Source: a virus
Length of the DNA stretch: 64,000 nt
IMG/VR virus record: IMGVR_UViG_3300020183_000053
Span: 10,874 to 74,873 of that record
Direction: 5' to 3' (one strand)
Of this stretch, positions 1 through 64,000 are shown one piece after another. Each line of letters begins with the position of its first letter. Positions within the stretch are counted from its first letter, which is position 1. Below the pieces are notes generated by a model. That model had not been told where the DNA came from. It saw only the letters and a list, made by a program, of their open reading frames with translations, and did no database searches. The position numbers and the translations under genes are program-made.

Positions 1-104
1 GGGTTCGGCGCCAGACCCACCCAGCAGCTGCGGTCCACGCGCAGCTGGGCGCCGCCCAGCTCTGGCGGCATCTGCAGCCAGTCGGGCGACAGGCTTGGGT
101 CCAT
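1..104 (-). CDS. Hypothetical protein, 5' part only (runs off window edge)
   Basis: ATG at 104 preceded by GGAGGT; open to position 1 (MDPSLSPDWLQMPPELGG...); extended -10-like motif at 218-227. Confidence 0.4.
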   Translation of the reverse strand, partial: MDPSLSPDWLQMPPELGGAQLRVDRSCWVGLAPN

Positions 105-242
105 CACCACCTCCCCGCCTGCACCCGTGCTCACCGCCTCGCCCACTCGCCTGCTCGTCCACACTGTGTCCACCGCTGCCTCCAGCGGGCGCTGGGTGCG
201 CCCGTGCGTACTGGTATAGGGTAGCACCACCGTCCGCGCACG

Positions 243-1184
243 TTATGGGTGGTGCGTCTGCACAATGCGCTGCAGCACGGTAGGGTCAGCGGCCCACTGC
301 GCCATCATTGGCAGCACGTGGTGCCCCATGCCCCAGTCTGAGACATACAGGGTGCGGAGGGTAGGGTTCCATTCGCTTAGAGCGGTAGCCACAGCCATCA
401 GCCCAGCCCGCAGGAGCTGACCCCACTGCGGGTGACCGTTGCGGCCCACCACGAAGGCGTTCGCCAGCACGCTCACGTCTACGCCCAGGCGCTGCAGGTG
501 CTCGGCCTGCACACCTGTCAGCTCGCTCAGCGGCACGTTGCGCAGCTTTCCGTCCCTATAGATGGGGAGCGTTCTGAAACGTGTACCTGACGCAAAGCTG
601 GTCGCGTCTACGCTGTCCCACGTGTAGCCGCGCACCAGCTTTTCGGCGTTGATGCCGAACCCGTGTGTGCGCAGACCCAGGCGGCAGCACGCTGGCATCA
701 CCGCAGCCAGCCACCTGTCCGCGTCAGCGTCGGTGTAGCCGTGCAGCTTGCGCAGCTGTGACGTGATCCCGCCGATGGCGATGCGTTGCGCACCGATGGC
801 TGCGTACCGCTCCACCCAGGCGGGGTCTGTTCCGAGGTGAATAGTGGGCATGGCGTTCTCTACGCCCGCTTCAACCATGCTGCGATGGTTCGCATAGGTG
901 ACTGCGGGGTTTCCCACCACGTCAAGGCTGGCACACCAGTCGGCGCACCTCCACTTCTCACCTGCGCGCAGGAAAGACGTGTAGGCGAGCAGAGACACGG
1001 GCTGACCAGTGGTGGCCACGCTGAAGGCACCACTGTCAAAAACAAGCGGCACACCGTCCGTCGCCGCTGTGCGCGCCTGGGTCCACAGCTTTGGGTTCTG
1101 GCGAATGGCGGCATAGCTCACCAGCCACCCTACCCGCAGCGTATGGACGCCTGTGCGGTCGCTTGGAGTGTGAATAGTGATCAC
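243..1184 (-). CDS. dpdA: TGT-fold DNA guanine transglycosylase, DpdA-like (paralog 1)
   Basis: Motifs FDSGAFS, ASLDV, IAIGG, HGFG, WDSVD follow the TGT/DpdA catalytic layout. GTG start at 1184 overlaps the queC stop (GTGA); directly downstream of queC. Confidence 0.75.
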   Translation of the reverse strand: MITIHTPSDRTGVHTLRVGWLVSYAAIRQNPKLWTQARTAATDGVPLVFDSGAFSVATTGQPVSLLAYTSFLRAGEKWRCADWCASLDVVGNPAVTYANHRSMVEAGVENAMPTIHLGTDPAWVERYAAIGAQRIAIGGITSQLRKLHGYTDADADRWLAAVMPACCRLGLRTHGFGINAEKLVRGYTWDSVDATSFASGTRFRTLPIYRDGKLRNVPLSELTGVQAEHLQRLGVDVSVLANAFVVGRNGHPQWGQLLRAGLMAVATALSEWNPTLRTLYVSDWGMGHHVLPMMAQWAADPTVLQRIVQTHHP

Positions 1185-1897
1185 GGACACTGCAGCAGTG
1201 GGTCGCGCACCCCGGCCTGCGCGAAGCCACGAGCGCGCAGGAGGCAGGCATGGCACTGACCACAGGGCGGCGTCTGCCCGGCGTAGCACGTGTGAGACAC
1301 CGCCAGGGCGTCCATACAGCCCTGCAGCGTTGTCGCCAGCCGCACCGAGGCGGCCTTGTCCAGCCGCATCAGTGGCGTCAGCACAGGCAGCCAGTGGTCC
1401 CGGCCGACCACCGCCTGGGCGATGGCTTCTTCTGCCGCATCCACGAATGTCCGCCTGCAATCGAAGTATCCCCCGAAGTCTTCCTCGCACACGCCAGTCA
1501 CCAGCGCGTCCGCCTTCACCGCCGCTGCCCGATTGGCAGCCAGTGTCAGGAATAGCAGGTTCCGTCCCGGTACGAACGTCGGCTCTACACCACCGGGCAG
1601 GTCGTCAGCATTCGCGTACAGACCCAGCGGCGCGTCACTCACCAGCGGGCTGGTGCCGACCAGCACGCGGCCCATCTGCACCTCCTCGTGCCGCAGCACC
1701 ACGCGAGGATAGTGCGCCTGCGCCACCTGCAGCACCGCCCTGGCAGCACGCAGCTCCGCGTCATGGCGCTGGCCGTACCACACCGACAGTGCGTGCACCT
1801 CACTGGCGCCAGCGTCCAGCGCCCAGAACAGGCACGTGGTGCTATCCTGGCCACCCGACAGCAGCAGCACCACCCGTTTCCCAGTTAGGTCCATCAT
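1181..1897 (-). CDS. queC: 7-cyano-7-deazaguanine (preQ0) synthase
   Basis: SGGQDSTT PP-loop, YGQRH, TFVPGRNLLFL, C-terminal CY...CGQCHAC zinc site. Confidence 0.95.
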   Translation of the reverse strand: MMDLTGKRVVLLLSGGQDSTTCLFWALDAGASEVHALSVWYGQRHDAELRAARAVLQVAQAHYPRVVLRHEEVQMGRVLVGTSPLVSDAPLGLYANADDLPGGVEPTFVPGRNLLFLTLAANRAAAVKADALVTGVCEEDFGGYFDCRRTFVDAAEEAIAQAVVGRDHWLPVLTPLMRLDKAASVRLATTLQGCMDALAVSHTCYAGQTPPCGQCHACLLRARGFAQAGVRDPLLQCP

Positions 1898-2331
1898 TAT
1901 TCCCCCTTACGCCAGTCTGCCCAGCAGTTCGGCGTTTCATAGACCCGCACGTGTGTCACCGCGATGCCGTACCCGTGCAGCAGCTGCCCAGCTGTGTGTC
2001 CGACCAGCCGGGCTATATTCTCGGCGGTGGGTTCGCCGTATTCGCGCGGCATCGCATAGGTTTTCTGGCCACGTTCCACCAGAAAGGCCCCCACAGGGTC
2101 ATCGGGGTGGTGGGCATACCCGTGGTCCAGCGCCTCGTCCAGCCACGTGCCGACCACCTGCTTCACCACCGAAAAGTCAACCACGCGGCCCACCGCGTCC
2201 AGCGCAGGTGCTGCGCACGTGACCTCGATACCGTAGCGGTGCCCGTGCACGTGTGCGCACTTGCTTTCATGGCGCATCACACGGTGGCCCACGTCAATCC
2301 CGAAAATGCGGGTGCAGGTCGTACCCATCAC
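1897..2331 (-). CDS. queD: 6-carboxy-5,6,7,8-tetrahydropterin synthase
   Basis: H..(C)AHVHGHRY, DFSVVK, LDH, PTAENIA, VYETP motifs. Confidence 0.93.
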   Translation of the reverse strand: MMGTTCTRIFGIDVGHRVMRHESKCAHVHGHRYGIEVTCAAPALDAVGRVVDFSVVKQVVGTWLDEALDHGYAHHPDDPVGAFLVERGQKTYAMPREYGEPTAENIARLVGHTAGQLLHGYGIAVTHVRVYETPNCWADWRKGE

Positions 2332-2924
2332 GCCCCCCTGGGCAGCGGTTCACACAGGTGCCAGAACTCGGCGCGCACCTCGTGCTGCCGGAAGGCGCCC
2401 AGCAGCACCTCGGTGGTCATGGTGCCAGTCTTGCGCACACCACGGCAGGCCATGCAGTGGTGCACGGCGCGCACACGCACACCCACCCCACGCGCGTGCA
2501 GGTGCGCAGCCAGCGCGTCGGCCACCTGCTGCGTCAGCCGTTCCTGCACCTGCAGGCGCCGTGCATACAGGTCCACCAGTCGGGCCAGCTTGGAAACACC
2601 CACCACCAGACCAGTGGTCCCTGGCAGGTAGCCCACGTCGGCCACACCAGTGAACGGCAGCATATGGTGCTCGCAGACGCTGTGAAACGGAATGTCGGCC
2701 AGCACGATCATCTGGTCGTAGCCACCCACTTCCGAGAACCCAGCGTCCCCGGTGCTCGTACTGAGCACGTCGCCCGGCTGCAGGTTCATTCCCTCCAGCA
2801 TCTCGCTCCACGCCTTGGCCACCCGTTCGGGCGTGCCACGCAGCCCCTCCCGGTGCACGTCCTCACCCACTGCGGTCAGCAGTGCCCGCACCGCGTCGGC
2901 GGCAGCTTGTTTGTCACTTGTCAT
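2328..2924 (-). CDS. folE: GTP cyclohydrolase I
   Basis: GLRGTPERVAKAW, CEHHMLPF, GVSKLARLV, LQVQERLT, HHCMACRGV. Confidence 0.96.
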   Translation of the reverse strand: MTSDKQAAADAVRALLTAVGEDVHREGLRGTPERVAKAWSEMLEGMNLQPGDVLSTSTGDAGFSEVGGYDQMIVLADIPFHSVCEHHMLPFTGVADVGYLPGTTGLVVGVSKLARLVDLYARRLQVQERLTQQVADALAAHLHARGVGVRVRAVHHCMACRGVRKTGTMTTEVLLGAFRQHEVRAEFWHLCEPLPRGA

Positions 2925-3583
2925 GATAGCTCCAGCAGCTTGTGAACCTGCGCCGAAACACGCCAGCCCAGGCGTGCAGCCAGCGCCAGCGCGGGCTGCA
3001 CCGCGCCGGGTCCGGTCCCGATGTCAAGGGGCTGGACGAAGCGGTGCACGAACGACCACTCACCCATGCGGCGCAGCTCGTCCTCGGACCACTGCGGGTC
3101 CACCACCTTCAGGTCAGTGCCTTGCCTGACCACCACGTGCTGCAGCGTATCAGCGCCGGGCTGGCGCAGTGCTTTCGGGGATACCGTTACGTGCTGAACA
3201 GCCTGCAGGGCATCAGCACGCACGGTCCCGTTCGTTTCCACAGCCACCCACACGCGCGCAGCACGCAGGCCCTCAATCAGTGCTTCGCCCGCCAGCGTGC
3301 GCAGCTGCAGGCACGGCTCGCCGCCGGATACCACCACGAACGGGCGGCGCCACCCGTCGCACAGGCGCAGCACAGTGTCCACCACCTCCTGCGGCTCGTA
3401 GCGCGTGCCACGGGCGAAGTCGGTGTCACACCACGCGGCGCACGCACCAGCACCTGCATCCCGAAGGTGCGGCAGCCCGCTCCACAGGTTGCAGCCAGCG
3501 AGGCGCACGAACACTGCAGGAACTCCTGCCATGCTGCCCTCACCCTGCATCGTGGCGAACACCTCCCGAACGTACACAGTCAT
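2921..3583 (-). CDS. queE: 7-carboxy-7-deazaguanine synthase (radical SAM)
   Basis: EVFATMQGEG, FVRLAGCNLW...CAAWCDTDF, SGGEP, ETNG, VSPK, QVHK. Confidence 0.93.
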   Translation of the reverse strand: MTVYVREVFATMQGEGSMAGVPAVFVRLAGCNLWSGLPHLRDAGAGACAAWCDTDFARGTRYEPQEVVDTVLRLCDGWRRPFVVVSGGEPCLQLRTLAGEALIEGLRAARVWVAVETNGTVRADALQAVQHVTVSPKALRQPGADTLQHVVVRQGTDLKVVDPQWSEDELRRMGEWSFVHRFVQPLDIGTGPGAVQPALALAARLGWRVSAQVHKLLELS

Positions 3584-4302
3584 GCGCCCGCCTGTGCGAG
3601 CACCGCCCGCTGCACCGTGTCGGTGATATTGTCGGTGCCGTACTGGTCAGCCAGCTTGCGCACGGCCATCTGGAACGGTTCCATCGTCTCGTCGTTGAGG
3701 AACAGCTGCACCACGCGCACCGCGCTGGTGGGCATCGGTGCCGGCGCCGCGCCGGGCGGCAGCACGCTCCCAGCAGCGGCGCCTGCGCCAGTGGGTGCGG
3801 CAGCAGGCACAGCTCCACCGGACGGAGCCAGCGCCGCAGCCTGCGGGTCAGCGACGGGTGCCTCGGCAACGTATGCCGCCACCAGCGCGTCCAGCTCTGC
3901 GGTAGAGAACCCGAGGTCGTCCACGTTGAAGGACGTGTCCAGTGCCGACAGGTCCGCAAGGTGCCGCGCCAGCACAGCCTCGTCCCAGCCCGCCAGCTCC
4001 CCGGTGCGGTTCAGCGCGATGGATAGCTTGCGGGCCTCTGTGTCGCTCACGTCCAGCAGCGCCACGCGGGCAGCCGTCCAGCCCAGGCTGCGCATGGCCT
4101 CGGCGCGCCCGTTCCCACCGATCACCATCATCGTGGCCTTCTGCACCAGCAGCGGCTCCACCTGCCCGTGGTCGCGCAGGCTGGCGGCGATGGCCGCGAG
4201 GTTCCGCTTGTCATGTGTGCGCGGATTGGCAGGGTCAGGCCGCAGTTCTGCCAGCGGCACGGTGGTCAGGTTCAGCTCGGCGGTGGGCATCGGTTGCTCC
4301 AT
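3580..4302 (-). CDS. ParB/Srx-like N-terminal domain protein
   Basis: LRPDPANPRTH..SL..HGQVEPLLV..IGGNGR..AM..LGW, LNRTGELAGWD typical of phage ParB-like domains; stop overlaps the queE start. Confidence 0.8.
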   Translation of the reverse strand: MEQPMPTAELNLTTVPLAELRPDPANPRTHDKRNLAAIAASLRDHGQVEPLLVQKATMMVIGGNGRAEAMRSLGWTAARVALLDVSDTEARKLSIALNRTGELAGWDEAVLARHLADLSALDTSFNVDDLGFSTAELDALVAAYVAEAPVADPQAAALAPSGGAVPAAAPTGAGAAAGSVLPPGAAPAPMPTSAVRVVQLFLNDETMEPFQMAVRKLADQYGTDNITDTVQRAVLAQAGA

Positions 4303-4589
4303 CAGTGGGTGAGGCTGGCCACCAGCGCGCCCACAGCCGCGCCAGTGGCGCAGGCCAGCGACGCCAGCAGGTACAGGTGGCGGGGGACCAGCAGGGCGGC
4401 CTGCGGGCGAGGCGGTGCCAGCACCAGCAGCAGCTCGGTGCGGTCACCTCTGGCTGCTGGCAGGCTGGCCACCACGTGCCAGCCCTCGGCCAGCAGGGAC
4501 GCCAGCGCCGGGCTGCGCACGCTGGCCTCTGGATCGTCCATCGGCAGTGCCAGCACAGTGGCGCGCTCGGGCACAGCCGGGCCGCTCAC
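4302..4589 (-). CDS. Small hypothetical protein with C-terminal hydrophobic segment
   Basis: GTG at 4589 overlaps upstream stop; hydrophobic C-terminus. Confidence 0.5.
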   Translation of the reverse strand: MSGPAVPERATVLALPMDDPEASVRSPALASLLAEGWHVVASLPAARGDRTELLLVLAPPRPQAALLVPRHLYLLASLACATGAAVGALVASLTH

Positions 4590-4861
4590 AGCGGCACCGT
4601 GGCGGGCTGGTGGCTGGGCACACAGTCCTGCCCAGCCACCAGCCCGCGCACCACGCCGTGCACCTGCACCCACACGATGCGCTCGTTTCGGTGCGCAGCG
4701 GCGTGCTGCGCCTCCATCCTCTGGTATTCCTTGAAGTCGCGGGGTGCCGCCTGGGCCAGCGTGGTGCCTTGCACCACGTCGCCAGCCTCCAGCACCACCT
4801 GCTCCCTCGTGCCACCGTTGAGCATGAACGTCACCCTCCGCTGCACCCTGTAGGTCGTCAC
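4586..4861 (-). CDS. Hypothetical protein
   Basis: 91-aa ORF fitting the gene tiling, non-shadow composition. Confidence 0.55.
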   Translation of the reverse strand: MTTYRVQRRVTFMLNGGTREQVVLEAGDVVQGTTLAQAAPRDFKEYQRMEAQHAAAHRNERIVWVQVHGVVRGLVAGQDCVPSHQPATVPL

Positions 4862-4883
4862 CGCTGCCCCGTTATCACACCGC

Positions 4884-5759
4884 TCACGCCTCTGCCGTTA
4901 CGCCAGAGAGCTGCGCGATGGCGTGCTCCAGGGCTGTGTCCCACACTGCGGGAACCAGCTCCCAGCTGTAGTCGGGCAGCGCCTGCAGCTGCTGCTGGGC
5001 ATACAGGGTGCCGATGGCGGTGATCACGTCGTGCCAGCTTGCGCGCACGCCAGCATCTTCGCACCGCTCCACGTACTCCTGCACCAGCGCACCCAGGCTG
5101 TCGCCGGGCGGCGCAGTCACGTCCAGCACGGTGGCGGGGCGCCCTGCGCCCAGGTCCAGCTCCACCACGGTGTCCAGGCACTCCACCCGCAGCGCGGTGC
5201 CGTCCTGGGCCACCACCACACCAGCCACCACCTCCGCGCCCTGCTGCACCACCACCAGCCGCCCCACCAGCCCACCAGCCGCAGGGTGCGCACCTGCACC
5301 CACCGCCTGGGCCACCGACAGCCGGGCAGCGTGCTGGGTGCGCAGGCGCACCTGCAGCACCTCGTCCAGCTGGTACACCACGTCGGTGGCAGCACGCTCC
5401 AGCAGCCCGTGCACACGCACACGCACCACCAGCACCGCCTGCGCTGCTGTCACGCTCACGGTGGCCTGCCGCACCTCGGCGTGGCCACGCGCAAGGTGGC
5501 GCCCGTCCTCGGCAGCCAGCTCCACCGCGCACAGGTCGAACCCGCCGCTGGTGCTGGCCTTGCCCCGCGCACCGTCGCCACCGCTGGCGAACGCACGCGC
5601 CGCACCGGGCACGTAGCTGTCCACCAGTGCAGCGGCCTGCTCGTCAGGCACGTCCAGCGACAGGTCGTAGTCCCACACGATGCCCGCACCATCTCGGCGG
5701 GGCGTGGCGCGTACCAGTCGCATCACGGCGCTGGTCGGCAGGTTGCGCAGGTCAAGCAT
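4884..5759 (-). CDS. Hypothetical protein
   Basis: 291-aa ORF, GGAG upstream of ATG, genome-typical codon use. Confidence 0.7.
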   Translation of the reverse strand: MLDLRNLPTSAVMRLVRATPRRDGAGIVWDYDLSLDVPDEQAAALVDSYVPGAARAFASGGDGARGKASTSGGFDLCAVELAAEDGRHLARGHAEVRQATVSVTAAQAVLVVRVRVHGLLERAATDVVYQLDEVLQVRLRTQHAARLSVAQAVGAGAHPAAGGLVGRLVVVQQGAEVVAGVVVAQDGTALRVECLDTVVELDLGAGRPATVLDVTAPPGDSLGALVQEYVERCEDAGVRASWHDVITAIGTLYAQQQLQALPDYSWELVPAVWDTALEHAIAQLSGVTAEA

Positions 5760-5807
5760 CAGCTCTCCGCGCTTGTCATAGGGCCGAAGCGCCAGCGGCG
5801 CACAGGG

Positions 5808-6320
5808 TCAGCCGTTCGGGCTGCGTAGCAGGCGCACCAGCAGCAGCGACCACAGCAGCCCGCCGACCACCTTGGCGCTCGCCTGCGCGGCCACCAGCAG
5901 CGGCGGCGCATCCCCGAACGCTACAAGCTGAAACACCAGCGAGTCCACCGCCGCCCCTGCCACGTTACTGGCGTTCACCCGCAGCAGGCGCCCCTGCTGC
6001 CGCAGGCGGTGCAGCACCACGCTGTCGGCCACGCCAGCCACAAGGAACGCCGCCGCGCTGGCAGCCGCCACGCGGTCGGCCCGCTCCAGCACCAGCGCGG
6101 TCAGCAGCGATCCCGACAGCACCAGCGCGCCCAGGCGCAGCACCAGCTGCTGCCCGGTCCACCGCTCCTGCAGCACGTCCTTCACCGTCAGGTCAAGGGG
6201 AATGACCAGCCAGGACGACACCAGCGCCGCCGGTCGCCCCCACAGCACCACAGCCACGTTCGCGGCCACGATGCTGGCAAGGTAGGCGGCCACGAGGGGT
6301 CTGCTTTGCGGGCTGGTCAT
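5808..6320 (-). CDS. yhhQ: VUT/YhhQ-family queuosine-precursor (preQ0/preQ1) transporter
   Basis: 170-aa multi-TM protein: YLASIVAAN, DL..KDVLQERW, RVAAAS..AF, SN..GAAVDSLVF..VAFG, K; near the que genes. Confidence 0.75.
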   Translation of the reverse strand: MTSPQSRPLVAAYLASIVAANVAVVLWGRPAALVSSWLVIPLDLTVKDVLQERWTGQQLVLRLGALVLSGSLLTALVLERADRVAAASAAAFLVAGVADSVVLHRLRQQGRLLRVNASNVAGAAVDSLVFQLVAFGDAPPLLVAAQASAKVVGGLLWSLLLVRLLRSPNG

Positions 6321-6326
6321 CGGGTG

Positions 6327-6336
6327 ACTGTAGCAC
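6327..6336 (-). promoter_or_regulatory. Extended -10 promoter-like motif (class II), probable leaderless yhhQ mRNA
   Basis: GTGCTACAGT ends 6 nt before the ATG; no RBS. Confidence 0.5.
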
Positions 6337-6447
6337 GCACCGTGCAGCCCCGTTTTCGGGGCTACAGCGCGCGCGGCGCTCCCAGCAGGCCCAGCCACCT
6401 CCCCGCGTCCCGCGCGCGCCCTGTGGGCGGTTTTTGGCCCCTGTAGG

Positions 6448-7176
6448 CTATGCCGCCCGCGCAGCCGCCACCCGTGCAGCCAGCACCACCCGCACGCTGC
6501 TGGCGTGCCACGTGCCGCCGCTGCGAGGCGGGTGCCCAGCCTCGGCCAGCAGCGCGCCCACACGGCGCAGGCTGTGGCCCTCGCCGTGCAGCTGCTGCGC
6601 CAGCACGATGGCAGCCTGCTCGGCGGGCACCGGGTGCAGCTGGCCCTCGGCGTCGGCCTGCCACCCATAGGGTGCGCGCCCGCCAGTGTAGGCGCCCTCG
6701 GCCTTCATGTGCGCCATCGCGGCGCTGGTGCGCTCGCCGATAGTCTCGCGCTCCCACTGCGCCACCGACATCAGCACGTTCAGCACCAGCCGCCCGCCTG
6801 CGGTGCGGGTGTCCACCTGCTCCTGCACGCTCAGCAGCGCCGGGCCGTCCTTGCGCCCGAACCAGCCGTCCAGCAGCTCGCCCAGGTCGCGCACGCTGCG
6901 GGTGAGGCGGTCCAGCTTCGCCACCAGCAGGGCGTCGGCGGCGCCGCTGTCAAGCATGGCCAGCGCCGCCTGCAGCCCGTCCCGCTGCAGCGTCTTGGCG
7001 CTGGCGCCCGCGTCTACCACCACCTCCACCAGCTCCACGTCGTACAGCTCGGCGTAGAGCTGCACCTTGGCGCGCTGGGCCTCCAGGCTCACGCCGTGGT
7101 CGGCTTGCTTATCGGTGCTCACGCGCAGGTACGCGACAGCGCGGGTGCGGGTGGTGGTGCTGGTGCTGCGGGCCAT
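6448..7176 (-). CDS. Serine recombinase (resolvase catalytic domain plus partial recombinase domain)
   Basis: YLRVSTDKQ, SLEAQ, DAGASA, KLDRLTRS, QWERETIGERT, GRAPYGW; RBS AGGAGG. Confidence 0.9.
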   Translation of the reverse strand: MARSTSTTTRTRAVAYLRVSTDKQADHGVSLEAQRAKVQLYAELYDVELVEVVVDAGASAKTLQRDGLQAALAMLDSGAADALLVAKLDRLTRSVRDLGELLDGWFGRKDGPALLSVQEQVDTRTAGGRLVLNVLMSVAQWERETIGERTSAAMAHMKAEGAYTGGRAPYGWQADAEGQLHPVPAEQAAIVLAQQLHGEGHSLRRVGALLAEAGHPPRSGGTWHASSVRVVLAARVAAARAA

Positions 7177-7202
7177 GTGAACCTCCTGCTGACACCACCT
7201 GC

Positions 7203-7229
7203 TAACCGGGCAGCCGTTACGCGCGCAAG
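7203..7229 (-). promoter_or_regulatory. Class I repeated motif copy 1 (CTTGCGC-N3-TAAC-N9-GTTA)
   Basis: Upstream of the recombinase; A-tract further upstream. Confidence 0.7.
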
Positions 7230-7282
7230 GCTGCGCCAGCTCTTTTTTTCTGGCGCCCCGTGATGGTGCTGCAGGCCGCTGT

Positions 7283-7552
7283 TCAGCGCCACGCGCTGGT
7301 GCGGTCGCACCAGCTGTGCGCCTCGGCCAGCTCGGCGTCGGTGGCCTGCCGTGTGGCCCACACGTGCGCCAGCACCTCGTCCACGCACCGCTGCTCGTCT
7401 GCCTGCAGCCGCTCCAGCAGGGCGGCGTGCGCCTCTGCGCCACGTGCCTGCTGAATGGGGTCAGGCTGCAGCAGCCCCCACACCAGCCCAGCACCCAGCA
7501 CCGCCAGCGTGGCGCCCAGCACGGTGCCCAGCACAGCGTCAACCCGGCTCAC
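7283..7552 (-). CDS. Small membrane-anchored protein
   Basis: N-terminal TM helix; start overlaps upstream stop. Confidence 0.55.
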   Translation of the reverse strand: MSRVDAVLGTVLGATLAVLGAGLVWGLLQPDPIQQARGAEAHAALLERLQADEQRCVDEVLAHVWATRQATDAELAEAHSWCDRTSAWR

Positions 7553-7722
7553 CGGGCACCTCCGGTGCGCTCGCGCGCCACCTCGCGCGCCACCTGCGAC
7601 AGCCGCTCGCTGGCGGCCTCACGCTCGGCCAGCAGGCGGGCCGCGCACTGTGCCACGGGTCCGTTTCCACGCGCCAGCTGGCGCAGCTCACTGGTGCTCT
7701 GGTTGGACAGTTCGTTGTTCAC
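7549..7722 (-). CDS. Small hypothetical protein
   Basis: GTG at 7722 with GGAGG RBS, downstream of class I motif copy 2. Confidence 0.55.
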   Translation of the reverse strand: MNNELSNQSTSELRQLARGNGPVAQCAARLLAEREAASERLSQVAREVARERTGGAR

Positions 7723-7767
7723 TGTGACCTCCTGGGCCTCGCGGCCTCGCTGCTGACACCACTGGTG

Positions 7768-7794
7768 TAACACTGGCGCGGTTAGCCGCGCAAG
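7768..7794 (-). promoter_or_regulatory. Class I repeated motif copy 2
   Basis: CTTGCGCggcTAACcgcgccagtGTTA. Confidence 0.7.
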
Positions 7795-7814
7795 GGGGAC
7801 GCCTCAGATTTTTT

Positions 7815-9842
7815 CTACCCACCAGCAGAATGCGCTGCCAGCGCGGACCCGCGCCCTGCCCGCCCTGCTGGCGTGGCCTCCCAGCTGTCGGCGTACACGC
7901 AGCTCTCAGGGTCGTAGAACTGCACCACGCGGGCGCCCTGCAGGCCGAACTCGCTGCGACACTTGTCCACGTGCACCGCTGTGGCTGGGTTCTGCACTGC
8001 GCGACCGGGCAGGATGCGCTCCACCACGATGCCCACGTGCGCATCCTGCCGGATGGCGCTCGCACCCTTCAGGTCGCCCAGCATGACGCGCCGCTGCTGG
8101 GTGACTGACAGGTTGTTCGGGTGGCAGATCAGCACCAGCGTGACCTCGCGCTGAACCGCGAACACAGCCATCTTCCGCACGGCGTCCTCAATGGCGCGGC
8201 GCTCGTCCTCGGCGCCTGTGACAAGGAACCCCAGGTGGTCAATCACTGCCACCTTGACGCCGCGCCTGCGCACGGCGTAGCCCACCGCCTCCAGCACCTG
8301 CTGCGTGCCCAGCTCCCCATAGTGGTCCAGCACGTAGATCGGCAGCTGGCCCAGCTGCGCCATCGCCGTGCGGCGCTCGTGTTCGCTGGCGTGCGAAAAG
8401 TCACCACCCAGCTGCGCACGCAGCAGCTTCTGCACCGTGCCGATAGGGCGCTGCTCGAAGCTGGTCAGCATCACAGGCACACCACGCAGCGCCTGCTCGC
8501 GCGCCACCCAGGTGGTCCACGATGTCTTTCCTGCTGCCGTGTCGCCGGTCACCACCACCAGCCCAGGCCGCCAGCCACCCAGCGCCTCGTCCAGCTTGGC
8601 GCTGCCAGTGGGTAGCCCGCGCAGCTCGGCGGGCCGCTGCACCAGCTGCTCGATGGCGTCGGCGTAGCTGTCCACCCGCACCAGCTGCACGTCCATCATC
8701 GGGCTGGCGGCGTCCAGCGCAGCGTGCACCGTGCGCTGCCCCACACAGGCGGCCAGACAGTCAGCGGCATCCTTGGCGGGCAGCTTGACCCGGCTGCACC
8801 GTTCCCTGCCCAGCTTCGCCGCCAGCGCCTGCGCACCCTGCTCGCCAGCATCGTCGGCGTCGTAAGCCAGCAGAAAGCTGCGGTATGGCTCCAGCACGTC
8901 CAGCCACTCGTCCAGCCACGTGCCTGCACCTGCAGTGCCTGTGACCACGTTGCGCTGCAGCCCGTACTGCCACAGGGCCAGCACGTCCAGCTCGCCCTCG
9001 GTGATCACCACCTCGCTGTCGGGGTCGCCGTCAAGCTGGTGCACACCGAACAGCGTGCTGGGTGCACCTGGGCAGCGCAGGTAGACCTTTTTCACTTGCC
9101 CAGCCTTGCACCTGTCGCACCCGGTGCCACCGCACCGCAGGCACGCGCCGGGCACGCTGCGGAAACGCACGTTCATCGCGGTGCCCTTGGCGTCCAGCAC
9201 CGGGAGCGCCACGTACTGCTCCAGTATCCGCCCGTCCGCACCACGCAGCAGGTGCGCGCCCACCTGCCAGTGCCGCAGCGTGTCCTCGGTGAAGCCGCGC
9301 CCCTGCAGGTAGGCGAGCACCTGGGCACCGTCAGCTGACCACAGTGCGGCGGCACACTCGGCGGGCAGGTCGGGCCGCCAGCCGAACGGGCCACCCTGCT
9401 GCGGTGTGACCGCTGGCGGCGCTGTGGCTGTCCGTGGCCGCTCCTGGCTGGTGGGTGCAGGTGTGGGCAGCCTGCGCACCGCAGGCGCGCCCCTGGCGGC
9501 ACCTGTGGCTCCCTGGGTGGCACCAGTGCACCACCCGTGCTCTGCCGCCCTGTCCCGCAGCTGCGCACGCTGGTCCTGCGACAGCTCGCGGAACCGGCCA
9601 CCGTACCACGCCAGCGCCAGCAGGTCGGGCACGTCCCCGCTGGCGTCGCAGCGGAAGCACCGCCAGCCCAGCCCGTCCGTGCGGGCGCCCAGCGGGCCGC
9701 GCCTGTCGTCACCGCCCCGCTGCTCTGCCTTGCACGCGGGGCAAGGCCCCAGCCCAGCCCCGCGCGTGGTGCGCAGCCCACACACCAGCGCAGCCTGCGC
9801 CACCGTTGCCGCGCCCTTCACCTCGTCAATCCAGCTGATCAC
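7815..9842 (-). CDS. Primase-helicase (Zn finger + TOPRIM + DnaB/SF4 helicase; T7 gp4/Twinkle-like)
   Basis: CPAC..CFRC; ITEGELD and YDADDAG TOPRIM; GDTAAGKT Walker A; IDHL, ICHP, DLKGASAIRQD. Confidence 0.92.
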   Translation of the reverse strand: MISWIDEVKGAATVAQAALVCGLRTTRGAGLGPCPACKAEQRGGDDRRGPLGARTDGLGWRCFRCDASGDVPDLLALAWYGGRFRELSQDQRAQLRDRAAEHGWCTGATQGATGAARGAPAVRRLPTPAPTSQERPRTATAPPAVTPQQGGPFGWRPDLPAECAAALWSADGAQVLAYLQGRGFTEDTLRHWQVGAHLLRGADGRILEQYVALPVLDAKGTAMNVRFRSVPGACLRCGGTGCDRCKAGQVKKVYLRCPGAPSTLFGVHQLDGDPDSEVVITEGELDVLALWQYGLQRNVVTGTAGAGTWLDEWLDVLEPYRSFLLAYDADDAGEQGAQALAAKLGRERCSRVKLPAKDAADCLAACVGQRTVHAALDAASPMMDVQLVRVDSYADAIEQLVQRPAELRGLPTGSAKLDEALGGWRPGLVVVTGDTAAGKTSWTTWVAREQALRGVPVMLTSFEQRPIGTVQKLLRAQLGGDFSHASEHERRTAMAQLGQLPIYVLDHYGELGTQQVLEAVGYAVRRRGVKVAVIDHLGFLVTGAEDERRAIEDAVRKMAVFAVQREVTLVLICHPNNLSVTQQRRVMLGDLKGASAIRQDAHVGIVVERILPGRAVQNPATAVHVDKCRSEFGLQGARVVQFYDPESCVYADSWEATPAGRAGRGSALAAHSAGG

Positions 9843-10926
9843 TGTCCCCTCCCAGCAGATGCTGCACGTGCTGCGGGTTCAGCAGCGCGTACAGGTTGTC
9901 GCCGTCGTCACTGCGTTCCACCACCACGATGTCAGCACCCCAGCCACGCAGCTCGCTGATACGGCTGGAATACTTCAGGGCAAGCTCGGCCAGCTCGTGC
10001 GTGCGCACGCCCTGGTCACCACGGCGCACGAACAGCTGCAGCATCGCCTCGCACTGTGCCGCCAGCCGCGCAGGGCGCGGGTCCACGGTGGTCTGCGTGC
10101 CAGCTGGGCCACGTCGCCGGTAGGCAGCCAGCGGCCCCAGGTCGGTGCCGTCACCACCACCCGCTGGCTGCTGCGTGGCCAGCCACTGCTCCACCAGCTG
10201 CAGCCTGTCGGCCAGCTTGCCCAGCCGCAGCAGGTTGTCGAGGCCCAGGTACGTGCGGCGATGGTCGTTCTGGCCACGCCAGAACCGGGCGGCAGGTTCG
10301 TCGGCGTCATAGGCGAACGCCACCAGCTGCACCAGCTGGTCGGCGGTGGCCTGCTGCAGCGCGCCCCGCACCAGCCGCTGCACCGGCTCGGCCAGCACAC
10401 ACGCACCAGGGCGCGCCTGCCTGTCGCGCCACGCAGCCCACACGCGCTCCACGTCCTGGGCGGCGCTGGGTGCAGCCGGGCGCACCAGACCCCAGCTGCG
10501 CGGGCTGGCGCGCCTGCCCTCGGCAGCGGTGGCGGGCCGCCCCAGCTGCCGCCCCAGCACAGCCAGCACCAGCTCGCGCGGTGGTGCTGGGCGGTCGCTG
10601 CACCGTGGCAGCGCCAGCGCGCCGCTGCTGGGCTGGTCCTCGTGCTGCCGCACCAGCCACGCCCAGGTCTGCGTGCCCAGCAGCAGGTCAGCGTGCTGCC
10701 ACAGGCCCAGCAGCCCACGCTGCTCCAGCGCCCGCACCTGCTGCACGGCGTGCAGCCGGTCGGCACCGTCCCGCAGCTGCGGCACCAGCTGCGCGCTAAC
10801 CACCTGCACGATGCCGTCCCTGTCGGCCTGCGCCTGCAGGTACAGCAGCAGCAGCCGCTGCTCGGCGTCAAGCGCCTGCACACGGGCATCAGCCCACCAC
10901 GCGGCGCGCAGCACAGTGTCACGCAT
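9826..10926 (-). CDS. Putative replication initiator/organiser with C-terminal HTH
   Basis: N-terminal 'W.D......L....RLLLLYL' pattern of phage replication proteins; C-terminal HELAELALKYSSRISELR HTH; upstream of the primase-helicase. Confidence 0.55.
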   Translation of the reverse strand: MRDTVLRAAWWADARVQALDAEQRLLLLYLQAQADRDGIVQVVSAQLVPQLRDGADRLHAVQQVRALEQRGLLGLWQHADLLLGTQTWAWLVRQHEDQPSSGALALPRCSDRPAPPRELVLAVLGRQLGRPATAAEGRRASPRSWGLVRPAAPSAAQDVERVWAAWRDRQARPGACVLAEPVQRLVRGALQQATADQLVQLVAFAYDADEPAARFWRGQNDHRRTYLGLDNLLRLGKLADRLQLVEQWLATQQPAGGGDGTDLGPLAAYRRRGPAGTQTTVDPRPARLAAQCEAMLQLFVRRGDQGVRTHELAELALKYSSRISELRGWGADIVVVERSDDGDNLYALLNPQHVQHLLGGDSDQLD

Positions 10927-10944
10927 CGGAACCCTCCCACGACA

Positions 10945-10975
10945 ACGCCCGCCCGGTGGTGTGCCGGGCGGGCGT
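10945..10975 (-). terminator. GC-rich stem-loop after the ssb-like gene
   Basis: Perfect 12-bp stem ACGCCCGCCCGG/CCGGGCGGGCGT, 7-nt loop, no U-tract. Confidence 0.5.
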
Positions 10976-10989
10976 GTCGGTTGCGCAGC

Positions 10990-11550
10990 TTAGAACGGGA
11001 TGTCGTCATCCTGGGCGGGTGCGCCACCACGCACACCACCACCGCCACCACCACCACCGCCCGCAGCGCGCTTCTGGCGGCCATCGCGGCACCACTGCTC
11101 GGCCTCGGTGATGGTGTCCTCCATCGCCTCGGTGATCTCGCCACCGTACAGCGCGAACTCCTGCACCTTCACGCGGGTCTTGCCGTTGTACGTGTCGTCC
11201 ACCAGCGTCACCCACACAGGGCGGCGGGTCAGCACGGTCCACGTGGCCTCGGGGTCCATCGCATCCCAGGGTGCGGTCTGGCCCAGCGCCTTGGCCAGCT
11301 GCTGCACGCGCCACACAGCCCGCTGCGACAGCGTGAGCGTGTCGTAGAACAGCCCGCGCACGTCGGCACCGTTTCCCTGCGGGTCGTCCACCACACACCA
11401 CCGGGCGTCGATTTTGTCATTCCCGGCGTTGCTTCGCCCGTACTCCATGTCGGCGCACCACACCAGCTTCCTGCCCGGCTGCACCTCGGGCCGCCGCTTG
11501 CCACCACCACCGCCCTGCTGCGGGGCGTTCGGGTCTACCATGAATGCCAT
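10990..11550 (-). CDS. Single-stranded DNA-binding protein (DUF669-like)
   Basis: Gly-rich linker and acidic DDDIPF tail; follows the Sak4-like gene; RBS AAGGAGG. Confidence 0.75.
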   Translation of the reverse strand: MAFMVDPNAPQQGGGGGKRRPEVQPGRKLVWCADMEYGRSNAGNDKIDARWCVVDDPQGNGADVRGLFYDTLTLSQRAVWRVQQLAKALGQTAPWDAMDPEATWTVLTRRPVWVTLVDDTYNGKTRVKVQEFALYGGEITEAMEDTITEAEQWCRDGRQKRAAGGGGGGGGGVRGGAPAQDDDIPF

Positions 11551-11578
11551 CGTACTGTCCTCCTTGATTGTTGTGGGG

Positions 11579-12406
11579 TCACTGCGCCGTGCGGCGGCGG
11601 CGTGCGGGCTGGGTGGGGTCAGGTGCCTCGGTGCGCGCAGGTGCAGGTGCTGCTGCCTGTGCCGCAGCTGCCACCGGGCGCTCGCCGTGCAGCTTGGCGA
11701 GCCATGCACAGATGTCGGGCGGCTCCACCGGGTCAAGGCCGGGCAGCGCCTTCGTCAGCAGGGTGGGCGGCCCCTGCAGCAGCACCCGGTGCTGCACGGT
11801 CACGGTGCCGTCCTCACCCTTGGCGCGCTCGCGGTACACGTACCCGACGAGCGAAAAGTAGCCCGCGATCTCATTGGGCAGCTTCTTGCCGTCAAAAGAC
11901 GGCTGCGTGTACCGCTGGCCGGTGCCTTCGTCGTTGTCGCTGGCCGACAGGGCGATGCAGACCACGTGAAACGGCAGGTCACGCACGGTGCGCACCAGCT
12001 TGCGCATCCGGTCAGTCAGTGTGCCCCAGTCCTGCAGGCTGAACGCCTCGCCGCCCGGTTGCCCCTTGCGGCTGGCGATGATCTCGTCCCGCAGCATACG
12101 CTGCAGCTCGGTGAGGCTGTCCAGCACGATGGTCTCGCAGCCGGTTTCCCGCGCCAGCGAACCGTCCAGCGCCGCTTTGAAGAACGCGCGCACCACGTCC
12201 ATATCGTGCGCCTGCACCACCACCGCGTCGGGGTTCGCCGCCTTGATGGTGGGCAGCCCGTTCGCCTCGGTCAGCAGGTAGCACGGGCGGGGTGCAGTGC
12301 TGGCTGCGTGTGTTTTGCCTGCGCCACTGTCCCCGTACAGCAGCGCCTTCACCTTCACGTCCTGGGCGGCCATCTCACCCACACGGCTCCAGCTCAAAAC
12401 GGACAC
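11579..12406 (-). CDS. Sak4-like (AAA_24) single-strand annealing ATPase
   Basis: LLYGDSGAGKT Walker A, TIVLDSLTE Walker B, QDWG; between exonuclease and SSB. Confidence 0.8.
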   Translation of the reverse strand: MSVLSWSRVGEMAAQDVKVKALLYGDSGAGKTHAASTAPRPCYLLTEANGLPTIKAANPDAVVVQAHDMDVVRAFFKAALDGSLARETGCETIVLDSLTELQRMLRDEIIASRKGQPGGEAFSLQDWGTLTDRMRKLVRTVRDLPFHVVCIALSASDNDEGTGQRYTQPSFDGKKLPNEIAGYFSLVGYVYRERAKGEDGTVTVQHRVLLQGPPTLLTKALPGLDPVEPPDICAWLAKLHGERPVAAAAQAAAPAPARTEAPDPTQPARRRRTAQ

Positions 12407-13818
12407 TCGACACCCCCTGCCGCTGCTGCGGCCTTCACGTTGTTCTGCTTCACGGCGTCAGCGGTCAGCCAGCGCACAGGGTGCCGCTGCTGGAACGCCG
12501 CACGCCCCACTGCGCTGTCCTCCTGGCAGATGCCAGTGAACGGACAGCTGCCACCGGGCTGGCGGCACAGCGGCACCCGGTGCCACTGTGCAGCCACCTG
12601 CTCGTCGTTGGTCACCGTGCCACCCTCTGCAGTGGCAGTGCCCACCACCGCCCGGCGCCACGTGGCCAGCCGGGTGGCCTCCGCGAACAGCTCCACCTCG
12701 TACCTGCGCAGCTGCTCGGGCGTGTAGCGCCCGAACTCGCGGTGGTACAGGCTGCCGTCCACGCTCTCGCGCAGGTGCTGCAGCAGGTCGCGCAGCCCCT
12801 GCAGCTCGTCGGGCTTGTACCGGCTCGCGTCCTCGTCCTGCAGCACCTGCTCCAGCTCCCAGCTGGGCACGCGCTGACGCTTGTCGGTGCTCAGCTTGCC
12901 GCTGGCCAGCCGCTTCGGTTCACGCTGGTGGCCACTGCCAGCCACGTCCCAGACGTAGCCCTCCACCTGCCGCCCCTCGCCCCACTTCCCGGTGCCCACG
13001 AGATACCACAGCGCCCGCAGGTAGCCGGGCAGCTGGGTGTCCAGGCCCAGGTTCTCGCCATAGGTGCTCGGGCTGGCGCTGGTCTTGGTTTCCCACAGCC
13101 ACAGGTTCCCGCTGCGCCGGTTTGCCACCACCGCGTCCAGCTGCGCCAGCTGGAACCACGGCAGCACCACCTCCTGCACCTGCGCAGGGCTGTCGCCCGC
13201 GCTGGCCAGCCGCCAGCCGTCGCCCGTGGTCACCACAGGCACCCGGCTGCGGTACGTTTCCCCGGTGGTGGGGCTGGTGATGGGCGCTGCCACCGCCAGC
13301 TCGGTGGCCAGCACCTGCCAGTCGTCGCGCATCCCGCTGCCGTACACGTGCAGCCAGCCCAGCACGGCGCGGCGCAGGCGGTCCACCTCGGCCTCCACGC
13401 CACCGTCCTCGGCCTCGTAGACCTCGGGCTGCTTCCGCAGCCCTGCGGCCACGTACTCCACCGCGCCCAGGCCGGTGCCATCGCACAGCGGGCAGGTGGG
13501 GTCAGCACCGTGGCAGTGCAGGCAGCGGTCCAGGCCCTCGGACGGGTACAGCTCGCCGTCGTGGTGCTGCAGCCAGCCCAGCACCCGCTCCAGGATGCGG
13601 TGGTAGGCAGTGCCGAACCGCATCGCACCCGTGGCCTCACCACTTAGGCCGGTGCCGTACTCGTACCACCAGCGGCGCGGACACCACGCAGCACGCCGCT
13701 CGCTGTTCGTCATCACCATCGCGCCGGGCGGCAGCCCCAGCACGCCGCTCTCGTATCGCGGGGCGATTGTCGCTGCAGCGCGGAACCGCTGCCTCTGTCT
13801 CTGGACACGCTGGGCCAC
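12394..13818 (-). CDS. PD-(D/E)XK exonuclease (Cas4/AddB-like, Fe-S cysteines)
   Basis: CPRRWWY, FGTAYH, ATE, LDAV..WETKT, QLPGY, C-terminal C..C....IC; extra CLHC/CPLC; GTG start with AGGAGG. Confidence 0.8.
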   Translation of the reverse strand: MAQRVQRQRQRFRAAATIAPRYESGVLGLPPGAMVMTNSERRAAWCPRRWWYEYGTGLSGEATGAMRFGTAYHRILERVLGWLQHHDGELYPSEGLDRCLHCHGADPTCPLCDGTGLGAVEYVAAGLRKQPEVYEAEDGGVEAEVDRLRRAVLGWLHVYGSGMRDDWQVLATELAVAAPITSPTTGETYRSRVPVVTTGDGWRLASAGDSPAQVQEVVLPWFQLAQLDAVVANRRSGNLWLWETKTSASPSTYGENLGLDTQLPGYLRALWYLVGTGKWGEGRQVEGYVWDVAGSGHQREPKRLASGKLSTDKRQRVPSWELEQVLQDEDASRYKPDELQGLRDLLQHLRESVDGSLYHREFGRYTPEQLRRYEVELFAEATRLATWRRAVVGTATAEGGTVTNDEQVAAQWHRVPLCRQPGGSCPFTGICQEDSAVGRAAFQQRHPVRWLTADAVKQNNVKAAAAAGGVECPF

Positions 13819-13832
13819 TGTGCACCTCCTGT

Positions 13833-13866
13833 GTGGGTGGCTGCTGTGTAGTAGGCAGCCACCCAC
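13833..13866. other. Perfect hairpin just upstream of the exonuclease RBS
   Basis: GTGGGTGGCTGC / GCAGCCACCCAC 12-bp stem, 10-nt loop. Confidence 0.55.
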
Positions 13867-13888
13867 TAACCCGCACACGGGTGGGGTG

Positions 13889-15382
13889 CTATTCCTGTGG
13901 CCGAACCCACAGCACCCTGCGCAGCGCGTCCACAGCGTGCGCACGCGCCACTGGCGGCGGCACCTGCAGGCCCAGCGCCTCGCGGTACGCCTGCTCGCGG
14001 GCGCGCCACTGGCCACGGAACGGCGTACCGTCCACGATGTCCACCACCACCGGCTGCACCTTTTCGTCGGCCACGCGCATCACGCGCCCGATGCGCTGCA
14101 CGGCGCGCCCTGCTGCCCGCCCTGTGCTGGCCACCACCAGACAGTCGAGCGCAGGCACGTCCAGCCCCTCGTCGGCCAGCTGCGTGGCCACCAGCACCTG
14201 CAGCTGGCGCGCCCGCAGCTGGCGCAGCTGGGCCACGCGCTGCACCTTGCCCGTGGCGCTGGTGGCGTCCGCAGCCAGCACACCACGCGCACGCAGGTGC
14301 TGGGCGAGCACCTGCGCCTGCTCCACGCGCGGCACCAGCAGCAGGGTGGTGCGGCCAGCCTGCGCTGCCACCGTGGCCAGCTGCAGCAGCAGCTGGTGCC
14401 GCTCGGGGTCGTCCACCAGCTGCTGCACGGCGCGGGAGATCACCAGCTGCCCGCTCGCGCTCGTGCACCGCTGCAGGTCCACCTGGGTGGCGCTGAACAC
14501 TGGCAGGATGGCGGGCTGCATCAAGTAGCCGCCCGCCAGCAGCTGCTGGGTGGTGATCTCGTAGAGCTGCTCACCCAGCGCCAGCTCCAGCATCCCCGTC
14601 AGCCCGTCGCCGCGCTCTGGCGTGGCGGTCACGCCCCACCGATGCCGCGCAGGCACGCGGTCCAGCAGCTCGCGGAACGTGCTGGCTGGTGCGTGGTGGC
14701 ATTCGTCCAGCACCACAGCGCCCGCGCTGGCCAGCAGCGGGTCAGCCGCTGCACCAGCCCGGCTTAGGGTCTGAACCATCGCCACGCACAGCTCGGGGCC
14801 AGTGGCGTACACACCCAGCGGCCCCAGGCGCGCCTGCCCACCCACCACCGCACGCACCCGGTATCCCCAGCCCCGCAGCAGCCGCACCCACTGCTCCAGC
14901 AGGTCGTGGGTGTGCACCAGCACCAGCCCAGGCTCACCGCTGGCAGCCAGCGCGCTGCACGCGATCACTGTCTTGCCAGCCCCGCAGGGCGCCACCACGT
15001 GCCCCTGCACGCCGAACAGCATCGCCTCCACGGCATCTCGCTGGTAGGCACGCAGCTGCACAGGCAGGTCGGCCAGCGGCACCCGCTGCACAGCGCGGGA
15101 CACCACCGCACTGCCCCAGGTCAGCTCGGCACCGTGCAGCGCAGCCTGCTGCCGCACCCGCTTCACCGCACCACGTGGCACGTGCAGCCAGTCGCCACGC
15201 TGCTCCCAGAGCGCCAGGGTGGCGGGTAGGTGCCCACCGGACAGCCCAGCCCGCACCAGCTGCTCACGCTCAGGGTTCGGCACGGTCAGCAGCTGCTGCA
15301 CCGCTTGGACGAACCGCAGCGGCACCCGCTGCAGGTGCAGCGCCAGCGTGGCGGCGACGTGTGCGTTCGGTGTGGTGGTCAT
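13889..15382 (-). CDS. Superfamily 2 (DExH) helicase
   Basis: LRAYQ, APCGAGKT, LDECHH, TATPER, EGLDVP, QRIGRVMR. Confidence 0.92.
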   Translation of the reverse strand: MTTTPNAHVAATLALHLQRVPLRFVQAVQQLLTVPNPEREQLVRAGLSGGHLPATLALWEQRGDWLHVPRGAVKRVRQQAALHGAELTWGSAVVSRAVQRVPLADLPVQLRAYQRDAVEAMLFGVQGHVVAPCGAGKTVIACSALAASGEPGLVLVHTHDLLEQWVRLLRGWGYRVRAVVGGQARLGPLGVYATGPELCVAMVQTLSRAGAAADPLLASAGAVVLDECHHAPASTFRELLDRVPARHRWGVTATPERGDGLTGMLELALGEQLYEITTQQLLAGGYLMQPAILPVFSATQVDLQRCTSASGQLVISRAVQQLVDDPERHQLLLQLATVAAQAGRTTLLLVPRVEQAQVLAQHLRARGVLAADATSATGKVQRVAQLRQLRARQLQVLVATQLADEGLDVPALDCLVVASTGRAAGRAVQRIGRVMRVADEKVQPVVVDIVDGTPFRGQWRAREQAYREALGLQVPPPVARAHAVDALRRVLWVRPQE

Positions 15383-15564
15383 ATTGAAGAAAGGGGAACC
15401 GGCTGCAGGCCAGGAGCACAGTGTCAGCAGCGCAGGAGGAACGCGCAGCCGGTCCCCGCCCAGTCTTAGGCCCACCGGGTGCTTTCCGCACACCGCCGGG
15501 CTATACCGGGGTGCCGCAGGCGCCACCACGCGCCTGCAGCTGCCACCACGGACCCATCACGATC

Positions 15565-17034
15565 ATGGCGACAGCCGCACCCTACCACGCCACCAGCGTG
15601 GTGTCGAGCCTTGCCCTGCCCGCCGACGCGCTGGCTACCGCTGCGCGCCGCCTGGAGGCTGGGCTGCTGGCTGCGGCAGCTGGCTGCGGTGCGCTGGGTG
15701 TGGGGCTGCGTGCCGCCCTGTACGGCTGGGCGGTGCAGCTGCAGCACGCACAGCGGCTCCCCTGCGGGCGGTGGTACGTCGAGAGCTGCCCCAGCTACGT
15801 CGCCACCGTGCAAGGCTGCACGCGCTGGGCGGCCACGCTGGCGTGGCGCTGTGCCCAGCAGCTGGTGGGCTGGTCAGAGGTCGCCACCGACCACGCGCGG
15901 GCGCTGGGCGCCCAGCTGCGCCGGGTGCGATGGGGCACCCGGTACGGGCGGCACCTGCTGCTGGACGGGTGGCAGCTGGCTGGGCTGCGCGCCGCAGCTG
16001 GTGTGCCCGCAGGCGCCGCTGGCGAACTGCTGGTGGATGCTGACGAGGCGCTGGCGCGCCTGCGCGGTGGCGCCCGCACCGCCACAGTGCGGTGCCCACT
16101 GCACGATGACCGCACGCCGTCGCTGGTGCTGTGGGCCAGCGGCGGCGCGCAGTGCATGGCCTGCCAGCAGCAGGATGGCACCGCGCCCCGCTGGGCGTGG
16201 CTGGCGGCAGGCCAGCAGGTGCGCCTGCTGCCTGCTACCCGCACCAGCACGGCACAGCAGCGCCACCAGCACAATAAAAGCCCCCAGGTAGCCCAGGCGG
16301 CCACCGTGCAGCCGGTCGGGGTGCCTGTGGGTGGGTGTGTGGTGCGCGGTGCTGTGCACAGCGGGCACACGGCTGCACTGCTGCGGGCAGCCACCACACA
16401 CTGCGGGCGGGTGGCCACGTGGCGCACAGCGGGCAGCCGGGCGGCTGGTGGTGTGCTGGCTGCGCTGCAGCGGGCCGACGCCAGCAGCTGCACGCCAGCG
16501 GCCACACAGCGCGCCCACGACGCGGCGCTGTTCGGGGCTGGGCTGCCCGGTCGGGCGGTGCTGCCCGACAGGCTGCTCAGCGTGTCCACGATGGGGCGCG
16601 CACCGGGTGGCGGCTGGGCCACGCCGCAGGTGCCACGGTGCCAGCAGTGGGTGCTGCTGGACATTGATGACGTGCAGCTGCCTGCTGCGTGCGGTGGGCT
16701 GGGCCACGCCATCGCGGCAGTGGTGGCGGCAGACGGCGAGGCCAGCGGGCGCTGCGCTGTGGTGCGCACCGGCCCCGCTGGGCTGCAGGTGTGGGTGCAG
16801 CTGGCGCACGCGCGCCACAGCGCCACCACGTGGCACCAGCACCCTGCGGTGCGCAGGTGGTACACCACGCTCGGGGCGCGGGTGTTGGCGGCTGCACGCG
16901 CGCACGGCGCGCAGGGTGGCCACGTAGACACCAGCGCCTGCGCTGCGGGGCGGTTCGGGCGGCGCCCAGGCTGGCGGCTGGTGGGCGGCGCACCCTACCG
17001 GGCGCACCTGCTGCACGTGGTCAGCGGTGCGTGA
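15565..17034 (+). CDS. Zn-finger (CHC2-like) plus AEP/RepB'-like primase domain protein; only plus-strand gene
   Basis: CPLHDDRTPS...CMAC; LLDIDD; VVRTGPAGLQVW; D....RFGRRPG. Confidence 0.6.
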   Translation: MATAAPYHATSVVSSLALPADALATAARRLEAGLLAAAAGCGALGVGLRAALYGWAVQLQHAQRLPCGRWYVESCPSYVATVQGCTRWAATLAWRCAQQLVGWSEVATDHARALGAQLRRVRWGTRYGRHLLLDGWQLAGLRAAAGVPAGAAGELLVDADEALARLRGGARTATVRCPLHDDRTPSLVLWASGGAQCMACQQQDGTAPRWAWLAAGQQVRLLPATRTSTAQQRHQHNKSPQVAQAATVQPVGVPVGGCVVRGAVHSGHTAALLRAATTHCGRVATWRTAGSRAAGGVLAALQRADASSCTPAATQRAHDAALFGAGLPGRAVLPDRLLSVSTMGRAPGGGWATPQVPRCQQWVLLDIDDVQLPAACGGLGHAIAAVVAADGEASGRCAVVRTGPAGLQVWVQLAHARHSATTWHQHPAVRRWYTTLGARVLAAARAHGAQGGHVDTSACAAGRFGRRPGWRLVGGAPYRAHLLHVVSGA

Positions 17035-17051
17035 GCACCAGCGGGCGCTCG

Positions 17052-17327
17052 CTACGCTCCGAGCTGCTGCCGCTGCACCGCGCCACGCGGGCCGATGAAC
17101 CAACGGCTATCGAACAGGAACGCAGGTTCGCCCATGAAGTCGGCGCCCAGGTGGCGCAGGTCCACGCCGAACGAACGACCAGCCGGGTGCATCTCCACGT
17201 CCAGCTGCAGGGTGCAGGCATCGCCATAGCGTTCGCGGAGCACGCCGTACACTGCGCGTGCGATCGGGAGTGGGAACTGGCGCAGCTGCTGGCTGATGCT
17301 GTCGATGGTGCCGGTGAACTTGTGCAT
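17052..17327 (-). CDS. Hypothetical protein
   Basis: ATG with AGGAGG, downstream of class I motif copy 3. Confidence 0.65.
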   Translation of the reverse strand: MHKFTGTIDSISQQLRQFPLPIARAVYGVLRERYGDACTLQLDVEMHPAGRSFGVDLRHLGADFMGEPAFLFDSRWFIGPRGAVQRQQLGA

Positions 17328-17354
17328 GGGTGCCTCCTGGTGGCACGCTCGACA

Positions 17355-17381
17355 TAACGCCGCAGCAGTTACACACGCAAG
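17355..17381 (-). promoter_or_regulatory. Class I repeated motif copy 3
   Basis: CTTGCGTgtgTAACtgctgcggcGTTA with upstream A-tract. Confidence 0.7.
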
Positions 17382-17400
17382 GGGCATCAGGTGTTTTTTT

Positions 17401-17922
17401 TCATAACGCGGCCAGAAGCACAGGCAGGTGGCCGTTCTGCGCGCAGAACGGCACGCCCAGCTGGTGCAGCTGCGGCAGCGACAGGCTGGCGCTGCCCCGT
17501 GGCAGATCACGCCCTGCCTGGGCGGCCTCGTGCCACCGCTCCCACACTGGCGCAAGCTGGCTCCACGGCAGCACCCACTGCGTGCTGCTGGGCTGGTGGC
17601 GCAGCAGCACCACGCCCAGCCCGCCCTGCGCCTGCCACGCAGACAGGCGGCGCGCTTGATGGGCGTGCAGCTTGGCCAGCTGCCAGCGGTCAGCCACGCA
17701 GTCCTTCGCCTCGGCGGCGATGGCACGGCCACCAGCGAGCAGCACATAGTCGGGTGGCCCCTCGGTGGCGTACACAGCCACGAACTGCCCGCCCGACAGC
17801 GCACGCAGGATGCGCATCGGTGGCGGGGTGCGCAGCACCACCGCCTGCCCGGTGGCCTCGTAGCGTGCGTGATGCAGCTCCAGCAGCTGCTCCCAGGCGC
17901 GCCCTCGGTTCGCGTGGCTCAC
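17401..17922 (-). CDS. recU: RecU-like Holliday junction resolvase
   Basis: ANRG..WE, PDY, AEAKD, HQ..L motifs. Confidence 0.75.
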   Translation of the reverse strand: MSHANRGRAWEQLLELHHARYEATGQAVVLRTPPPMRILRALSGGQFVAVYATEGPPDYVLLAGGRAIAAEAKDCVADRWQLAKLHAHQARRLSAWQAQGGLGVVLLRHQPSSTQWVLPWSQLAPVWERWHEAAQAGRDLPRGSASLSLPQLHQLGVPFCAQNGHLPVLLAAL

Positions 17923-18251
17923 GCCGTGCGCTGGCGCCGCAGCTGCGCAAGGTGCAGCCCATCGGGCCGCACCACCACCTGCCTGCGGCACAGGTGGCAC
18001 AGCAGCACGATGGCGCTCCAGGGCGGCCTGCGGTCATCGGTCCCCGTTTTCCACTGGCTGCACAGCTGCGGGCGCACGCCCAGCAGCGCCGCAAGGTCTT
18101 TCGACCGGGTGCCAGGGTTCCGGCGGTGCCACTCCGCTGCCAGCTCGGCGAACACCTCCACCAGCGGCAGCTCCTGCCCAGCCTGCAGCTCGCGCAGCAG
18201 CTGCGCGTCGTGCTGCGGTGCCTCGTGTGCCTCGTCTTGCTCGTCGCTCAT
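17919..18251 (-). CDS. XRE/Cro-type HTH protein
   Basis: SKDLAALLGVRPQLCSQWKTG. Confidence 0.7.
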   Translation of the reverse strand: MSDEQDEAHEAPQHDAQLLRELQAGQELPLVEVFAELAAEWHRRNPGTRSKDLAALLGVRPQLCSQWKTGTDDRRPPWSAIVLLCHLCRRQVVVRPDGLHLAQLRRQRTA

Positions 18252-18739
18252 GCCACACCCTCCAGGCGCGCCCGCAGGCGCGCCACACGTCGCCGGGCAG
18301 AGAACGGCGCACAGCCGCACGCCTCGCCCAGTTCGTCACCGCTCAGCCCGTCCGCGTATGCAGTGGCTGCTGCCCACTCGTCAGGGCGGGCCATGCGCCG
18401 CGCCTGCGCCGCCAGCACCCAGGCCTCGGCCACCGGGTGCACCGCAGGGTGCAGGGCGTCCTCCAGCTCCACCTCGCCCTGCCTGCGGCGCCGCTGGTCC
18501 ATCATCGCGCTGCGCACCGCACGCGCCTGCCACCACACCCAGGTGCTGGGCTTCGCGACAGTGGCATCGTATGCGCGCCATCGCTCCACCAGCCGCACCA
18601 GCAGGCTGCTGTGCAGGTCGTCCGCGTCCAGCCCCGTGCCGCTGGCCATGCGCCACGCTGCGCACCGCACCACCTGTGCGTGCTGCAGCACCCAGCCCCA
18701 GGCCGCTGCACTGTCCTCGTTCTGTGTCCCGTGTGCCAT
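18248..18739 (-). CDS. Sigma-70/ECF-like RNA polymerase sigma factor
   Basis: Region 2-like DADDL...YDATVAKPSTW; region 4-like GLSGDELGEACG...RRRVARLR. Confidence 0.7.
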   Translation of the reverse strand: MAHGTQNEDSAAAWGWVLQHAQVVRCAAWRMASGTGLDADDLHSSLLVRLVERWRAYDATVAKPSTWVWWQARAVRSAMMDQRRRRQGEVELEDALHPAVHPVAEAWVLAAQARRMARPDEWAAATAYADGLSGDELGEACGCAPFSARRRVARLRARLEGVA

Positions 18740-18783
18740 TCTGTCCTCCTGCGGCTGTGCCGCTGCTGCTGACTGTTACCGGC

Positions 18784-18809
18784 TAACCGCTGCCAGGGTA
18801 GCGCGCAAG
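18784..18809 (-). promoter_or_regulatory. Class I repeated motif copy 4 (variant TACC-N9-GTTA)
   Basis: Upstream of the sigma gene; an extra half-site at 18775-18778. Confidence 0.6.
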
Positions 18810-19445
18810 CTACCCGTCGCGCGAACGTCGCCACAGGTATCCCACGCCGTCGAACGGTCCTGCGTGCGCGTCCCTGCGCCACTCGTCGGTGCCGTCGTAC
18901 TCGATGGACACTGCGTTCAGCACCACCGCCTCACCGTAGCCGGGCAGCGCCATCCACCCGTGCGCCCAGCCGGGCGGCACCACCACCTGCGCAGGGTTCC
19001 GCTGCGGGTGCAGCACCACCTCGTGCACCTGCAGGCCCACAGTGTGCCCCAGACGCTGCGCCCGCTCGGCGGCGATCACGTCGTAGAGCGCCAGCAGCAC
19101 AGCACCCTGCACCACCACGAACCTGTCGTGCTGGCGGGCGTGCAGGTGCCACCCCTTCACGACGCCCTCGGCGGTGGTGCTCAGGTAGACCTGCGCCACC
19201 TCGCCGCGCCTGGGCATCGGCACAGCGCCGGGCTGCACGTCCCTGTGCCAGCTCTCGCGGTGTGCCTCCACCAGCGCGCCACGCGCGTCCACGTGCCAGC
19301 GCAGCGGGCGCAGCTCCACCGGCTGGGCGTGGTACGGCTGGTCGCCGCCCAGGGTGCGCAGGGTGGGCGGTGTGGGTGCCTGCGGGGTGTGTGCGTGTCT
19401 GGTGTAGCCAGCCCGGTGGTAGATTTCGTCAGCGTCGTAGATCAC
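18810..19445 (-). CDS. rmlC: dTDP-4-dehydrorhamnose 3,5-epimerase-like cupin
   Basis: DARGALVE, QVYLS...GVVKGWHLH, VVPPGWAHGW; GTG start with AAGGAG. Confidence 0.8.
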   Translation of the reverse strand: MIYDADEIYHRAGYTRHAHTPQAPTPPTLRTLGGDQPYHAQPVELRPLRWHVDARGALVEAHRESWHRDVQPGAVPMPRRGEVAQVYLSTTAEGVVKGWHLHARQHDRFVVVQGAVLLALYDVIAAERAQRLGHTVGLQVHEVVLHPQRNPAQVVVPPGWAHGWMALPGYGEAVVLNAVSIEYDGTDEWRRDAHAGPFDGVGYLWRRSRDG

Positions 19446-19828
19446 GGGTGCTCCTTGATTGTGGGGAGTAGTTCGATGCTGGGCGGGTAGCCGTACACGC
19501 GCACCCACAGGTCGCGCAGGGTGCCGTAGACCGCCCCGCTGGGCTGCCCAGCGCGGCGCTCCAGCACGTGCCACAGGGCGGCGTCCACCGCCCCCACAGC
19601 GGGGTGCTGGGCGTACAGGGCGCGCAGGCGCGGGTCCAGGCGCTGCCAGCGGGCGGCCCACAGCAGCAGCCGCTGCAGCTGGGCATCGTCCAGCCCGCCC
19701 AGCCCTGCCAGCGCCAGCTGGGCGCCCTCCACCAGCGCGCCAGCCGGTGGCCACCAGCCAGCCAGATCGTGCAGGCGGGCGCACGCGCCCAGCACCTGCG
19801 CGGTGGCCAGCACCGGGTGCGGCGGCAC
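19442..19828 (-). CDS. Hypothetical protein
   Basis: Fills the gap between VWA and rmlC; stop overlaps the rmlC start. Confidence 0.5.
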   Translation of the reverse strand: MPPHPVLATAQVLGACARLHDLAGWWPPAGALVEGAQLALAGLGGLDDAQLQRLLLWAARWQRLDPRLRALYAQHPAVGAVDAALWHVLERRAGQPSGAVYGTLRDLWVRVYGYPPSIELLPTIKEHP

Positions 19829-19841
19829 CGGGCCGCCCTGG

Positions 19842-21326
19842 CTACGGGATCGCACCAGCCACCACCTTCCCGTCGTTAGCCCCGCTGGCGCTGTCCAGGT
19901 CCACCACGTGGTCGGCCAGCTGCTGCACGGCGTGGCCCAGGCTGCCACCACCCACCGTGAGGCCGAACACCCGCAGCCCGCCACGCTTGGCGGCCTGCAG
20001 GCGCTCCATCACGCTGGTGGGCGCCTCTGCGTGGCCATCGGTCACCAGCACGAGATCGGCGCGCTCTCGGGTCACGCCGTCCTCCAGCTCCAGCGCGGCC
20101 AGCAGCGGCGGCGCGAACCGGGTGCCGCCATCGGGGCGGCTGCTGGCCACGTGCAGCGCCACCTCGGCGCAGCCGCCCATCGCGGTGGCCTGCGCCACGT
20201 CGTGGGTGCTGTGCGACCACGCGCGCCCCTGCGCGTCCAGGCGCACCACGTAGCGCACCGCGCCATTGAAGCCGATCACGGTGCAGGCGCGGCGCTCACG
20301 GGCGGCGGTGCCGAGACAGGCGAGGGCGACCGCCGCAGCCCACAGACTGCGTTCACCCTCCATCGACCCGCTCTCGTCGAGCAGCACGACCACGGGGCCG
20401 CGACCCTGCGGAACCTGCCCGACCACGTGATACTGCTGCAGGCGGCGGTCGGCCAGCTTGGCAAGCTGCACCCGGCGCAGGCGCGGGTGGCGCAGCAGGC
20501 CCAGCTCGGTGGGCAGGGCGCGCGGCAGGTCGCCGCCGATGGTGGTGCCCACCAGCGTGTCCGCGCCCAGCTCGTCGCGCACCTTGCGGCCCTCGCTCGC
20601 AAGGCGGCGCAGGCGGCCCGCCAGCTTCATCACGCGCTTCAGCCGGGCGTCAGCAGCTACGCGCTCAGCCAGCGCCATGCGCGCGGCGCCGTCCTGCTGG
20701 TGCTGCGCGGGCGTGGCGCCCAGCCCAGGCGCCAGCCCCTCCAGGCCATCGGCGGCCTCGGCAGCAGCCTGGGCTGCATCGCTGCAGGCGGCCCGCAGGG
20801 CGCGGCGCAGGGCGCCGTCACCATCGGCAGCCGGGCCACGCTGGGCGCGCGCACCCAGCGCCTGCTGGGCCTGCTGCTGGGCCTGCTGGCGGTCCTGCTC
20901 GGCCACCTGCGGCAGCGCACCAGCCACACCACGCAGCAGCTGGGCAGTGGCCAGCGCCGCAAGGTCGGGGTCGCCCGCCACCTGCGCCTGCAGCTGCGCG
21001 AACTCGGGCAGCTGCTGCAGCTGGGCGTGCACGCGGGAAATCAGCTCGGTGTCGGGCGCGGGCTTCTCCAGCAGCTGCGCCTCGTCGGCGTCGTACAGGC
21101 CAGCGAACACTTCGCGGGCGGTGGCGGTGGCCAGCGCGTCCATCCGGCGCGCCTCGGCGGCGTCGGCGGTCTTGCCGTGCTGACGGTAAGCGCCCGCCAG
21201 GGTGCTGCGGGCACCGCGCAGCTCGGTGCTGGCGGCCTCACGGGTGGTGAACAGATAGTCGGCCCAGCGCGACACGGTGCGGGTGGCGTCGGTGTGGCGG
21301 GCGGTGGTGTAGGCTGCGGCGGTCAT
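19842..21326 (-). CDS. VWA-domain protein (ViaA/CoxE-like)
   Basis: MIDAS LLDESGSM, GGTRF, LVTDG; GGDLPRALPTEL. Confidence 0.88.
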   Translation of the reverse strand: MTAAAYTTARHTDATRTVSRWADYLFTTREAASTELRGARSTLAGAYRQHGKTADAAEARRMDALATATAREVFAGLYDADEAQLLEKPAPDTELISRVHAQLQQLPEFAQLQAQVAGDPDLAALATAQLLRGVAGALPQVAEQDRQQAQQQAQQALGARAQRGPAADGDGALRRALRAACSDAAQAAAEAADGLEGLAPGLGATPAQHQQDGAARMALAERVAADARLKRVMKLAGRLRRLASEGRKVRDELGADTLVGTTIGGDLPRALPTELGLLRHPRLRRVQLAKLADRRLQQYHVVGQVPQGRGPVVVLLDESGSMEGERSLWAAAVALACLGTAARERRACTVIGFNGAVRYVVRLDAQGRAWSHSTHDVAQATAMGGCAEVALHVASSRPDGGTRFAPPLLAALELEDGVTRERADLVLVTDGHAEAPTSVMERLQAAKRGGLRVFGLTVGGGSLGHAVQQLADHVVDLDSASGANDGKVVAGAIP

Positions 21327-21353
21327 GCGGTCCTCCTGCTGACGCATAGCCTG

Positions 21354-21380
21354 TAACCGGGCAGCGGTTAGGCGCGCAAG
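21354..21380 (-). promoter_or_regulatory. Class I repeated motif copy 5
   Basis: CTTGCGCgccTAACcgctgcccgGTTA. Confidence 0.7.
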
Positions 21381-21465
21381 GCGGCGTGTGCAGATTGTGC
21401 GCAGAAAAGTGGAAGCGCCCGCACCGGGTGGGCGCGGGCGCGTGCAGGGTGGCCTGCTGGTGCGG

Positions 21466-22602
21466 TTAGGCGCCCAGCCCGCTGCCCAGCCCGCTGGCGG
21501 TCATGAAGCGCCGGGCCAGCCCCTTTCGCAGCTCAGCCACCTGCGCGTGGCAGGCGGCCACGTCCACGTCGGCCAGCCCCAGCTGCACCAGCTCGGCCTC
21601 CACCGCCTTGATCCGCTGCAGGGCGCGTGCACCGTCCGCAGCCACGTCTCGCACGGCGTCGTACACCTCGCGGGCGCTGTCGGCCAGCTTGGTCGCGGCG
21701 GCCAGCTGCGGAGCGGCCACCGCCAGCACCGTGGCCAGCACAGCGGGGCGCTGCTCGTGGCGGTGCCACACGCTGTCGGCCAGCACCAGCAGGTCGCGGG
21801 CGGTGGCCACGTCGCGCCCGTCCAGCGCGGCGCTGGCCTGCAGCAGCCGCACCATCCCGCGCAGGCGGCGGTCGGACACCGTGATGCCGTTGTCGCGCGC
21901 CAGCGCGTCGGCCACGTCGCACAGCAGCTCCAGCACCTGCTGCGGCACCACCACGTCGCGCACCGCCTGCTGCAGCAGCTGCACGCTGTCGGTGGGCAGC
22001 TTGGCGGTCACCACCTGCGCCGGGTCAGCAGCGGTCAGCAGCGCCAGCCGCCCCGCACGGGTGGGCACGTACTGCGTCCAGTAACGCAAGGTGAAGCGGT
22101 CGTAGAGCGCCTCCAGGCTGGCGTCCTCGGGGTATTCGTTGCTCGCCCCCACGCACAGCTCCAGCGGCAGCTGCAGGCGGGCGGTGCCGTTGTCGAACTG
22201 GCGCTCGTTCAGCACGGTCAGCAGGCTGTTCAGGATGGCGCTGTTCGCCTTGAACACTTCGTCGCAGAACGCCACCGTGGCGGTGGGCAGGTAGCCCTGC
22301 ACGGCGCGCTCGTAGCGGCCCGCGTCCAGGGCGCCCAGGTCATAGGGTCCGAACAGCTCCTCGGGCGCGGTGAACGCGGTCAGCAGGCGCTGGAAGTATT
22401 CGCCGCCCAGGGCGCTGGCGAACACCTGGGTCACCAGCGACTTGGCGGTGCCAGGAGGCCCCAGCAGCAGCACGTGCGTGCGGGCCAGCAGGGCGAGCAG
22501 CAGCCCGTCAATCTCGGCGTCGCGGGCAACGAACGCGCCCTTCATCTGCGTGCGGAGGGTGGACAGCTGGGTGCGGGCGGTGGCGAGGGTGGTGGTGGTC
22601 AC
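21466..22602 (-). CDS. MoxR-family AAA+ ATPase (RavA-like)
   Basis: LLGPPGTAKS, PEELFGP, DEVFKANSAILNSLL, GASNE, ALYDRF, VSDRR. Confidence 0.92.
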   Translation of the reverse strand: MTTTTLATARTQLSTLRTQMKGAFVARDAEIDGLLLALLARTHVLLLGPPGTAKSLVTQVFASALGGEYFQRLLTAFTAPEELFGPYDLGALDAGRYERAVQGYLPTATVAFCDEVFKANSAILNSLLTVLNERQFDNGTARLQLPLELCVGASNEYPEDASLEALYDRFTLRYWTQYVPTRAGRLALLTAADPAQVVTAKLPTDSVQLLQQAVRDVVVPQQVLELLCDVADALARDNGITVSDRRLRGMVRLLQASAALDGRDVATARDLLVLADSVWHRHEQRPAVLATVLAVAAPQLAAATKLADSAREVYDAVRDVAADGARALQRIKAVEAELVQLGLADVDVAACHAQVAELRKGLARRFMTASGLGSGLGA

Positions 22603-22667
22603 GTGGTGCTCCTGCGGTGGTGTGGCTGCGGTGGTGGTGGGCGGCTGCCCTGCTGACACCACCTGTG

Positions 22668-22694
22668 TAACGCCTTCGCGGTTAGGCGCGCAAG
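22668..22694 (-). promoter_or_regulatory. Class I repeated motif copy 6
   Basis: CTTGCGCgccTAACcgcgaaggcGTTA. Confidence 0.7.
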
Positions 22695-22767
22695 GTGCAG
22701 CACGCAAAAAAGAGCGACGCCGTGCTGGCGGTGCACCAGCACGGCGTTCTGGGCGCGCGCCGCGCCG

Positions 22768-23856
22768 TTAGGCGGCCTGCGCTTCCATGGCGCTGGCCAG
22801 CGCCTCCACCAGCGCCTCGCGGTCGCTGGGCTGCTCGCCGCTGCCCAGGGCGTCCCACAGCGTGCCCAGCTGCGCGGCGCTCATGGCACGCAGCGCGGCG
22901 CGGCGGGCGGCCTGCGGGGTGGCTGCAGGTGCGGCCACCTGCTCGGCCTTGCGGGTGCTGGTGCGGCTGTCGGCCTCCACGTCCTTGGCGGCGATGATGT
23001 CCTCGGCCAGCGCTTGCATCTCGGCCACGTCTGCCTCGATGTCCTCCACGGCCACCTGCAGCGCCTCGCGGTACAGCGCGGCGCGCTGGGCGATGGTGCT
23101 GAACCGGGCCAGCACGTGCTCCTGCGTGTCGGTGCGCACGCGCTTGGCCATGTCGCGCCAGCCCTCAATCTGCACGCGCAGCTCGTCAAGGTCGTTGCGC
23201 AGCTCGGTGCGGCTGGCCTCGGCCAGCGGCTGCTCCCAGCCCTGCCCAGCCTGCACCTGGGCCACCTGCACGCGGAAGCTGTCCAGGCCAGCCAGCGCAC
23301 GCTGGGCCTCCACCACCGGGCCGCAGCTCACGTGCGGCACCACGTGCATCCCGCGCCGCAGGGTGAAGCTGCGGGCGCGCTCCAGGGCGGGCACCACCAG
23401 CAGGTCGCGCACGCTGTTCCCGTCCAGGTACGCCATCAGCTCGGCGGCGTTGGCGCGCAGGGTGGCGGCCTCCTGGGTCAGCCCGGTGGTGTGCCACGTG
23501 GCGGCCACCTTGTCCCACACCAGCTCGTCGGTGGGCAGCTTGGCCACGCGCTCGCGGGCCTGCTGGGTCAGGGTCAGCAGGTTCACCACCACGTGCGTGT
23601 CGTTCTCGTGGGCGATGGCGGCCTCCATCGTCACCCGCTTGCCCTCGTGCACGCGGAACTCGCGCACTGCACGGCGCACCGCGTCGGTGGGGTCAATGTC
23701 CTTGACGGTGGCGGGGTTGCCACCAGCGGCGGCCACGCGGGTGCGCAGCTCGGCGGGCGTGATGGCGGTGCCGCTGAACTCCCACCAGACAAGGCTGGCG
23801 AGGCCGCTGGTCACGGTGGCGAGGCTGTCGGTGGTGGTGGCGAGGGTGGTGGTCAT
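22768..23856 (-). CDS. Hypothetical phage protein (possibly DUF6744-like) with coiled-coil C-terminus
   Basis: ATG with AGGAG; LVWWEFS N-terminal pattern; family assignment tentative. Confidence 0.6.
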   Translation of the reverse strand: MTTTLATTTDSLATVTSGLASLVWWEFSGTAITPAELRTRVAAAGGNPATVKDIDPTDAVRRAVREFRVHEGKRVTMEAAIAHENDTHVVVNLLTLTQQARERVAKLPTDELVWDKVAATWHTTGLTQEAATLRANAAELMAYLDGNSVRDLLVVPALERARSFTLRRGMHVVPHVSCGPVVEAQRALAGLDSFRVQVAQVQAGQGWEQPLAEASRTELRNDLDELRVQIEGWRDMAKRVRTDTQEHVLARFSTIAQRAALYREALQVAVEDIEADVAEMQALAEDIIAAKDVEADSRTSTRKAEQVAAPAATPQAARRAALRAMSAAQLGTLWDALGSGEQPSDREALVEALASAMEAQAA

Positions 23857-23925
23857 GTGCTGCTCCTGCTGCTGGCCTGCTGTGGTGGTTGCTGACTGCG
23901 GTGCACCAGCACCGTGCACAGCCAC

Positions 23926-23950
23926 TAACCGGGTGCCAGTTACGCGCAAG
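23926..23950 (-). promoter_or_regulatory. Class I repeated motif copy 7 (shorter spacer)
   Basis: CTTGCGCgTAACtggcacccgGTTA. Confidence 0.6.
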
Positions 23951-23968
23951 GCAGAAAGCTGCAGAAAG

Positions 23969-24676
23969 TTAGAGCGAGCGCCACGCAGTATCGGCAGGCT
24001 GCACTGGAAGCCGCCGCAGCTCGGCATCCTTGCGCGATGTGACGATGCGCTGCAGCGCCGGGTGCTGCGGGTAGCGCGTGGCCAGCAGCTGGGCGGGCGT
24101 GACCGGGTGCGGGCCGCCCAGCTCCACCACCCGCTGCAGCTGGTGCGCAGGGTAGCCTGCCCAGGTGCCCAGCAGCGGCACCAGCTCGTCCACCCAGCAG
24201 CGGTGAGCGTAGCTGTAGCCGTTGGCCCACTGCCAGCCTGCCACCTGCTCGGGCGTGGTGAACGCCACCCGCGCCACGTAGCCACCCGCCAGCAGCACCA
24301 GCTGCTCGGCCACCAGCTTAGCGGCGGCGTACACTCCAGCGGCATCCTGGCGCAGCACGGCGTGCACGTAGTCGGTGGACACGTACAGCAGCGGCACCTG
24401 CGCGTCGGTGGCCGCAGCGATGGCGTGCTGCGTGGTGAGCACCGTGTCGCGCACGCAGGCGCCCGGCTGCAGCTGGGCACGTGCCACGTCGGTCCAGCTG
24501 GCCAGCAGCAGCAGCCGGTGCGGCTGGTGCTGTGCCACTGCTGCCTGCACCTGTGTGGGTTCCGCCCAGTCCACCTCGTCGCGGGGCGGTGCCACCACGT
24601 CGTGGTCACGCTCGCGCAGCCACGCCACCAGCAGGCGCCCCAGGCGCCCACCACCACCGCTCATCAGCACACGCAT
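23969..24676 (-). CDS. rmlD: dTDP-4-dehydrorhamnose reductase-like SDR
   Basis: GGGGRLG, ASWTDV, YVSTDYV, YAAAK. Confidence 0.75.
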   Translation of the reverse strand: MRVLMSGGGGRLGRLLVAWLRERDHDVVAPPRDEVDWAEPTQVQAAVAQHQPHRLLLLASWTDVARAQLQPGACVRDTVLTTQHAIAAATDAQVPLLYVSTDYVHAVLRQDAAGVYAAAKLVAEQLVLLAGGYVARVAFTTPEQVAGWQWANGYSYAHRCWVDELVPLLGTWAGYPAHQLQRVVELGGPHPVTPAQLLATRYPQHPALQRIVTSRKDAELRRLPVQPADTAWRSL

Positions 24677-24711
24677 CGGCCACCTCCGCAGCGGGCGTAG
24701 CCTGCCGCCTG

Positions 24712-25104
24712 TCAATCGTCCTCGATAGCCAGCTCTGCCAGCGCGGCAGCCTCCACGGCCCGACACTCGGGGCGCTGCGCGGTGCTCTGGCCGAACTGCA
24801 GGCAGGTGGCCCAGGCGCACAGCGCGGTGCGCGGGTCGCCGCCTGCATCCCTGCGGCACTGCACAGGGACGCGCGCCAGCTCGCTGCGCGTCTCCGCGTC
24901 CAGCACCACCGGGCGGGCGCTGGCTTCCGCCAGCTGCACCTGCCCAGCCACCAGCTGCGCCTGCCCAGCCTGCAGCGTGGCCAGCGCCGCCCCCTGCGCC
25001 TCCAGCGCGTCGGCGGTGCCGTCTGGCTTCAGTCCCCAGCCAGCACCGAACCCTGCGGCCAGCGCCGCCACCACAGCCACCACCACCAGAGACACAGGCT
25101 CCAC
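24712..25104 (-). CDS. Membrane-anchored protein after the endolysin (possible spanin)
   Basis: N-terminal TM, coiled segment, 4 Cys; position in lysis cassette; alternative start at 25119. Confidence 0.45.
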   Translation of the reverse strand: MEPVSLVVVAVVAALAAGFGAGWGLKPDGTADALEAQGAALATLQAGQAQLVAGQVQLAEASARPVVLDAETRSELARVPVQCRRDAGGDPRTALCAWATCLQFGQSTAQRPECRAVEAAALAELAIEDD

Positions 25105-25115
25105 GCGCACCTCAC

Positions 25116-25922
25116 TCACGCAGCGGGCAGCGCCAGCAGGCGCGGCCACACGGTTACGTCCTCACGCTGCACCAGGGTGCGCGCTTGCTCGTCGTTCAGC
25201 AGCAGCGCCGTGCACAGGGCGGCGCGTGTCTTGGCGCCCACAGCCCCGTCGATGGTGCCGATGTCGTGGCCAGCCCGCTGCAGCAGCGCCTGCGTGACGC
25301 TGGCCCAGCTTGTCCCGGTGCCTGCGTGCCCCACCAGCAGCGCGCCAGCGAACCCTGCCTGCTCGTACCCCAGGCGGTTCCGCACGCCCCGCAGGTCGCC
25401 CCAGCAGTCCAGGTGCCACGCCTCGCTGGCGCGCTCGTCCGGCTGGCGGATCACCGGGGTCCACCCACAGGCCGCAGCCAGATCCCACAGCCTGTCCAGC
25501 TGCCTGTCGGCAGCCACCCCAGGGAACTTGAGCGCACCCAGGTTCACGTCAATGGCGCGGCCTGCGTTGTGTAGGCTTCGCCCAGGCATGGCCACGAACG
25601 CCGACTTCATGGTGGTCGAATCGAACCCTGGGCTGCCCGCTGCCGGGCGGCCAGCAGCGAGCCAACGATCATATTTTGCACGTGCAGCCTGCTGCACGGC
25701 CACGTCACGGTGCAGCTCGGTCACCCTGAAGTCCCCACCAGCCGCCTGCACCGCTTCGTGCAGTGCCAGCAGCGCGGCAGCAGTGTCGGCAGTGGCTACC
25801 CCAGCACGCCCCAGCTGGGCAAGCGGGCGCAGGTCCGCACGCGGGCCGCTGGTGCCTCCCTTGCGGCTGTAGCTGGAGAGGATGCGCGGGTCCACGGCCA
25901 CAAGGCTGACGGGTGCGGTCAT
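25116..25922 (-). CDS. Endolysin: M15-family Zn peptidase plus peptidoglycan-binding domain
   Basis: PGRSLHNAGRAID, EAWH; C-terminal QALL...G.IDG.VGAKT. Confidence 0.82.
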   Translation of the reverse strand: MTAPVSLVAVDPRILSSYSRKGGTSGPRADLRPLAQLGRAGVATADTAAALLALHEAVQAAGGDFRVTELHRDVAVQQAARAKYDRWLAAGRPAAGSPGFDSTTMKSAFVAMPGRSLHNAGRAIDVNLGALKFPGVAADRQLDRLWDLAAACGWTPVIRQPDERASEAWHLDCWGDLRGVRNRLGYEQAGFAGALLVGHAGTGTSWASVTQALLQRAGHDIGTIDGAVGAKTRAALCTALLLNDEQARTLVQREDVTVWPRLLALPAA

Positions 25923-26395
25923 GTGTCCCCCTGGGTGGGCGGTGGCAGCGGTGCCTGCGGTGGCGGCACCGCGCGCGTGCCGAAGTAGTACGAAAAGACC
26001 ATCAAGCACGTGTCTTTCACGAACGCCAGGATGCTGGTGTGGTCACTCTCTGCCAGCAGGCTGGTGTCAGGCCCAGCCACCAGCAGGTCGGCGATGAACG
26101 CACCCACCACCAGCGCCACCATCGTGGTGACGAACTGTGTGAGGGCAGCGTGCTCGTCCCTGCTGCGCGCGTAGATGCGGGCTACCGCCCACAGCACCCC
26201 ACCGATAATCGCGGCGGCCAGCGCGATGGCCAGCAGTGTGCCGCCCTGGCTGTCGTACAGGCTCGGATAAGACCGCACGTGCGGCGGCTCCACCACCTCA
26301 GCCTGCTGCCCGCTGGGTGCGGGTTCTGGTGTGGGTGCGGTTAGGGTCGGGTCAGGAACCATCTGCCAGTCTGTCGGCGGCACCGGGTCCATCAC
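25919..26395 (-). CDS. Holin-like membrane protein
   Basis: About 3 TM segments, FSYYFG motif, upstream of the endolysin. Confidence 0.65.
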   Translation of the reverse strand: MMDPVPPTDWQMVPDPTLTAPTPEPAPSGQQAEVVEPPHVRSYPSLYDSQGGTLLAIALAAAIIGGVLWAVARIYARSRDEHAALTQFVTTMVALVVGAFIADLLVAGPDTSLLAESDHTSILAFVKDTCLMVFSYYFGTRAVPPPQAPLPPPTQGDT

Positions 26396-26613
26396 ACCCT
26401 CAATCGCGCCACAGCTACCTGCAGCACAGGCTGCGGGGCTGGCGCGTGTGTGGGTGTGGGCACGGCGGTGGGTGTGGGTGGTGCAGCCTGCAGGGCGTCC
26501 TGCGGTGCCCGCAGCAGCGGCGGCGCGCTGCCCAGCTCCACGCGGCAGGTGCGCACGTCATCACGTGCAGCCAGCACCAGGGCGAGCAGCTGCTCGCGCA
26601 CGCTTGCGGTCAT
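26392..26613 (-). CDS. Hypothetical protein
   Basis: Overlapping start/stop tiling. Confidence 0.5.
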   Translation of the reverse strand: MTASVREQLLALVLAARDDVRTCRVELGSAPPLLRAPQDALQAAPPTPTAVPTPTHAPAPQPVLQVAVARLRV

Positions 26614-26912
26614 GGCAGGCGCTCCAGTGTGTTGTGGATCTGCTGCAGGTTGTGATCCACGCTGGTCAGGCGCTGGTCGATACGCGCCAGCAGCTGCTGG
26701 TCGGCACGCTGGTGCTGCTCCAGGGTGGCCACACGGGTGACAAGCTGGGCGCCCTCGGTGCGGTCACTCACCGTTTTCAGCTCGTCAAGCCTGCGGTGCA
26801 GGGTGGCCACGTGTTCGCGGGTGCGGTCGCTGGCGCGTGTCCACACCCGCTCCAGCATCACCAGCACCGACAGCCCCAGGCCCAGCCAGGGAACCGCGTC
26901 GGCGGCGGTCAC
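26610..26912 (-). CDS. TM plus coiled-coil small protein (lysis region)
   Basis: N-terminal hydrophobic helix, heptad-like C-terminus. Confidence 0.55.
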   Translation of the reverse strand: MTAADAVPWLGLGLSVLVMLERVWTRASDRTREHVATLHRRLDELKTVSDRTEGAQLVTRVATLEQHQRADQQLLARIDQRLTSVDHNLQQIHNTLERLP

Positions 26913-27208
26913 GGCTGCGCCCTGCGCCGTGCTGGCGGCACTGCTTCGGGCGGTGGTGTGGCCGCTGTGGCTGCCAGCACGGCAGGCGCCAGCGCGTCGG
27001 TGGTGGCCTCACGGCCCTCCACCACGTAGCGCAGGTCAGCCTGCCGTACCGTCAGCGTGTGCACGTGCACGTCGGGGTGCTCGGGGTCGTTGACACCCTG
27101 CACACCCAGCAGCACCACCATCCCCTGGAGGAACGGGTGCCGCCCCAGGGAAGTGGCGCGCAGCGTCACCTCCCCGGTGGGGCTGGCCCAGCGTGCGAGC
27201 ACAGGCAC
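26909..27208 (-). CDS. Hypothetical protein
   Basis: Tiling between the fibre gene and lysis genes. Confidence 0.5.
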   Translation of the reverse strand: MPVLARWASPTGEVTLRATSLGRHPFLQGMVVLLGVQGVNDPEHPDVHVHTLTVRQADLRYVVEGREATTDALAPAVLAATAATPPPEAVPPARRRAQP

Positions 27209-27210
27209 TA

Positions 27211-28533
27211 TCAGCCCAGATAGTTAGCGAGAATGGTGTCCGTTACGCTGGGCGCGGTGCCACCCAGCGTGATGCGGGTTTTGCTCGTGCCGCTGTTCCG
27301 GTCGACCACGAACTGGCCATCGGTGGGGTTCGACGCCACCTTGACCAGCATCTGGCCGTTCAGCGCCACGAGCACGCCAGGGAAGAACTCTGTGCGAATG
27401 TCCTGCCCCAGATCGTAGGCGAGCGCCGTGCCGCCAGAGAAGCTCTCGGCGAAGGGCCGGAAGCCAGCCTTCAGCAGCGTGACGGCGTTGTCAGCCAGCT
27501 TGGTCGTGGTCACAGCGGTGCCAGCGATCTGCGTGGTGCCGACACCGCCATCAGCGATCTTCACGCCGCTGGCGTCCTGCGAGAGCGTAACGCCGTTGAG
27601 CCGCAGCGTGACGAACCCGCTGCCGTCCACCTGCACGCCGTTCGTTGCCTTGACCGCAAGGCCACCACCAGCCCCGAACTCCAGCCCCTTGTTCGCTTCC
27701 AGGCTGACGAACAGCCCGTTCACGTCGCGGGTGAGGCCGCTGTTCGACTTCGTGAGCACCTGCAAGCCGCCGCCGCCATCGACGCCGAGCGCGGGGTTCG
27801 AACCAGCGAACTTGACGGCGACCGCGTCCGACGAGATCTGGATGCCGCTGCCCACGTTCACGTTCAGCGTGTTTCCGGACTTGCTCAGACCGTCGCCCGC
27901 GACAATCGTCCCCAGCCCCGTGAACTGCACGAAGGTGATCGCGGTCGTGCCGAGGGTCACGCTGTCGTTCGTACAGACGAAGCCAGTATCGGCGTTGGAA
28001 CCCTCCGACACGAAAATGGCGGCGCTGGGGAACTCGCTGCCAGCGTCCAGGTCGGGCGAGCGGGACGCTGCACCAGACGACGGCGCGACATACACGCCGT
28101 TTTGACTGCCGGTGGACTGGTTGACCAGCAGGATGCGGTCGCCCGCAGCCAGGGTCACGCCGTCCACCGTCTGGCCAGCGGCGAGGCCGGTGCTGATGTC
28201 CACGTTGACGGTGGACAGCACGCGGGCGGGCTGCTTCCACTTGATGCCCTGCGCCACGCCATCGACGTATGCCTTGGTCGCCACGTCGCTGTCGGCGCTG
28301 GGTGCAGCCGCCCGCAGCACGGCGCCGGTGAACGCCCAGGTGCCAGTCAGGTCGGCCTTCGCGGCGGTGACCGCGTTGGCCGCCAGCTTCCCGGTGGTGA
28401 CGTTGCCATCGGCAATCGCGGCAGTATCCACCGCGTTGTTCGCCAGCTTGTCGGCGGTGACGGCGTCGTTCGCCAGCTTGGCGGTGGTGATGATGCTATC
28501 GACGAGCTGCCGGGTAACGAACTGCAGGGCCAT
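27211..28533 (-). CDS. Virion fibre/decoration protein
   Basis: VT..KLA..AV repeats, ATKAYVD, DGVTL..GDRILL.NQ..SQNGVY, Gly-rich beta repeats. Confidence 0.75.
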   Translation of the reverse strand: MALQFVTRQLVDSIITTAKLANDAVTADKLANNAVDTAAIADGNVTTGKLAANAVTAAKADLTGTWAFTGAVLRAAAPSADSDVATKAYVDGVAQGIKWKQPARVLSTVNVDISTGLAAGQTVDGVTLAAGDRILLVNQSTGSQNGVYVAPSSGAASRSPDLDAGSEFPSAAIFVSEGSNADTGFVCTNDSVTLGTTAITFVQFTGLGTIVAGDGLSKSGNTLNVNVGSGIQISSDAVAVKFAGSNPALGVDGGGGLQVLTKSNSGLTRDVNGLFVSLEANKGLEFGAGGGLAVKATNGVQVDGSGFVTLRLNGVTLSQDASGVKIADGGVGTTQIAGTAVTTTKLADNAVTLLKAGFRPFAESFSGGTALAYDLGQDIRTEFFPGVLVALNGQMLVKVASNPTDGQFVVDRNSGTSKTRITLGGTAPSVTDTILANYLG

Positions 28534-28574
28534 GACGTTGCTCCGTTCTGGTGTGGGTTGCGGTGCTGGCCCGT

Positions 28575-28949
28575 CTATGCAGGTCGGTATGCGGCCTCTA
28601 TAGCAGACGGCGCCGCTGGCGCATAGGGCAGCGTGAAGGTGGAGGGCGATGCCTGCGTGAAGTCGGTTAGCAGCAGCCGCTGCCCGCTGTCGTATACCTG
28701 CAGGCTTCCAGGGAAGTACGCCTCTGGCAGCGTGAAGGTGGTGCGCACGCCGTCCACCTGTGCGGTGAGGTCCACCCGCAGCAGCGCGGCGCGCACGGCG
28801 CGCGTGGCCACCACCACCGGCTGCGTGTAGTCCTGCGCCGGGCTGGGCGCGTTCGGCGCTGCCAGGGTGGGGTCAGGATCATCCTCGGTTGTCCAGTAGA
28901 CCAGCACGCCGTCAGCGGTGCGCCGGGCGCGGTTCACGTACTGCAGCAC
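28575..28949 (-). CDS. Small structural protein (beta-rich)
   Basis: DG..TTFTLP...SLQVY..GQRL...DFT pattern seen in virion proteins. Confidence 0.55.
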   Translation of the reverse strand: MLQYVNRARRTADGVLVYWTTEDDPDPTLAAPNAPSPAQDYTQPVVVATRAVRAALLRVDLTAQVDGVRTTFTLPEAYFPGSLQVYDSGQRLLLTDFTQASPSTFTLPYAPAAPSAIEAAYRPA

Positions 28950-28968
28950 GAGTTCACCTGTAGATGGT

Positions 28969-29121
28969 TCATGGGCATGGCAGCCCTAAGATGCGCGCCA
29001 CCACGTGCGTCACGCAGTGAAGGCCGCCCGCGACCGCTGCCGCCCATAATGCAGCCGACGATACCCGAAGCGCGATAACCCTGGCCGCCTGTGTGCTTCT
29101 GTCCTTCACTATGCGCTCCAT
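28969..29121 (-). CDS. Possible 50-aa hydrophobic protein (below ORF-track cutoff)
   Basis: MERIVKDRSTQAARVIALRVSSAALWAAAVAGGLHCVTHVVARILGLPCP fills the gap. Confidence 0.3.
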   Translation of the reverse strand: MERIVKDRSTQAARVIALRVSSAALWAAAVAGGLHCVTHVVARILGLPCP

Positions 29122-29141
29122 AAGTGTGGCGATCGAACTCG

Positions 29142-29960
29142 TCACTCGATGCGCAGGCCAGCGAACCCGACGATGCCCAGGTCATCGCTGGCATCGGCGC
29201 CCACCACGTCGGCGTGCACCTCGTAGACCCTGCTGGTGGTGCGCAGGTTACCCGCCTGCCCGCCCACAGTCAGCCCCGCGCTGGTCACAGCCGCAGGCAC
29301 CGCCCCACTGCGCAGCACGGTGCCGCCTGTCACGTACTCGGCGTCGGTCGCGTTGTAGAGCCGCACGCGCACCTGCCAGCCGCCTGCGGTAGCCAGCACC
29401 GCCTGCAGGCGCACCGTGCGCCCCGCAGGGTAATCCTGCGGGTTCCACGGCACCGCAGCCAGCACCCGCACGCCGTCGCGCTTGGTCACCAGCTGCTGCC
29501 CGCACCAGACCATCGGCTGGTGCAGCGGCGCCTGCACGTAGCTGGGCAGCTCGCCACCGCCCTGCGCCTGCAGCACACGCCCAGCAGCACCGGCTGCCAG
29601 CCGTGTCCACGTCTGGCCACTGCGCACCAGCAGGTCGCCGGTGGTCTGCCCAGCCACACCCACCGCCAGCGTGGCGGTGCTGCCCGCACCAGCGTCTGCC
29701 AGGGTAAGACCTGCGCCTGCTGCCAGCACTCGCTCAGCGGTTAGTCCCGCACTGGTGGCGAGCACCACGTAGCTGGCATCAGCAGGCGCGCCACCACCAC
29801 CCTGCCCACCGGGCACGAGATCGAACGACAACGTGGTGGGGTTCCACGCCAGGGTGCTGCCCTGTGCTGTCTGGGCGGTTGCGCTGGCGCTCAGCTTCGG
29901 GGCGTGCCCCGAAAAGTTCAGCAGGCTGATGCGTTCTGCTGGGCTGCCTGCTCCCGCCAT
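29142..29960 (-). CDS. Tail fibre-like protein
   Basis: Gly/Ala-rich; GDLLVR...WTRLAAG..G.VL fibre motif. Confidence 0.65.
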   Translation of the reverse strand: MAGAGSPAERISLLNFSGHAPKLSASATAQTAQGSTLAWNPTTLSFDLVPGGQGGGGAPADASYVVLATSAGLTAERVLAAGAGLTLADAGAGSTATLAVGVAGQTTGDLLVRSGQTWTRLAAGAAGRVLQAQGGGELPSYVQAPLHQPMVWCGQQLVTKRDGVRVLAAVPWNPQDYPAGRTVRLQAVLATAGGWQVRVRLYNATDAEYVTGGTVLRSGAVPAAVTSAGLTVGGQAGNLRTTSRVYEVHADVVGADASDDLGIVGFAGLRIE

Positions 29961-31615
29961 CAGCCACTCCCCGCCACGCTCGCGGTGGCGCTGCCGCCCC
30001 CGAGCATGTAGTAGCGCGCCCACACACGCAGCCCCAGGGTGCAGGCCGCTGGCGTGTACGTGATGGCCTCCACCGTGGCGCGCTGTTCGGCCCACCCGAA
30101 CTCGGCATCGGTTAGCAGCACCGTGTCACCGCGCCGCAGGTGCAGCAGCACCCAGGGCGAAGCCAGATAGTCCACCCTGTAGCTGGGCAGGGTGGTGTGC
30201 TCCACCAGCCAGTCCACCACAGATTCGGCCACCTGCTGGTCGGTTATCCACAGGCTCTCAACCACGTCTCCCTGCCGCTCGCCCACCATCTGGCGGCTGA
30301 TGCTGCACAGCAGGCTATTCGTCGGGTTGCGCTGCACCACGCCTGCATAGCTGTCGGCCAGCGGATCATAGCCGAACTGCAGGGTGAACGTGTTCCGCAG
30401 GTCCGCACGTGCGCTCTCGCTCACGCTGGATGCGCGGTCCAGCAGCGGCCACTGGTCAGCCACCAGCGAAGCCACAGGCGGCGCCCGCCGGTCGGTGATG
30501 ATGGGGCCATAGCCACCACCCTCCCAGACCATCGACACCATCGGGAAGCTGGCCAGCAGCTCGCCCTCGATGAACGCCAGCACCGTGGTATTCGCGCTGC
30601 CGCTGGCGTTGACGGCGCAGCGGGCGCCCATACGGGTGCCCAGCTTCGCCTGCGCCTCGGCGAACAGGCCAGCGGCGGCACCCGCAGCACCGAGCGTGGT
30701 GTAGCCCTGCACCAGCTCCCGCACGATGGTGATGGGTGTGCCGTCGCTGCGGCCACCACTGACGGCCACGTACACAGCCTCGTCACCACTGAACCCTGAC
30801 AGGCCGCCCGTGAAGTCAAGGCGGGTGAACGGTTCGCCCTGCAGGTCCACAGCGTGCGTTTCGGCCCACGGGTAGAACAACGATGCAGCAGGGTAGGCGG
30901 TGCCATCCACGTAGACCGTGTCAATGGTGAGATGCCCGTGGCAGACGGCATACCGTGGCACAGTGCTGGACGAAGCCACCAGTATCGCAGGGATGGCGCC
31001 GAACTGCGGCAGCACCACAGGCAGGCGCTGGCCCTCGCTCTCGGCGGGCAGGGCGGTCAGGCGGTCGGTGGTGAGCACGTATGGCGGCAGCTGCTGGTCA
31101 CAGCTGCCCAGCGGGTCGCTCACCGTGCAGGACACCACCTGGGTGCGGGCACCGAACTCCACCTCGTCCATATCGCCGCGAATAAGCACCAGCCGCTGAT
31201 CGTAGTCACCGCCATCCACGTTCAGCGACACCTCGGCCACGCCAGACAGCAGCCGCCCGGCTGCCACCAGCTCGGCGGCGTTGACCAGCACGTTGGGCAC
31301 GGTAACGGTCAGCGTCTTGGCTGTGCTGGACGCGCTTCCCAGCTGATAGTCCAGGGTGATGCTGATGTCGTCACTCAGCAGCCCGTGCCACGCTTGCTCG
31401 GTGCCGTCGAACCCGCTGCGGGTGCCGCACTGTCGGCTGGCCACCCGCACCACGTGGTCATCCCCGAATACCAGCTCCACGCACACCACCAGCCCCTGCA
31501 GCTGCGGGTCGCGCTGCAGCACGCCCTGCCAGTAGCTGCTGGACAAGCCACGCGCACCGAACCGCCCGGTGCGCCACCGTGTGAACGCTGGGTGCTGCAG
31601 GTACAGGGTGCTCAC
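29960..31615 (-). CDS. Tail tip/hub protein
   Basis: Downstream of the tape measure; C-terminal L..GD.V.LTD tail-hub-like motif. Confidence 0.65.
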   Translation of the reverse strand: MSTLYLQHPAFTRWRTGRFGARGLSSSYWQGVLQRDPQLQGLVVCVELVFGDDHVVRVASRQCGTRSGFDGTEQAWHGLLSDDISITLDYQLGSASSTAKTLTVTVPNVLVNAAELVAAGRLLSGVAEVSLNVDGGDYDQRLVLIRGDMDEVEFGARTQVVSCTVSDPLGSCDQQLPPYVLTTDRLTALPAESEGQRLPVVLPQFGAIPAILVASSSTVPRYAVCHGHLTIDTVYVDGTAYPAASLFYPWAETHAVDLQGEPFTRLDFTGGLSGFSGDEAVYVAVSGGRSDGTPITIVRELVQGYTTLGAAGAAAGLFAEAQAKLGTRMGARCAVNASGSANTTVLAFIEGELLASFPMVSMVWEGGGYGPIITDRRAPPVASLVADQWPLLDRASSVSESARADLRNTFTLQFGYDPLADSYAGVVQRNPTNSLLCSISRQMVGERQGDVVESLWITDQQVAESVVDWLVEHTTLPSYRVDYLASPWVLLHLRRGDTVLLTDAEFGWAEQRATVEAITYTPAACTLGLRVWARYYMLGGGSATASVAGSG

Positions 31616-34600
31616 AACTCTTCCTCGAACCGCACAGACAGGTCGCCCACCTGCACCCACCGCTGGGTGGTGGTGTCATACCTCCAGGCAGCGTTCTCCA
31701 GCTCGGTGGATTCCAGGAACCGCGCGTAGAGCATGGACCCGTTCTGCTGCTGGTCGTCAGTGCACAGCACCAGCGGCTGCGCACCGTAGCGCCCCAGGTG
31801 GCGCACCGTGGCGCGGAAGGCTTCGCGCCACCGCTCCACGTCGCCCTCGCTGGTGCCTGTGATGGTGCGGCGCGGGGTGCCAGCCACGTATGCGCTGCGC
31901 GCGCCAGATACTGCAGTGGTCACCTGCACGTTTCCGGCCTGCTCGTCAGTGCCGCGCCAGTCCAGCGGCACGGTGATCGGCAGCGTCATCCCCGCCACCA
32001 GTGCACCCACCCGCCAGTAACCCTCGGGCGGTGCACCCTGCGCAGTGCTGGACGGGATGGTGATGCGCAGGTAGCGCGGGAAGTCGTTGTCGGCGCGCCG
32101 GGTGCCCGAACTGGTCGGGTCAGCGATAACTCGCACACCCTGCGGATAGTCATCGAAGGCCAGCAGGTGCCTGTCACCCCATATGTCCAGGGTCACGCCG
32201 CTGGTGATGCCGTAACTGAAAAGCCCCTGCGTCAAGCCAGCGAAGTGAATGGTGTCGCCGTGGTTAGTGGCGATGCGCACGATGCCGGGGTTCGTGCTCA
32301 GCGCGTGCACCTGCGCGCGGCAGTAGTGGCCAGCCAGCTCCCCATCACGCCACGCTGCACAGTCAGCTGGGTTCACCCGAACGCTGTTACTGGCCAGCGT
32401 CTGTGACTGCAGTGTAGTGGTGTAGCGCCGTCCGTCCACGTAGATGCGCGACGGTGCCGAAAGACCAGCATCGTCCCCGTATTCCAGCACCAGATACCGG
32501 CTATTCGTGCCCACAACGGCGAGGCCGCTGTGCTTGAACCGCACCACCTCGTTCGCCGCCACTGCAGCACGCTGCGCGTCCAGCAGCAGCTGCTGCTCCC
32601 CGGTGGTGGTGCTGCGCCATTCACTGTCGGGGCTGGGTGTGGCCAGCTGGTCACCACCGTACTCGTACCGCACAGGCGCAGCGAACTTGTCCCCCGCGAA
32701 GCCACCACCGCCTCCCCACCGCACGGCGACGCCCTGCGCCACGTGCTGCGGCTCGGCGGCAGCCAGCCACCCGCGCAGGTCGCCGGGGCTGCTGGGTGCA
32801 TACTGCCCCAGGCTGCTCACCCTGGACCACCACGCCTCGCGCCACTCGTGCGTGAAGGTGGCGCCTGCCTGGACGGACAGGTGACCCCAGTCCACGCGCT
32901 GGAACGCAGTGGGCAGCACGCCGCTGGTGAGGGTGAGCGGACCCGTGCTCGTCCACACGTTGTCGCCAGCGCGGGACCACGCAAGGTCGGCACGGGTGGT
33001 GCCACCCGCTGTCTGCAGCCCCACGCGGAAGTCGTACCAGATGCCGGTGGTGATACCCGCCAGCGTGTTCTGCGGGGCCAGGAACAGCGTGGTCACGGCG
33101 TTGGGGTCATAGATGCCCACCCTGCCATCGTTAGACAGGTGAACGCCCACTGCGAACGATAGCCCCGCACTGCTCAGCGCCTGCAGGCCCACGCCCCACC
33201 TGGGTGCGCGCATCGCTGGTGCACTGACAGCGGACGGCTGGGTGCCACCAGTGCCTGCAGTGGCGCGGCAGGTCCAGCCCAGCACGCCGTCCTCGGCCAT
33301 GAACTGCGTGACACCAGCGGCGGCCTGCGACACGCTGAACGCCAGCCTGCTGGCAGTGCCCACCGTCACCTGGGTGGCGTCGGTGGCCCAGGTGAGCAGC
33401 GGGGTGCCAGCGAACGACGCGCCCCAGGGTGTGAACGCGCTGGCGCCGCTGTAGGCTGGCGGCCCGTACTGTGTGGACCAGTAGTTAGTGAACAGGCTGC
33501 CGAACTCGTCTGTCAGCACACCAGCATCGCGGTGCACGGGGCGGCGGCTGTATGCCGACCAGTAGGACAGCGTCCCCGGCTTCCAGTTAGCAGTGCCAGT
33601 CCCGGTTTCGCGGTCGATGCCGCCCGCCAGCAGGCCCACACGGTCGCCCAGCCACGCCAGCGTGCCACCCTTCGGGGCGTAGCGCATGGACCCGGTATGG
33701 CCCAGGATGTCGTCACCCCACAGCAGCCACTCCCCCACACGGGGCGCCGCAGCACTCCACCCTGCCTGCAGGCGGTCCAGAGGTATCAGAAAGCTGTAGT
33801 TCCCGAAACGATTGTCTCCTGCGCCGTTATCGGTGTGCACCAGCAGGTAGACGAACGCGCCACCACGCGCAAGGAATAACGACTTTGAGTTACCCACTGA
33901 AGGGATGAACCCCACAGGGGACCCCATCGGTGACCATGCTCCGTCACGACTTGCGAACTCATACCTCCAAATCCCAGCGGCAGTAGCCCGCACACGGAAA
34001 AAGGCGCCGTCAAGCGTGCCGAGGCCCACGATTGCGAACCGTTCTTGCTTATTCGCGCTGTCACTGTTCCCGAGGTCGTCCAGCCCATCCGGCTCGGCCA
34101 CCGACAGGCCCCAGGTAGCGCCCCTGTCGGCGCTATACGCGCTTGCGATGCCCTGCGTGACTGTGCTGCCCAGCCACAGCTCCAGGCGCAGCCAGTCCCC
34201 ACTGACAGCGGCCTGCATCCGGTAGATATCATGGGTGGTGCCGTAGGCTGCAGACACGATGCCCGGCGTTGCAAGCGTCCACGTCGCACCGCCATCCCGG
34301 CTCGTTAGCATGTCAACGTCGTGGCTGAACACTGCAGGGTTGGGACGGTACACATAAAACCAGCGCAGGCTGCCGTCAGGCAGCTCCACGATAGACGAAT
34401 AGTCCGCAAACGTCGGCAGGCGGCCCACAGGCGGCGAATAGCTGGTGGTGGTGTACCCTGCAGCCGGGTCCGTGGTGGCGAGGCTGCGGTATGCCACGTC
34501 GAAGGTGGTGGTGCCTTGTCGCAGGCGAACCGCGACCACCCGGTTGAACGCCGTGCTGTACGCCAGCGCATAGTGCCCGGCTGCGACCTTGGCGGTGCTC

Positions 34601-35046
34601 CACGGGTGGTGCGCGCCCTGCTGATACCGCAGGTCGTGCGCGCCCCGCGTTTCGGTGGCGGGGTCAGTCTCGTAACGCCAGCCCCATTCAGCACCTTCGA
34701 ACAGCCCACCAGTGGACAGCAGCTGCAGCACCACGCCAGTCGGCCCAGGCTGCGGGGTGCCGGGCGTGGTGTCCCACGCGCCCGCCAGGAACGGCAGCAG
34801 GTCGCCCTCGTTCGCGCTGTCAGGGTAGGCAGTGCCCAGCCGGGCACCGCGCTGGCTGGTGGCCCCGGACAGCACGTTGCCCCGCAGCGGGGCGTCCTGC
34901 GTCAGCAGGAACGCACGCGGCTCGGCGCGCTCTGCCTGCGGGTCGCGGTCGGCCCACACCACCTCGGCCACCGCACCGAACGCCGTGCCAGTGGTCACAC
35001 CACGGTGCACCACAGCAGCGACACCGCCTGCAGCCTTCGCAGCCAT
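31612..35046 (-). CDS. Large minor tail protein with Asp-box (BNR) repeats
   Basis: SRDGGATW and SADRGATW Asp-boxes; tail cluster. Confidence 0.7.
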   Translation of the reverse strand: MAAKAAGGVAAVVHRGVTTGTAFGAVAEVVWADRDPQAERAEPRAFLLTQDAPLRGNVLSGATSQRGARLGTAYPDSANEGDLLPFLAGAWDTTPGTPQPGPTGVVLQLLSTGGLFEGAEWGWRYETDPATETRGAHDLRYQQGAHHPWSTAKVAAGHYALAYSTAFNRVVAVRLRQGTTTFDVAYRSLATTDPAAGYTTTSYSPPVGRLPTFADYSSIVELPDGSLRWFYVYRPNPAVFSHDVDMLTSRDGGATWTLATPGIVSAAYGTTHDIYRMQAAVSGDWLRLELWLGSTVTQGIASAYSADRGATWGLSVAEPDGLDDLGNSDSANKQERFAIVGLGTLDGAFFRVRATAAGIWRYEFASRDGAWSPMGSPVGFIPSVGNSKSLFLARGGAFVYLLVHTDNGAGDNRFGNYSFLIPLDRLQAGWSAAAPRVGEWLLWGDDILGHTGSMRYAPKGGTLAWLGDRVGLLAGGIDRETGTGTANWKPGTLSYWSAYSRRPVHRDAGVLTDEFGSLFTNYWSTQYGPPAYSGASAFTPWGASFAGTPLLTWATDATQVTVGTASRLAFSVSQAAAGVTQFMAEDGVLGWTCRATAGTGGTQPSAVSAPAMRAPRWGVGLQALSSAGLSFAVGVHLSNDGRVGIYDPNAVTTLFLAPQNTLAGITTGIWYDFRVGLQTAGGTTRADLAWSRAGDNVWTSTGPLTLTSGVLPTAFQRVDWGHLSVQAGATFTHEWREAWWSRVSSLGQYAPSSPGDLRGWLAAAEPQHVAQGVAVRWGGGGGFAGDKFAAPVRYEYGGDQLATPSPDSEWRSTTTGEQQLLLDAQRAAVAANEVVRFKHSGLAVVGTNSRYLVLEYGDDAGLSAPSRIYVDGRRYTTTLQSQTLASNSVRVNPADCAAWRDGELAGHYCRAQVHALSTNPGIVRIATNHGDTIHFAGLTQGLFSYGITSGVTLDIWGDRHLLAFDDYPQGVRVIADPTSSGTRRADNDFPRYLRITIPSSTAQGAPPEGYWRVGALVAGMTLPITVPLDWRGTDEQAGNVQVTTAVSGARSAYVAGTPRRTITGTSEGDVERWREAFRATVRHLGRYGAQPLVLCTDDQQQNGSMLYARFLESTELENAAWRYDTTTQRWVQVGDLSVRFEEEL

Positions 35047-36083
35047 CACGACGCCCCGTAGCGGAGGGCAAGGTTGTCCAGATCGGCGGCTGCCCACCCG
35101 CTGCCGCCGGGCTTATCGGTGCGCAGCAGGCTGCACAGGCCGCCACCAGTGTTCATCCCGGTGGCGCTGCTGCTGGCAATACTGGCGCCCAGCGCCATCC
35201 CTGCGGTGCCATTCGGCAAGGCACCGTCACCAGCGCCAGCCACCTCCACCTGCACCGCCTGCACGGCGGGCGAAGTCCACGCAGCGTTGACAGCGTTGCG
35301 GTTCTGCAGGTTCACCTGCAGGGTGCTGGCGGTGGTGGTGCGACAATCGCTGGCGTCTGCCGCGTCCAGCAGCGCGGAATGAATACTGGCGGCGCCGAAT
35401 GGCACCCACGCGCCGCTGATGTCGTCGGCGTTGGGGCGCAGCCCCTGCACCCAGGTGGTGCGGTCCACCGGGTCCGCACTGCTGCCCCACACCACCGTGT
35501 GGTCGTGGTAGCAGGTGGCACCAGCGCCGGACATCGGCGCACCCCATCGGGCAGTGTCCACCGCGTCGGCGGTGGTCTTTGCCACGCTGCGGCTGAGCAC
35601 CTGCACGCCGTCCACCCACAGGGTGCAGGTGATGCTGCCGCCTGTGTAGCTCCACCGCAGCGCCAGCCGGAGCCACCTGCCCGTGGTCACCAGCGCGCTG
35701 GTGGTGCCCACTGTGGCGCCGTTATGCTTGACGGTGAGGCGGGTGCTGTTCCCGGTGTCGGCGGCGTAGATGCCAGCCACCTCCAGGCCGCCAGTGTCGT
35801 ACACAGCCAGCAGCGGGACCGTGCTGGCTGCCGCGAACGGCTGCGCGGCGCGGAAGGTGCTGTTGATGCCGCCCCCGCTGGGCACCGAAAACGCTGGTCC
35901 AGTCCGCAGCCACCCGTCAGCTGTCAGCGACAGGCTGGTGTCGCCGCCACCGTAGCCTGCGGGGTGCTGGTGGGTCACCGTGCGTTCGTTCGGGTCAGCG
36001 GTGCCTGCGCTTGACCACGCCGAGCCAGTGTAGAACGCCAGCGGCGCCCGCACTTCCCATCCCCACGTCCACACGATGGCCAT
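35046..36083 (-). CDS. Minor tail protein (LamG/lectin-like beta sandwich)
   Basis: GRWLRLAL..TLWVDG pattern; follows the tape measure. Confidence 0.6.
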   Translation of the reverse strand: MAIVWTWGWEVRAPLAFYTGSAWSSAGTADPNERTVTHQHPAGYGGGDTSLSLTADGWLRTGPAFSVPSGGGINSTFRAAQPFAAASTVPLLAVYDTGGLEVAGIYAADTGNSTRLTVKHNGATVGTTSALVTTGRWLRLALRWSYTGGSITCTLWVDGVQVLSRSVAKTTADAVDTARWGAPMSGAGATCYHDHTVVWGSSADPVDRTTWVQGLRPNADDISGAWVPFGAASIHSALLDAADASDCRTTTASTLQVNLQNRNAVNAAWTSPAVQAVQVEVAGAGDGALPNGTAGMALGASIASSSATGMNTGGGLCSLLRTDKPGGSGWAAADLDNLALRYGAS

Positions 36084-36100
36084 GCTGCCTCCCGCCTGCC

Positions 36101-39100
36101 TTAGAACCTGCCACGGTCGAACCCGACGTGCACGCCCGCCCGCAGTGTAGTGCGGCGCAGCTCTCGCTGCAGCCTCGGGGCCTCGCCCCGCTGGCCAGCC
36201 GTGAACAGCGCCTCGTCCAGCGTGCGCCCGTTGGCCTGCACCACCACCTGCAGCTGCTGCCCAGCGGCTGCGCCTGCACCACCAGCCACCGCGCCCTGCA
36301 TCGCCGTGGCGGCCTGCAGCATCGCGCTGGCCAGCCCCGCAGCTGCAGGCACCTCCAGCTCGCCGGGCGTGTAGCCACGCGCCGCTGGTGCCAGCCCAGC
36401 AGCCAGCTGCCCACCCATAGCGTCCAGTGCCTGCCGTAGCAGGTCGGCGGGGCGCTGCGCAGCGATCACATAGTCACCCGGTGCAAACCGGGCGCTCAGC
36501 CCATCGGTGCCTGCCTTCACGGCACCGGGCGTGTCGCCGAACGATGAAGTCTCCGCGCGGCCCAGCGTGAAAATCTCGGTCAGCACGTCCTTGAAGAACT
36601 GCACCAGCCGCTGCAGGCCCGCCACGACAGCCTCACCGATGCCCCGCGCCAGTGTGGCCAGCGCCTCACCGAGAGCCAGCACCAGCCCCACAGTCAGCTC
36701 GTACAGAATGGCAGGCAGGCTCTTGATGATAGCGGGCACCAGCTCGGTGATGAACGCCACCACCAGGGTGGGGACAAGCCCGATGAGCGCGGTCACAATC
36801 TGCGGCAGTGCGTTAGCGACACCACCGATAACCGCAGGAATAAGCCGAACAATCGCTGAGATAAGCTGCGGCAGCATCGTGATGATGGCCACAATCAAGT
36901 CGGGCAGCATGGCCACCACACCCACCACGATGTCGGTCACGGCCAGCAGCAGCGCCTCCACGATGGACGGCAGCTGCAGTATCAGCTCCTCCACCAGCAG
37001 GGTGACCGCCTGCAGCAGTGCCGCCACCAGCTGCGGCAGCTGCTGCACCACGCCCGTGATCAAGCGCGGCACCTCGGCCACCAGCACAGTCACCACCTGC
37101 AGCGCGCCCTGGGTGAGCGCCTGCACGATGGTGGGCAGCTGGGCGATGACCACCTGCACCAGCCCCAGGGCGGCGTCCACCAGTGCGGGCACCAGCGCCT
37201 GCACCACCTGCACCAGCGCCTGCACCAGCTGCGGCACAGCGCGCAGCACGGTGTCCACCAGCACAGGCACCAGATCAATCAACGCCACCACCGCCTGCAG
37301 CAGTGCGGGCAGCGCGGCCTGCAGCGCGGCCACCAGCGCCTGCACCAGCGCGGGCAGCTGCTCCACCAGCGCCTGCACCAGCACGCCCACACTGTCGGCC
37401 AGCGCCTGCACCACAGTGGGCAGCTCGGCCACCAGGGCGGCCACCAGGGCGCCCGCAGCCTGGGCCAGCGTGCCAGCCAGCCCAGGCAGCGCAGCGGCGA
37501 ACTGCTGCACCAGGGCGGGCAGCTCGGCAGCCAGCGCCTGCAGCGCCGCAGGTGCTGCCTCCACGAACGTGGCCAGCAGGTCGCTGGCGCCGCCCAGCAG
37601 CTCCTGCACGTACAGCACCGCACCCTCTGCTGCCGTGGCGGGAAGCCCAGCCAGCGCGGCCTCGTAGTCGGCGGGCGACAGCTCACCGGCTGCCAGCTGC
37701 TCCTGCAGTGCGGCGGCGTCGGCCATGCCGCTGGCAGCAGCGTCCACCGCACCGGACAGGCTGAACGCGAACCCGGTCAGCTGCCCGAACAGGTCCACCA
37801 CACCACGCGCGGCGCTGGCGATACCCACACCGATGGCGCGGGCCACCGCCAGCGCGGCGCGTTGCACAGCGCCGAAGGCTGCGGCCATCACCTGGGCGGC
37901 CTTGCTCGTTTCTTCGGCAGTATCCTCGCCCGCTGCAATGATGGCAGCGGCATAGTGTGCCACCACTGCCTGCCGCTCGGCCAGCTGGTCCTCACCCAGC
38001 CGTGCCAGCAGGGCGTCCCGCTCACGCTCCAGCTCGATCACCTTGCGGTTCTGGCCAGCGGTCAGCAGCACCACCTCTTCAGTGAGCTTGCGTTTCTGCT
38101 CCAGCACCCGCGCGTCATACACTGCATTGATTTCGGCTATCTGCTGCTCGGTTGCCTCGCTGTTCGCCGCCAGGGTGCGCAGCCGGTCCAGCTCGATGCG
38201 CTCCAGCTCATTCATCCTGCCTTCCGCGTCGGACAGCTGCAGCTGCTCGATCTCGGCGTTGATGGCTGTGTATGTCTCACGCACCCGCGCCAGCGTTTCG
38301 GCAGCCTCCACCTCTTCCAGCCGGGCGCGCGCCTGCATGAACCTCAGCATCACGTCCAGCCGCTCGGCGCTGCCCGCCTCATACAGTGCCAGCTCCTGCT
38401 GGAACTCCAGCTCCAGGGCGGCGCGCCGGGCGGTGGTGCGCGCCTGCAGGTCGGCCCGCTCACGCTCAGCGGCGGTGCGCCCTGCGGCGGCCAGCGCATC
38501 GTCCAGCTGCTGCACCAGTGCCTGCTGCTCCTGCTGCTGCTGCGCCGCAGCGTCGGCACGCACCACCGCCACCACGCGGGCGCGCTCCTGCTCGGCGGCG
38601 CGCACCTTGGCAGTCTGCCGACCATATGCGGCCACCTCCGCGTCGAATACCTTGTTCAGATCTGCCAGCTCGTTTTGAAGCTCCAGGGCGGCCTGCTGGG
38701 CGGCCTGTACCTGCCGCCGGGCGATTGCGTCCTCGACCCGCTCCACAGCTTTCAGTCGCGCCTCGTATGCCTTCTTTGCCTCGTCCGCGCCAGCCTTGGC
38801 CGCCTTGCCTGCCCCCTCGTCCTCGTCGGCCATGCGCCCGGTGCTGGCCGCCGCAAGGTGTGCGGCGATCTCTTTTTTGGCCAGTGCCTGCGTTGCCAGG
38901 GTGGCACCCTGCGCCAGCCCCTCGGCCTTCTCGCGCGCGTCATCGACACGTGCCGCAAGCTCTTGCGCCCGCGCCCGTGCCTCCTCTATGCTGCCCGCCA
39001 GCCCCTGGATCTGCGTTTTGAACGCCACCGTGGCCTGCCCACCAGCCTGGGTGAACGTGTCATAGGTGTCGATAGCCTTAGTGTACCGGGCCAGCTCGCG

Positions 39101-41014
39101 GTTCAGGGTGGCCACCTCCCCACGCGCCGCGCCCTGCGCCTGCTGCAGTGCCGCAGCGGCGTCAGCTGCCTGGGTGCTGGTGTCGTATTGCAGCTGCAGT
39201 GCGGTGGCGTGGTCCAGCACCACCTCGGTGCCGCCCAGCGTGGCGACGAACAGATTGCCGCTCGCCAGCCCAGCCTGCACACTGGCAGTGTCCAGCGCCT
39301 GCAGGCGCTCCAGCTGCTGGTCCAGCGTGCTGGTCAGCTCGCCCTCGGCCTGCAGCTGCAGCTGCAGCTGGCCCAGGCGCACGCCCTGCTGCGCCGCCAG
39401 GGCGTCGGCGGCGGCACGCTGCGCCTGCGCCCGCGCCTCTTGGTCCGCTGCCAGTGCCGCCTCGGCGGCGCGCAGCCGTTCGGCTGCGGCCTCGGCCTCG
39501 TTGGTGGTGGAAACAAGGTAGATGAGGCCAGCCACCAGCGTGCCGACAGCAGCTACCACTGCGTAGATGCCACCAGTGGCAGCGGTCAGTGCCAGCATCA
39601 CCGCGCGAATGCTGCCGCCCATCGCGGTCAGCGCGGTGATGCCGCCCTGCACAGCGATAGTGAACACGCGCACCTTGTCGGCCACCCATACCAGCAGCAT
39701 CGTTTTCGCAAGCGTGTCCAGCGTTGGAATCATGCGCACCAGCAGAACCACGGCGTCCCGCAGGCCAGCCACGAAGTCCACGAAGGTGGTGGCAATCATG
39801 GCGCGGTTCTCGCGCAGGAACTTGACCGCCTGCCCCACCATCTGCTCAAAGCTGTTACCGATGGTGCCAGCTGATCGGTTGAAAACAGCGGCCACGTAAG
39901 CGATAGTGCTGGCAAGCTCGTCAAGCAGGTCGCCCAGCGGCCCCTTCATGGTGTCGAACAGCGACAGCATGAGTTCTTGGAACGCTGACAGGGCAATATC
40001 GAACCGCCCTTGCACCGTGTCCGTCATCCTGTTGTAGAGCACCTCGGCCTGCCCGGCGCTGTTTTCCACTTGATCGAGCAGTGTATAGTATCCTGTAGTG
40101 CTGTCCCCGAACTGTCGCGCAATCTGCGCCACGTTGGCACCACTGCGCTGCCCGAACACGTCGAGGGCGTCGCTGGTGGTCATGGACACACGCCCCACCG
40201 TCGTCATGATTTCAGCGAAGCTGTGCAGTTCGGGGTTGATGTCCTGCGCCGTCAGCCCATACTTGGCCAGCGTGCGCTGCGCGTCCTCGGTTACGTTGGC
40301 TGCGGCAGACAGCGCCATGCGAAAGTTCGTGCCCGCCATCGAGCCTTCGAGGCCCAGGTTTCGGAACTGCGCCACCGCTGCCGTCGTTTCCTCAAGCGAG
40401 TACCCGAAGCCTGCGCCAACGGTGCCAGCGTATTTCATGGCCTCGCGCAAGCTCTCCACGTCAAAAAGCGACTTGCGCAGTGCAGTGCTGAACACGTCGG
40501 CCACTCGGCCCGCCTGTGTAGCGTCAAGCTGAAACTGCGACAGGGTGGCAGCGGTGAGCGAGGTCGCCGTGGCCATGTCGGTGCCCGCGCCAGCCGCGAA
40601 CAGCAGCGCCGGGCCGCTGCTGTTCAGAATGGCGTTCACGCTCATGCCAGCGCGCGCGAAGTCCTGCATCGCCGTGGCGGCCTCGGTCGCCGTGAACTTT
40701 GTGCTGGCTCCAAGCTCGCGCGCGCGCGCGGTCAGCTGCGCCAGCTCGGTGTCGCTGGCACCAGCCACGGCGCCCACCGTGGTGATGGCCTGCTCAAAAT
40801 CGGCGCCCACCTTGACCGCAGCCACACCGAACGCGGCTAACGCTGCACCAGCCGCAGCCAGTGCACCCGTCACAGCTGTGTCGAGACTGTCCGCGAACTT
40901 TACGCCAGCCCCCTGCATCTGCTCCAGCGCGCTGGTGGCGCCCTTGATACCACCACGGAACTGGCTGTCCTCCAGTCCCAGCTCGACCAGCAGCTTGCCG
41001 ATGGTTGACGCCAT
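36101..41014 (-). CDS. Tape measure protein (TP901-type)
   Basis: 1637 aa; ARELGASTKFTATEAA, GSMAGT motifs; coiled coils; 11-residue LP..V repeats. Confidence 0.92.
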   Translation of the reverse strand: MASTIGKLLVELGLEDSQFRGGIKGATSALEQMQGAGVKFADSLDTAVTGALAAAGAALAAFGVAAVKVGADFEQAITTVGAVAGASDTELAQLTARARELGASTKFTATEAATAMQDFARAGMSVNAILNSSGPALLFAAGAGTDMATATSLTAATLSQFQLDATQAGRVADVFSTALRKSLFDVESLREAMKYAGTVGAGFGYSLEETTAAVAQFRNLGLEGSMAGTNFRMALSAAANVTEDAQRTLAKYGLTAQDINPELHSFAEIMTTVGRVSMTTSDALDVFGQRSGANVAQIARQFGDSTTGYYTLLDQVENSAGQAEVLYNRMTDTVQGRFDIALSAFQELMLSLFDTMKGPLGDLLDELASTIAYVAAVFNRSAGTIGNSFEQMVGQAVKFLRENRAMIATTFVDFVAGLRDAVVLLVRMIPTLDTLAKTMLLVWVADKVRVFTIAVQGGITALTAMGGSIRAVMLALTAATGGIYAVVAAVGTLVAGLIYLVSTTNEAEAAAERLRAAEAALAADQEARAQAQRAAADALAAQQGVRLGQLQLQLQAEGELTSTLDQQLERLQALDTASVQAGLASGNLFVATLGGTEVVLDHATALQLQYDTSTQAADAAAALQQAQGAARGEVATLNRELARYTKAIDTYDTFTQAGGQATVAFKTQIQGLAGSIEEARARAQELAARVDDAREKAEGLAQGATLATQALAKKEIAAHLAAASTGRMADEDEGAGKAAKAGADEAKKAYEARLKAVERVEDAIARRQVQAAQQAALELQNELADLNKVFDAEVAAYGRQTAKVRAAEQERARVVAVVRADAAAQQQQEQQALVQQLDDALAAAGRTAAERERADLQARTTARRAALELEFQQELALYEAGSAERLDVMLRFMQARARLEEVEAAETLARVRETYTAINAEIEQLQLSDAEGRMNELERIELDRLRTLAANSEATEQQIAEINAVYDARVLEQKRKLTEEVVLLTAGQNRKVIELERERDALLARLGEDQLAERQAVVAHYAAAIIAAGEDTAEETSKAAQVMAAAFGAVQRAALAVARAIGVGIASAARGVVDLFGQLTGFAFSLSGAVDAAASGMADAAALQEQLAAGELSPADYEAALAGLPATAAEGAVLYVQELLGGASDLLATFVEAAPAALQALAAELPALVQQFAAALPGLAGTLAQAAGALVAALVAELPTVVQALADSVGVLVQALVEQLPALVQALVAALQAALPALLQAVVALIDLVPVLVDTVLRAVPQLVQALVQVVQALVPALVDAALGLVQVVIAQLPTIVQALTQGALQVVTVLVAEVPRLITGVVQQLPQLVAALLQAVTLLVEELILQLPSIVEALLLAVTDIVVGVVAMLPDLIVAIITMLPQLISAIVRLIPAVIGGVANALPQIVTALIGLVPTLVVAFITELVPAIIKSLPAILYELTVGLVLALGEALATLARGIGEAVVAGLQRLVQFFKDVLTEIFTLGRAETSSFGDTPGAVKAGTDGLSARFAPGDYVIAAQRPADLLRQALDAMGGQLAAGLAPAARGYTPGELEVPAAAGLASAMLQAATAMQGAVAGGAGAAAGQQLQVVVQANGRTLDEALFTAGQRGEAPRLQRELRRTTLRAGVHVGFDRGRF

Positions 41015-41061
41015 GATCACGCTCCCGCCTGCATCCTATCGCACGGGTGGCCTGGGCGGGG

Positions 41062-41337
41062 CTACACGTCCTCGACAGGCAGGCCCAGGGCGGCCAGCTG
41101 TGCAGCCACGTCACGGTGGCCACCTGCTGGCGGCGGCTGTGCAGCTGCCTGGGCTGCCTGCGCCGCACGTGCGCGGGCTGGCTTCTTCACCTTGCCACCC
41201 AGCGCGCTGCTGATGGCACCCAGCACCAGATTCGCCTGCTCGGCTTTGTACGCCACCACGCACTGCGACACCACGTGCAGCTGCTGCCACGTGAGGCCCA
41301 GCACGTCGTCAAGCGTCCACCCGCTGCCGAACAGCAT
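41062..41337 (-). CDS. Tail assembly chaperone, frameshift extension (gpT-like)
   Basis: In the -1 frame relative to the upstream chaperone, open back to the slippery site. Confidence 0.65.
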   Translation of the reverse strand: MLFGSGWTLDDVLGLTWQQLHVVSQCVVAYKAEQANLVLGAISSALGGKVKKPARARAAQAAQAAAQPPPAGGHRDVAAQLAALGLPVEDV

Positions 41338-41366
41338 CCCCAGCCCCTGCTGCAGCTGCTCGATGG

Positions 41367-41834
41367 TTAGCCCGGCTGCGGCCCCACTCCGCTCGCCAGC
41401 ACCTGCACTCCCTGCCCCAGCCTCCGCACGAACCGCTCCGAGAAAGGGACGAGGGACACAGCCAGCTCCTCGATAGGCAGCACGTCCAGCGGGTCGCGCC
41501 CCTGCAGGGCGTCGGGGTAGGCAGCGGCGAACGCCTTGCCCAGCAGCTCAGCCACCTGCTCGTCCGTTGCCAGCTGCACCACCGCGTCCACCAGCCCAGC
41601 GGTGCCAGTGCCACGCACCAGCCCGATGGCTTCACCCAGCTGCGGCAGCTCGGCCAGTGCCTTGATGAGACGAAATACCTGCACCTGACGCCGCGCCGGG
41701 ATTGCGCCGGGCAGTGTCACCTGGGTGCCGTCCACGGTGCGCACCTGCACCTGCTCGGGCGGCACCAGCTTGTCCAGCAGTGCAGTCAGCTGAGCGTTGA
41801 AGTCGGGGTTGATGGCGTTGTCGGGCTGGCTCAC
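41367..41834 (-). CDS. Tail assembly chaperone (gpG-like)
   Basis: Between tail tube and tape measure; AGGAGG RBS. Confidence 0.7.
   Translation of the reverse strand: MSQPDNAINPDFNAQLTALLDKLVPPEQVQVRTVDGTQVTLPGAIPARRQVQVFRLIKALAELPQLGEAIGLVRGTGTAGLVDAVVQLATDEQVAELLGKAFAAAYPDALQGRDPLDVLPIEELAVSLVPFSERFVRRLGQGVQVLASGVGPQPG
41442..41448 (-). other. -1 ribosomal frameshift slippery heptamer C CCT TTC
   Basis: X XXY YYZ in the correct phase; -1 frame is stop-free into 41062-41337. Confidence 0.7.
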
Positions 41835-41860
41835 GGTGCACCTCCTGCGGCGTCGTGGTT

Positions 41861-41870
41861 ACTGTATCAC
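41861..41870 (-). promoter_or_regulatory. Extended -10 promoter-like motif (class II)
   Basis: GTGATACAGT, identical to 51085-51094. Confidence 0.55.
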
Positions 41871-41959
41871 GCCACCAGCCGCACCGGAACGCACGAACGG
41901 CGCAGCGTGGCGGTGCTCGCCTCACTGCGCCGCAGGGCGGCAGGTGCTGCCAGTAGCCG

Positions 41960-42511
41960 TCAGAGCTGGCGCTCCAGCTTGATCAGCTGCACGCGGGGCG
42001 CCAGGGCGTTGCCGTTCCAGTCGGTCGCCGAGCGGAGCGCGGTGTAGGAATACTCGAACTGATGCTCGTCCTGGCCCAGCGGCAGGGTGAGGCCCATGTC
42101 GCTGGTGGCCTTCCAGACGTACACGTTCATCGTATTGCCCGTGACCGCCATGTGGTGCTGGACCCATAGCGCACACTGTGTCACGATGGGGTCGCCGCCG
42201 AAGCTGAACGTCTCGGCGCTGCCCGACACGGTGGTGGTGCCAGCACCCATCGCCCGCGCGAAGTTATCGAAGTTCCACTCGATGCCGCTCACGGTCACCT
42301 TCGCGCCCTGGGTCTGCGCGAAGTTATAGACAGGGATCTTGGGGTTTCCCTGGCTGATGTACCGCTTTTCGCTGGTGATCTCGATGCTGACACCATCCTC
42401 GGTGATGCTGCCCACGTCCACGGTGGGCGTGGCGCCAGCCACTCCCAGGTAGAGCACGGCGGGGCCGAAGCTGATGTCGTTGGTGGTTACGGTGGGGACG
42501 TTGAACGGCAC
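41960..42511 (-). CDS. Major tail tube protein
   Basis: ISFGPAVLY..DVGSITEDGV; size and position; hairpin at 41898-41932 downstream. Confidence 0.8.
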   Translation of the reverse strand: MPFNVPTVTTNDISFGPAVLYLGVAGATPTVDVGSITEDGVSIEITSEKRYISQGNPKIPVYNFAQTQGAKVTVSGIEWNFDNFARAMGAGTTTVSGSAETFSFGGDPIVTQCALWVQHHMAVTGNTMNVYVWKATSDMGLTLPLGQDEHQFEYSYTALRSATDWNGNALAPRVQLIKLERQL

Positions 42512-42612
42512 GGGTGCCTCCGGTGCACTGTGGGTGTTGGGCGTGGCACCGCTCGCGCCTCTCAGCGTCTGCTGCGGGATGCGCGCAGGGTATCACAGGC
42601 CACCCGGCTGGG

Positions 42613-42960
42613 CTACGGTCGGCGCGCGTCCTCCAGCCGGTTCCGCTGCCCGCAGCGGCGGCACGGCACCTCCACCACACCACCCGCACCTGGGCGCACG
42701 TAGCACACGAAGTCTTTGTAGCGCACCCGCAGCTCGTCTGTCTTTTCGTCGTATATGCCCAGGCGCGCGGCGCAGCTGGTGCAGCTCCACACGGTGTCAC
42801 GCATCGTGGTGGCCTCGTCCCCGTCGCCGCTGCCGCTACCGCTGCTGGCGGCTGCTGCGGCCAGCACCGCCAGCTGCCCGGTCAGCGCCTGCACGGCAGC
42901 CTCCAGCTCGTGCAGGCCCACCTCCAGGCGGTGCAGCCGGGCGTCAGCGGGGGCTGCCAT
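42613..42960 (-). CDS. Zn-ribbon protein (Mu Com-like)
   Basis: WSCTSCAARLG...VEVPCRRCGQRN. Confidence 0.6.
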   Translation of the reverse strand: MAAPADARLHRLEVGLHELEAAVQALTGQLAVLAAAAASSGSGSGDGDEATTMRDTVWSCTSCAARLGIYDEKTDELRVRYKDFVCYVRPGAGGVVEVPCRRCGQRNRLEDARRP

Positions 42961-43147
42961 CGCGCACCTCCAGCCGCACGGTGCGCCCGCAGGCACCGCA
43001 GCCCAGGATGGTGTCGCTGCCATCGCCACGCGCCCGCCCGGCTGCAGCCTGGGCGGGCAGTGTGGCCAGCGTGGCGCCGCAGGTGCACCGCACCCGCAGC
43101 GGCGGTCCAGCCGGTGCGTTCCCGGCCTGCCAGTCCTGTGTCCTCAC
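42944..43147 (-). CDS. Small Zn-ribbon protein
   Basis: VRCTCGATL...CGACG; GTG start overlaps upstream stop. Confidence 0.5.
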   Translation of the reverse strand: MRTQDWQAGNAPAGPPLRVRCTCGATLATLPAQAAAGRARGDGSDTILGCGACGRTVRLEVRDGSPR

Positions 43148-43581
43148 TGTCCGCTCCTGTAACTGGCGCGCACAGCCCACTGACCGCGCGCAAAGTATGC
43201 CCTCGTCGCCTCGTTCCAGCCATCCTCGGGGCGCTCGGTTTCCACACAGTAGCCAGCCAGCGCGATGCCATTCCGGCGCAGCAGCTGGTGCTGCAGCGCG
43301 GCGGTGCACGCATCGTAGATCCGCGCTGCCGTGCCAGAGCTTTCCCGGTCATAGCAGAACAAGTCCATCGTAACGACTTGGAACGTGCTGGTGGGGCTGG
43401 TGCGGCCAGCCACCAGATCGAACACCACCAGCGGATAGGTGGCGCCGCCCGCGTCTGGTGTGAGCAGGTGCGCGCCGTGCACCTGCGCACCCACCAGTGC
43501 GGCCACACCAGCGTCGGCCAGCAGGTGGCTGCGGACCAGCAGCTTCAGCTGCTCGATACTTGGCGCAGGGTTCAGTGGCAT
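43144..43581 (-). CDS. Tail terminator/completion protein
   Basis: LLADAGVAALVG, YPLVVF; position before the tail tube. Confidence 0.7.
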   Translation of the reverse strand: MPLNPAPSIEQLKLLVRSHLLADAGVAALVGAQVHGAHLLTPDAGGATYPLVVFDLVAGRTSPTSTFQVVTMDLFCYDRESSGTAARIYDACTAALQHQLLRRNGIALAGYCVETERPEDGWNEATRAYFARGQWAVRASYRSGQ

Positions 43582-44120
43582 CACGGTCCTCCAGCGCCGA
43601 AGCGAATACCCGCCTGCGTGCGCAGCTCTGCACCCATCACCAGCACGAACGCGCGCAGCATCTGCGGGCGCACGTGTGGGGCGCTGGCTGTCAGCCACAG
43701 CACGTCGCGCGGCAGCATCTTTCGCGTGCCTTCCACCACCCAGGACACGTGAGGCGGCACGTTAGCCCACCATCCGAGCAGGTAGTACGGGCGGGCGCCG
43801 CCACCAGCGCCACCAGCGCGGAACTTGACTTCGCCCTGCAGCGCGGCGGCCATGCGCCCGGTGCGCGTGTGCACCACGTGCGTTTCGCCAGCGTGCACTC
43901 TGATAGTGCCGTGCCGCTTGGCATACGGGTGATCCATCCGGCGCAGCTGCTGCAGTGTGTGGTCGGTGCGGGTAAGGTTGGCGTAGACCGCGCCCTTCGC
44001 CACCTCGCCCGCCTTGCCCATCGCCCGGCCAGCGGCATCGCGCAGCACCCGGTCGGACAGCTGGCGCAGGTTGATCACCGTCGCCTCAATGCCGACCACC
44101 CGTGTGCGGTTCGCTGCCAT
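43581..44120 (-). CDS. Neck protein (HK97 gp10-like)
   Basis: RTGRM, WVVEGTRKMLPR. Confidence 0.65.
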   Translation of the reverse strand: MAANRTRVVGIEATVINLRQLSDRVLRDAAGRAMGKAGEVAKGAVYANLTRTDHTLQQLRRMDHPYAKRHGTIRVHAGETHVVHTRTGRMAAALQGEVKFRAGGAGGGARPYYLLGWWANVPPHVSWVVEGTRKMLPRDVLWLTASAPHVRPQMLRAFVLVMGAELRTQAGIRFGAGGP

Positions 44121-46945
44121 CAGCCCACCTCGCAGCCACTATCCGCCAGCGGGGCCGCAGGGTCAAGCGCATCCAGCTGCAGCTCCAGCAGCGCGTCCAG
44201 GTCAACCTCTGCGGGTACCGCAGAACGCCCCGCGCCCAGCTTCGGCTGGTCAGGTGCGTGCTCGGCCAGCCACTGGTGCATCTGCTGCACCTGCCCGTGC
44301 AGCGTGTGGCTGGGTGCCAGCCGCCGCTGCGCTTCACCCAGCAGCAGCCGCCCGATGCGCAGGTGGTACAGCGCGGCCTCGCGGAATGGCAGGTACCCGT
44401 TCCCCGCGCAGCGCATCGCTGCCTCATAGCACGCCCACTGTTCCTCGCGGCGGTTATCGTTGCCGTATTGCAGGCCCAGGCTCACCCATGCGCCTGGGCT
44501 GGTGGGGTCGTCCTGCAGCTGCTTCACGAGCAGGCGCGTGTACCGTGCCAGCTTGGCCTGCATGGCCTCGGGGCCGCCGCTCAGGCCACGGTGGTCCACG
44601 GTGAACGGGGCATAGCGCACCTGCGGGTGGATGCCGCGCTCACCCAGGGCGGCCATTCCCTTTTCCAGTGTCTCGTGCACCCTGTAGCTGAACCGCAGGA
44701 TGCCACCTGCCAGCCGGAACAGCCGGGTGTTTTCGGACCAGTTCCAGGCGCCGTCTGCCCGCCAGTTACGGAACCGGAACAGCCACGCCCAGCTGTCGGT
44801 GACCTCGACCATGCGGCGCAGCGCAATCGTGGCCAGGAACGTGCTCTCATACTGCTCGTCGGGGTCCATCACAAGGCACCACGCGCAGCCCAGCTCGCGC
44901 AGCCGGTCCACGCCCGCGTTCCGCGCTGTGCCCAGGTCGTCATTCAGCGGGTGGTACACCCACTCCGCACCGTACCGGGCGGCCACGTACTGCACGTCGG
45001 CGCTGGGCGCGGTGCCCTCGGGGCCGGTCCACACCAGCACCACGTGGTCAGCCAGCGCATACAGGCTGTCAAGGTGGCGGTGCAGGTCGTACAGCTGCTC
45101 GCCATCGTGCCACAGCATGGTGAACCCCAGCCCGTTGTCAGGCTGCCAGGGTGCCAGCTGCATCCCCTCCTCGCGCACGATGTGGTCGTACCCGCCCGCG
45201 CCACTGGTGCGTCCCTGGGTGAGCACACTATCGGGGTTCTTGTCTTTGCCACGGTAGAACGCCACTTTCCGCAGCCGGTCAGCGTGGCGCAGGTATCCAT
45301 AGTGACGGAACCGCAGAGCGGCCACGCGCTTGGCGTTCTCCCCCGCATCGGGCACGTTCCCGCAGTGCAGCCCGATGTCGTTGCCCGCCAGCACGTTCTG
45401 CACGCTGGGGTGGGTCACACGCCACAGGCGGAACCCGCGCATCGAGCTGCGATAGTCGGGGCCGCACCACGGCACGTCCACGCGGCACAGGCGCGGGCTG
45501 TCCCAGTGGTTCGCCCAGCCCACGTCATAGTGGGTCACCAGCGGGTCGGGGTTGCGCATCCACTTCTGCAGCAGGGCGCGGTCCACCCGTTCCTCCACCA
45601 CCTCGTCGTGGTCAACGCTCAGCAGCCAGTCGGGCGCAAGCTGCAGCGCCAGCCGGATGGCGGCGTTGCGCTCGTCGCGCTCGTTCCACTCGCCCACCCA
45701 GCTGCGCACCAGCACAGGCACGTCACGCTGGCTGCAGGCACTGGCCAGCCGCTCGGCCCACACCTGCAGCACGGCGGCCTGCTCGTCTGGCGTGGCGTCA
45801 CGGCAGGCCTCCAGCAGCGCCTGCTCTGCAGGCTCGAACAAGCCAGCACGCCACTCGGGTGTGGTGGTAACCTCCGCAGGGTTGCCGGTGAGCAGGATAG
45901 CGATGCCGTCCACCAGCTGGCTGGTGCGCCCGATGCTGGCGCGCAGCATCGCAAGGTCGTTCGGCACGTGCAGCTTCACGCGCCACAGCGCCACCAGCCG
46001 CTGCTCGCGGTCGGTGTAGCCCTCCCAGGTGCGCAGGTACGTCGGCAGGTTCGCCAGCCCGCGCTGCGCATCGGGGAACACAGCGTCCAGCGTCTGGTGG
46101 CCCAGGTGGTGAACGTAGCAGTTAGTCGCGATGGCCATACGCCAGCCCAGCAGCTGCACACGCGCGGCGATGTCGTTGTCATCGTACCCGCCGATACCGT
46201 ACTGCGGGCGGATCAGACACGGCTGGCCCTCGTGCTGCTCCAGCAGCTGCAGCAGGCACTCGCGGCCATACAGCACGCACAGCCCTGACAGGAAGCTGGC
46301 GGCCATCGGTGTCCACCCGTTCTGCTCGGCGTAGTCAGCAGCGAAACGGTCCAGCATGGCGTCTGCATCTGCCGTGAAGGCGCTGCCTGTCGCCATCTTT
46401 ACGTCGGGCGCACGCACCTGCTGCATACCCGCCACCACGTTTGACACGGGGCCGACCATGCCGATGCGCCCGTAGCCACCCACAGGGTGCGCGGGCGCCT
46501 GCTGACCGTAGCCCGCCACCTCACCCTGCAGCCGAACGTCGGGCGTGTGCAGCGCACCGTGCATCCGGTGCAGCCAGCCGGGCGTCACGCGCACGTCGTC
46601 GTTCATGATCACCACAGCGGGCGGCAGCCCACCGTGCTCCAGCGCCACCTGCACCCCTGCGTTCACAGCGCCAGCCCAGCCCGCAGGCCCAGGCATCTGC
46701 ACCCACTGCAGCAGCACCTGCTGGCGCTCGCCGCTCGCCGCCTGGACCATCGCCGCCACCTGCTGCTGCAGCTGGTCGATACTGCCGTCTGCCAGCCCCT
46801 GCGGCAGCGGGTTCACGACCAGCATCAGCCGCCAGCGGTCCACCTGTGTGCAGGTGAGCAGGCGCTGCACGCACGGCAGCACCAGATCGGCGCGCCCCAT
46901 CGTGGGCACAATGACGAGGCAGTGGTGTTCGTTGTCGTGGTGCAT
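44120..46945 (-). CDS. Multi-domain glycosyltransferase (three GT2/GT-A-like domains plus TPR-like C-terminus)
   Basis: VIVPT..MNDDV..GWL..GGYDDND; RNAAI..LSVDHDE..HYGY; ARNAG..VMDPDE..RVHE; helical C-terminus. Confidence 0.85.
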   Translation of the reverse strand: MHHDNEHHCLVIVPTMGRADLVLPCVQRLLTCTQVDRWRLMLVVNPLPQGLADGSIDQLQQQVAAMVQAASGERQQVLLQWVQMPGPAGWAGAVNAGVQVALEHGGLPPAVVIMNDDVRVTPGWLHRMHGALHTPDVRLQGEVAGYGQQAPAHPVGGYGRIGMVGPVSNVVAGMQQVRAPDVKMATGSAFTADADAMLDRFAADYAEQNGWTPMAASFLSGLCVLYGRECLLQLLEQHEGQPCLIRPQYGIGGYDDNDIAARVQLLGWRMAIATNCYVHHLGHQTLDAVFPDAQRGLANLPTYLRTWEGYTDREQRLVALWRVKLHVPNDLAMLRASIGRTSQLVDGIAILLTGNPAEVTTTPEWRAGLFEPAEQALLEACRDATPDEQAAVLQVWAERLASACSQRDVPVLVRSWVGEWNERDERNAAIRLALQLAPDWLLSVDHDEVVEERVDRALLQKWMRNPDPLVTHYDVGWANHWDSPRLCRVDVPWCGPDYRSSMRGFRLWRVTHPSVQNVLAGNDIGLHCGNVPDAGENAKRVAALRFRHYGYLRHADRLRKVAFYRGKDKNPDSVLTQGRTSGAGGYDHIVREEGMQLAPWQPDNGLGFTMLWHDGEQLYDLHRHLDSLYALADHVVLVWTGPEGTAPSADVQYVAARYGAEWVYHPLNDDLGTARNAGVDRLRELGCAWCLVMDPDEQYESTFLATIALRRMVEVTDSWAWLFRFRNWRADGAWNWSENTRLFRLAGGILRFSYRVHETLEKGMAALGERGIHPQVRYAPFTVDHRGLSGGPEAMQAKLARYTRLLVKQLQDDPTSPGAWVSLGLQYGNDNRREEQWACYEAAMRCAGNGYLPFREAALYHLRIGRLLLGEAQRRLAPSHTLHGQVQQMHQWLAEHAPDQPKLGAGRSAVPAEVDLDALLELQLDALDPAAPLADSGCEVG

Positions 46946-47023
46946 CTTCTGCGCTCCCCGCCTCTCGGGCGTGTGTGTGGGGTGCGCAGTGTATCGCGGG
47001 CGGGCTACCTTGGGGAGCCAGCG

Positions 47024-47653
47024 TCAGGGCGCGTACCTGTCAGCCCGCAGCTGCCAGTGGTGTGGGCGCACGCCGAAGCCCACACGCACCTCACGCACGC
47101 CACCCACCAGCCACTGGTCGCCAGTGGCCTGCTCCACGATGTAGTCCTGCGGGCTGGGCGCCCAGGTTTCCTCATAGTCCAGCAGGAACGTGGCGGCGTC
47201 CATCGCCTGCACGCCCTGGTTCTGCGCTGGTGCGCGCATGAACCCAGACCACCCCAGCACGGCGAGCTTCGCCTCGGCCACTGTCACCAGCATGAACTGC
47301 GGCGTGCCGTCCGCACTCACCGCCTGCACCGCCACTGTCGGCACGGTGGCCTCGTTCGCCAGCCCGGTGGTGGCCACGCTGGTCAGTGTGGCGAAACGCT
47401 TGGTCGTCACCTGGGTTCCGTTTGCCGCGAAGGTTAGCGTTTCGCTCTGTGCCGCACCACCGGGTGCCGTGCCCACCAGCTCCACGGTGCCGCTGCCTGT
47501 GGTGCCGCCAGCCACAGTCACCTGCAGGAACGCCTGCCCCAGCAGGGCGCGGGTCGGCGTCAGCGTAGCTGCTGCGGTGGTGGCCACCAGCGCGAACGCC
47601 GTCTTTCGGCGCACGTCCACCACCGTGTTCGCGCTGCTGGTGACCGTGCTCAT
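47024..47653 (-). CDS. Thr-rich virion protein, C-terminal head-closure-like domain
   Basis: Position in the head-tail region; C-terminal D.IV....W.V..V...HHW pattern. Confidence 0.55.
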   Translation of the reverse strand: MSTVTSSANTVVDVRRKTAFALVATTAAATLTPTRALLGQAFLQVTVAGGTTGSGTVELVGTAPGGAAQSETLTFAANGTQVTTKRFATLTSVATTGLANEATVPTVAVQAVSADGTPQFMLVTVAEAKLAVLGWSGFMRAPAQNQGVQAMDAATFLLDYEETWAPSPQDYIVEQATGDQWLVGGVREVRVGFGVRPHHWQLRADRYAP

Positions 47654-48159
47654 GCCTTGGTGCCCCACACGAACGTGTCCAGCCCATTCCGCTCCAGCCG
47701 CCCCTGCAGGCTGGCCCACCCACAGGCGGCGCGCAGCACCTGCAGCATTTCGTCGGGGTCGCGCCCCCCGTAGTAGCCGGGCGTCGGGCTGTCCTCCAGG
47801 TGGTGCTCGGGCCGCAGCCTGCTGGCACAGCTGAACGCCAGCAGGCCACCGGGCCGCAGGTGCTGCGCCGCTGCCTGCAGTGTCTGCTGCCAGAACGGGT
47901 CATGCTCCAGCATCTCGGTGCTCACCACCACGTCCACCGGGCCACCCACAGGTGGGTGCTCGTGGGCGATGCCCACCACGTCCACGCCAGCGCCAGCGTA
48001 TGCGTCGATACCCAGGTAGTACGACGGCGCCGGGAACAGGCGGCGCGGGCTGCCGTTGATGTCGCGGCTGCCATACTCCAGCACTCGCGCACCAGCGGCG
48101 AACAGGTGGGGATGGTTCAGGCGCAGCCCGCTCAGCCAGTCCATGACGGTGGCGTGCAT
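47650..48159 (-). CDS. Class I SAM-dependent methyltransferase
   Basis: VLEYGSRDING, GID...GVDVV, DVVVSTEMLEHD, LRPGG. Confidence 0.85.
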   Translation of the reverse strand: MHATVMDWLSGLRLNHPHLFAAGARVLEYGSRDINGSPRRLFPAPSYYLGIDAYAGAGVDVVGIAHEHPPVGGPVDVVVSTEMLEHDPFWQQTLQAAAQHLRPGGLLAFSCASRLRPEHHLEDSPTPGYYGGRDPDEMLQVLRAACGWASLQGRLERNGLDTFVWGTKA

Positions 48160-48779
48160 CAGCTCTCCAGGCTGGGCGGCGCCAGCGTTTCCGTGGTGGG
48201 GTCTGCCGCTGGCGCGTCGGCCTGCGCCTGCGTGTCGTGCGCTGTGGGCGCCTGTGCGGCCTGTGGGGGCGCCTCGGGCTGCGGGGCGGCGTCGGTGCGG
48301 ACGGTGCGCTTGCGGGCCGCCTGCGGGGCGCTGGCGGGCGCCTGCAGCGTGTGCTGCGGCTCCCACGCACCGGCTGCCAGTGCCTGCACCTGCACCTGCG
48401 CTGCATCAGTCACCACCACCCGCAGCGCCGCATCGGCCACTGTCAGCGCGTGCACCTCGTGGTGCGTGGCCAGTACCTGCAGGGTGGCGGCCAGCTCGTC
48501 CACGGGGCCAGCCACCAGCACCACCACGGCAGCGCGCAGGTCCGCGCTGCCCAGCTGCGCGCCCAGGTAGGCAGGGTCACCCGCCAGCAGGGTGGCACGC
48601 CCCACGTGCGCGCGCCAGCCGCCCGCTGCAGCCACCGCACGGCCACGCCCCACAGGCGGCAGGGTTGCGCCCGGTGGCTGGTCCAGCAGCAGCACGTGGC
48701 GCGCATAGTGCAGCCCAGGCTGGGCGCTGGGCAGCAGGTCCATCGTCGGCAGCACGCCCACCACGTCGTTCTGGCTCAC
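48159..48779 (-). CDS. Hypothetical protein with Ala/Pro/Thr-rich tail
   Basis: Coupled to rmlB and the methyltransferase by overlapping start/stop. Confidence 0.55.
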   Translation of the reverse strand: MSQNDVVGVLPTMDLLPSAQPGLHYARHVLLLDQPPGATLPPVGRGRAVAAAGGWRAHVGRATLLAGDPAYLGAQLGSADLRAAVVVLVAGPVDELAATLQVLATHHEVHALTVADAALRVVVTDAAQVQVQALAAGAWEPQHTLQAPASAPQAARKRTVRTDAAPQPEAPPQAAQAPTAHDTQAQADAPAADPTTETLAPPSLES

Positions 48780-49765
48780 GATGCCTCCATTTCAGTGAAC
48801 GGCGCCAGCTCAACGCTGGAGCCATGGTATTCGCTCAGCAGGGCGCGCAGGTTTTCGGGCGCCAGCAGGTCGGCGGTGGCTTCCCAGCCCAGGGCGCGCA
48901 GGCGGCTGCCGTCCACGCGGTAGGCTGCATCCTGCCCAGGCCGGTCAGGGCTGGTGACCACAGCCTCGTCCTCGTGCACGCCCAGCTGGGAGGCCAGCGC
49001 CAGCACCACCTCGCGCACGCTTGCCACACGTGGTCCGGCGATATTGAAGGTGGCACCAGTGTTCACCGCGCCCGCAGCCAGCCACGCGGCCACGTTGCAC
49101 AGCGCGTCCGCGAACTCGTGCACCGCCACCCACTGTCGCAGCTGGGTGCCGCCACCGTGCAGTGGCACAGGGCGGCCCGCCTGCAGCAGCGCGCAGGCAA
49201 TCGGCAGCAGCTTCTCGCCCAGCTGTCCCGCCCCCCATGCGTTGCACCCGCGCGTGATGGCGTACTGCAGCCCGGCGCTGGTGCCCATCGCGCGCACCGC
49301 CAGCTCCCCGGCTGCCTTGCCTGCGCTGTAGGGGCTGCTCGGGCGCAGCACGCTCCACTCTGGATAGGGGCCACTCAACGCAGGGCCATACACCTCGTCG
49401 GTGCTGCAGTAGACCAGCGGCACACCAGCCGACGCGCACGCAGCGGCCACCACCTGGGTGCCGTAGCCGTTGACCAGCATAGCCTCGCCCGGCTGCTGCA
49501 GGCTGCGGTCCACGTGCGACTGCGCCGCAAGGTGCAGCACTACGTCGGGGCGCGCGCCTGCCAGTGCCACCCGCACGTCGTCGGGCGAGCACACGTCACC
49601 CAGCCACAGCTGGTCGCCCAGCGCGCTCTCCACAGCGCCCCACCCGGTGGCGGCACGGGTGCGCGCGTCCAGCACGGTGACACTGCGCGCGCCGTGCGCC
49701 TGCGCCAGCTGGCGCACCACGTGCTGCCCGATGAACCCTGCACCACCTGTGACCAGCGTGCGCAT
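48776..49765 (-). CDS. rmlB: dTDP-glucose 4,6-dehydratase
   Basis: TGGAGFIG, HLAAQSHVDRS, STDEVYG, PSSPYSAGK, DRPGQD..Y. Confidence 0.92.
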   Translation of the reverse strand: MRTLVTGGAGFIGQHVVRQLAQAHGARSVTVLDARTRAATGWGAVESALGDQLWLGDVCSPDDVRVALAGARPDVVLHLAAQSHVDRSLQQPGEAMLVNGYGTQVVAAACASAGVPLVYCSTDEVYGPALSGPYPEWSVLRPSSPYSAGKAAGELAVRAMGTSAGLQYAITRGCNAWGAGQLGEKLLPIACALLQAGRPVPLHGGGTQLRQWVAVHEFADALCNVAAWLAAGAVNTGATFNIAGPRVASVREVVLALASQLGVHEDEAVVTSPDRPGQDAAYRVDGSRLRALGWEATADLLAPENLRALLSEYHGSSVELAPFTEMEAS

Positions 49766-49989
49766 CACCGCCCCCTCGTGCGCCGTGTGCGGCGCGGCTC
49801 CGCTGCTGGCAGTTCCACCTGCTGCCAGCGTTTGCGCTGCAGCACCACCGCAGCCGTGGCGGTGTGTGCCTGGGCCAGCCACCCGCCTGCGGTGCGCTGG
49901 CAGGTCACCGCCTCTTCTGGCGTGTGTACCACCAGCCCCTCGTCAGGGTCGCCGTCAACGTGTGGGCGTGTCCAGTGCGTGGTGGTCAT
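49765..49989 (-). CDS. Hypothetical protein
   Basis: Gene tiling. Confidence 0.5.
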   Translation of the reverse strand: MTTTHWTRPHVDGDPDEGLVVHTPEEAVTCQRTAGGWLAQAHTATAAVVLQRKRWQQVELPAAEPRRTRRTRGR

Positions 49990-50555
49990 GCGGTGGCGTC
50001 CGCAGGGAACGCCCGCACGTACCGAGCCAGGATTGCAAGCGCGGCGGCTGGCAGCGCGCTCTCGTCCAGCGTGTACCTGTAGCCGGAAGCGCCCTCACTG
50101 CTCATTCCAGCGTGCCGCGCCCGATTGAACTCTGCCACAGCGCACAGCGTGGCGGCGTGCTGCAGGTCCGCAGGCGGCTGCGCGTACCCGAACGTGTACG
50201 TGACCGCCACCTGCTGGCGCCCCTCGGGGAAGTAATACCCCAGCGGGGCCAGCCGCACGATGCCGGGTCGGTTGTCCACGTACCACTGCGTGGCCTGCAG
50301 TGTGCTGCCCGTACACACCACTGCCGCCACACTCTCCACAGGGAAGCCACGCAGGCGCAGCTCGCTGGTTCCTGCGTTTTCGATGTCGTACAGCTCAGTC
50401 ACGGTGGTAGCGGTCAGCGCGGCCATGCCGCAGTAAGCCAGCACCTGCTGCTCGCCCACGTCCACGAGATCGTCCAGCAGGGCGTCGTGCATGGTGACGC
50501 CCGCCGGGATGCCGAGAACCCGCTTGCAGCGGGCGGTGCTGGTCAGTGTCGCCAT
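49986..50555 (-). CDS. Head-tail adaptor (gp6/gp15-like)
   Basis: K..LGI....DALL, FPVESV, VTYTFGY..PPADL. Confidence 0.78.
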   Translation of the reverse strand: MATLTSTARCKRVLGIPAGVTMHDALLDDLVDVGEQQVLAYCGMAALTATTVTELYDIENAGTSELRLRGFPVESVAAVVCTGSTLQATQWYVDNRPGIVRLAPLGYYFPEGRQQVAVTYTFGYAQPPADLQHAATLCAVAEFNRARHAGMSSEGASGYRYTLDESALPAAALAILARYVRAFPADATA

Positions 50556-50556
50556 C

Positions 50557-51063
50557 TCACACCTCGGCAGCGCGGGGTCCGCGCCGGTAGCGATAACCGA
50601 CATTCCCATGCGCTGCTGCGTGGCGCCGCTGGCGCGGGGTCAGGTTGCACTCGGCCAGCCCCCGTTCCTCCAGCAGCCGGATGGTGGTGCGCCACTCGCC
50701 GTCCGTGATGCCGCTGGCCTGGACGAGCGCCCGCTTGTCCTGCCACTGGTCGGTGAGCGCCGCGAAGATAGCGCGCTGGCTGGGTGTGCTGATGCGTGGT
50801 TTCGCGTCCTCAAGCGCCTGCAGCCACTCGGCGGTGCAGTCCTGCCAGCCCAGGCACAGCGCCCGCGCGTGTGCAGCCTCACCCTGCAGGAACAGGGTAT
50901 GTGCCACCTCACCACCCAGCTCAATGGCGCGGCTGTCGGTGGCCTCGTCATACGTGGCGAAGGCGATAGGCTGCGCGTCGTGGTGCGCTGCATCCCGGTC
51001 GTAACGCCGCAGGACGAACCGATAGGTGCCTGCAGCTGGCGGGGTGTCGTCGATTGCACTCAT
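50557..51063 (-). CDS. Hypothetical protein with C-terminal winged HTH
   Basis: KRALVQASGITDGEWRTTIRLLEERGL..GYRY; own RBS and class II motif. Confidence 0.6.
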   Translation of the reverse strand: MSAIDDTPPAAGTYRFVLRRYDRDAAHHDAQPIAFATYDEATDSRAIELGGEVAHTLFLQGEAAHARALCLGWQDCTAEWLQALEDAKPRISTPSQRAIFAALTDQWQDKRALVQASGITDGEWRTTIRLLEERGLAECNLTPRQRRHAAAHGNVGYRYRRGPRAAEV

Positions 51064-51084
51064 GGGGTGCGCCCTCCTGCGCGG

Positions 51085-51094
51085 ACTGTATCAC
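51085..51094 (-). promoter_or_regulatory. Extended -10 promoter-like motif (class II)
   Basis: GTGATACAGT upstream of RBS AGGAGG. Confidence 0.55.
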
Positions 51095-51238
51095 GCGCGC
51101 AGTGTGGGTGCGCAGCACAGCCCTGCAGGGTGCGCAGCTGCACCTGCGCTGCGCACCACCCGCGCAGCAGAACGCCCGCCCAGCCGGGCGGCTGGTGCGG
51201 GCGCTGTGTGCCGCCGGGTGGCGGCGCGGTGCCGTCGC

Positions 51239-52246
51239 TTAGGTGGCGGCGATACCGGCCAGCACGCTGGCGCCCTTGGTGTTCGCGAGCACCACAGCGC
51301 CGTCCCAGTAGATGTCGAACTGGTCGAACTGGCTGTCGGTGGTGGCCAGCGGCATCATGGTCATCGGGGTCAGCTCTTCCAGGTAGGCGAAACGCTTGTT
51401 CACCACCACCAGCGCGGTGGTGGGGTTGGTGGCTTCGCCCGCGAACGCCGTGATGCTGGTGCCGCTCCAGCTCATGGCGTCAGACATGCCGGTGGACACC
51501 ACCAGGGGGATGCCGTCGTAGGTCCGCACGCGGAACCCAGCGGCGATCTCCACCTCATTGATGAACTGCTGCTGCGCCTGCAGGGCGGCGTTCAGCTTGC
51601 GGATACCCTTGAACGAACCGTAGATAACGAGATCGCTGCGGTTACCGCTGCCGCGCACGCTGTCGATGGTTTCGTCCAGCTTCGCCAGGGTGAGACTGCC
51701 GCCTGCGCTGGCGCTGGTCTGCGCCACCACCTGCCCGCCGACCGCGTTGATGAGGGTCAGCAGACCGTTCATCATATTCGCGTCGCCGCCCGCGCCGTTG
51801 TTCCCGACGAAGATGCACGCCTCCAGCGCCTCGTTGAAGTCGTCAGCCTTCTGCATCATTTCTTCGGCGAGGATGTCGATGTAGCTGCGGCCACGTGCCC
51901 GCATCTTGCGGGTGACGCGCCCACGGGTGGCGAGCGTGGCGTAGGTGAACGTCGCCTGCGCGTAGCTGCCAGTGCTCTCCACCACGCTGTCGGTGTCAGC
52001 CACCCACACGTCGCCCACGCTCATGGAGCTGGCGGTGCGGCGGTTGATGATGGCTGCCGAACCGCTGCCCGGCTTGCGGTCCATCGTCCCCAGGGCGCCG
52101 AACTCGCGGATCGACAGCTGCTGGATGATGCGGTTGGTGAAGTTCTGGACCAGCGTGCTGCCAGCGCCAGCGACGTTGATGGCGCGGGCGAACGCCTCGC
52201 GCTTCGACGGGTCGAGGCCCGCCCACACGGTAGGGGTGGTGCTCAT
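51239..52246 (-). CDS. Major capsid protein (HK97 fold)
   Basis: 335 aa after protease/scaffold; E...FVG, NGL, TYDGIP.V; distinct codon use. Confidence 0.85.
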   Translation of the reverse strand: MSTTPTVWAGLDPSKREAFARAINVAGAGSTLVQNFTNRIIQQLSIREFGALGTMDRKPGSGSAAIINRRTASSMSVGDVWVADTDSVVESTGSYAQATFTYATLATRGRVTRKMRARGRSYIDILAEEMMQKADDFNEALEACIFVGNNGAGGDANMMNGLLTLINAVGGQVVAQTSASAGGSLTLAKLDETIDSVRGSGNRSDLVIYGSFKGIRKLNAALQAQQQFINEVEIAAGFRVRTYDGIPLVVSTGMSDAMSWSGTSITAFAGEATNPTTALVVVNKRFAYLEELTPMTMMPLATTDSQFDQFDIYWDGAVVLANTKGASVLAGIAAT

Positions 52247-52249
52247 GGC

Positions 52250-52702
52250 TCAGGCCTCCATGCTGTCAGTGATGACGCCGTCCGCGAAGGCAGCGGCGAG
52301 GATGCTGCGCAGGTCAGCCTCCAGCTGGGCGCGGGTCTGCACCACGGTGCTGTCCCGCCGGTCAGCCTGCGCGCGCGCCACCTGCACCAGCGCAGAGCCA
52401 GCACCCAGGGTGCGCTCCACGGTGCGGATCAGCGTGCCGTGGCCACCGACATCGGTGTGGCGGTGCGCGTGCGGGCTGTGGGCCACACCCTGGCGGCTCG
52501 CAGCGGCCAGGGCGCGGTTCAGCTGGGCTTCCTTGGCGTCCAGCTGGGCACGCAGCTGGGCGGCCTCGTCGGCAGCCGGGGCGGTGGTGGTGGTCGGTGC
52601 GACGCGCTCCACCAGCTTGGCGAGAACACCGTTCAGCTCGCCGATGGCGCGCTCCAGAGTGTCCAGCCGCTGGGTGTCGGTCGCCGTGCGGTTGTCGGGC
52701 AT
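52250..52702 (-). CDS. Possible nested in-frame scaffold protein
   Basis: Internal ATG at 52702 with GAGGA; TTGACA-N17-TCTACT at 52797-52769. Confidence 0.45.
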   Translation of the reverse strand: MPDNRTATDTQRLDTLERAIGELNGVLAKLVERVAPTTTTAPAADEAAQLRAQLDAKEAQLNRALAAASRQGVAHSPHAHRHTDVGGHGTLIRTVERTLGAGSALVQVARAQADRRDSTVVQTRAQLEADLRSILAAAFADGVITDSMEA

Positions 52703-54304
52703 GGCGTTGTCCTCGCTGTGGGTTGATTGCAGTGCTGCGCTCTGCACGGCGTCCGACTGGCTGTTCGCAGTAGAACCCTGCGCGCCTGCCGTGTCAATAG
52801 CCGTATCACCCGCGCGCAGCTCGGGCGGTTCCTTGTCGAAGCGCGTGTATAGCGCCACGATGCGCTCGTACACTTCGGGGCGGTCGCTGTCGGGAATGTC
52901 CACACCACCGCGCGCGCCGTTCAGTGCACCCATAGCTGCGGCCACACCACGGAACACGATGTGCAGCTCGCCATTCACCATCTTGGCGAATGGCAGCTTG
53001 TAGCTGGCGCGGCGCTCGGGGTTCGCAGTGTCCACCCACAGGTGGGCCATCGCGTAGCGTTCCCAGTCGGGCGGGTCGCCCAGCACCTCGTTCGCGGCGT
53101 CGGTGTCCCAGCCCCAGGCGGTGTCCTCGGGCGCCAGCGGCAGGTCCATATTCCCACCAGCCACCCGCTGCTCGTCGGGCTGGGTGGGCGCGCTGCCTGC
53201 ACTGCCGCCATCCACCAGCTCGTCCACGGTGGCGCGCTGCCAGCTATCGCACACCCACTCGCTGGCGCAGGCGAACGCAAATGCCTTGCACCACCCGTCG
53301 CGGGTGCGGTGCGTGCAGGTGCCGCACCGCTGGGTGGTGCTGTCAGACAGCCGGTAGGCTGGCGCGTCACCAGTGGCACGATCACCAGCCATCACCTGGG
53401 CGTAGGGCATGGCGGCGCCCGCTTCGCCACCTTCGCCCTCCGTTTCGGCCTCGGCTTCAGCATCGCTCCCTTCAGCGCCCTCGTATTCGGTTTCGTTCTG
53501 GTGCTGGAACACGCCCACGTTCACGTGCACGTTCATGCCGCGCGTGTCCATCCCCTGGGCTGCACCGCCCAGGTACGCAGGCGCGCCTGCGGCACGTGCA
53601 GCCGCCAGTGCCTGCCCGGTGCTGCGGGCCAGACCAGAGATCCAGCTGTCGGGGTTGCTCGGGCGGCGCGTGACCGCAAGGTGGTCAAGCTCGACCGCCT
53701 TGATGTAGATGCGCTCCACCTCGTCGTTTTCGTTGGTGACCACCTCGGCATCGGTGAACCACCCGCCGATGGACATACCCACCACCTGCCCGCGCTTCAT
53801 CGCACCCATCAGCAGCTGCGCACGCGGGTGGTCGGGGTACACCTCCACACGCACTGCCAGCCGGTAGCCTTCCGCCTGCTGCATGGTGCCGCCATCGCGC
53901 ACCACTGTGCCGTGCTCCACGCGGGCCTCAACGGTGCGCCCCATCACCTGCTCCCACTCGTCCTCGTGGTGGCCAGGGACGTATGGCACACCACCCGCCA
54001 TCTGGCGGGCCATGCTGTCCAGCGCCTCGCGGGTCATCTCGGTGCCGTGCCAGTCCACGCTGGTGCTGCTGGCGTAGCCCTCCAGCAGCACCGGGCCGCT
54101 GACCGGGCTGGCGCTGTCGCTGACAGCATCCCGCACCTGCGCAGCGCCAGCGGCTGGCGCACCCGCCACCCGCAGGCCGCCACCCAGCAGCCCCTGCATC
54201 GGCAGGCGGCACCGGGCCGTCCACACACGTTTCCCGTCGCGGGTGCCTGCGGCCTGCAGGTCAATCTGGTGCTGTTCGGTTCCCACAGGCACAGTCACGC
54301 GCAT
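52250..54304 (-). CDS. Prohead protease with inserted domains and C-terminal scaffold
   Basis: LEGYASSTSVD, GHH, GMSIGG, ELDHLAVTRRPSN; coiled-coil C-terminus. Confidence 0.82.
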   Translation of the reverse strand: MRVTVPVGTEQHQIDLQAAGTRDGKRVWTARCRLPMQGLLGGGLRVAGAPAAGAAQVRDAVSDSASPVSGPVLLEGYASSTSVDWHGTEMTREALDSMARQMAGGVPYVPGHHEDEWEQVMGRTVEARVEHGTVVRDGGTMQQAEGYRLAVRVEVYPDHPRAQLLMGAMKRGQVVGMSIGGWFTDAEVVTNENDEVERIYIKAVELDHLAVTRRPSNPDSWISGLARSTGQALAAARAAGAPAYLGGAAQGMDTRGMNVHVNVGVFQHQNETEYEGAEGSDAEAEAETEGEGGEAGAAMPYAQVMAGDRATGDAPAYRLSDSTTQRCGTCTHRTRDGWCKAFAFACASEWVCDSWQRATVDELVDGGSAGSAPTQPDEQRVAGGNMDLPLAPEDTAWGWDTDAANEVLGDPPDWERYAMAHLWVDTANPERRASYKLPFAKMVNGELHIVFRGVAAAMGALNGARGGVDIPDSDRPEVYERIVALYTRFDKEPPELRAGDTAIDTAGAQGSTANSQSDAVQSAALQSTHSEDNAMPDNRTATDTQRLDTLERAIGELNGVLAKLVERVAPTTTTAPAADEAAQLRAQLDAKEAQLNRALAAASRQGVAHSPHAHRHTDVGGHGTLIRTVERTLGAGSALVQVARAQADRRDSTVVQTRAQLEADLRSILAAAFADGVITDSMEA

Positions 54305-54375
54305 GGCGTCCTCCATCCACAGGTGCGGCGCCTCGCAGCGTCTGCTGGCGTCTGTACCACTCTGCTGGCGTTGCA

Positions 54376-57300
54376 TCAACCATCACCACCCGACGCCAGC
54401 GCGGACAGCGCCACCGCTGTGCCGCCCTCCACCTCCGCGCGCGTCCAAAACACCAGCACGCATCGGCAGTGTCCGAGGCACAGCGTACCCTGACCGGGCC
54501 TGCGCGACAGGTCACCCAGCCGCACGAAGCCCTGCGCCCCCTCGGCCTCACAGGTGGGGCAGCTGTTCCCGCCAGCGTTCACCCACTCCACCATCCATTC
54601 CACAGGTGCACCGTTCACAGTGGTCACGGTGCGGTCCAGCGCATCGGTCAGCTCGCGGTTCGCCAGCCCCACCAGCAGCCCGCTCCAGTTATCGATGCGG
54701 GCTGCCTGGGCCGCGAACGTGGCGCGCACCACTTCTGCCACGTCCCCGGCTGTGTCTGTGGGTTCCACGTCTGTGATGCGGCTGCGTTGCACCGTGCTGG
54801 CGCGGCTCAGCACCTCGCGCACCCGCGCCTGCAGGCCGCCCACCAGCCCGCTGGGCAGCGACAGCCAGCCCATCGCGTCCTGCCAGTAAGCGCGCCCGCT
54901 GGTGCGCCACTGCGCCTCTACAGGCCCCAGACTGATGCGCTCGGCAGCCTCGTGGCCCAGCTGGGCGGCGCGCAGATAGAACGGCTCGGTGCGTACTGCC
55001 CAGCTGCTGGCCAGCTTGTCCAGCTCGGCCTCCACGACGCGCTGCGCACGCCCGGCCTCGGCCACGTCCAGCACGCCGTCGCGGCCATAGGCTGCGCCCA
55101 CAGCTGCCTGCACCGCCACGCTGGCGCGGTCGTACAGCTCAGTCACCGCCAGCTGGTATTCAGCCACCACCTCGGCCAGCTTGCGCAGGTTCAGCGTGCG
55201 CATCCCAGCGAACCGCCCAGCGGGCTGCCACTGGCTCGGCAGCCACTCACCCGTGGTGGCCATGCTGGGCACGTCCCGCCCCTGCAGGTGGTGCTGGTGG
55301 TGCTGGTGGTGCTGGTGGTGCTGGTGGTGCTGGTGGTGCTGGTGGTGCTGGTGCCCGCACTGGCCAGTGCCGCACAGCGCACGCGCCACCAGTGCGCTGC
55401 GCTCGTCGTCGCCTGCGGTGCTGTACGGGTGCCCCTCGGGCAGCAGGTCGGTGTCGTGCGCCGCCTTGCCTCGCGGCTCGCCGGTGCGCAGTAGGAACAG
55501 GAAGCTCTCCACCCGCGCGAATGCCCACTGCTCGGGGCTGGCCACAGTGGGGCGCACGCTTTCGGGGTTTGTGTGGTAAGCGCCGACGCCCCGCTTGAAC
55601 ACCTCTGCCAGCACCTCGGCGGTGGTGCTGCGGTCGGCATCGTTATCGACCTCTGCGTTGTGCTCGCGGGCCTTTTCGCGCAGGGTGTCCTGCACACTCT
55701 CGGACAGGTCGGCCAGCGCCGCACGCAGCTGGGCACGCTTGGCGTCTACCTTGGCCTTTTCGGCATCCACCAGCTCTTTCATGTAGGCTTCGCCACGGTC
55801 ACCCACTGCAACCCACTTGATCTGCGCGATGACCCCAGGCAGTCGGAAGTCTGCCCGGTGGCGCGCCACCCAGGCCTCACGCAGCCGGATGGCACCTTCC
55901 TCGGTGTCGTTACGCGGGCGCATCTTGCCACCACGACGCACGATGGGAGCCAGCTTGTCATACTGGCTATTGCCACGTATATTCCCACCCTTTCGCCAGA
56001 TGGACGGGTATTCGGTGCGCAGGTTTTCCGCGTACCGCAGGTCGAACAGCTCCCACTGGCTACCGCCCAGGCTGACCGGCTCGTTATCGCCTGCCGCCGG
56101 GAAGTTAGTGGGGTCAGTGTCGCCGACAGCCTTGCGCAGCGGGCTGCTATCATCGTCAGTGCCGCCTTCTGCCGCAGTGGCGTTCCCTGTGTCTGCGGCG
56201 TAGCTGTTCGCGGGCGCAAGTCCAGCCACCAGCTGGTCCAGCGGCAGCGGCCCCATATTCGTGTCCACCAGCGGCACGTCGCCGCCCGCCACAGGTAGCA
56301 GGCCCAGCTGCGCACGCACTTCGTTGACGGTCAGCACGCCACGCTTCACCAGCAGGTCGTTCGCTTGCGCCTGCTGCAGCCGCTGCTGCGGGGTTAGCGG
56401 CTGCGCCCTGTCGAAGCCGAACACCACCTTCCCGCGCGCCTCGGGCGGCAGCAGGCGCGGCAGCACCTGGGCGTTCACGCGCGCCTGCAGCAGCTCTAGA
56501 ATCGGGTTGATCAAGTGGCTGCTGGCCACGTCGAGCTGCACGTTCGCGGTGGCGCGGTTGATATTTTCGCTCTCACCCAGTTCCACAGGCTGCACGCCGA
56601 ACACCCGCCAGATGGTGCGGCGCAAGCCGTCCACCACGTCCAGCAGCTGCACATCTTTCAGCGGCCTGCGCAGCTCCACCCACTTCGCGTCGATACCGTT
56701 AGGCTGCGGGCTGGTGAGCACGCGCAGCTTGTGGTCTTTGCCGCGCATCACCTGCAGGTCGGCGCGCGCCCGCTCCGCAGCCGCACCTGCCACACCACCC
56801 AGCACCAGCAGCCCAGGCGGGATCTCGTCCGCGTCCATCGCCAGCATGGCGTGCTCGCTGCTCAGCAGCACGGTCACGCACTCGTTCACCAGGGTGTCCA
56901 GCAGGCTGACACCGAGATTGCTACGGGTATTCCTGAACAATGACAGGTAACACAGGCGCTCAGGCGGCATCCGCACGATGATGTCGGGCTGCCCGGTGGG
57001 CACGCCCGTTTCGCTCTCCTGCTCGTACCGCAGCAGCACGCCCTTCGCGTCAGTCACCGGGAACCAGCTGCTGCCCAGCCACGGCACCAGCTCCAGCAGC
57101 TTGCCACCCTGCTCGTTCAGCTCCAGGGTGCCAGCGTCGTACACCAGCAGGTCGGTGACCACGCGGGTCATCACCTCCTGCCACGTGTCGCCGTTGCGGC
57201 TGGGCACCTGCAGCCAGTCACGCGCTGCGCGGGCGTGGTCCATCATGCGCCGGTATTCGTCGGCGTTGCGCGGGTCCACAGTGGGCTTCACGTACCAGTC

Positions 57301-57603
57301 CCAGGTGGCCACCCGGCGCACGATGCTGTCGACGCAGGCGCGCACGTCGGGCGTCTGCCGGTACAGATCCCAGCACTGGATGGGCATGAGGTTCCGCCAG
57401 CGCGAGAAGAACGAATAGTGCCCAGGCCCACCGCTATTCACGGCGTCGTAAGGCGGGCCGTCCAGCGCCTGCGCGTACCCCAGGCGCTCACGCGCGCTCG
57501 GGCGGTGCGCAGCCCCAGCTGCGAGCCAGCTGGCGGGCTGCGCCACAGCACGCGCACGCCCCACCTGCACCACGCCCAGCGGCATCAGCTTCACGTCGGC
57601 CAT
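54376..57603 (-). CDS. Portal protein fused to extra domains and a MuF-like C-terminus
   Basis: Portal motifs (VRACVD, FGVQPVELG, NRATA, LTVNEVR..LGL.P..GGD); C-terminal CPTC...CLGHCRC. Confidence 0.85.
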   Translation of the reverse strand: MADVKLMPLGVVQVGRARAVAQPASWLAAGAAHRPSARERLGYAQALDGPPYDAVNSGGPGHYSFFSRWRNLMPIQCWDLYRQTPDVRACVDSIVRRVATWDWYVKPTVDPRNADEYRRMMDHARAARDWLQVPSRNGDTWQEVMTRVVTDLLVYDAGTLELNEQGGKLLELVPWLGSSWFPVTDAKGVLLRYEQESETGVPTGQPDIIVRMPPERLCYLSLFRNTRSNLGVSLLDTLVNECVTVLLSSEHAMLAMDADEIPPGLLVLGGVAGAAAERARADLQVMRGKDHKLRVLTSPQPNGIDAKWVELRRPLKDVQLLDVVDGLRRTIWRVFGVQPVELGESENINRATANVQLDVASSHLINPILELLQARVNAQVLPRLLPPEARGKVVFGFDRAQPLTPQQRLQQAQANDLLVKRGVLTVNEVRAQLGLLPVAGGDVPLVDTNMGPLPLDQLVAGLAPANSYAADTGNATAAEGGTDDDSSPLRKAVGDTDPTNFPAAGDNEPVSLGGSQWELFDLRYAENLRTEYPSIWRKGGNIRGNSQYDKLAPIVRRGGKMRPRNDTEEGAIRLREAWVARHRADFRLPGVIAQIKWVAVGDRGEAYMKELVDAEKAKVDAKRAQLRAALADLSESVQDTLREKAREHNAEVDNDADRSTTAEVLAEVFKRGVGAYHTNPESVRPTVASPEQWAFARVESFLFLLRTGEPRGKAAHDTDLLPEGHPYSTAGDDERSALVARALCGTGQCGHQHHQHHQHHQHHQHHQHHQHHLQGRDVPSMATTGEWLPSQWQPAGRFAGMRTLNLRKLAEVVAEYQLAVTELYDRASVAVQAAVGAAYGRDGVLDVAEAGRAQRVVEAELDKLASSWAVRTEPFYLRAAQLGHEAAERISLGPVEAQWRTSGRAYWQDAMGWLSLPSGLVGGLQARVREVLSRASTVQRSRITDVEPTDTAGDVAEVVRATFAAQAARIDNWSGLLVGLANRELTDALDRTVTTVNGAPVEWMVEWVNAGGNSCPTCEAEGAQGFVRLGDLSRRPGQGTLCLGHCRCVLVFWTRAEVEGGTAVALSALASGGDG
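55288..55353 (-). repeat. Tandem 9-bp repeat (CAGCACCAC)x7 encoding (QHH)7
   Basis: Seven perfect units plus one codon. Confidence 0.95.
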
Positions 57604-57630
57604 CGTTCCCTCCAGCGCGCCCAGCCTACC

Positions 57631-57918
57631 CTATCGCCCGGCCAGCAGTTTCACGAACCCGCCCAGGCGGGCGCGTGTAGCCTCTGGCACGGCTGGCTGG
57701 TCACACCCTGGCGTAACACCGACGAACCCGCCGAAGATGCGCGCCATCAGCCGCCCGGTGCGCTGGTCTGACTGCTCTGCGCCCGCCTCCCAGGCGGCCC
57801 GCAGTGCCGCCACCAGCGCCCGCTGCTCGGCCACGCTGGCGCGCGCCAGCAGCGGCTGCAGGTCGGGGTGCGCTTCCAGCAGCTGCGCCAGCACCAGCAT
57901 CAAGCCAGCGTCACCCAT
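57631..57918 (-). CDS. Hypothetical protein
   Basis: Between terL and portal. Confidence 0.55.
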   Translation of the reverse strand: MGDAGLMLVLAQLLEAHPDLQPLLARASVAEQRALVAALRAAWEAGAEQSDQRTGRLMARIFGGFVGVTPGCDQPAVPEATRARLGGFVKLLAGR

Positions 57919-59578
57919 GATATGCCCCCTGCGTGGCCATAATGTCAGCCGCCACCCGGCTGTATGCGTCGCTGAACCTGTAGTGGTCGTCCAGGTTGCC
58001 CTCGCTCCACACGTAGCGCGTGCCTGCCTCGTTCATCACCCGCTTGGGCGCCTGCATCTGGTCGGCCCAGCCTTGCACCCGCCACACGTCCTCGGGCCAC
58101 GTGCGGCGCGCTGGGTGCACGCGCGCATCCTCCATCGTGGCGTCCAGCAGCTGGGTCCGGTCCACCGTGACCAGCTTGCGCTCGTAGTCCTGCCGCAGCC
58201 CGTAGTCCTGGGCGCCCACCCGGTCGGTGGCATGGAACTGGCACAGCCACACGTCACACACGCCAGTCTCGGTACAGCGGTCCCGCAGCTGCTGGGCTGC
58301 ACGGGTTTCGGGCCGCGCGTCCACCACCGCCACGTTCACGCGGTAGCGCACCAGTAGATCATACAGCGCGTCGAAGCTGCCCACCTCGCCGGTCCAGCGC
58401 CCCACCCGCACGGCGCGCTCGTCATCCTCCCGGTGGCGCACCACGCAGATGTCCACGTTCAGCGCCCGGCTACCCACGTCCACACCAGCCACCACCTGCT
58501 CGCTCACCAGCCGGGCGTCGCCGCCCTCGTCCATCGGGTCGCCGCAGGCCGCACGGGTGAGCATGTCGAGGGTCACCGCGCTGCCCTCGGGCGCATAGGG
58601 TAACCCCAGGACACTGGCATAGAACGCCACCAGCTTGGCGCCACTGCCCTGTGCCTCCACCCACTCGCGCCACAGCGGGCGCAGGTCTTGCGAGAGCACG
58701 TCCAGGCGGCTGATGTGGTAGCCCCTGCGGTGCACTGCAGCGCGTTCGGCCACCCACTGCCCACCCTCGGCCACGCGGTCGAAGGGGCGCCCGCAGCGCC
58801 TGCACACGGGGCGCAGGGTGCCATCCTCGGCGCGCGCCTTGTCGCGCAGCTCCCACCGCCCGGCATCGTTGCGGGTCACCACGTTCACCTGCCAGTCGAG
58901 CAGCTGCCGCTCGCCACAGTGCCCGCAGCGGTGGTGCCACCTGCGCCCGTCGCTCTGGTCGTACAGCGCGGCGATGCCCTCGCGCGGCAGGGTCGGGTTT
59001 CCGATGCGGAACAGCTGCGGCGCACTGCTGGCGCGCAGGCGGTCACGCGCGAACGCCAGATGCTCCTGCACGCAGCGGTCGTATTCGTCCACCACCAGCA
59101 CGTCGGCACTGAACTCGATGAAGTCGTTCACCGTATTGCTTCCCAGGAACAGCAGCGCACCCGTCCCGAACCGCTTGTGCCGCACGCTGCCGATGTCGCC
59201 GTGCGCCAGCTTGGCAGTGTAGGCGGGCACCTGCTCCAGCAGCGGGTGCACGCGCCGCTGCACGAAACGGTCGCGCAGCTGGAAGCTGGGCAGCACGTAG
59301 GCACAGATGCGCCCACCCCACCCAGCGCGCTCCAGGGCCAGCTGCACCAGCAGCTCGCTCCACCCCACCTGCACGCACTTCATGGCGTCGAAGCCCTCAA
59401 TGCGCGGGGCGTCGCAGTAGAGTTCCACGAGGTACGGCTTGTCAGCGAACGCCAGCGGCTCGCCTCGCGTGGTGCGGTGGTGCCGCATGGCGATGCCGAG
59501 CAGCGGGTACTGCTCGGCCAGCGTGTCCACCACCTGCGTGGTGGGCGCCTGCATATCTGTGAGCCTGTCGCGTGCCAC
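57911..59578 (-). CDS. terL: Terminase large subunit (lambda GpA-like)
   Basis: KCVQVGWSE Walker A variant, VVDEYD, GNPT, SDGRRW..RCGHCG, GVDVG nuclease. Confidence 0.88.
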   Translation of the reverse strand: MARDRLTDMQAPTTQVVDTLAEQYPLLGIAMRHHRTTRGEPLAFADKPYLVELYCDAPRIEGFDAMKCVQVGWSELLVQLALERAGWGGRICAYVLPSFQLRDRFVQRRVHPLLEQVPAYTAKLAHGDIGSVRHKRFGTGALLFLGSNTVNDFIEFSADVLVVDEYDRCVQEHLAFARDRLRASSAPQLFRIGNPTLPREGIAALYDQSDGRRWHHRCGHCGERQLLDWQVNVVTRNDAGRWELRDKARAEDGTLRPVCRRCGRPFDRVAEGGQWVAERAAVHRRGYHISRLDVLSQDLRPLWREWVEAQGSGAKLVAFYASVLGLPYAPEGSAVTLDMLTRAACGDPMDEGGDARLVSEQVVAGVDVGSRALNVDICVVRHREDDERAVRVGRWTGEVGSFDALYDLLVRYRVNVAVVDARPETRAAQQLRDRCTETGVCDVWLCQFHATDRVGAQDYGLRQDYERKLVTVDRTQLLDATMEDARVHPARRTWPEDVWRVQGWADQMQAPKRVMNEAGTRYVWSEGNLDDHYRFSDAYSRVAADIMATQGAYHG

Positions 59579-60438
59579 TACAGCACCCTCCTGCCCCGGT
59601 TCGGGGCCAGTGCGGGCAGCAGCGGGCGCGCTGGCCTGCCGGGGTGCCGTGGCCGCACGTTGCACGTTATGAACTCGCGCTTCTGCGCACTATAGGCGCG
59701 CCCGCGCCTGCCACACTCGCGCGCCCAGGTCAGCTCCTGCGCGTGCCAGCCTGCCGCCACCAGCTCAGGCACTGGCTCGGCCTCGGCCACCACCACCGTG
59801 CTGCCAGCAGCCGCCCAGCGCAGCGCCAGCTGCACCACCTCGGCGCGTGGCAGGTCGTGCGCGTAGCCGCTGGTCCCCACGTAAGGCGGGTCCACGTACA
59901 CCACAGCGCCGCCCTGCACGGGCACCTCGCGCGCTTCGGCGTAGACGGTGGCGGGCACCGCCTCGTGCTGCTGCAGCCGCTTGATAAGACCGGGCAGCGT
60001 GACAGCTACCGTGCCCAGCTCGCTGGCGCCAGGGCCACGGTACAGCGTGCCCCACAGGGTCCAGCCCTCCAGCAGCACGTGCCGCGCCAGTGCGTGCGGC
60101 GTCGCGGCCTGCGGCTCGCCCTCGGCCCGCAGCGCAGCCCACAGTGCACGCGGCTGCGCGTGCTGCCAGCTGTCCAGCACCAGCGCAGCACCAGCCCACA
60201 GCGCGGGGCTGGCGTAGCTGGCCAGCAGCAGGCGCGCCCCAGCATCCGGCTCGGCCCACACGTACCGCAGCGCCTGCTGACCGGGTGCCAGCCCGAGCAC
60301 CCGCAGCGTGGCCTCGGCGTAGTTCTGTTTCCCGCCCTGCCTGCTCACGGGTGGCCTGCGTGCCGCATGGTGCAGCCGCAGCGAAACGGCAGCGGTGCCT
60401 GCGCACAGCTCCACGAACAGCGGCACAGGCTGTGTCAC
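59578..60438 (-). CDS. DNA N6-adenine methyltransferase-like protein
   Basis: FVELCAGTAAV (motif I), P.SRQGGK, YVDPPY (motif IV). Confidence 0.75.
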   Translation of the reverse strand: MTQPVPLFVELCAGTAAVSLRLHHAARRPPVSRQGGKQNYAEATLRVLGLAPGQQALRYVWAEPDAGARLLLASYASPALWAGAALVLDSWQHAQPRALWAALRAEGEPQAATPHALARHVLLEGWTLWGTLYRGPGASELGTVAVTLPGLIKRLQQHEAVPATVYAEAREVPVQGGAVVYVDPPYVGTSGYAHDLPRAEVVQLALRWAAAGSTVVVAEAEPVPELVAAGWHAQELTWARECGRRGRAYSAQKREFITCNVRPRHPGRPARPLLPALAPNRGRRVL

Positions 60439-61247
60439 GCATCGCCTCTCGGATGGTTCAGCAGCAGGTGGTTGAATATGGTCGCAAAGTCGGTGTCTTG
60501 CGACGGTATGGTGGCGTGGTACAACGTCTGAACCCCACTGGGTTTCAGAACAGTTTCTAACGCGGAGAGGTTAGCGGCGAGGCGGTTACTTCTGGTCGGT
60601 GACCGGCGACGCACCTCCCACTTGTCGAATATCTTGCGCGCAGATTCAGTGTATTCACCAGTGCTGTGTGCGTAGGCGGGCTGCCCATTCACTTGCATCA
60701 CCTTTCCAAAGCGGGTCATCGTGAGTGCCGCCGAGCTGTCAATGGTGGTCCATGGGTATGCGTTGACAATGGTGAACCCAGTTACCCCGAACCCGTGCAC
60801 AGCCACACCACTCCCCTGCAACGCAAGGAAGGCCCCATCAAGCCAGCGCCGCGCAGGTGAGTCCTCTTTGCGCAGGGTTGCCTTCACCGGAACCAGCCCA
60901 CCCAGCGCGATCCGTGACGCACCCTCACCCAGATACCGTCGCACCCAGTCAATGTCCGCACCACAGTGCACCGCAGGGACCACTGCTGGATAGCTACGCC
61001 GTAAGGCCAGCCAGTTCGCATAACTACGTACAGGATCACCGATCACGTCGAGACTGGCACACCAGTCAAACACCGCCCCACTGGCGCGAAGGAAGCGCCC
61101 ATATTCCAGGACGCTGATGTGTTCTCCCAGGCTTGCGGCAGAGAACGCACCACTATCCAGCACAGTGTGCACCCGCCGAATGAAAGGCATCGTCTGTGCC
61201 ACCACAGGGCGAAGGTAGTGCCACGACACCAGCATCCCGGCCTGCAT
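60435..61247 (-). CDS. dpdA: TGT-fold DNA guanine transglycosylase, DpdA-like (paralog 2)
   Basis: LDSGAFS, DWCASLDVIG, P.VH.G, RIALGG, VHGFG, YPWTTIDS; aligns motif-for-motif with 243-1184. Confidence 0.72.
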   Translation of the reverse strand: MQAGMLVSWHYLRPVVAQTMPFIRRVHTVLDSGAFSAASLGEHISVLEYGRFLRASGAVFDWCASLDVIGDPVRSYANWLALRRSYPAVVPAVHCGADIDWVRRYLGEGASRIALGGLVPVKATLRKEDSPARRWLDGAFLALQGSGVAVHGFGVTGFTIVNAYPWTTIDSSAALTMTRFGKVMQVNGQPAYAHSTGEYTESARKIFDKWEVRRRSPTRSNRLAANLSALETVLKPSGVQTLYHATIPSQDTDFATIFNHLLLNHPRGDA

Positions 61248-61579
61248 CAACGCCTCCGCTCAGCAGGGCCGAACGCAGCACGCTCTGCCTGCGGCGGGTG
61301 GCTCACCAGCGTCCAGACGCTGTAACGGTGCCCATCGCCACCCTCGTAGATCCGCACGCGCACGCCCACGCTGTGCAGCACGGCGCGCCCCACCACGCTG
61401 GCGCTTGCCACGTCCAGCAGGTGCTGCAGGGTCTGCCGGTCCAGCAGCATTCGCACGTCCTGCGCGGCCAGCGGGCCGCCCACCACAGTCTCACCCACCA
61501 GGGTGTCCTGCAGCCCGTGCGGCGCCTTGCCAGGGCCATGCTCTACGATCGCCCCAGGCGGCAGGTGCAGGCGGCTCAT
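61247..61579 (-). CDS. Hypothetical protein
   Basis: Gene tiling. Confidence 0.55.
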   Translation of the reverse strand: MSRLHLPPGAIVEHGPGKAPHGLQDTLVGETVVGGPLAAQDVRMLLDRQTLQHLLDVASASVVGRAVLHSVGVRVRIYEGGDGHRYSVWTLVSHPPQAERAAFGPAERRR

Positions 61580-62559
61580 TCGGTGTCCTCCACGTGTACG
61601 TCCACCACCTGCGCGCGTGGCACCGCCTGCAGGATGGTGGCAAGCTCGGCCACCTCGACCTGCATGGCAGCCAGCAGCGCCGGGCCGCCACGCTTGCGGG
61701 CGTCGGCCAGCCGGGCGCTCTCCTGGGCCACCTCGTGCGTGTGGGTGTGCTGCACCTGCACCTGCCCAGCCACCGCCACCTGCTCAGTGGGCAGCCCGGT
61801 CAGCAGGGCGCGCGCCTTGATCAGCTGCGGAATGTCGCCCACCTGCACGCGCAGCTCACCGCTCTGCACCTTCTTGGCAATCAGCCCCAGGGTGGCGTCA
61901 ATCAGCAGCACCTGCCGCCGCACGTCCTCGTCGCGCAGGTGGTTCGCCAGAACCTTTCGGCGCAGCTTTCGCACGTATTCCTGCGGGTCTAACTGCCCCA
62001 GCTCGGCATCTGATAGTGGTGTGCTGAACGGTGGTGCGGTTACCCGCTTCGCCTCTGTCGCAGCCGCACCGTCAGCTGGTGGCGGTGGTGTGGGTGCAGG
62101 CGCAGGTGCTGCTGGCTGCACTGTAGGGTCCACGCCCTGGGTGCCCGCGCCCTGCCGTTCCGCAGACACTTGATGCCGCACTGCTGCGAAGCCAGCGCGG
62201 TCCAGCACCACGTCCATCGCCATCTGCAGGGCGGCCACCTTGGCACTGCCCGGCTGCAGGTCCATCAGCGCCCGGTAGCCGCGCAGTGCGTGCCATTCGG
62301 CGTCGGGCACCTGCACCAGCCTGCGGTCCCAGGCGAACCTGCTGGCCCACAGGCGCACGTTCGCATCGCCGCAGTTCAGCGCGGTGCCGATCAGCCGCTT
62401 GCTCCGCTCTGTGGGTTCAGACAGGCACCACAGCAGGAAGGCAGCATAGGCGCGGTCGTTTTCGGCCTGCCTGGGCTGCAGTGGTTCGGGCAGTGTAGCC
62501 AGCTCGCCCCGCTCTGCAGCGGGTGCGGGTGGCGCTGGAGTTAGAACCTTGCGGGGCAT
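61576..62559 (-). CDS. Terminase small subunit-like protein
   Basis: E..RAYAAF..W...RS...W...W.RR HTH pattern; first gene of the packaging operon. Confidence 0.55.
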   Translation of the reverse strand: MPRKVLTPAPPAPAAERGELATLPEPLQPRQAENDRAYAAFLLWCLSEPTERSKRLIGTALNCGDANVRLWASRFAWDRRLVQVPDAEWHALRGYRALMDLQPGSAKVAALQMAMDVVLDRAGFAAVRHQVSAERQGAGTQGVDPTVQPAAPAPAPTPPPPADGAAATEAKRVTAPPFSTPLSDAELGQLDPQEYVRKLRRKVLANHLRDEDVRRQVLLIDATLGLIAKKVQSGELRVQVGDIPQLIKARALLTGLPTEQVAVAGQVQVQHTHTHEVAQESARLADARKRGGPALLAAMQVEVAELATILQAVPRAQVVDVHVEDTE

Positions 62560-62565
62560 GGCGGC

Positions 62566-62575
62566 ACGCTATCAC
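62566..62575 (-). promoter_or_regulatory. Extended -10 promoter-like motif (class II), probable leaderless mRNA
   Basis: GTGATAGCGT ends 6 nt before ATG 62559. Confidence 0.5.
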
Positions 62576-62644
62576 ACCACTGCGCACCCTGCCTGCGCAG
62601 CTGCGCGGGTAGCTGCGCAGTGGGTGCGCAGCACGTGGTGGTGG

Positions 62645-62893
62645 TCACGCAGTGCCGTGCAGTGCGTGGTCCAGAATGAACCCAGGCACACGCACCAGCC
62701 CAGCGGCATCCCGCCACGCACGCACCACACGCAGGCGGCCCTCCTGCTCGTCTGCGGCCAGCCCCACCACCTCGGCGCGGCCTTCGGGCTGGCGCAGGCG
62801 CCACAGCACCGCAGCCCCGTGCCGCTCCACGCTGGCCACGCAGCCGCCCTCCAGCGGCAGCTGCCACACGGTGAACACGTGCTGGCGCCTCAC
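62645..62893 (-). CDS. Hypothetical protein
   Basis: Gene tiling. Confidence 0.45.
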   Translation of the reverse strand: MRRQHVFTVWQLPLEGGCVASVERHGAAVLWRLRQPEGRAEVVGLAADEQEGRLRVVRAWRDAAGLVRVPGFILDHALHGTA

Positions 62894-63099
62894 TGGCCCA
62901 CCCGCTGGTGGCCGAATGGCTCACCGGCCTCGATGCGGTCGGCCAGCTTGCGCACCAGCTCTGCACCGTGCTCGTCGCCCGCAGCGTGCAGCTGCAGGCG
63001 CACCACGCTGTCAAGCCACAGCAGCACCCAGGTGCGGGCCAGCTCGGCGCCCAGCTGCACGGCTTCGCGCACCGCCTTGTCATCACCCGGTGCTGCCAT
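62890..63099 (-). CDS. Hypothetical protein
   Basis: ATG with AGGAGG. Confidence 0.5.
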   Translation of the reverse strand: MAAPGDDKAVREAVQLGAELARTWVLLWLDSVVRLQLHAAGDEHGAELVRKLADRIEAGEPFGHQRVGQ

Positions 63100-63421
63100 C
63101 ACCCACCTCCTGCCAGCCACGCAGGCAGGTAGATGCTACGTCCACCGCCTCCAGCCGGGTGCGAAAGATCACGGGCCAGCGCGGTTCTTCGTTGGTGAGC
63201 ATGGTTTCGGTGCCACCGTTGCCGTTCGGCATGTCACACACCCACAGCACCAGCATCTCGTCACCCGCGCGCACCAGCGCAGCAGCCTGGAACCCGCACT
63301 GGTACGGCACCACCAGCACGGTGCCAGGGTACAGGCACGGGTCCAGCTCGTCGCTGTCCACTGTCAGCAGGGCGTGCGCCTGTTCTGGCGGGTTAGGGTT
63401 AGTGGGTTCACTTCCGTTCAT
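63083..63421 (-). CDS. Hypothetical protein
   Basis: ATG with AGGAG. Confidence 0.55.
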   Translation of the reverse strand: MNGSEPTNPNPPEQAHALLTVDSDELDPCLYPGTVLVVPYQCGFQAAALVRAGDEMLVLWVCDMPNGNGGTETMLTNEEPRWPVIFRTRLEAVDVASTCLRGWQEVGDGSTG

Positions 63422-63635
63422 TGTTGGCTCCTATGCTTGGATCTCGCGCCATAATGTCCAGGCACTTGTGGCAAGTCACGTCACTGCGGACATACGTGCA
63501 GGCGCCCACCTGCTCGGCCAGCCGCTCGGCACGGCCACCGCTGCAGCAGGCAGGGTAGTGCGGCAGGCACAGGCGCCACCAGCCCAGCCGGTCGCGCCAG
63601 CGTGCACCACCACTCCAGTGCACGCGCCGGTTCAT
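63408..63635 (-). CDS. Small Cys-rich hypothetical protein
   Basis: VTCHKC motif; overlapping tiling. Confidence 0.5.
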   Translation of the reverse strand: MNRRVHWSGGARWRDRLGWWRLCLPHYPACCSGGRAERLAEQVGACTYVRSDVTCHKCLDIMARDPSIGANNERK

Positions 63636-64000
63636 GGCACTTCACGCAGGGCGGCCAGCAGCTCCAGGCACCGTTCCACGGCGCGGCCACGCTGGGCACC
63701 CTCTGGCGTGCGGCGTGCAACGTACACTGCCGCCAGCAGTGGCCCAGCATCGGGGCGGTGCAGCCGCTCCACGCGCATGGCGCGCGCAGCTTCGGCCCCG
63801 CGCCGCGTCTGCCGCAGCCAGAAGATGGCGGCCTCTGGCTCGTCCATCGGCCCCACCACCGGAGCGCGGGTGGCCTGCGGTGGTGCTGTGGCGGCACGGT
63901 CCAGGGCTTGGTGCGCCGCTGCGGCGCGGCGGTTTGCGGCGGCCTCGGCCTGCACGGCTGCTGCCAGCTGGGCGCGGGCTGCGGACAGGTCCGCGCGCAC
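63632..64000 (-). CDS. Hypothetical protein (start may lie outside the window)
   Basis: Open to the window edge. Confidence 0.5.
   Translation of the reverse strand: MRADLSAARAQLAAAVQAEAAANRRAAAAHQALDRAATAPPQATRAPVVGPMDEPEAAIFWLRQTRRGAEAARAMRVERLHRPDAGPLLAAVYVARRTPEGAQRGRAVERCLELLAALREVP

What the first reader, a model, noticed from the sequence alone, without database searches (positions are those of the whole stretch)
44120..49765. Candidate virion glycosylation module embedded among head-tail joining genes
Seen: the adaptor gene is followed by an unknown gene, rmlB, another unknown gene, a SAM methyltransferase, a Thr-rich virion gene, a 941-aa glycosyltransferase and the neck gene, mostly with overlapping start/stop codons. 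Established: RmlB/C/D make NDP-rhamnose, and some actinobacteriophages glycosylate capsid and tail proteins with their own glycosyltransferases. Inference: this phage builds a possibly O-methylated, rhamnose-containing glycan on the virion and supplies its own sugar precursor. Late co-expression argues for protein rather than DNA as the acceptor. Ser/Thr-rich candidates are 47024-47653, the tail tube, the capsid and the 27211-28533 fibre.
Basis: partly seen in the sequence, partly recalled or inferred. Interest (0 to 1): 0.8.

Follow-up and report, generated by a model that had tools for sequence, protein, structure and literature searches.

The report
Phage neck-operon triple glycosyltransferase system
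An uncultured 75-kb tailed phage carries, among its head-to-tail joining genes, a three-domain sugar-adding enzyme of a protein-glycosylating type plus sugar-making and methylating genes, so it probably sugar-coats its own particle, but no experiment shows this or names the target.

Summary
On the minus strand, mostly with overlapping start and stop codons, lie: adaptor, 74-aa ORF, RmlB-like 4,6-dehydratase, 206-aa ORF, SAM methyltransferase, a 209-aa gene, a 941-aa glycosyltransferase (GT), a neck gene and the tail terminator.

Refinements:
- The "Thr-rich virion gene" is the stopper (head-closure) protein with a ~100-aa beta-sandwich inserted.
- The GT has three GT-A modules, each with an invariant DXD-type motif, plus a TPR tail.
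- Its last module plus TPR resembles SunS/ThuS and GmaR, which glycosylate peptides or proteins.

The GT sits at this position in about 50 IMG/VR loci (28-84% identity, GC 0.33-0.72). No cultured phage or prophage matched. The genes between adaptor and stopper vary between relatives and are mostly NDP-sugar enzymes. RmlC- and RmlD-like genes lie elsewhere in this genome; RmlA is absent.

Best reading (about 0.55): late glycosylation of virion protein(s) with a short, possibly methylated 6-deoxyhexose glycan. The acceptor, the sugar and the Ser/Thr-rich candidates remain untested. It is a new variant of a known kind (mycobacteriophage virion glycosylation).

This scan noted the same system earlier on other DNA (e1-6089404, e1-6030850, e1-6096541).

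The parts
49986..50609 (-). Head-tail adaptor (gp6-like connector)
   Evidence: phrog_442 E 7.7e-26 and PF05135 weak. Conserved upstream of the cassette in relatives.
49765..49989 (-). 74-aa ORF of unknown function, first gene of the variable cassette
   Evidence: No Pfam, PHROG or NCBIfam hit. Homologues of 74-157 aa follow the adaptor in 16 loci. It overlaps the adaptor stop by 4 nt.
48776..49765 (-). RmlB-like NDP-glucose 4,6-dehydratase (extended SDR, 329 aa)
   Evidence: PF01370 E 3e-47. TIGR01181 scores 204 bits, below the cut-off of 365. The ten best PDB matches are all dTDP-glucose 4,6-dehydratases (8shh E 4.5e-45; 1r66 E 8e-43), with STDEVYG and SPYSAGK kept. An SDR of this kind is present in the cassette of 28 of the first 50 loci.
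48159..48779 (-). 206-aa ORF of unknown function: conserved ~130-aa domain plus a Pro/Ala/Gln-rich low-complexity tail
   Evidence: No family or PDB profile match. The family occurs in 11 loci, always with a variable low-complexity C-terminus.
47650..48159 (-). Class I SAM-dependent methyltransferase (169 aa)
   Evidence: PF13489 E 7e-9; phrog_32762 E 9e-24. The nearest solved relative is the UbiG O-methyltransferase, E 7e-5. Homologues are present in 8 related loci. The start codon was corrected.
47024..47653 (-). Stopper / head-closure protein (209 aa) with a ~100-aa beta-sandwich inserted at residues ~17-115
   Evidence: Model pLDDT 90.4. VIA-align matches: GTA stopper 6tba_3A Z 11.8 (106 aligned residues, rmsd 2.3), phage Milano Z 11.0, Pam3, XkdH, Douge, SaPI1. 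Foldseek probability is about 1 to the same set. The insert matches only generic beta-sandwich / CBM-like folds at Z about 7.
46010..46945 (-). GT domain 1 (residues 1-312): classical GT2 / GT-A with NDD motif at 115-117
   Evidence: PF13641 E 8e-11, above the curated cut-off. D116 and D117 are invariant in 20 homologues. VIA Z 17-18 to ppGalNAc-T catalytic domains, WrtF, RmlT and TarP.
45161..46009 (-). GT domain 2 (residues 313-595): divergent GT-A with DHDE motif at 445-448
   Evidence: No Pfam hit. hhalign to domain 3: probability 93.7%, E 2e-7. E448 is invariant, and D445 and D447 are nearly invariant. A strand at 440-444 precedes the motif in the model.
44576..45160 (-). GT domain 3 (residues 596-790): SunS/GmaR-like GT-A with DPDE motif at 694-697
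   Evidence: D694, D696 and E697 are invariant. The family profile hits SunS (E 2.8e-7), ThuS and GmaR (E 2e-4).
44123..44575 (-). GT C-terminal TPR-like helical domain (residues 791-941)
   Evidence: The profile hits consensus TPR proteins down to E 5.5e-23. Together with domain 3 it aligns to ThuS (Z 18.2, 254 residues, rmsd 3.1) and SunS (Z 17.0, 257 residues) over model residues ~490-899.
43581..44120 (-). Neck / tail-completion protein (179 aa), probably HK97 gp10-like
   Evidence: It immediately follows the GT in nearly all relatives. Only 2 of 15 homologues hit PF04883, weakly. There is no PDB profile match.
43144..43581 (-). Tail terminator / tail completion gp17-like protein (145 aa)
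   Evidence: PF11367 E 2.6e-6, above the cut-off. The ATG at 43581 overlaps the neck gene's stop by 1 nt.
23969..24676 (-). Remote part: RmlD-like reductase (235 aa, short)
   Evidence: PF04321 at 60.8 bits, above the cut-off of 27. PDB RmlD 3sc6 E 7e-7 over the N-terminal half. STDYV and YAAAK motifs are present.
18810..19445 (-). Remote part: RmlC-like cupin (3,5-epimerase family, divergent)
   Evidence: PF00908 at 36.3 bits, above the cut-off of 27. PDB RmlC 1rtv E 0.005, with the 'GxH' and 'AHG' segments aligned.

Best explanation
This is a phage-encoded glycosylation system for the phage's own particle proteins, expressed with the head-tail joining genes.

Proposed pathway:
1. The host supplies NDP-glucose; the phage has no RmlA.
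2. The phage RmlB-like dehydratase makes NDP-4-keto-6-deoxyglucose.
3. The RmlC- and RmlD-like enzymes encoded elsewhere in the genome can turn this into a rhamnose-type 6-deoxyhexose.
4. The 941-aa enzyme uses its TPR tail to hold a folded structural protein. Its three GT-A active sites add up to three sugars in succession.
5. The small SAM methyltransferase caps the glycan or its nucleotide-sugar precursor.

Shown here:
- The gene content and the translational coupling.
- The three conserved DXD-type sites.
- The resemblance to SunS/GmaR.
- The fixed position of the GT in a large phage lineage.
- The variable NDP-sugar cassette.

Inferred:
- That the acceptor is a virion protein, and which one.
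- The identity of the sugars.
- That the methyl group goes on a sugar.

Candidate acceptors are the capsid, the tube, or the stopper's inserted beta-sandwich, whose Gly/Thr/Ser loop is at residues ~49-55.
For: Gene run and expression:
- One co-directional gene run with 1-4 nt overlaps extends from the adaptor to the terminator. There is no excess of promoter- or terminator-like sites.

The GT itself:
- The model is confident (pLDDT 86.8, pTM 0.84).
- It has three GT-A modules. Each has a strand followed by NDD, DHDE or DPDE, and these residues are invariant or nearly so in 20 homologues of 29-73% identity.
- Domains 2 and 3 are paralogous (hhalign probability 93.7%).
- Domain 3 plus TPR matches the peptide/protein glycosyltransferases SunS, ThuS and GmaR by profile (E 3e-7 to 2e-4) and by fold (Z 17-18 over about 255 residues).

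Conservation across phages:
- In about 50 IMG/VR loci (GT identity 28-84%, GC 0.33-0.72) the order is conserved: capsid, 168-aa ORF, adaptor, [variable cassette], stopper, GT, neck, terminator, tube, chaperone, tape measure.
- An independent scan anchored on the capsid protein found the GT in 29 of 38 loci with enough downstream DNA. The other nine are accounted for in the Against line; only one stays unexplained.

The cassette is NDP-sugar chemistry:
- Among 145 non-redundant ORFs: 24 SDRs, 7 or more methyltransferases, 5 GDSL/SGNH proteins, a DegT aminotransferase, a UDP-glucose dehydrogenase and a B12-radical-SAM enzyme.
- One relative has RmlD + RmlB + a TylF-like O-methyltransferase. Another has two SDRs + DegT.

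Precedent:
- Cluster O mycobacteriophages use an O-methyltransferase plus three tandem GTs to modify capsid and tail tube (PMC11600133, citing Freeman 2023).
Against: - No direct evidence shows that any virion protein is modified.
- No structural protein has the C-terminal or mucin-like Ser/Thr tract that marks the mycobacteriophage acceptors (PMC12619734).
- The top fold matches also include polysaccharide polymerases with tandem GT-A domains: K4CP, heparosan synthase 2 and LARGE1.
- Domain 1 is a generic GT2 that also resembles wall-teichoic-acid and O-antigen enzymes: RmlT, TarP and WrtF.
- Some relatives carry the GT without any sugar cassette (L178, L185, L193).
- Of the nine capsid-anchored loci without a GT in range, four are contigs already known to carry it (L028-L030, L055), two carry it further downstream or at the contig edge (G003, G005), two run out of contig (G001, G002), and one (G004) shows no GT in 6.4 kb downstream of its stopper.
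- ORF calls in the high-GC relatives are approximate.
Confidence: 0.55

Rival explanations
1. The enzyme modifies or polymerises a host-envelope glycan late in infection (lipid-linked oligosaccharide, teichoic acid, capsule or LPS). This could mask receptors so that progeny are not lost on debris, or exclude competitors. The cassette would supply the donor sugar.
For: Tandem GT-A polysaccharide polymerases (K4CP, heparosan synthase 2, LARGE1) are among the best Foldseek matches. Domain 1 resembles RmlT, TarP and WrtF, which act on wall polymers. Domain-1-only relatives occur in bacterial chromosomes.
Against: The protein is a globular model with no segment that looks membrane-embedded, though no transmembrane-helix predictor was run. 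No flippase, polymerase or transporter family appears in the 25 listed of 36 Pfam families matched by the 145 cassette ORFs. The TPR plus SunS-like module points to a protein partner. A fixed place between stopper and neck genes across hosts of GC 0.33-0.72 is hard to reconcile with a host-specific envelope target.
Confidence: 0.15
2. The enzyme glycosylates a non-virion protein: an assembly factor, or a host protein such as flagellin or pilin. The latter would match its nearest solved relatives, GmaR and SunS.
For: GmaR glycosylates flagellin and SunS/ThuS glycosylate secreted peptides. These are the closest specific matches. The neighbouring 206-aa ORF has a variable Pro/Ala-rich disordered tail that could be an acceptor.
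Against: The 206-aa ORF family is present in only 11 loci, whereas the GT is near-universal. Strict linkage to connector genes, rather than to early or host-takeover genes, is unexplained under this reading.
Confidence: 0.1
3. The enzyme glycosylates phage DNA as an anti-restriction modification.
For: Phage GTs are classically DNA-modifying, and some hypermodify DNA with diverse glycans (review text in PMC12619734). Other notes on this genome report DpdA-like genes and a preQ0 pathway, so its DNA is probably modified (e1-6100214; not tested here).
Against: No thymidylate-synthase-like hydroxymethylase, which would create a 5-hydroxymethylpyrimidine acceptor, is present in the complete 74.9-kb genome. 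The gene sits in the late neck operon, not with the replication genes. It has TPR and SunS-like architecture. 7-Deazaguanine modifications are not known to be glycosylated (own knowledge).
Confidence: 0.03
4. The protein is mainly a structural or assembly component of the neck (a collar or chaperone), and its GT folds are vestigial.
For: It holds a fixed position between the stopper and neck genes in every relative, even where no sugar cassette exists.
Against: All three DXD-type motifs and many surrounding residues are invariant across 29-73% identity. A catalytically dead scaffold would not be expected to keep them. Sugar-nucleotide genes co-occur in most loci.
Confidence: 0.05

Closest known systems
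Mycobacteriophage virion glycosylation (Cluster O Corndog-type: O-methyltransferase + three tandem GT genes; Cluster F1 Che8-type). Freeman et al. 2023, as summarised in PMC11600133 and PMC12619734.
   Same: Phage-encoded GT activity paired with a methyltransferase. There are three GT modules. The presumed role is decoration of the particle.
   Different: Here the three GT modules are fused in one 941-aa polypeptide with a TPR tail. tblastn of it against 50,697 phage genomes gave no match at E <= 1e-5, so no relation to those GTs was detected. This phage brings its own deoxysugar genes. The structural proteins here lack the C-terminal acceptor tails. The primary paper is not held in the library.
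SunS / ThuS glycocin S-glycosyltransferases (PDB 7msn, 7msp, 7msk) and Listeria GmaR flagellin O-GlcNAc transferase (PDB 22ao)
   Same: A GT2 (GT-A) catalytic domain followed by a helical / TPR substrate-binding domain. Profile E-values are 3e-7 to 2e-4. Fold Z is 17-18 over about 255 residues covering both parts.
   Different: Those enzymes have one catalytic domain and act on a secreted peptide Cys or on flagellin. Here the module is the last of three GT-A domains. Sequence identity is only about 14-15%, and the acceptor is unknown.
Chlorovirus PBCV-1 multidomain capsid-glycan enzymes: A111/114R (860 aa, three GT domains) and A064R (two rhamnosyltransferase domains + an O-2 methyltransferase) (PMC7826918)
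   Same: A virus-encoded single polypeptide with three transferase domains that builds a capsid-protein glycan. Rhamnose and O-methylation are involved.
   Different: It is a giant virus of a eukaryotic alga, with N-linked glycans and no TPR domain. Homology was not tested here. BFVD shows only weak multi-GT matches (TM 0.26 or below, 13% identity or below).
Bifunctional tandem GT-A polymerases (E. coli K4 chondroitin polymerase 2z86, Pasteurella heparosan synthase 2, LARGE1)
   Same: Two GT-A domains in one chain. They are the top Foldseek E-values (3.7e-12).
   Different: They make repeating polysaccharides. Their alignments have rmsd 11-22 A across domains, so only the individual folds match, not the domain arrangement. 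They have no TPR.
dTDP-glucose 4,6-dehydratase (RmlB / DesIV; PDB 8shh, 1r66, 1bxk)
   Same: Full-length alignment with E 4.5e-45. The TDE and YxxxK catalytic motifs are kept.
   Different: It scores below NCBIfam's equivalog cut-off (204 versus 365 bits). Nucleotide specificity (dTDP, UDP or other) is unknown.

Membership tests
GT2 / GT-A fold glycosyltransferases | Pfam GT2 model above the gathering threshold | tested here: met
   PF13641 at 42.8 bits (cut-off 27) and PF00535 at 38.2 bits (cut-off 23.3) on residues 9-295. Domains 2 and 3 do not reach Pfam thresholds.
GT2 / GT-A fold glycosyltransferases | DXD-type metal / nucleotide-sugar motif after a beta-strand, conserved in relatives | tested here: met
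   NDD at 115-117, DHDE at 445-448 and DPDE at 694-697. D116, D117, E448, D694, D696 and E697 are invariant, and N115, D445 and D447 are nearly invariant. Strands 110-114, 440-444 and 689-692 precede the motifs.
SunS/ThuS/GmaR-type protein (peptide) glycosyltransferases | GT-A domain followed by a helical / TPR acceptor-binding domain, with detectable homology | tested here: met
   Profile versus PDB: SunS E 2.8e-7, ThuS E 3e-3, GmaR E 2e-4. VIA: ThuS Z 18.2 (254 aligned residues, rmsd 3.1) and SunS Z 17.0 (257 aligned residues) spanning model residues ~490-899.
SunS/ThuS/GmaR-type protein (peptide) glycosyltransferases | Transfers sugar to a protein or peptide side chain | not testable with these tools
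   Needs an enzyme assay or glycoproteomics.
dTDP-glucose 4,6-dehydratase (RmlB, TIGR01181 equivalog) | Score above the curated equivalog cut-off | tested here: not met
   204.4 bits against a cut-off of 365.1. It is nevertheless the best-scoring model.
dTDP-glucose 4,6-dehydratase (RmlB, TIGR01181 equivalog) | Catalytic Thr-Asp-Glu and Tyr-x-x-x-Lys motifs; closest solved relatives are 4,6-dehydratases | tested here: met
   STDEVYG and SPYSAGK align to the same motifs in 8shh and 1r66. The ten best PDB matches are all dTDP-glucose 4,6-dehydratases.
Complete dTDP-L-rhamnose pathway (RmlA-B-C-D) | All four enzymes encoded | tested here: not met
   RmlB-like, RmlC-like (PF00908, 36 bits) and RmlD-like (PF04321, 61 bits) genes are present. 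No NTP_transferase / RmlA is present in the whole 74.9-kb genome, although the control genomes all scored.
Mycobacteriophage virion glycosylation systems | Phage-encoded GT genes paired with an O-methyltransferase gene | tested here: met
   Here the methyltransferase and the GT lie inside the adaptor-to-terminator gene run. The Cluster O arrangement (three tandem GT genes downstream of an O-methyltransferase gene) is described in PMC11600133.
Mycobacteriophage virion glycosylation systems | Sequence relationship to the mycobacteriophage GTs | tested here: not met
   tblastn of the 941-aa GT against 50,697 phage records, which include the actinobacteriophages (own knowledge of the INPHARED collection), gave no match at E <= 1e-5. 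blastn gave none either.
Mycobacteriophage virion glycosylation systems | Glycans on capsid and tail-tube subunits | not testable with these tools
   Needs mass spectrometry of particles. No Ser/Thr-rich C-terminal tails are seen on the capsid or tube proteins.
Siphovirus stopper / head-closure proteins (SPP1 gp16-like) | Stopper beta-barrel fold, and a gene position between the adaptor and the tail-completion genes | tested here: met
   Z 11.8 to the GTA stopper (106 of 110 residues, rmsd 2.3), and Z 8.0 or above to 15 further solved chains, nearly all phage or phage-like neck and connector proteins. The position is conserved. No Pfam hit.

The most novel reading that the evidence does not exclude
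The neck-operon triple GT is a core gene of a globally distributed, so far uncultured siphovirus lineage. The hypervariable cassette between the adaptor and stopper genes acts as a phage 'serotype locus': it swaps deoxysugar tailoring enzymes (methyl, amino, acetyl, C-methyl) so that related phages display different glycans on the same particle scaffold. This would be analogous to O-antigen or flagellin glycosylation islands in bacteria. Virion glycosylation would then be a widespread environmental phage trait rather than a mycobacteriophage curiosity.
Probability: 0.35. Interest if true: 0.8.

Novelty: new variant of a known kind. Interest (0 to 1): 0.6.

Why it matters
To my knowledge, glycosylation of bacteriophage particles has been demonstrated only for a few mycobacteriophages, where it dampens antibody recognition. 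If this reading is right, three things follow:
- A differently built enzyme does the same job in a very large uncultured phage lineage. It is one chain with three active sites and a protein-binding tail.
- That lineage spans marine to soil samples and host GC contents from 33 to 72%.
- A swappable sugar-tailoring cassette diversifies the glycan between related phages.

This would change how phage surfaces are thought of in adsorption, aggregation, stability and recognition by hosts or grazers. It would also offer a compact one-polypeptide protein-glycosylation tool. The prediction can be tested directly by co-expression and mass spectrometry without culturing the phage.

Tried and rejected
Searches that found no close relative:
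- blastn and tblastn of the module and the GT against 50,697 cultured phage genomes: no match.
- The capsid protein matched only a 70-aa stretch of Bacillus phage PK2.
- One genome per prokaryote species (genome contigs): only domain-1-only hits of 23-33% identity, mostly in Acidimicrobiia and other Actinomycetes MAGs, and no full-length prophage copy. The host therefore stays unknown.
- A search for stand-alone relatives of domain 3 + TPR among shorter proteins returned only fragments.
- Cluster members carry no informative names.
- BFVD gave only weak multi-GT matches.

Genes that stay unassigned:
- 206-aa ORF: no Pfam, PHROG, NCBIfam or PDB-profile match.
- 179-aa neck gene: no PDB profile match and only weak HK97-gp10 hits in 2 of 15 homologues.

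Tests that did not discriminate or gave nothing:
- A search for a sister clade lacking the GT, to see what co-varies, found no clear one. Most apparent absences were contig ends or very long cassettes.
- In the three relatives without a sugar cassette, the ORF before the GT is not detectably related to the stopper. A stopper-insert / GT co-variation test was therefore uninformative.
- Ser/Thr composition did not single out an acceptor.
- The promoter and terminator scan showed nothing above chance.

Tools and papers not available:
- The primary paper, Freeman et al. 2023, is not held.

Full report
**Source.** The window is bases 10874-74873 of a 74,873-bp IMG/VR virus record with direct terminal repeats, rated complete. 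GC is about 0.70 and all genes in the region lie on the minus strand.

**Observation.** ORF listing and family scans give this order, 5' to 3' on the minus strand:

| Gene | Coordinates | Main evidence |
|---|---|---|
| Major capsid protein | 51239-52246 | PF17236 |
| 168-aa ORF | 50557-51063 | none |
| Head-tail adaptor | 49986-50609 | phrog_442, E 8e-26 |
| 74-aa ORF | 49765-49989 | none |
| RmlB-like SDR | 48776-49765 | PF01370, TIGR01181 |
| 206-aa ORF | 48159-48779 | none |
| SAM methyltransferase | 47650-48159 | PF13489, phrog_32762 |
| 209-aa protein | 47024-47653 | stopper fold (see below) |
| 941-aa glycosyltransferase | 44120-46945 | PF13641, PF00535 |
| 179-aa neck protein | 43581-44120 | weak PF04883 in relatives |
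| Tail terminator | 43144-43581 | PF11367 |
| Tube, chaperone, 1639-aa tape measure | downstream | synteny |

Successive genes from the adaptor to the terminator overlap by 1 or 4 nt. The only exception is a 78-nt gap before the GT. No promoter- or terminator-like excess is seen.

**The dehydratase.**
- The best NCBIfam model is dTDP-glucose 4,6-dehydratase, but the score is below the equivalog cut-off (204 versus 365 bits).
- Against solved structures, the ten best matches are all dTDP-glucose 4,6-dehydratases (8shh E 4.5e-45; DesIV 1r66 E 8e-43).
- The alignments keep the STDEVYG (Thr-Asp-Glu) and YxxxK motifs.
- It most likely works as an NDP-glucose 4,6-dehydratase. The nucleotide specificity is open.

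**Other Rml-like genes.** I followed a lead from another note on this genome (e1-6100205).
- A divergent RmlC-like cupin lies at 18810-19445 (PF00908, 36 bits, cut-off 27; PDB RmlC E 0.005).
- A short RmlD-like reductase lies at 23969-24676 (PF04321, 61 bits; PDB RmlD E 7e-7; STDYV and YAAAK present).
- No RmlA / NTP-transferase exists anywhere in the genome.
- No second GT2 gene exists.

**The glycosyltransferase.**
- Pfam sees GT2 only on residues 9-295.
- An alignment of 20 homologues of 29-73% identity shows three blocks, each with a DXD-type motif that is invariant or nearly so: NDD 115-117, DHDE 445-448 and DPDE 694-697.
- The AlphaFold model built on that alignment is confident (pLDDT 86.8, pTM 0.84). 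It places each motif directly after a beta-strand, as in GT-A enzymes, and ends in a helical repeat.
- Domains 2 and 3 are paralogues (hhalign probability 93.7%, E 2e-7). Domain 1 is only faintly related to them.
- The family profile hits TPR proteins, and for domain 3 it hits SunS (E 2.8e-7), ThuS and GmaR (E 2e-4).
- Structurally, residues ~490-899 align to ThuS (Z 18.2, 254 residues, rmsd 3.1) and SunS (Z 17.0, 257 residues).
- Domain 1 aligns at Z 17-18 to ppGalNAc-T catalytic domains and to RmlT, TarP and WrtF.
- Foldseek also ranks tandem GT-A polymerases (K4CP, heparosan synthase 2, LARGE1) highly, but with inter-domain rmsd above 11 A.
- SunS/ThuS and GmaR glycosylate a peptide and flagellin respectively (PDB titles, and established knowledge). 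This is the main argument for a protein acceptor.

**The "Thr-rich virion gene".**
- A model built on 28 homologues (pLDDT 90.4) matches stopper / head-closure proteins: GTA 6tba_3A Z 11.8 (106 of 110 residues, rmsd 2.3), phage Milano Z 11.0, then phiXacJX1, Pam3, XkdH, Douge, Chi and SaPI1.
- The stopper fold is formed by the N-terminal ~16 residues and residues ~117-209.
- Residues ~17-115 are an inserted beta-sandwich with only generic matches (Z about 7).
- Its Thr content (14.4%) is the highest in the region, but it lies in strands and short loops. It is not a low-complexity tract.

**Relatives.**
- Word-based homology search found 109 clusters of 830-1180-aa proteins (plus two shorter entries of 602 and 707 aa) at 30-93% identity. 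Many lie on contigs of 70-100 kb.
- An exhaustive profile search found 1,021 representatives at E <= 1e-30. About 100 are full-length. A second class of ~760-840 aa matches mainly profile positions ~400-900.
- In IMG/VR, 50 loci hold the GT (28-84% identity), with GC from 0.33 to 0.72.
- phmmer with the window's proteins shows the same order in nearly all of them: portal, protease/scaffold, capsid, 168-aa ORF, adaptor, variable cassette, stopper, (sometimes extra genes), GT, neck, terminator, 138-aa ORF, tube, chaperone, tape measure.
- A capsid-anchored scan found the GT in 29 of 38 loci with at least 9 kb of downstream DNA.
- Of the nine others:
  - Four are contigs already known to hold the GT.
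  - Two hold it further on or at the contig edge.
  - Two run out of contig.
  - One (G004) shows the stopper followed by small ORFs and no GT within 6.4 kb.
- No cultured phage and no prokaryote genome holds a full-length copy.

**The cassette.**
- Between adaptor and stopper, gene content changes from phage to phage (spans of 2.3 to about 16 kb).
- Among 145 non-redundant cassette ORFs, the Pfam tally is dominated by NDP-sugar chemistry: SDR epimerase/dehydratases (24), methyltransferases (7 or more), GDSL/SGNH (5), DegT/DnrJ/EryC1 aminotransferase, UDP-glucose/GDP-mannose dehydrogenase and a B12-binding radical SAM enzyme.
- A few DNA-related morons also occur (MT-A70, N6/N4 methylase, dUTPase).
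- Examples:
  - L045 has two SDRs plus DegT.
  - G003 has RmlD-like, RmlB-like, B12-rSAM, an 827-aa multi-methyltransferase with a TylF-like part, another methyltransferase and a GDSL protein.
- Three relatives have the GT with no sugar genes at all.
- The GT is thus the constant element, and the donor-sugar tailoring set is the variable element.

**Interpretation.**
- The best-supported reading is late, cytoplasmic glycosylation of one or more structural proteins by the three-site enzyme. The cassette provides a 6-deoxyhexose, which this phage could take as far as a rhamnose-type sugar, and a methyl cap. Confidence is about 0.55.
- The DNA-acceptor rival is weak. There is no thymidylate-synthase-like hydroxymethylase, and the gene sits in the neck operon.
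- Envelope-glycan and non-virion-protein rivals cannot be excluded.
- The acceptor is unknown. Capsid and tube lack the C-terminal tails used in mycobacteriophages (PMC12619734).
- A specific but speculative candidate is the stopper insert. Its Gly/Thr/Ser loop (residues ~49-55) keeps Ser/Thr in most of the 28 homologues.

**Comparison with known systems.**
- Cluster O mycobacteriophages carry an O-methyltransferase followed by three tandem GT genes that modify capsid and tube (PMC11600133, citing Freeman 2023). Here three GT modules are fused and carry a TPR tail. No similarity to any cultured-phage protein was detected.
- Chlorovirus PBCV-1 has one-chain three-domain enzymes for capsid glycans. 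They include rhamnosyl transfer and O-methylation (PMC7826918). This is a functional analogy only.
- I class the finding as a new variant of a known kind.
- Earlier notes of this scan describe the same system on other DNA (e1-6089404, e1-6030850, e1-6096541). My results were obtained independently and agree with them.

**Limits.**
- The primary mycobacteriophage paper is not held.
- ORF calls in high-GC relatives are mechanical.
- Nothing here is experimental.

Noticed in passing
window 50557-51063 (-): A 168-aa ORF between the capsid and adaptor genes is conserved at that spot in most relatives. It has no family hit. By eye, its C-terminal part looks like a winged-helix motif. Its stop overlaps the called adaptor start by 53 nt, so one of the two starts may be wrong.
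   Followed up: no
L204 (G003:C1:11500-28500) 1582-12969: One relative has a cassette of about 16 kb between adaptor and stopper. It holds RmlD-like, RmlB-like, a B12-binding radical SAM enzyme, an 827-aa multi-methyltransferase with a TylF-like part, a second methyltransferase, a GDSL/SGNH protein and several unknown ORFs.
   Followed up: partly
L045 3161-6235: A low-GC (0.37) relative has two SDRs followed by a DegT/DnrJ/EryC1 aminotransferase (E 5e-78). This suggests an amino-dideoxyhexose rather than a methylated sugar.
   Followed up: partly
L042 8118-8916; L043 8161-8911; L045 8111-8903; L044 4327-5120: In low-GC relatives, a pair of small ORFs (110-158 aa) with coiled-coil-like weak hits sits between the stopper and the GT. 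They could be neck fibres or acceptors.
   Followed up: no
L203 (G004:C1:1-8000): One capsid-related contig has the stopper followed by small ORFs, with no GT, neck or tube hit in the remaining 6.4 kb. It may be a rearranged or GT-less relative, or a chimeric contig.
   Followed up: partly
   Followed up: no
window 54376-57603 (-): The portal gene encodes 1075 aa. The portal domain covers only residues ~85-434, and the long C-terminal extension has only weak hits (DUF5824).
   Followed up: no
L192 15601-17409; L200 12548-19126: There are architectural variants. One is a 602-aa GT. Another is a locus where the GT follows the adaptor directly and the stopper homologue lies about 3 kb downstream, after the terminator.
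   Followed up: partly
cassettes of several relatives (alignment A5): Some cassettes also carry DNA-related morons: MT-A70, an N6/N4 DNA methylase, dUTPase and a dCTP-deaminase-like protein.
   Followed up: no
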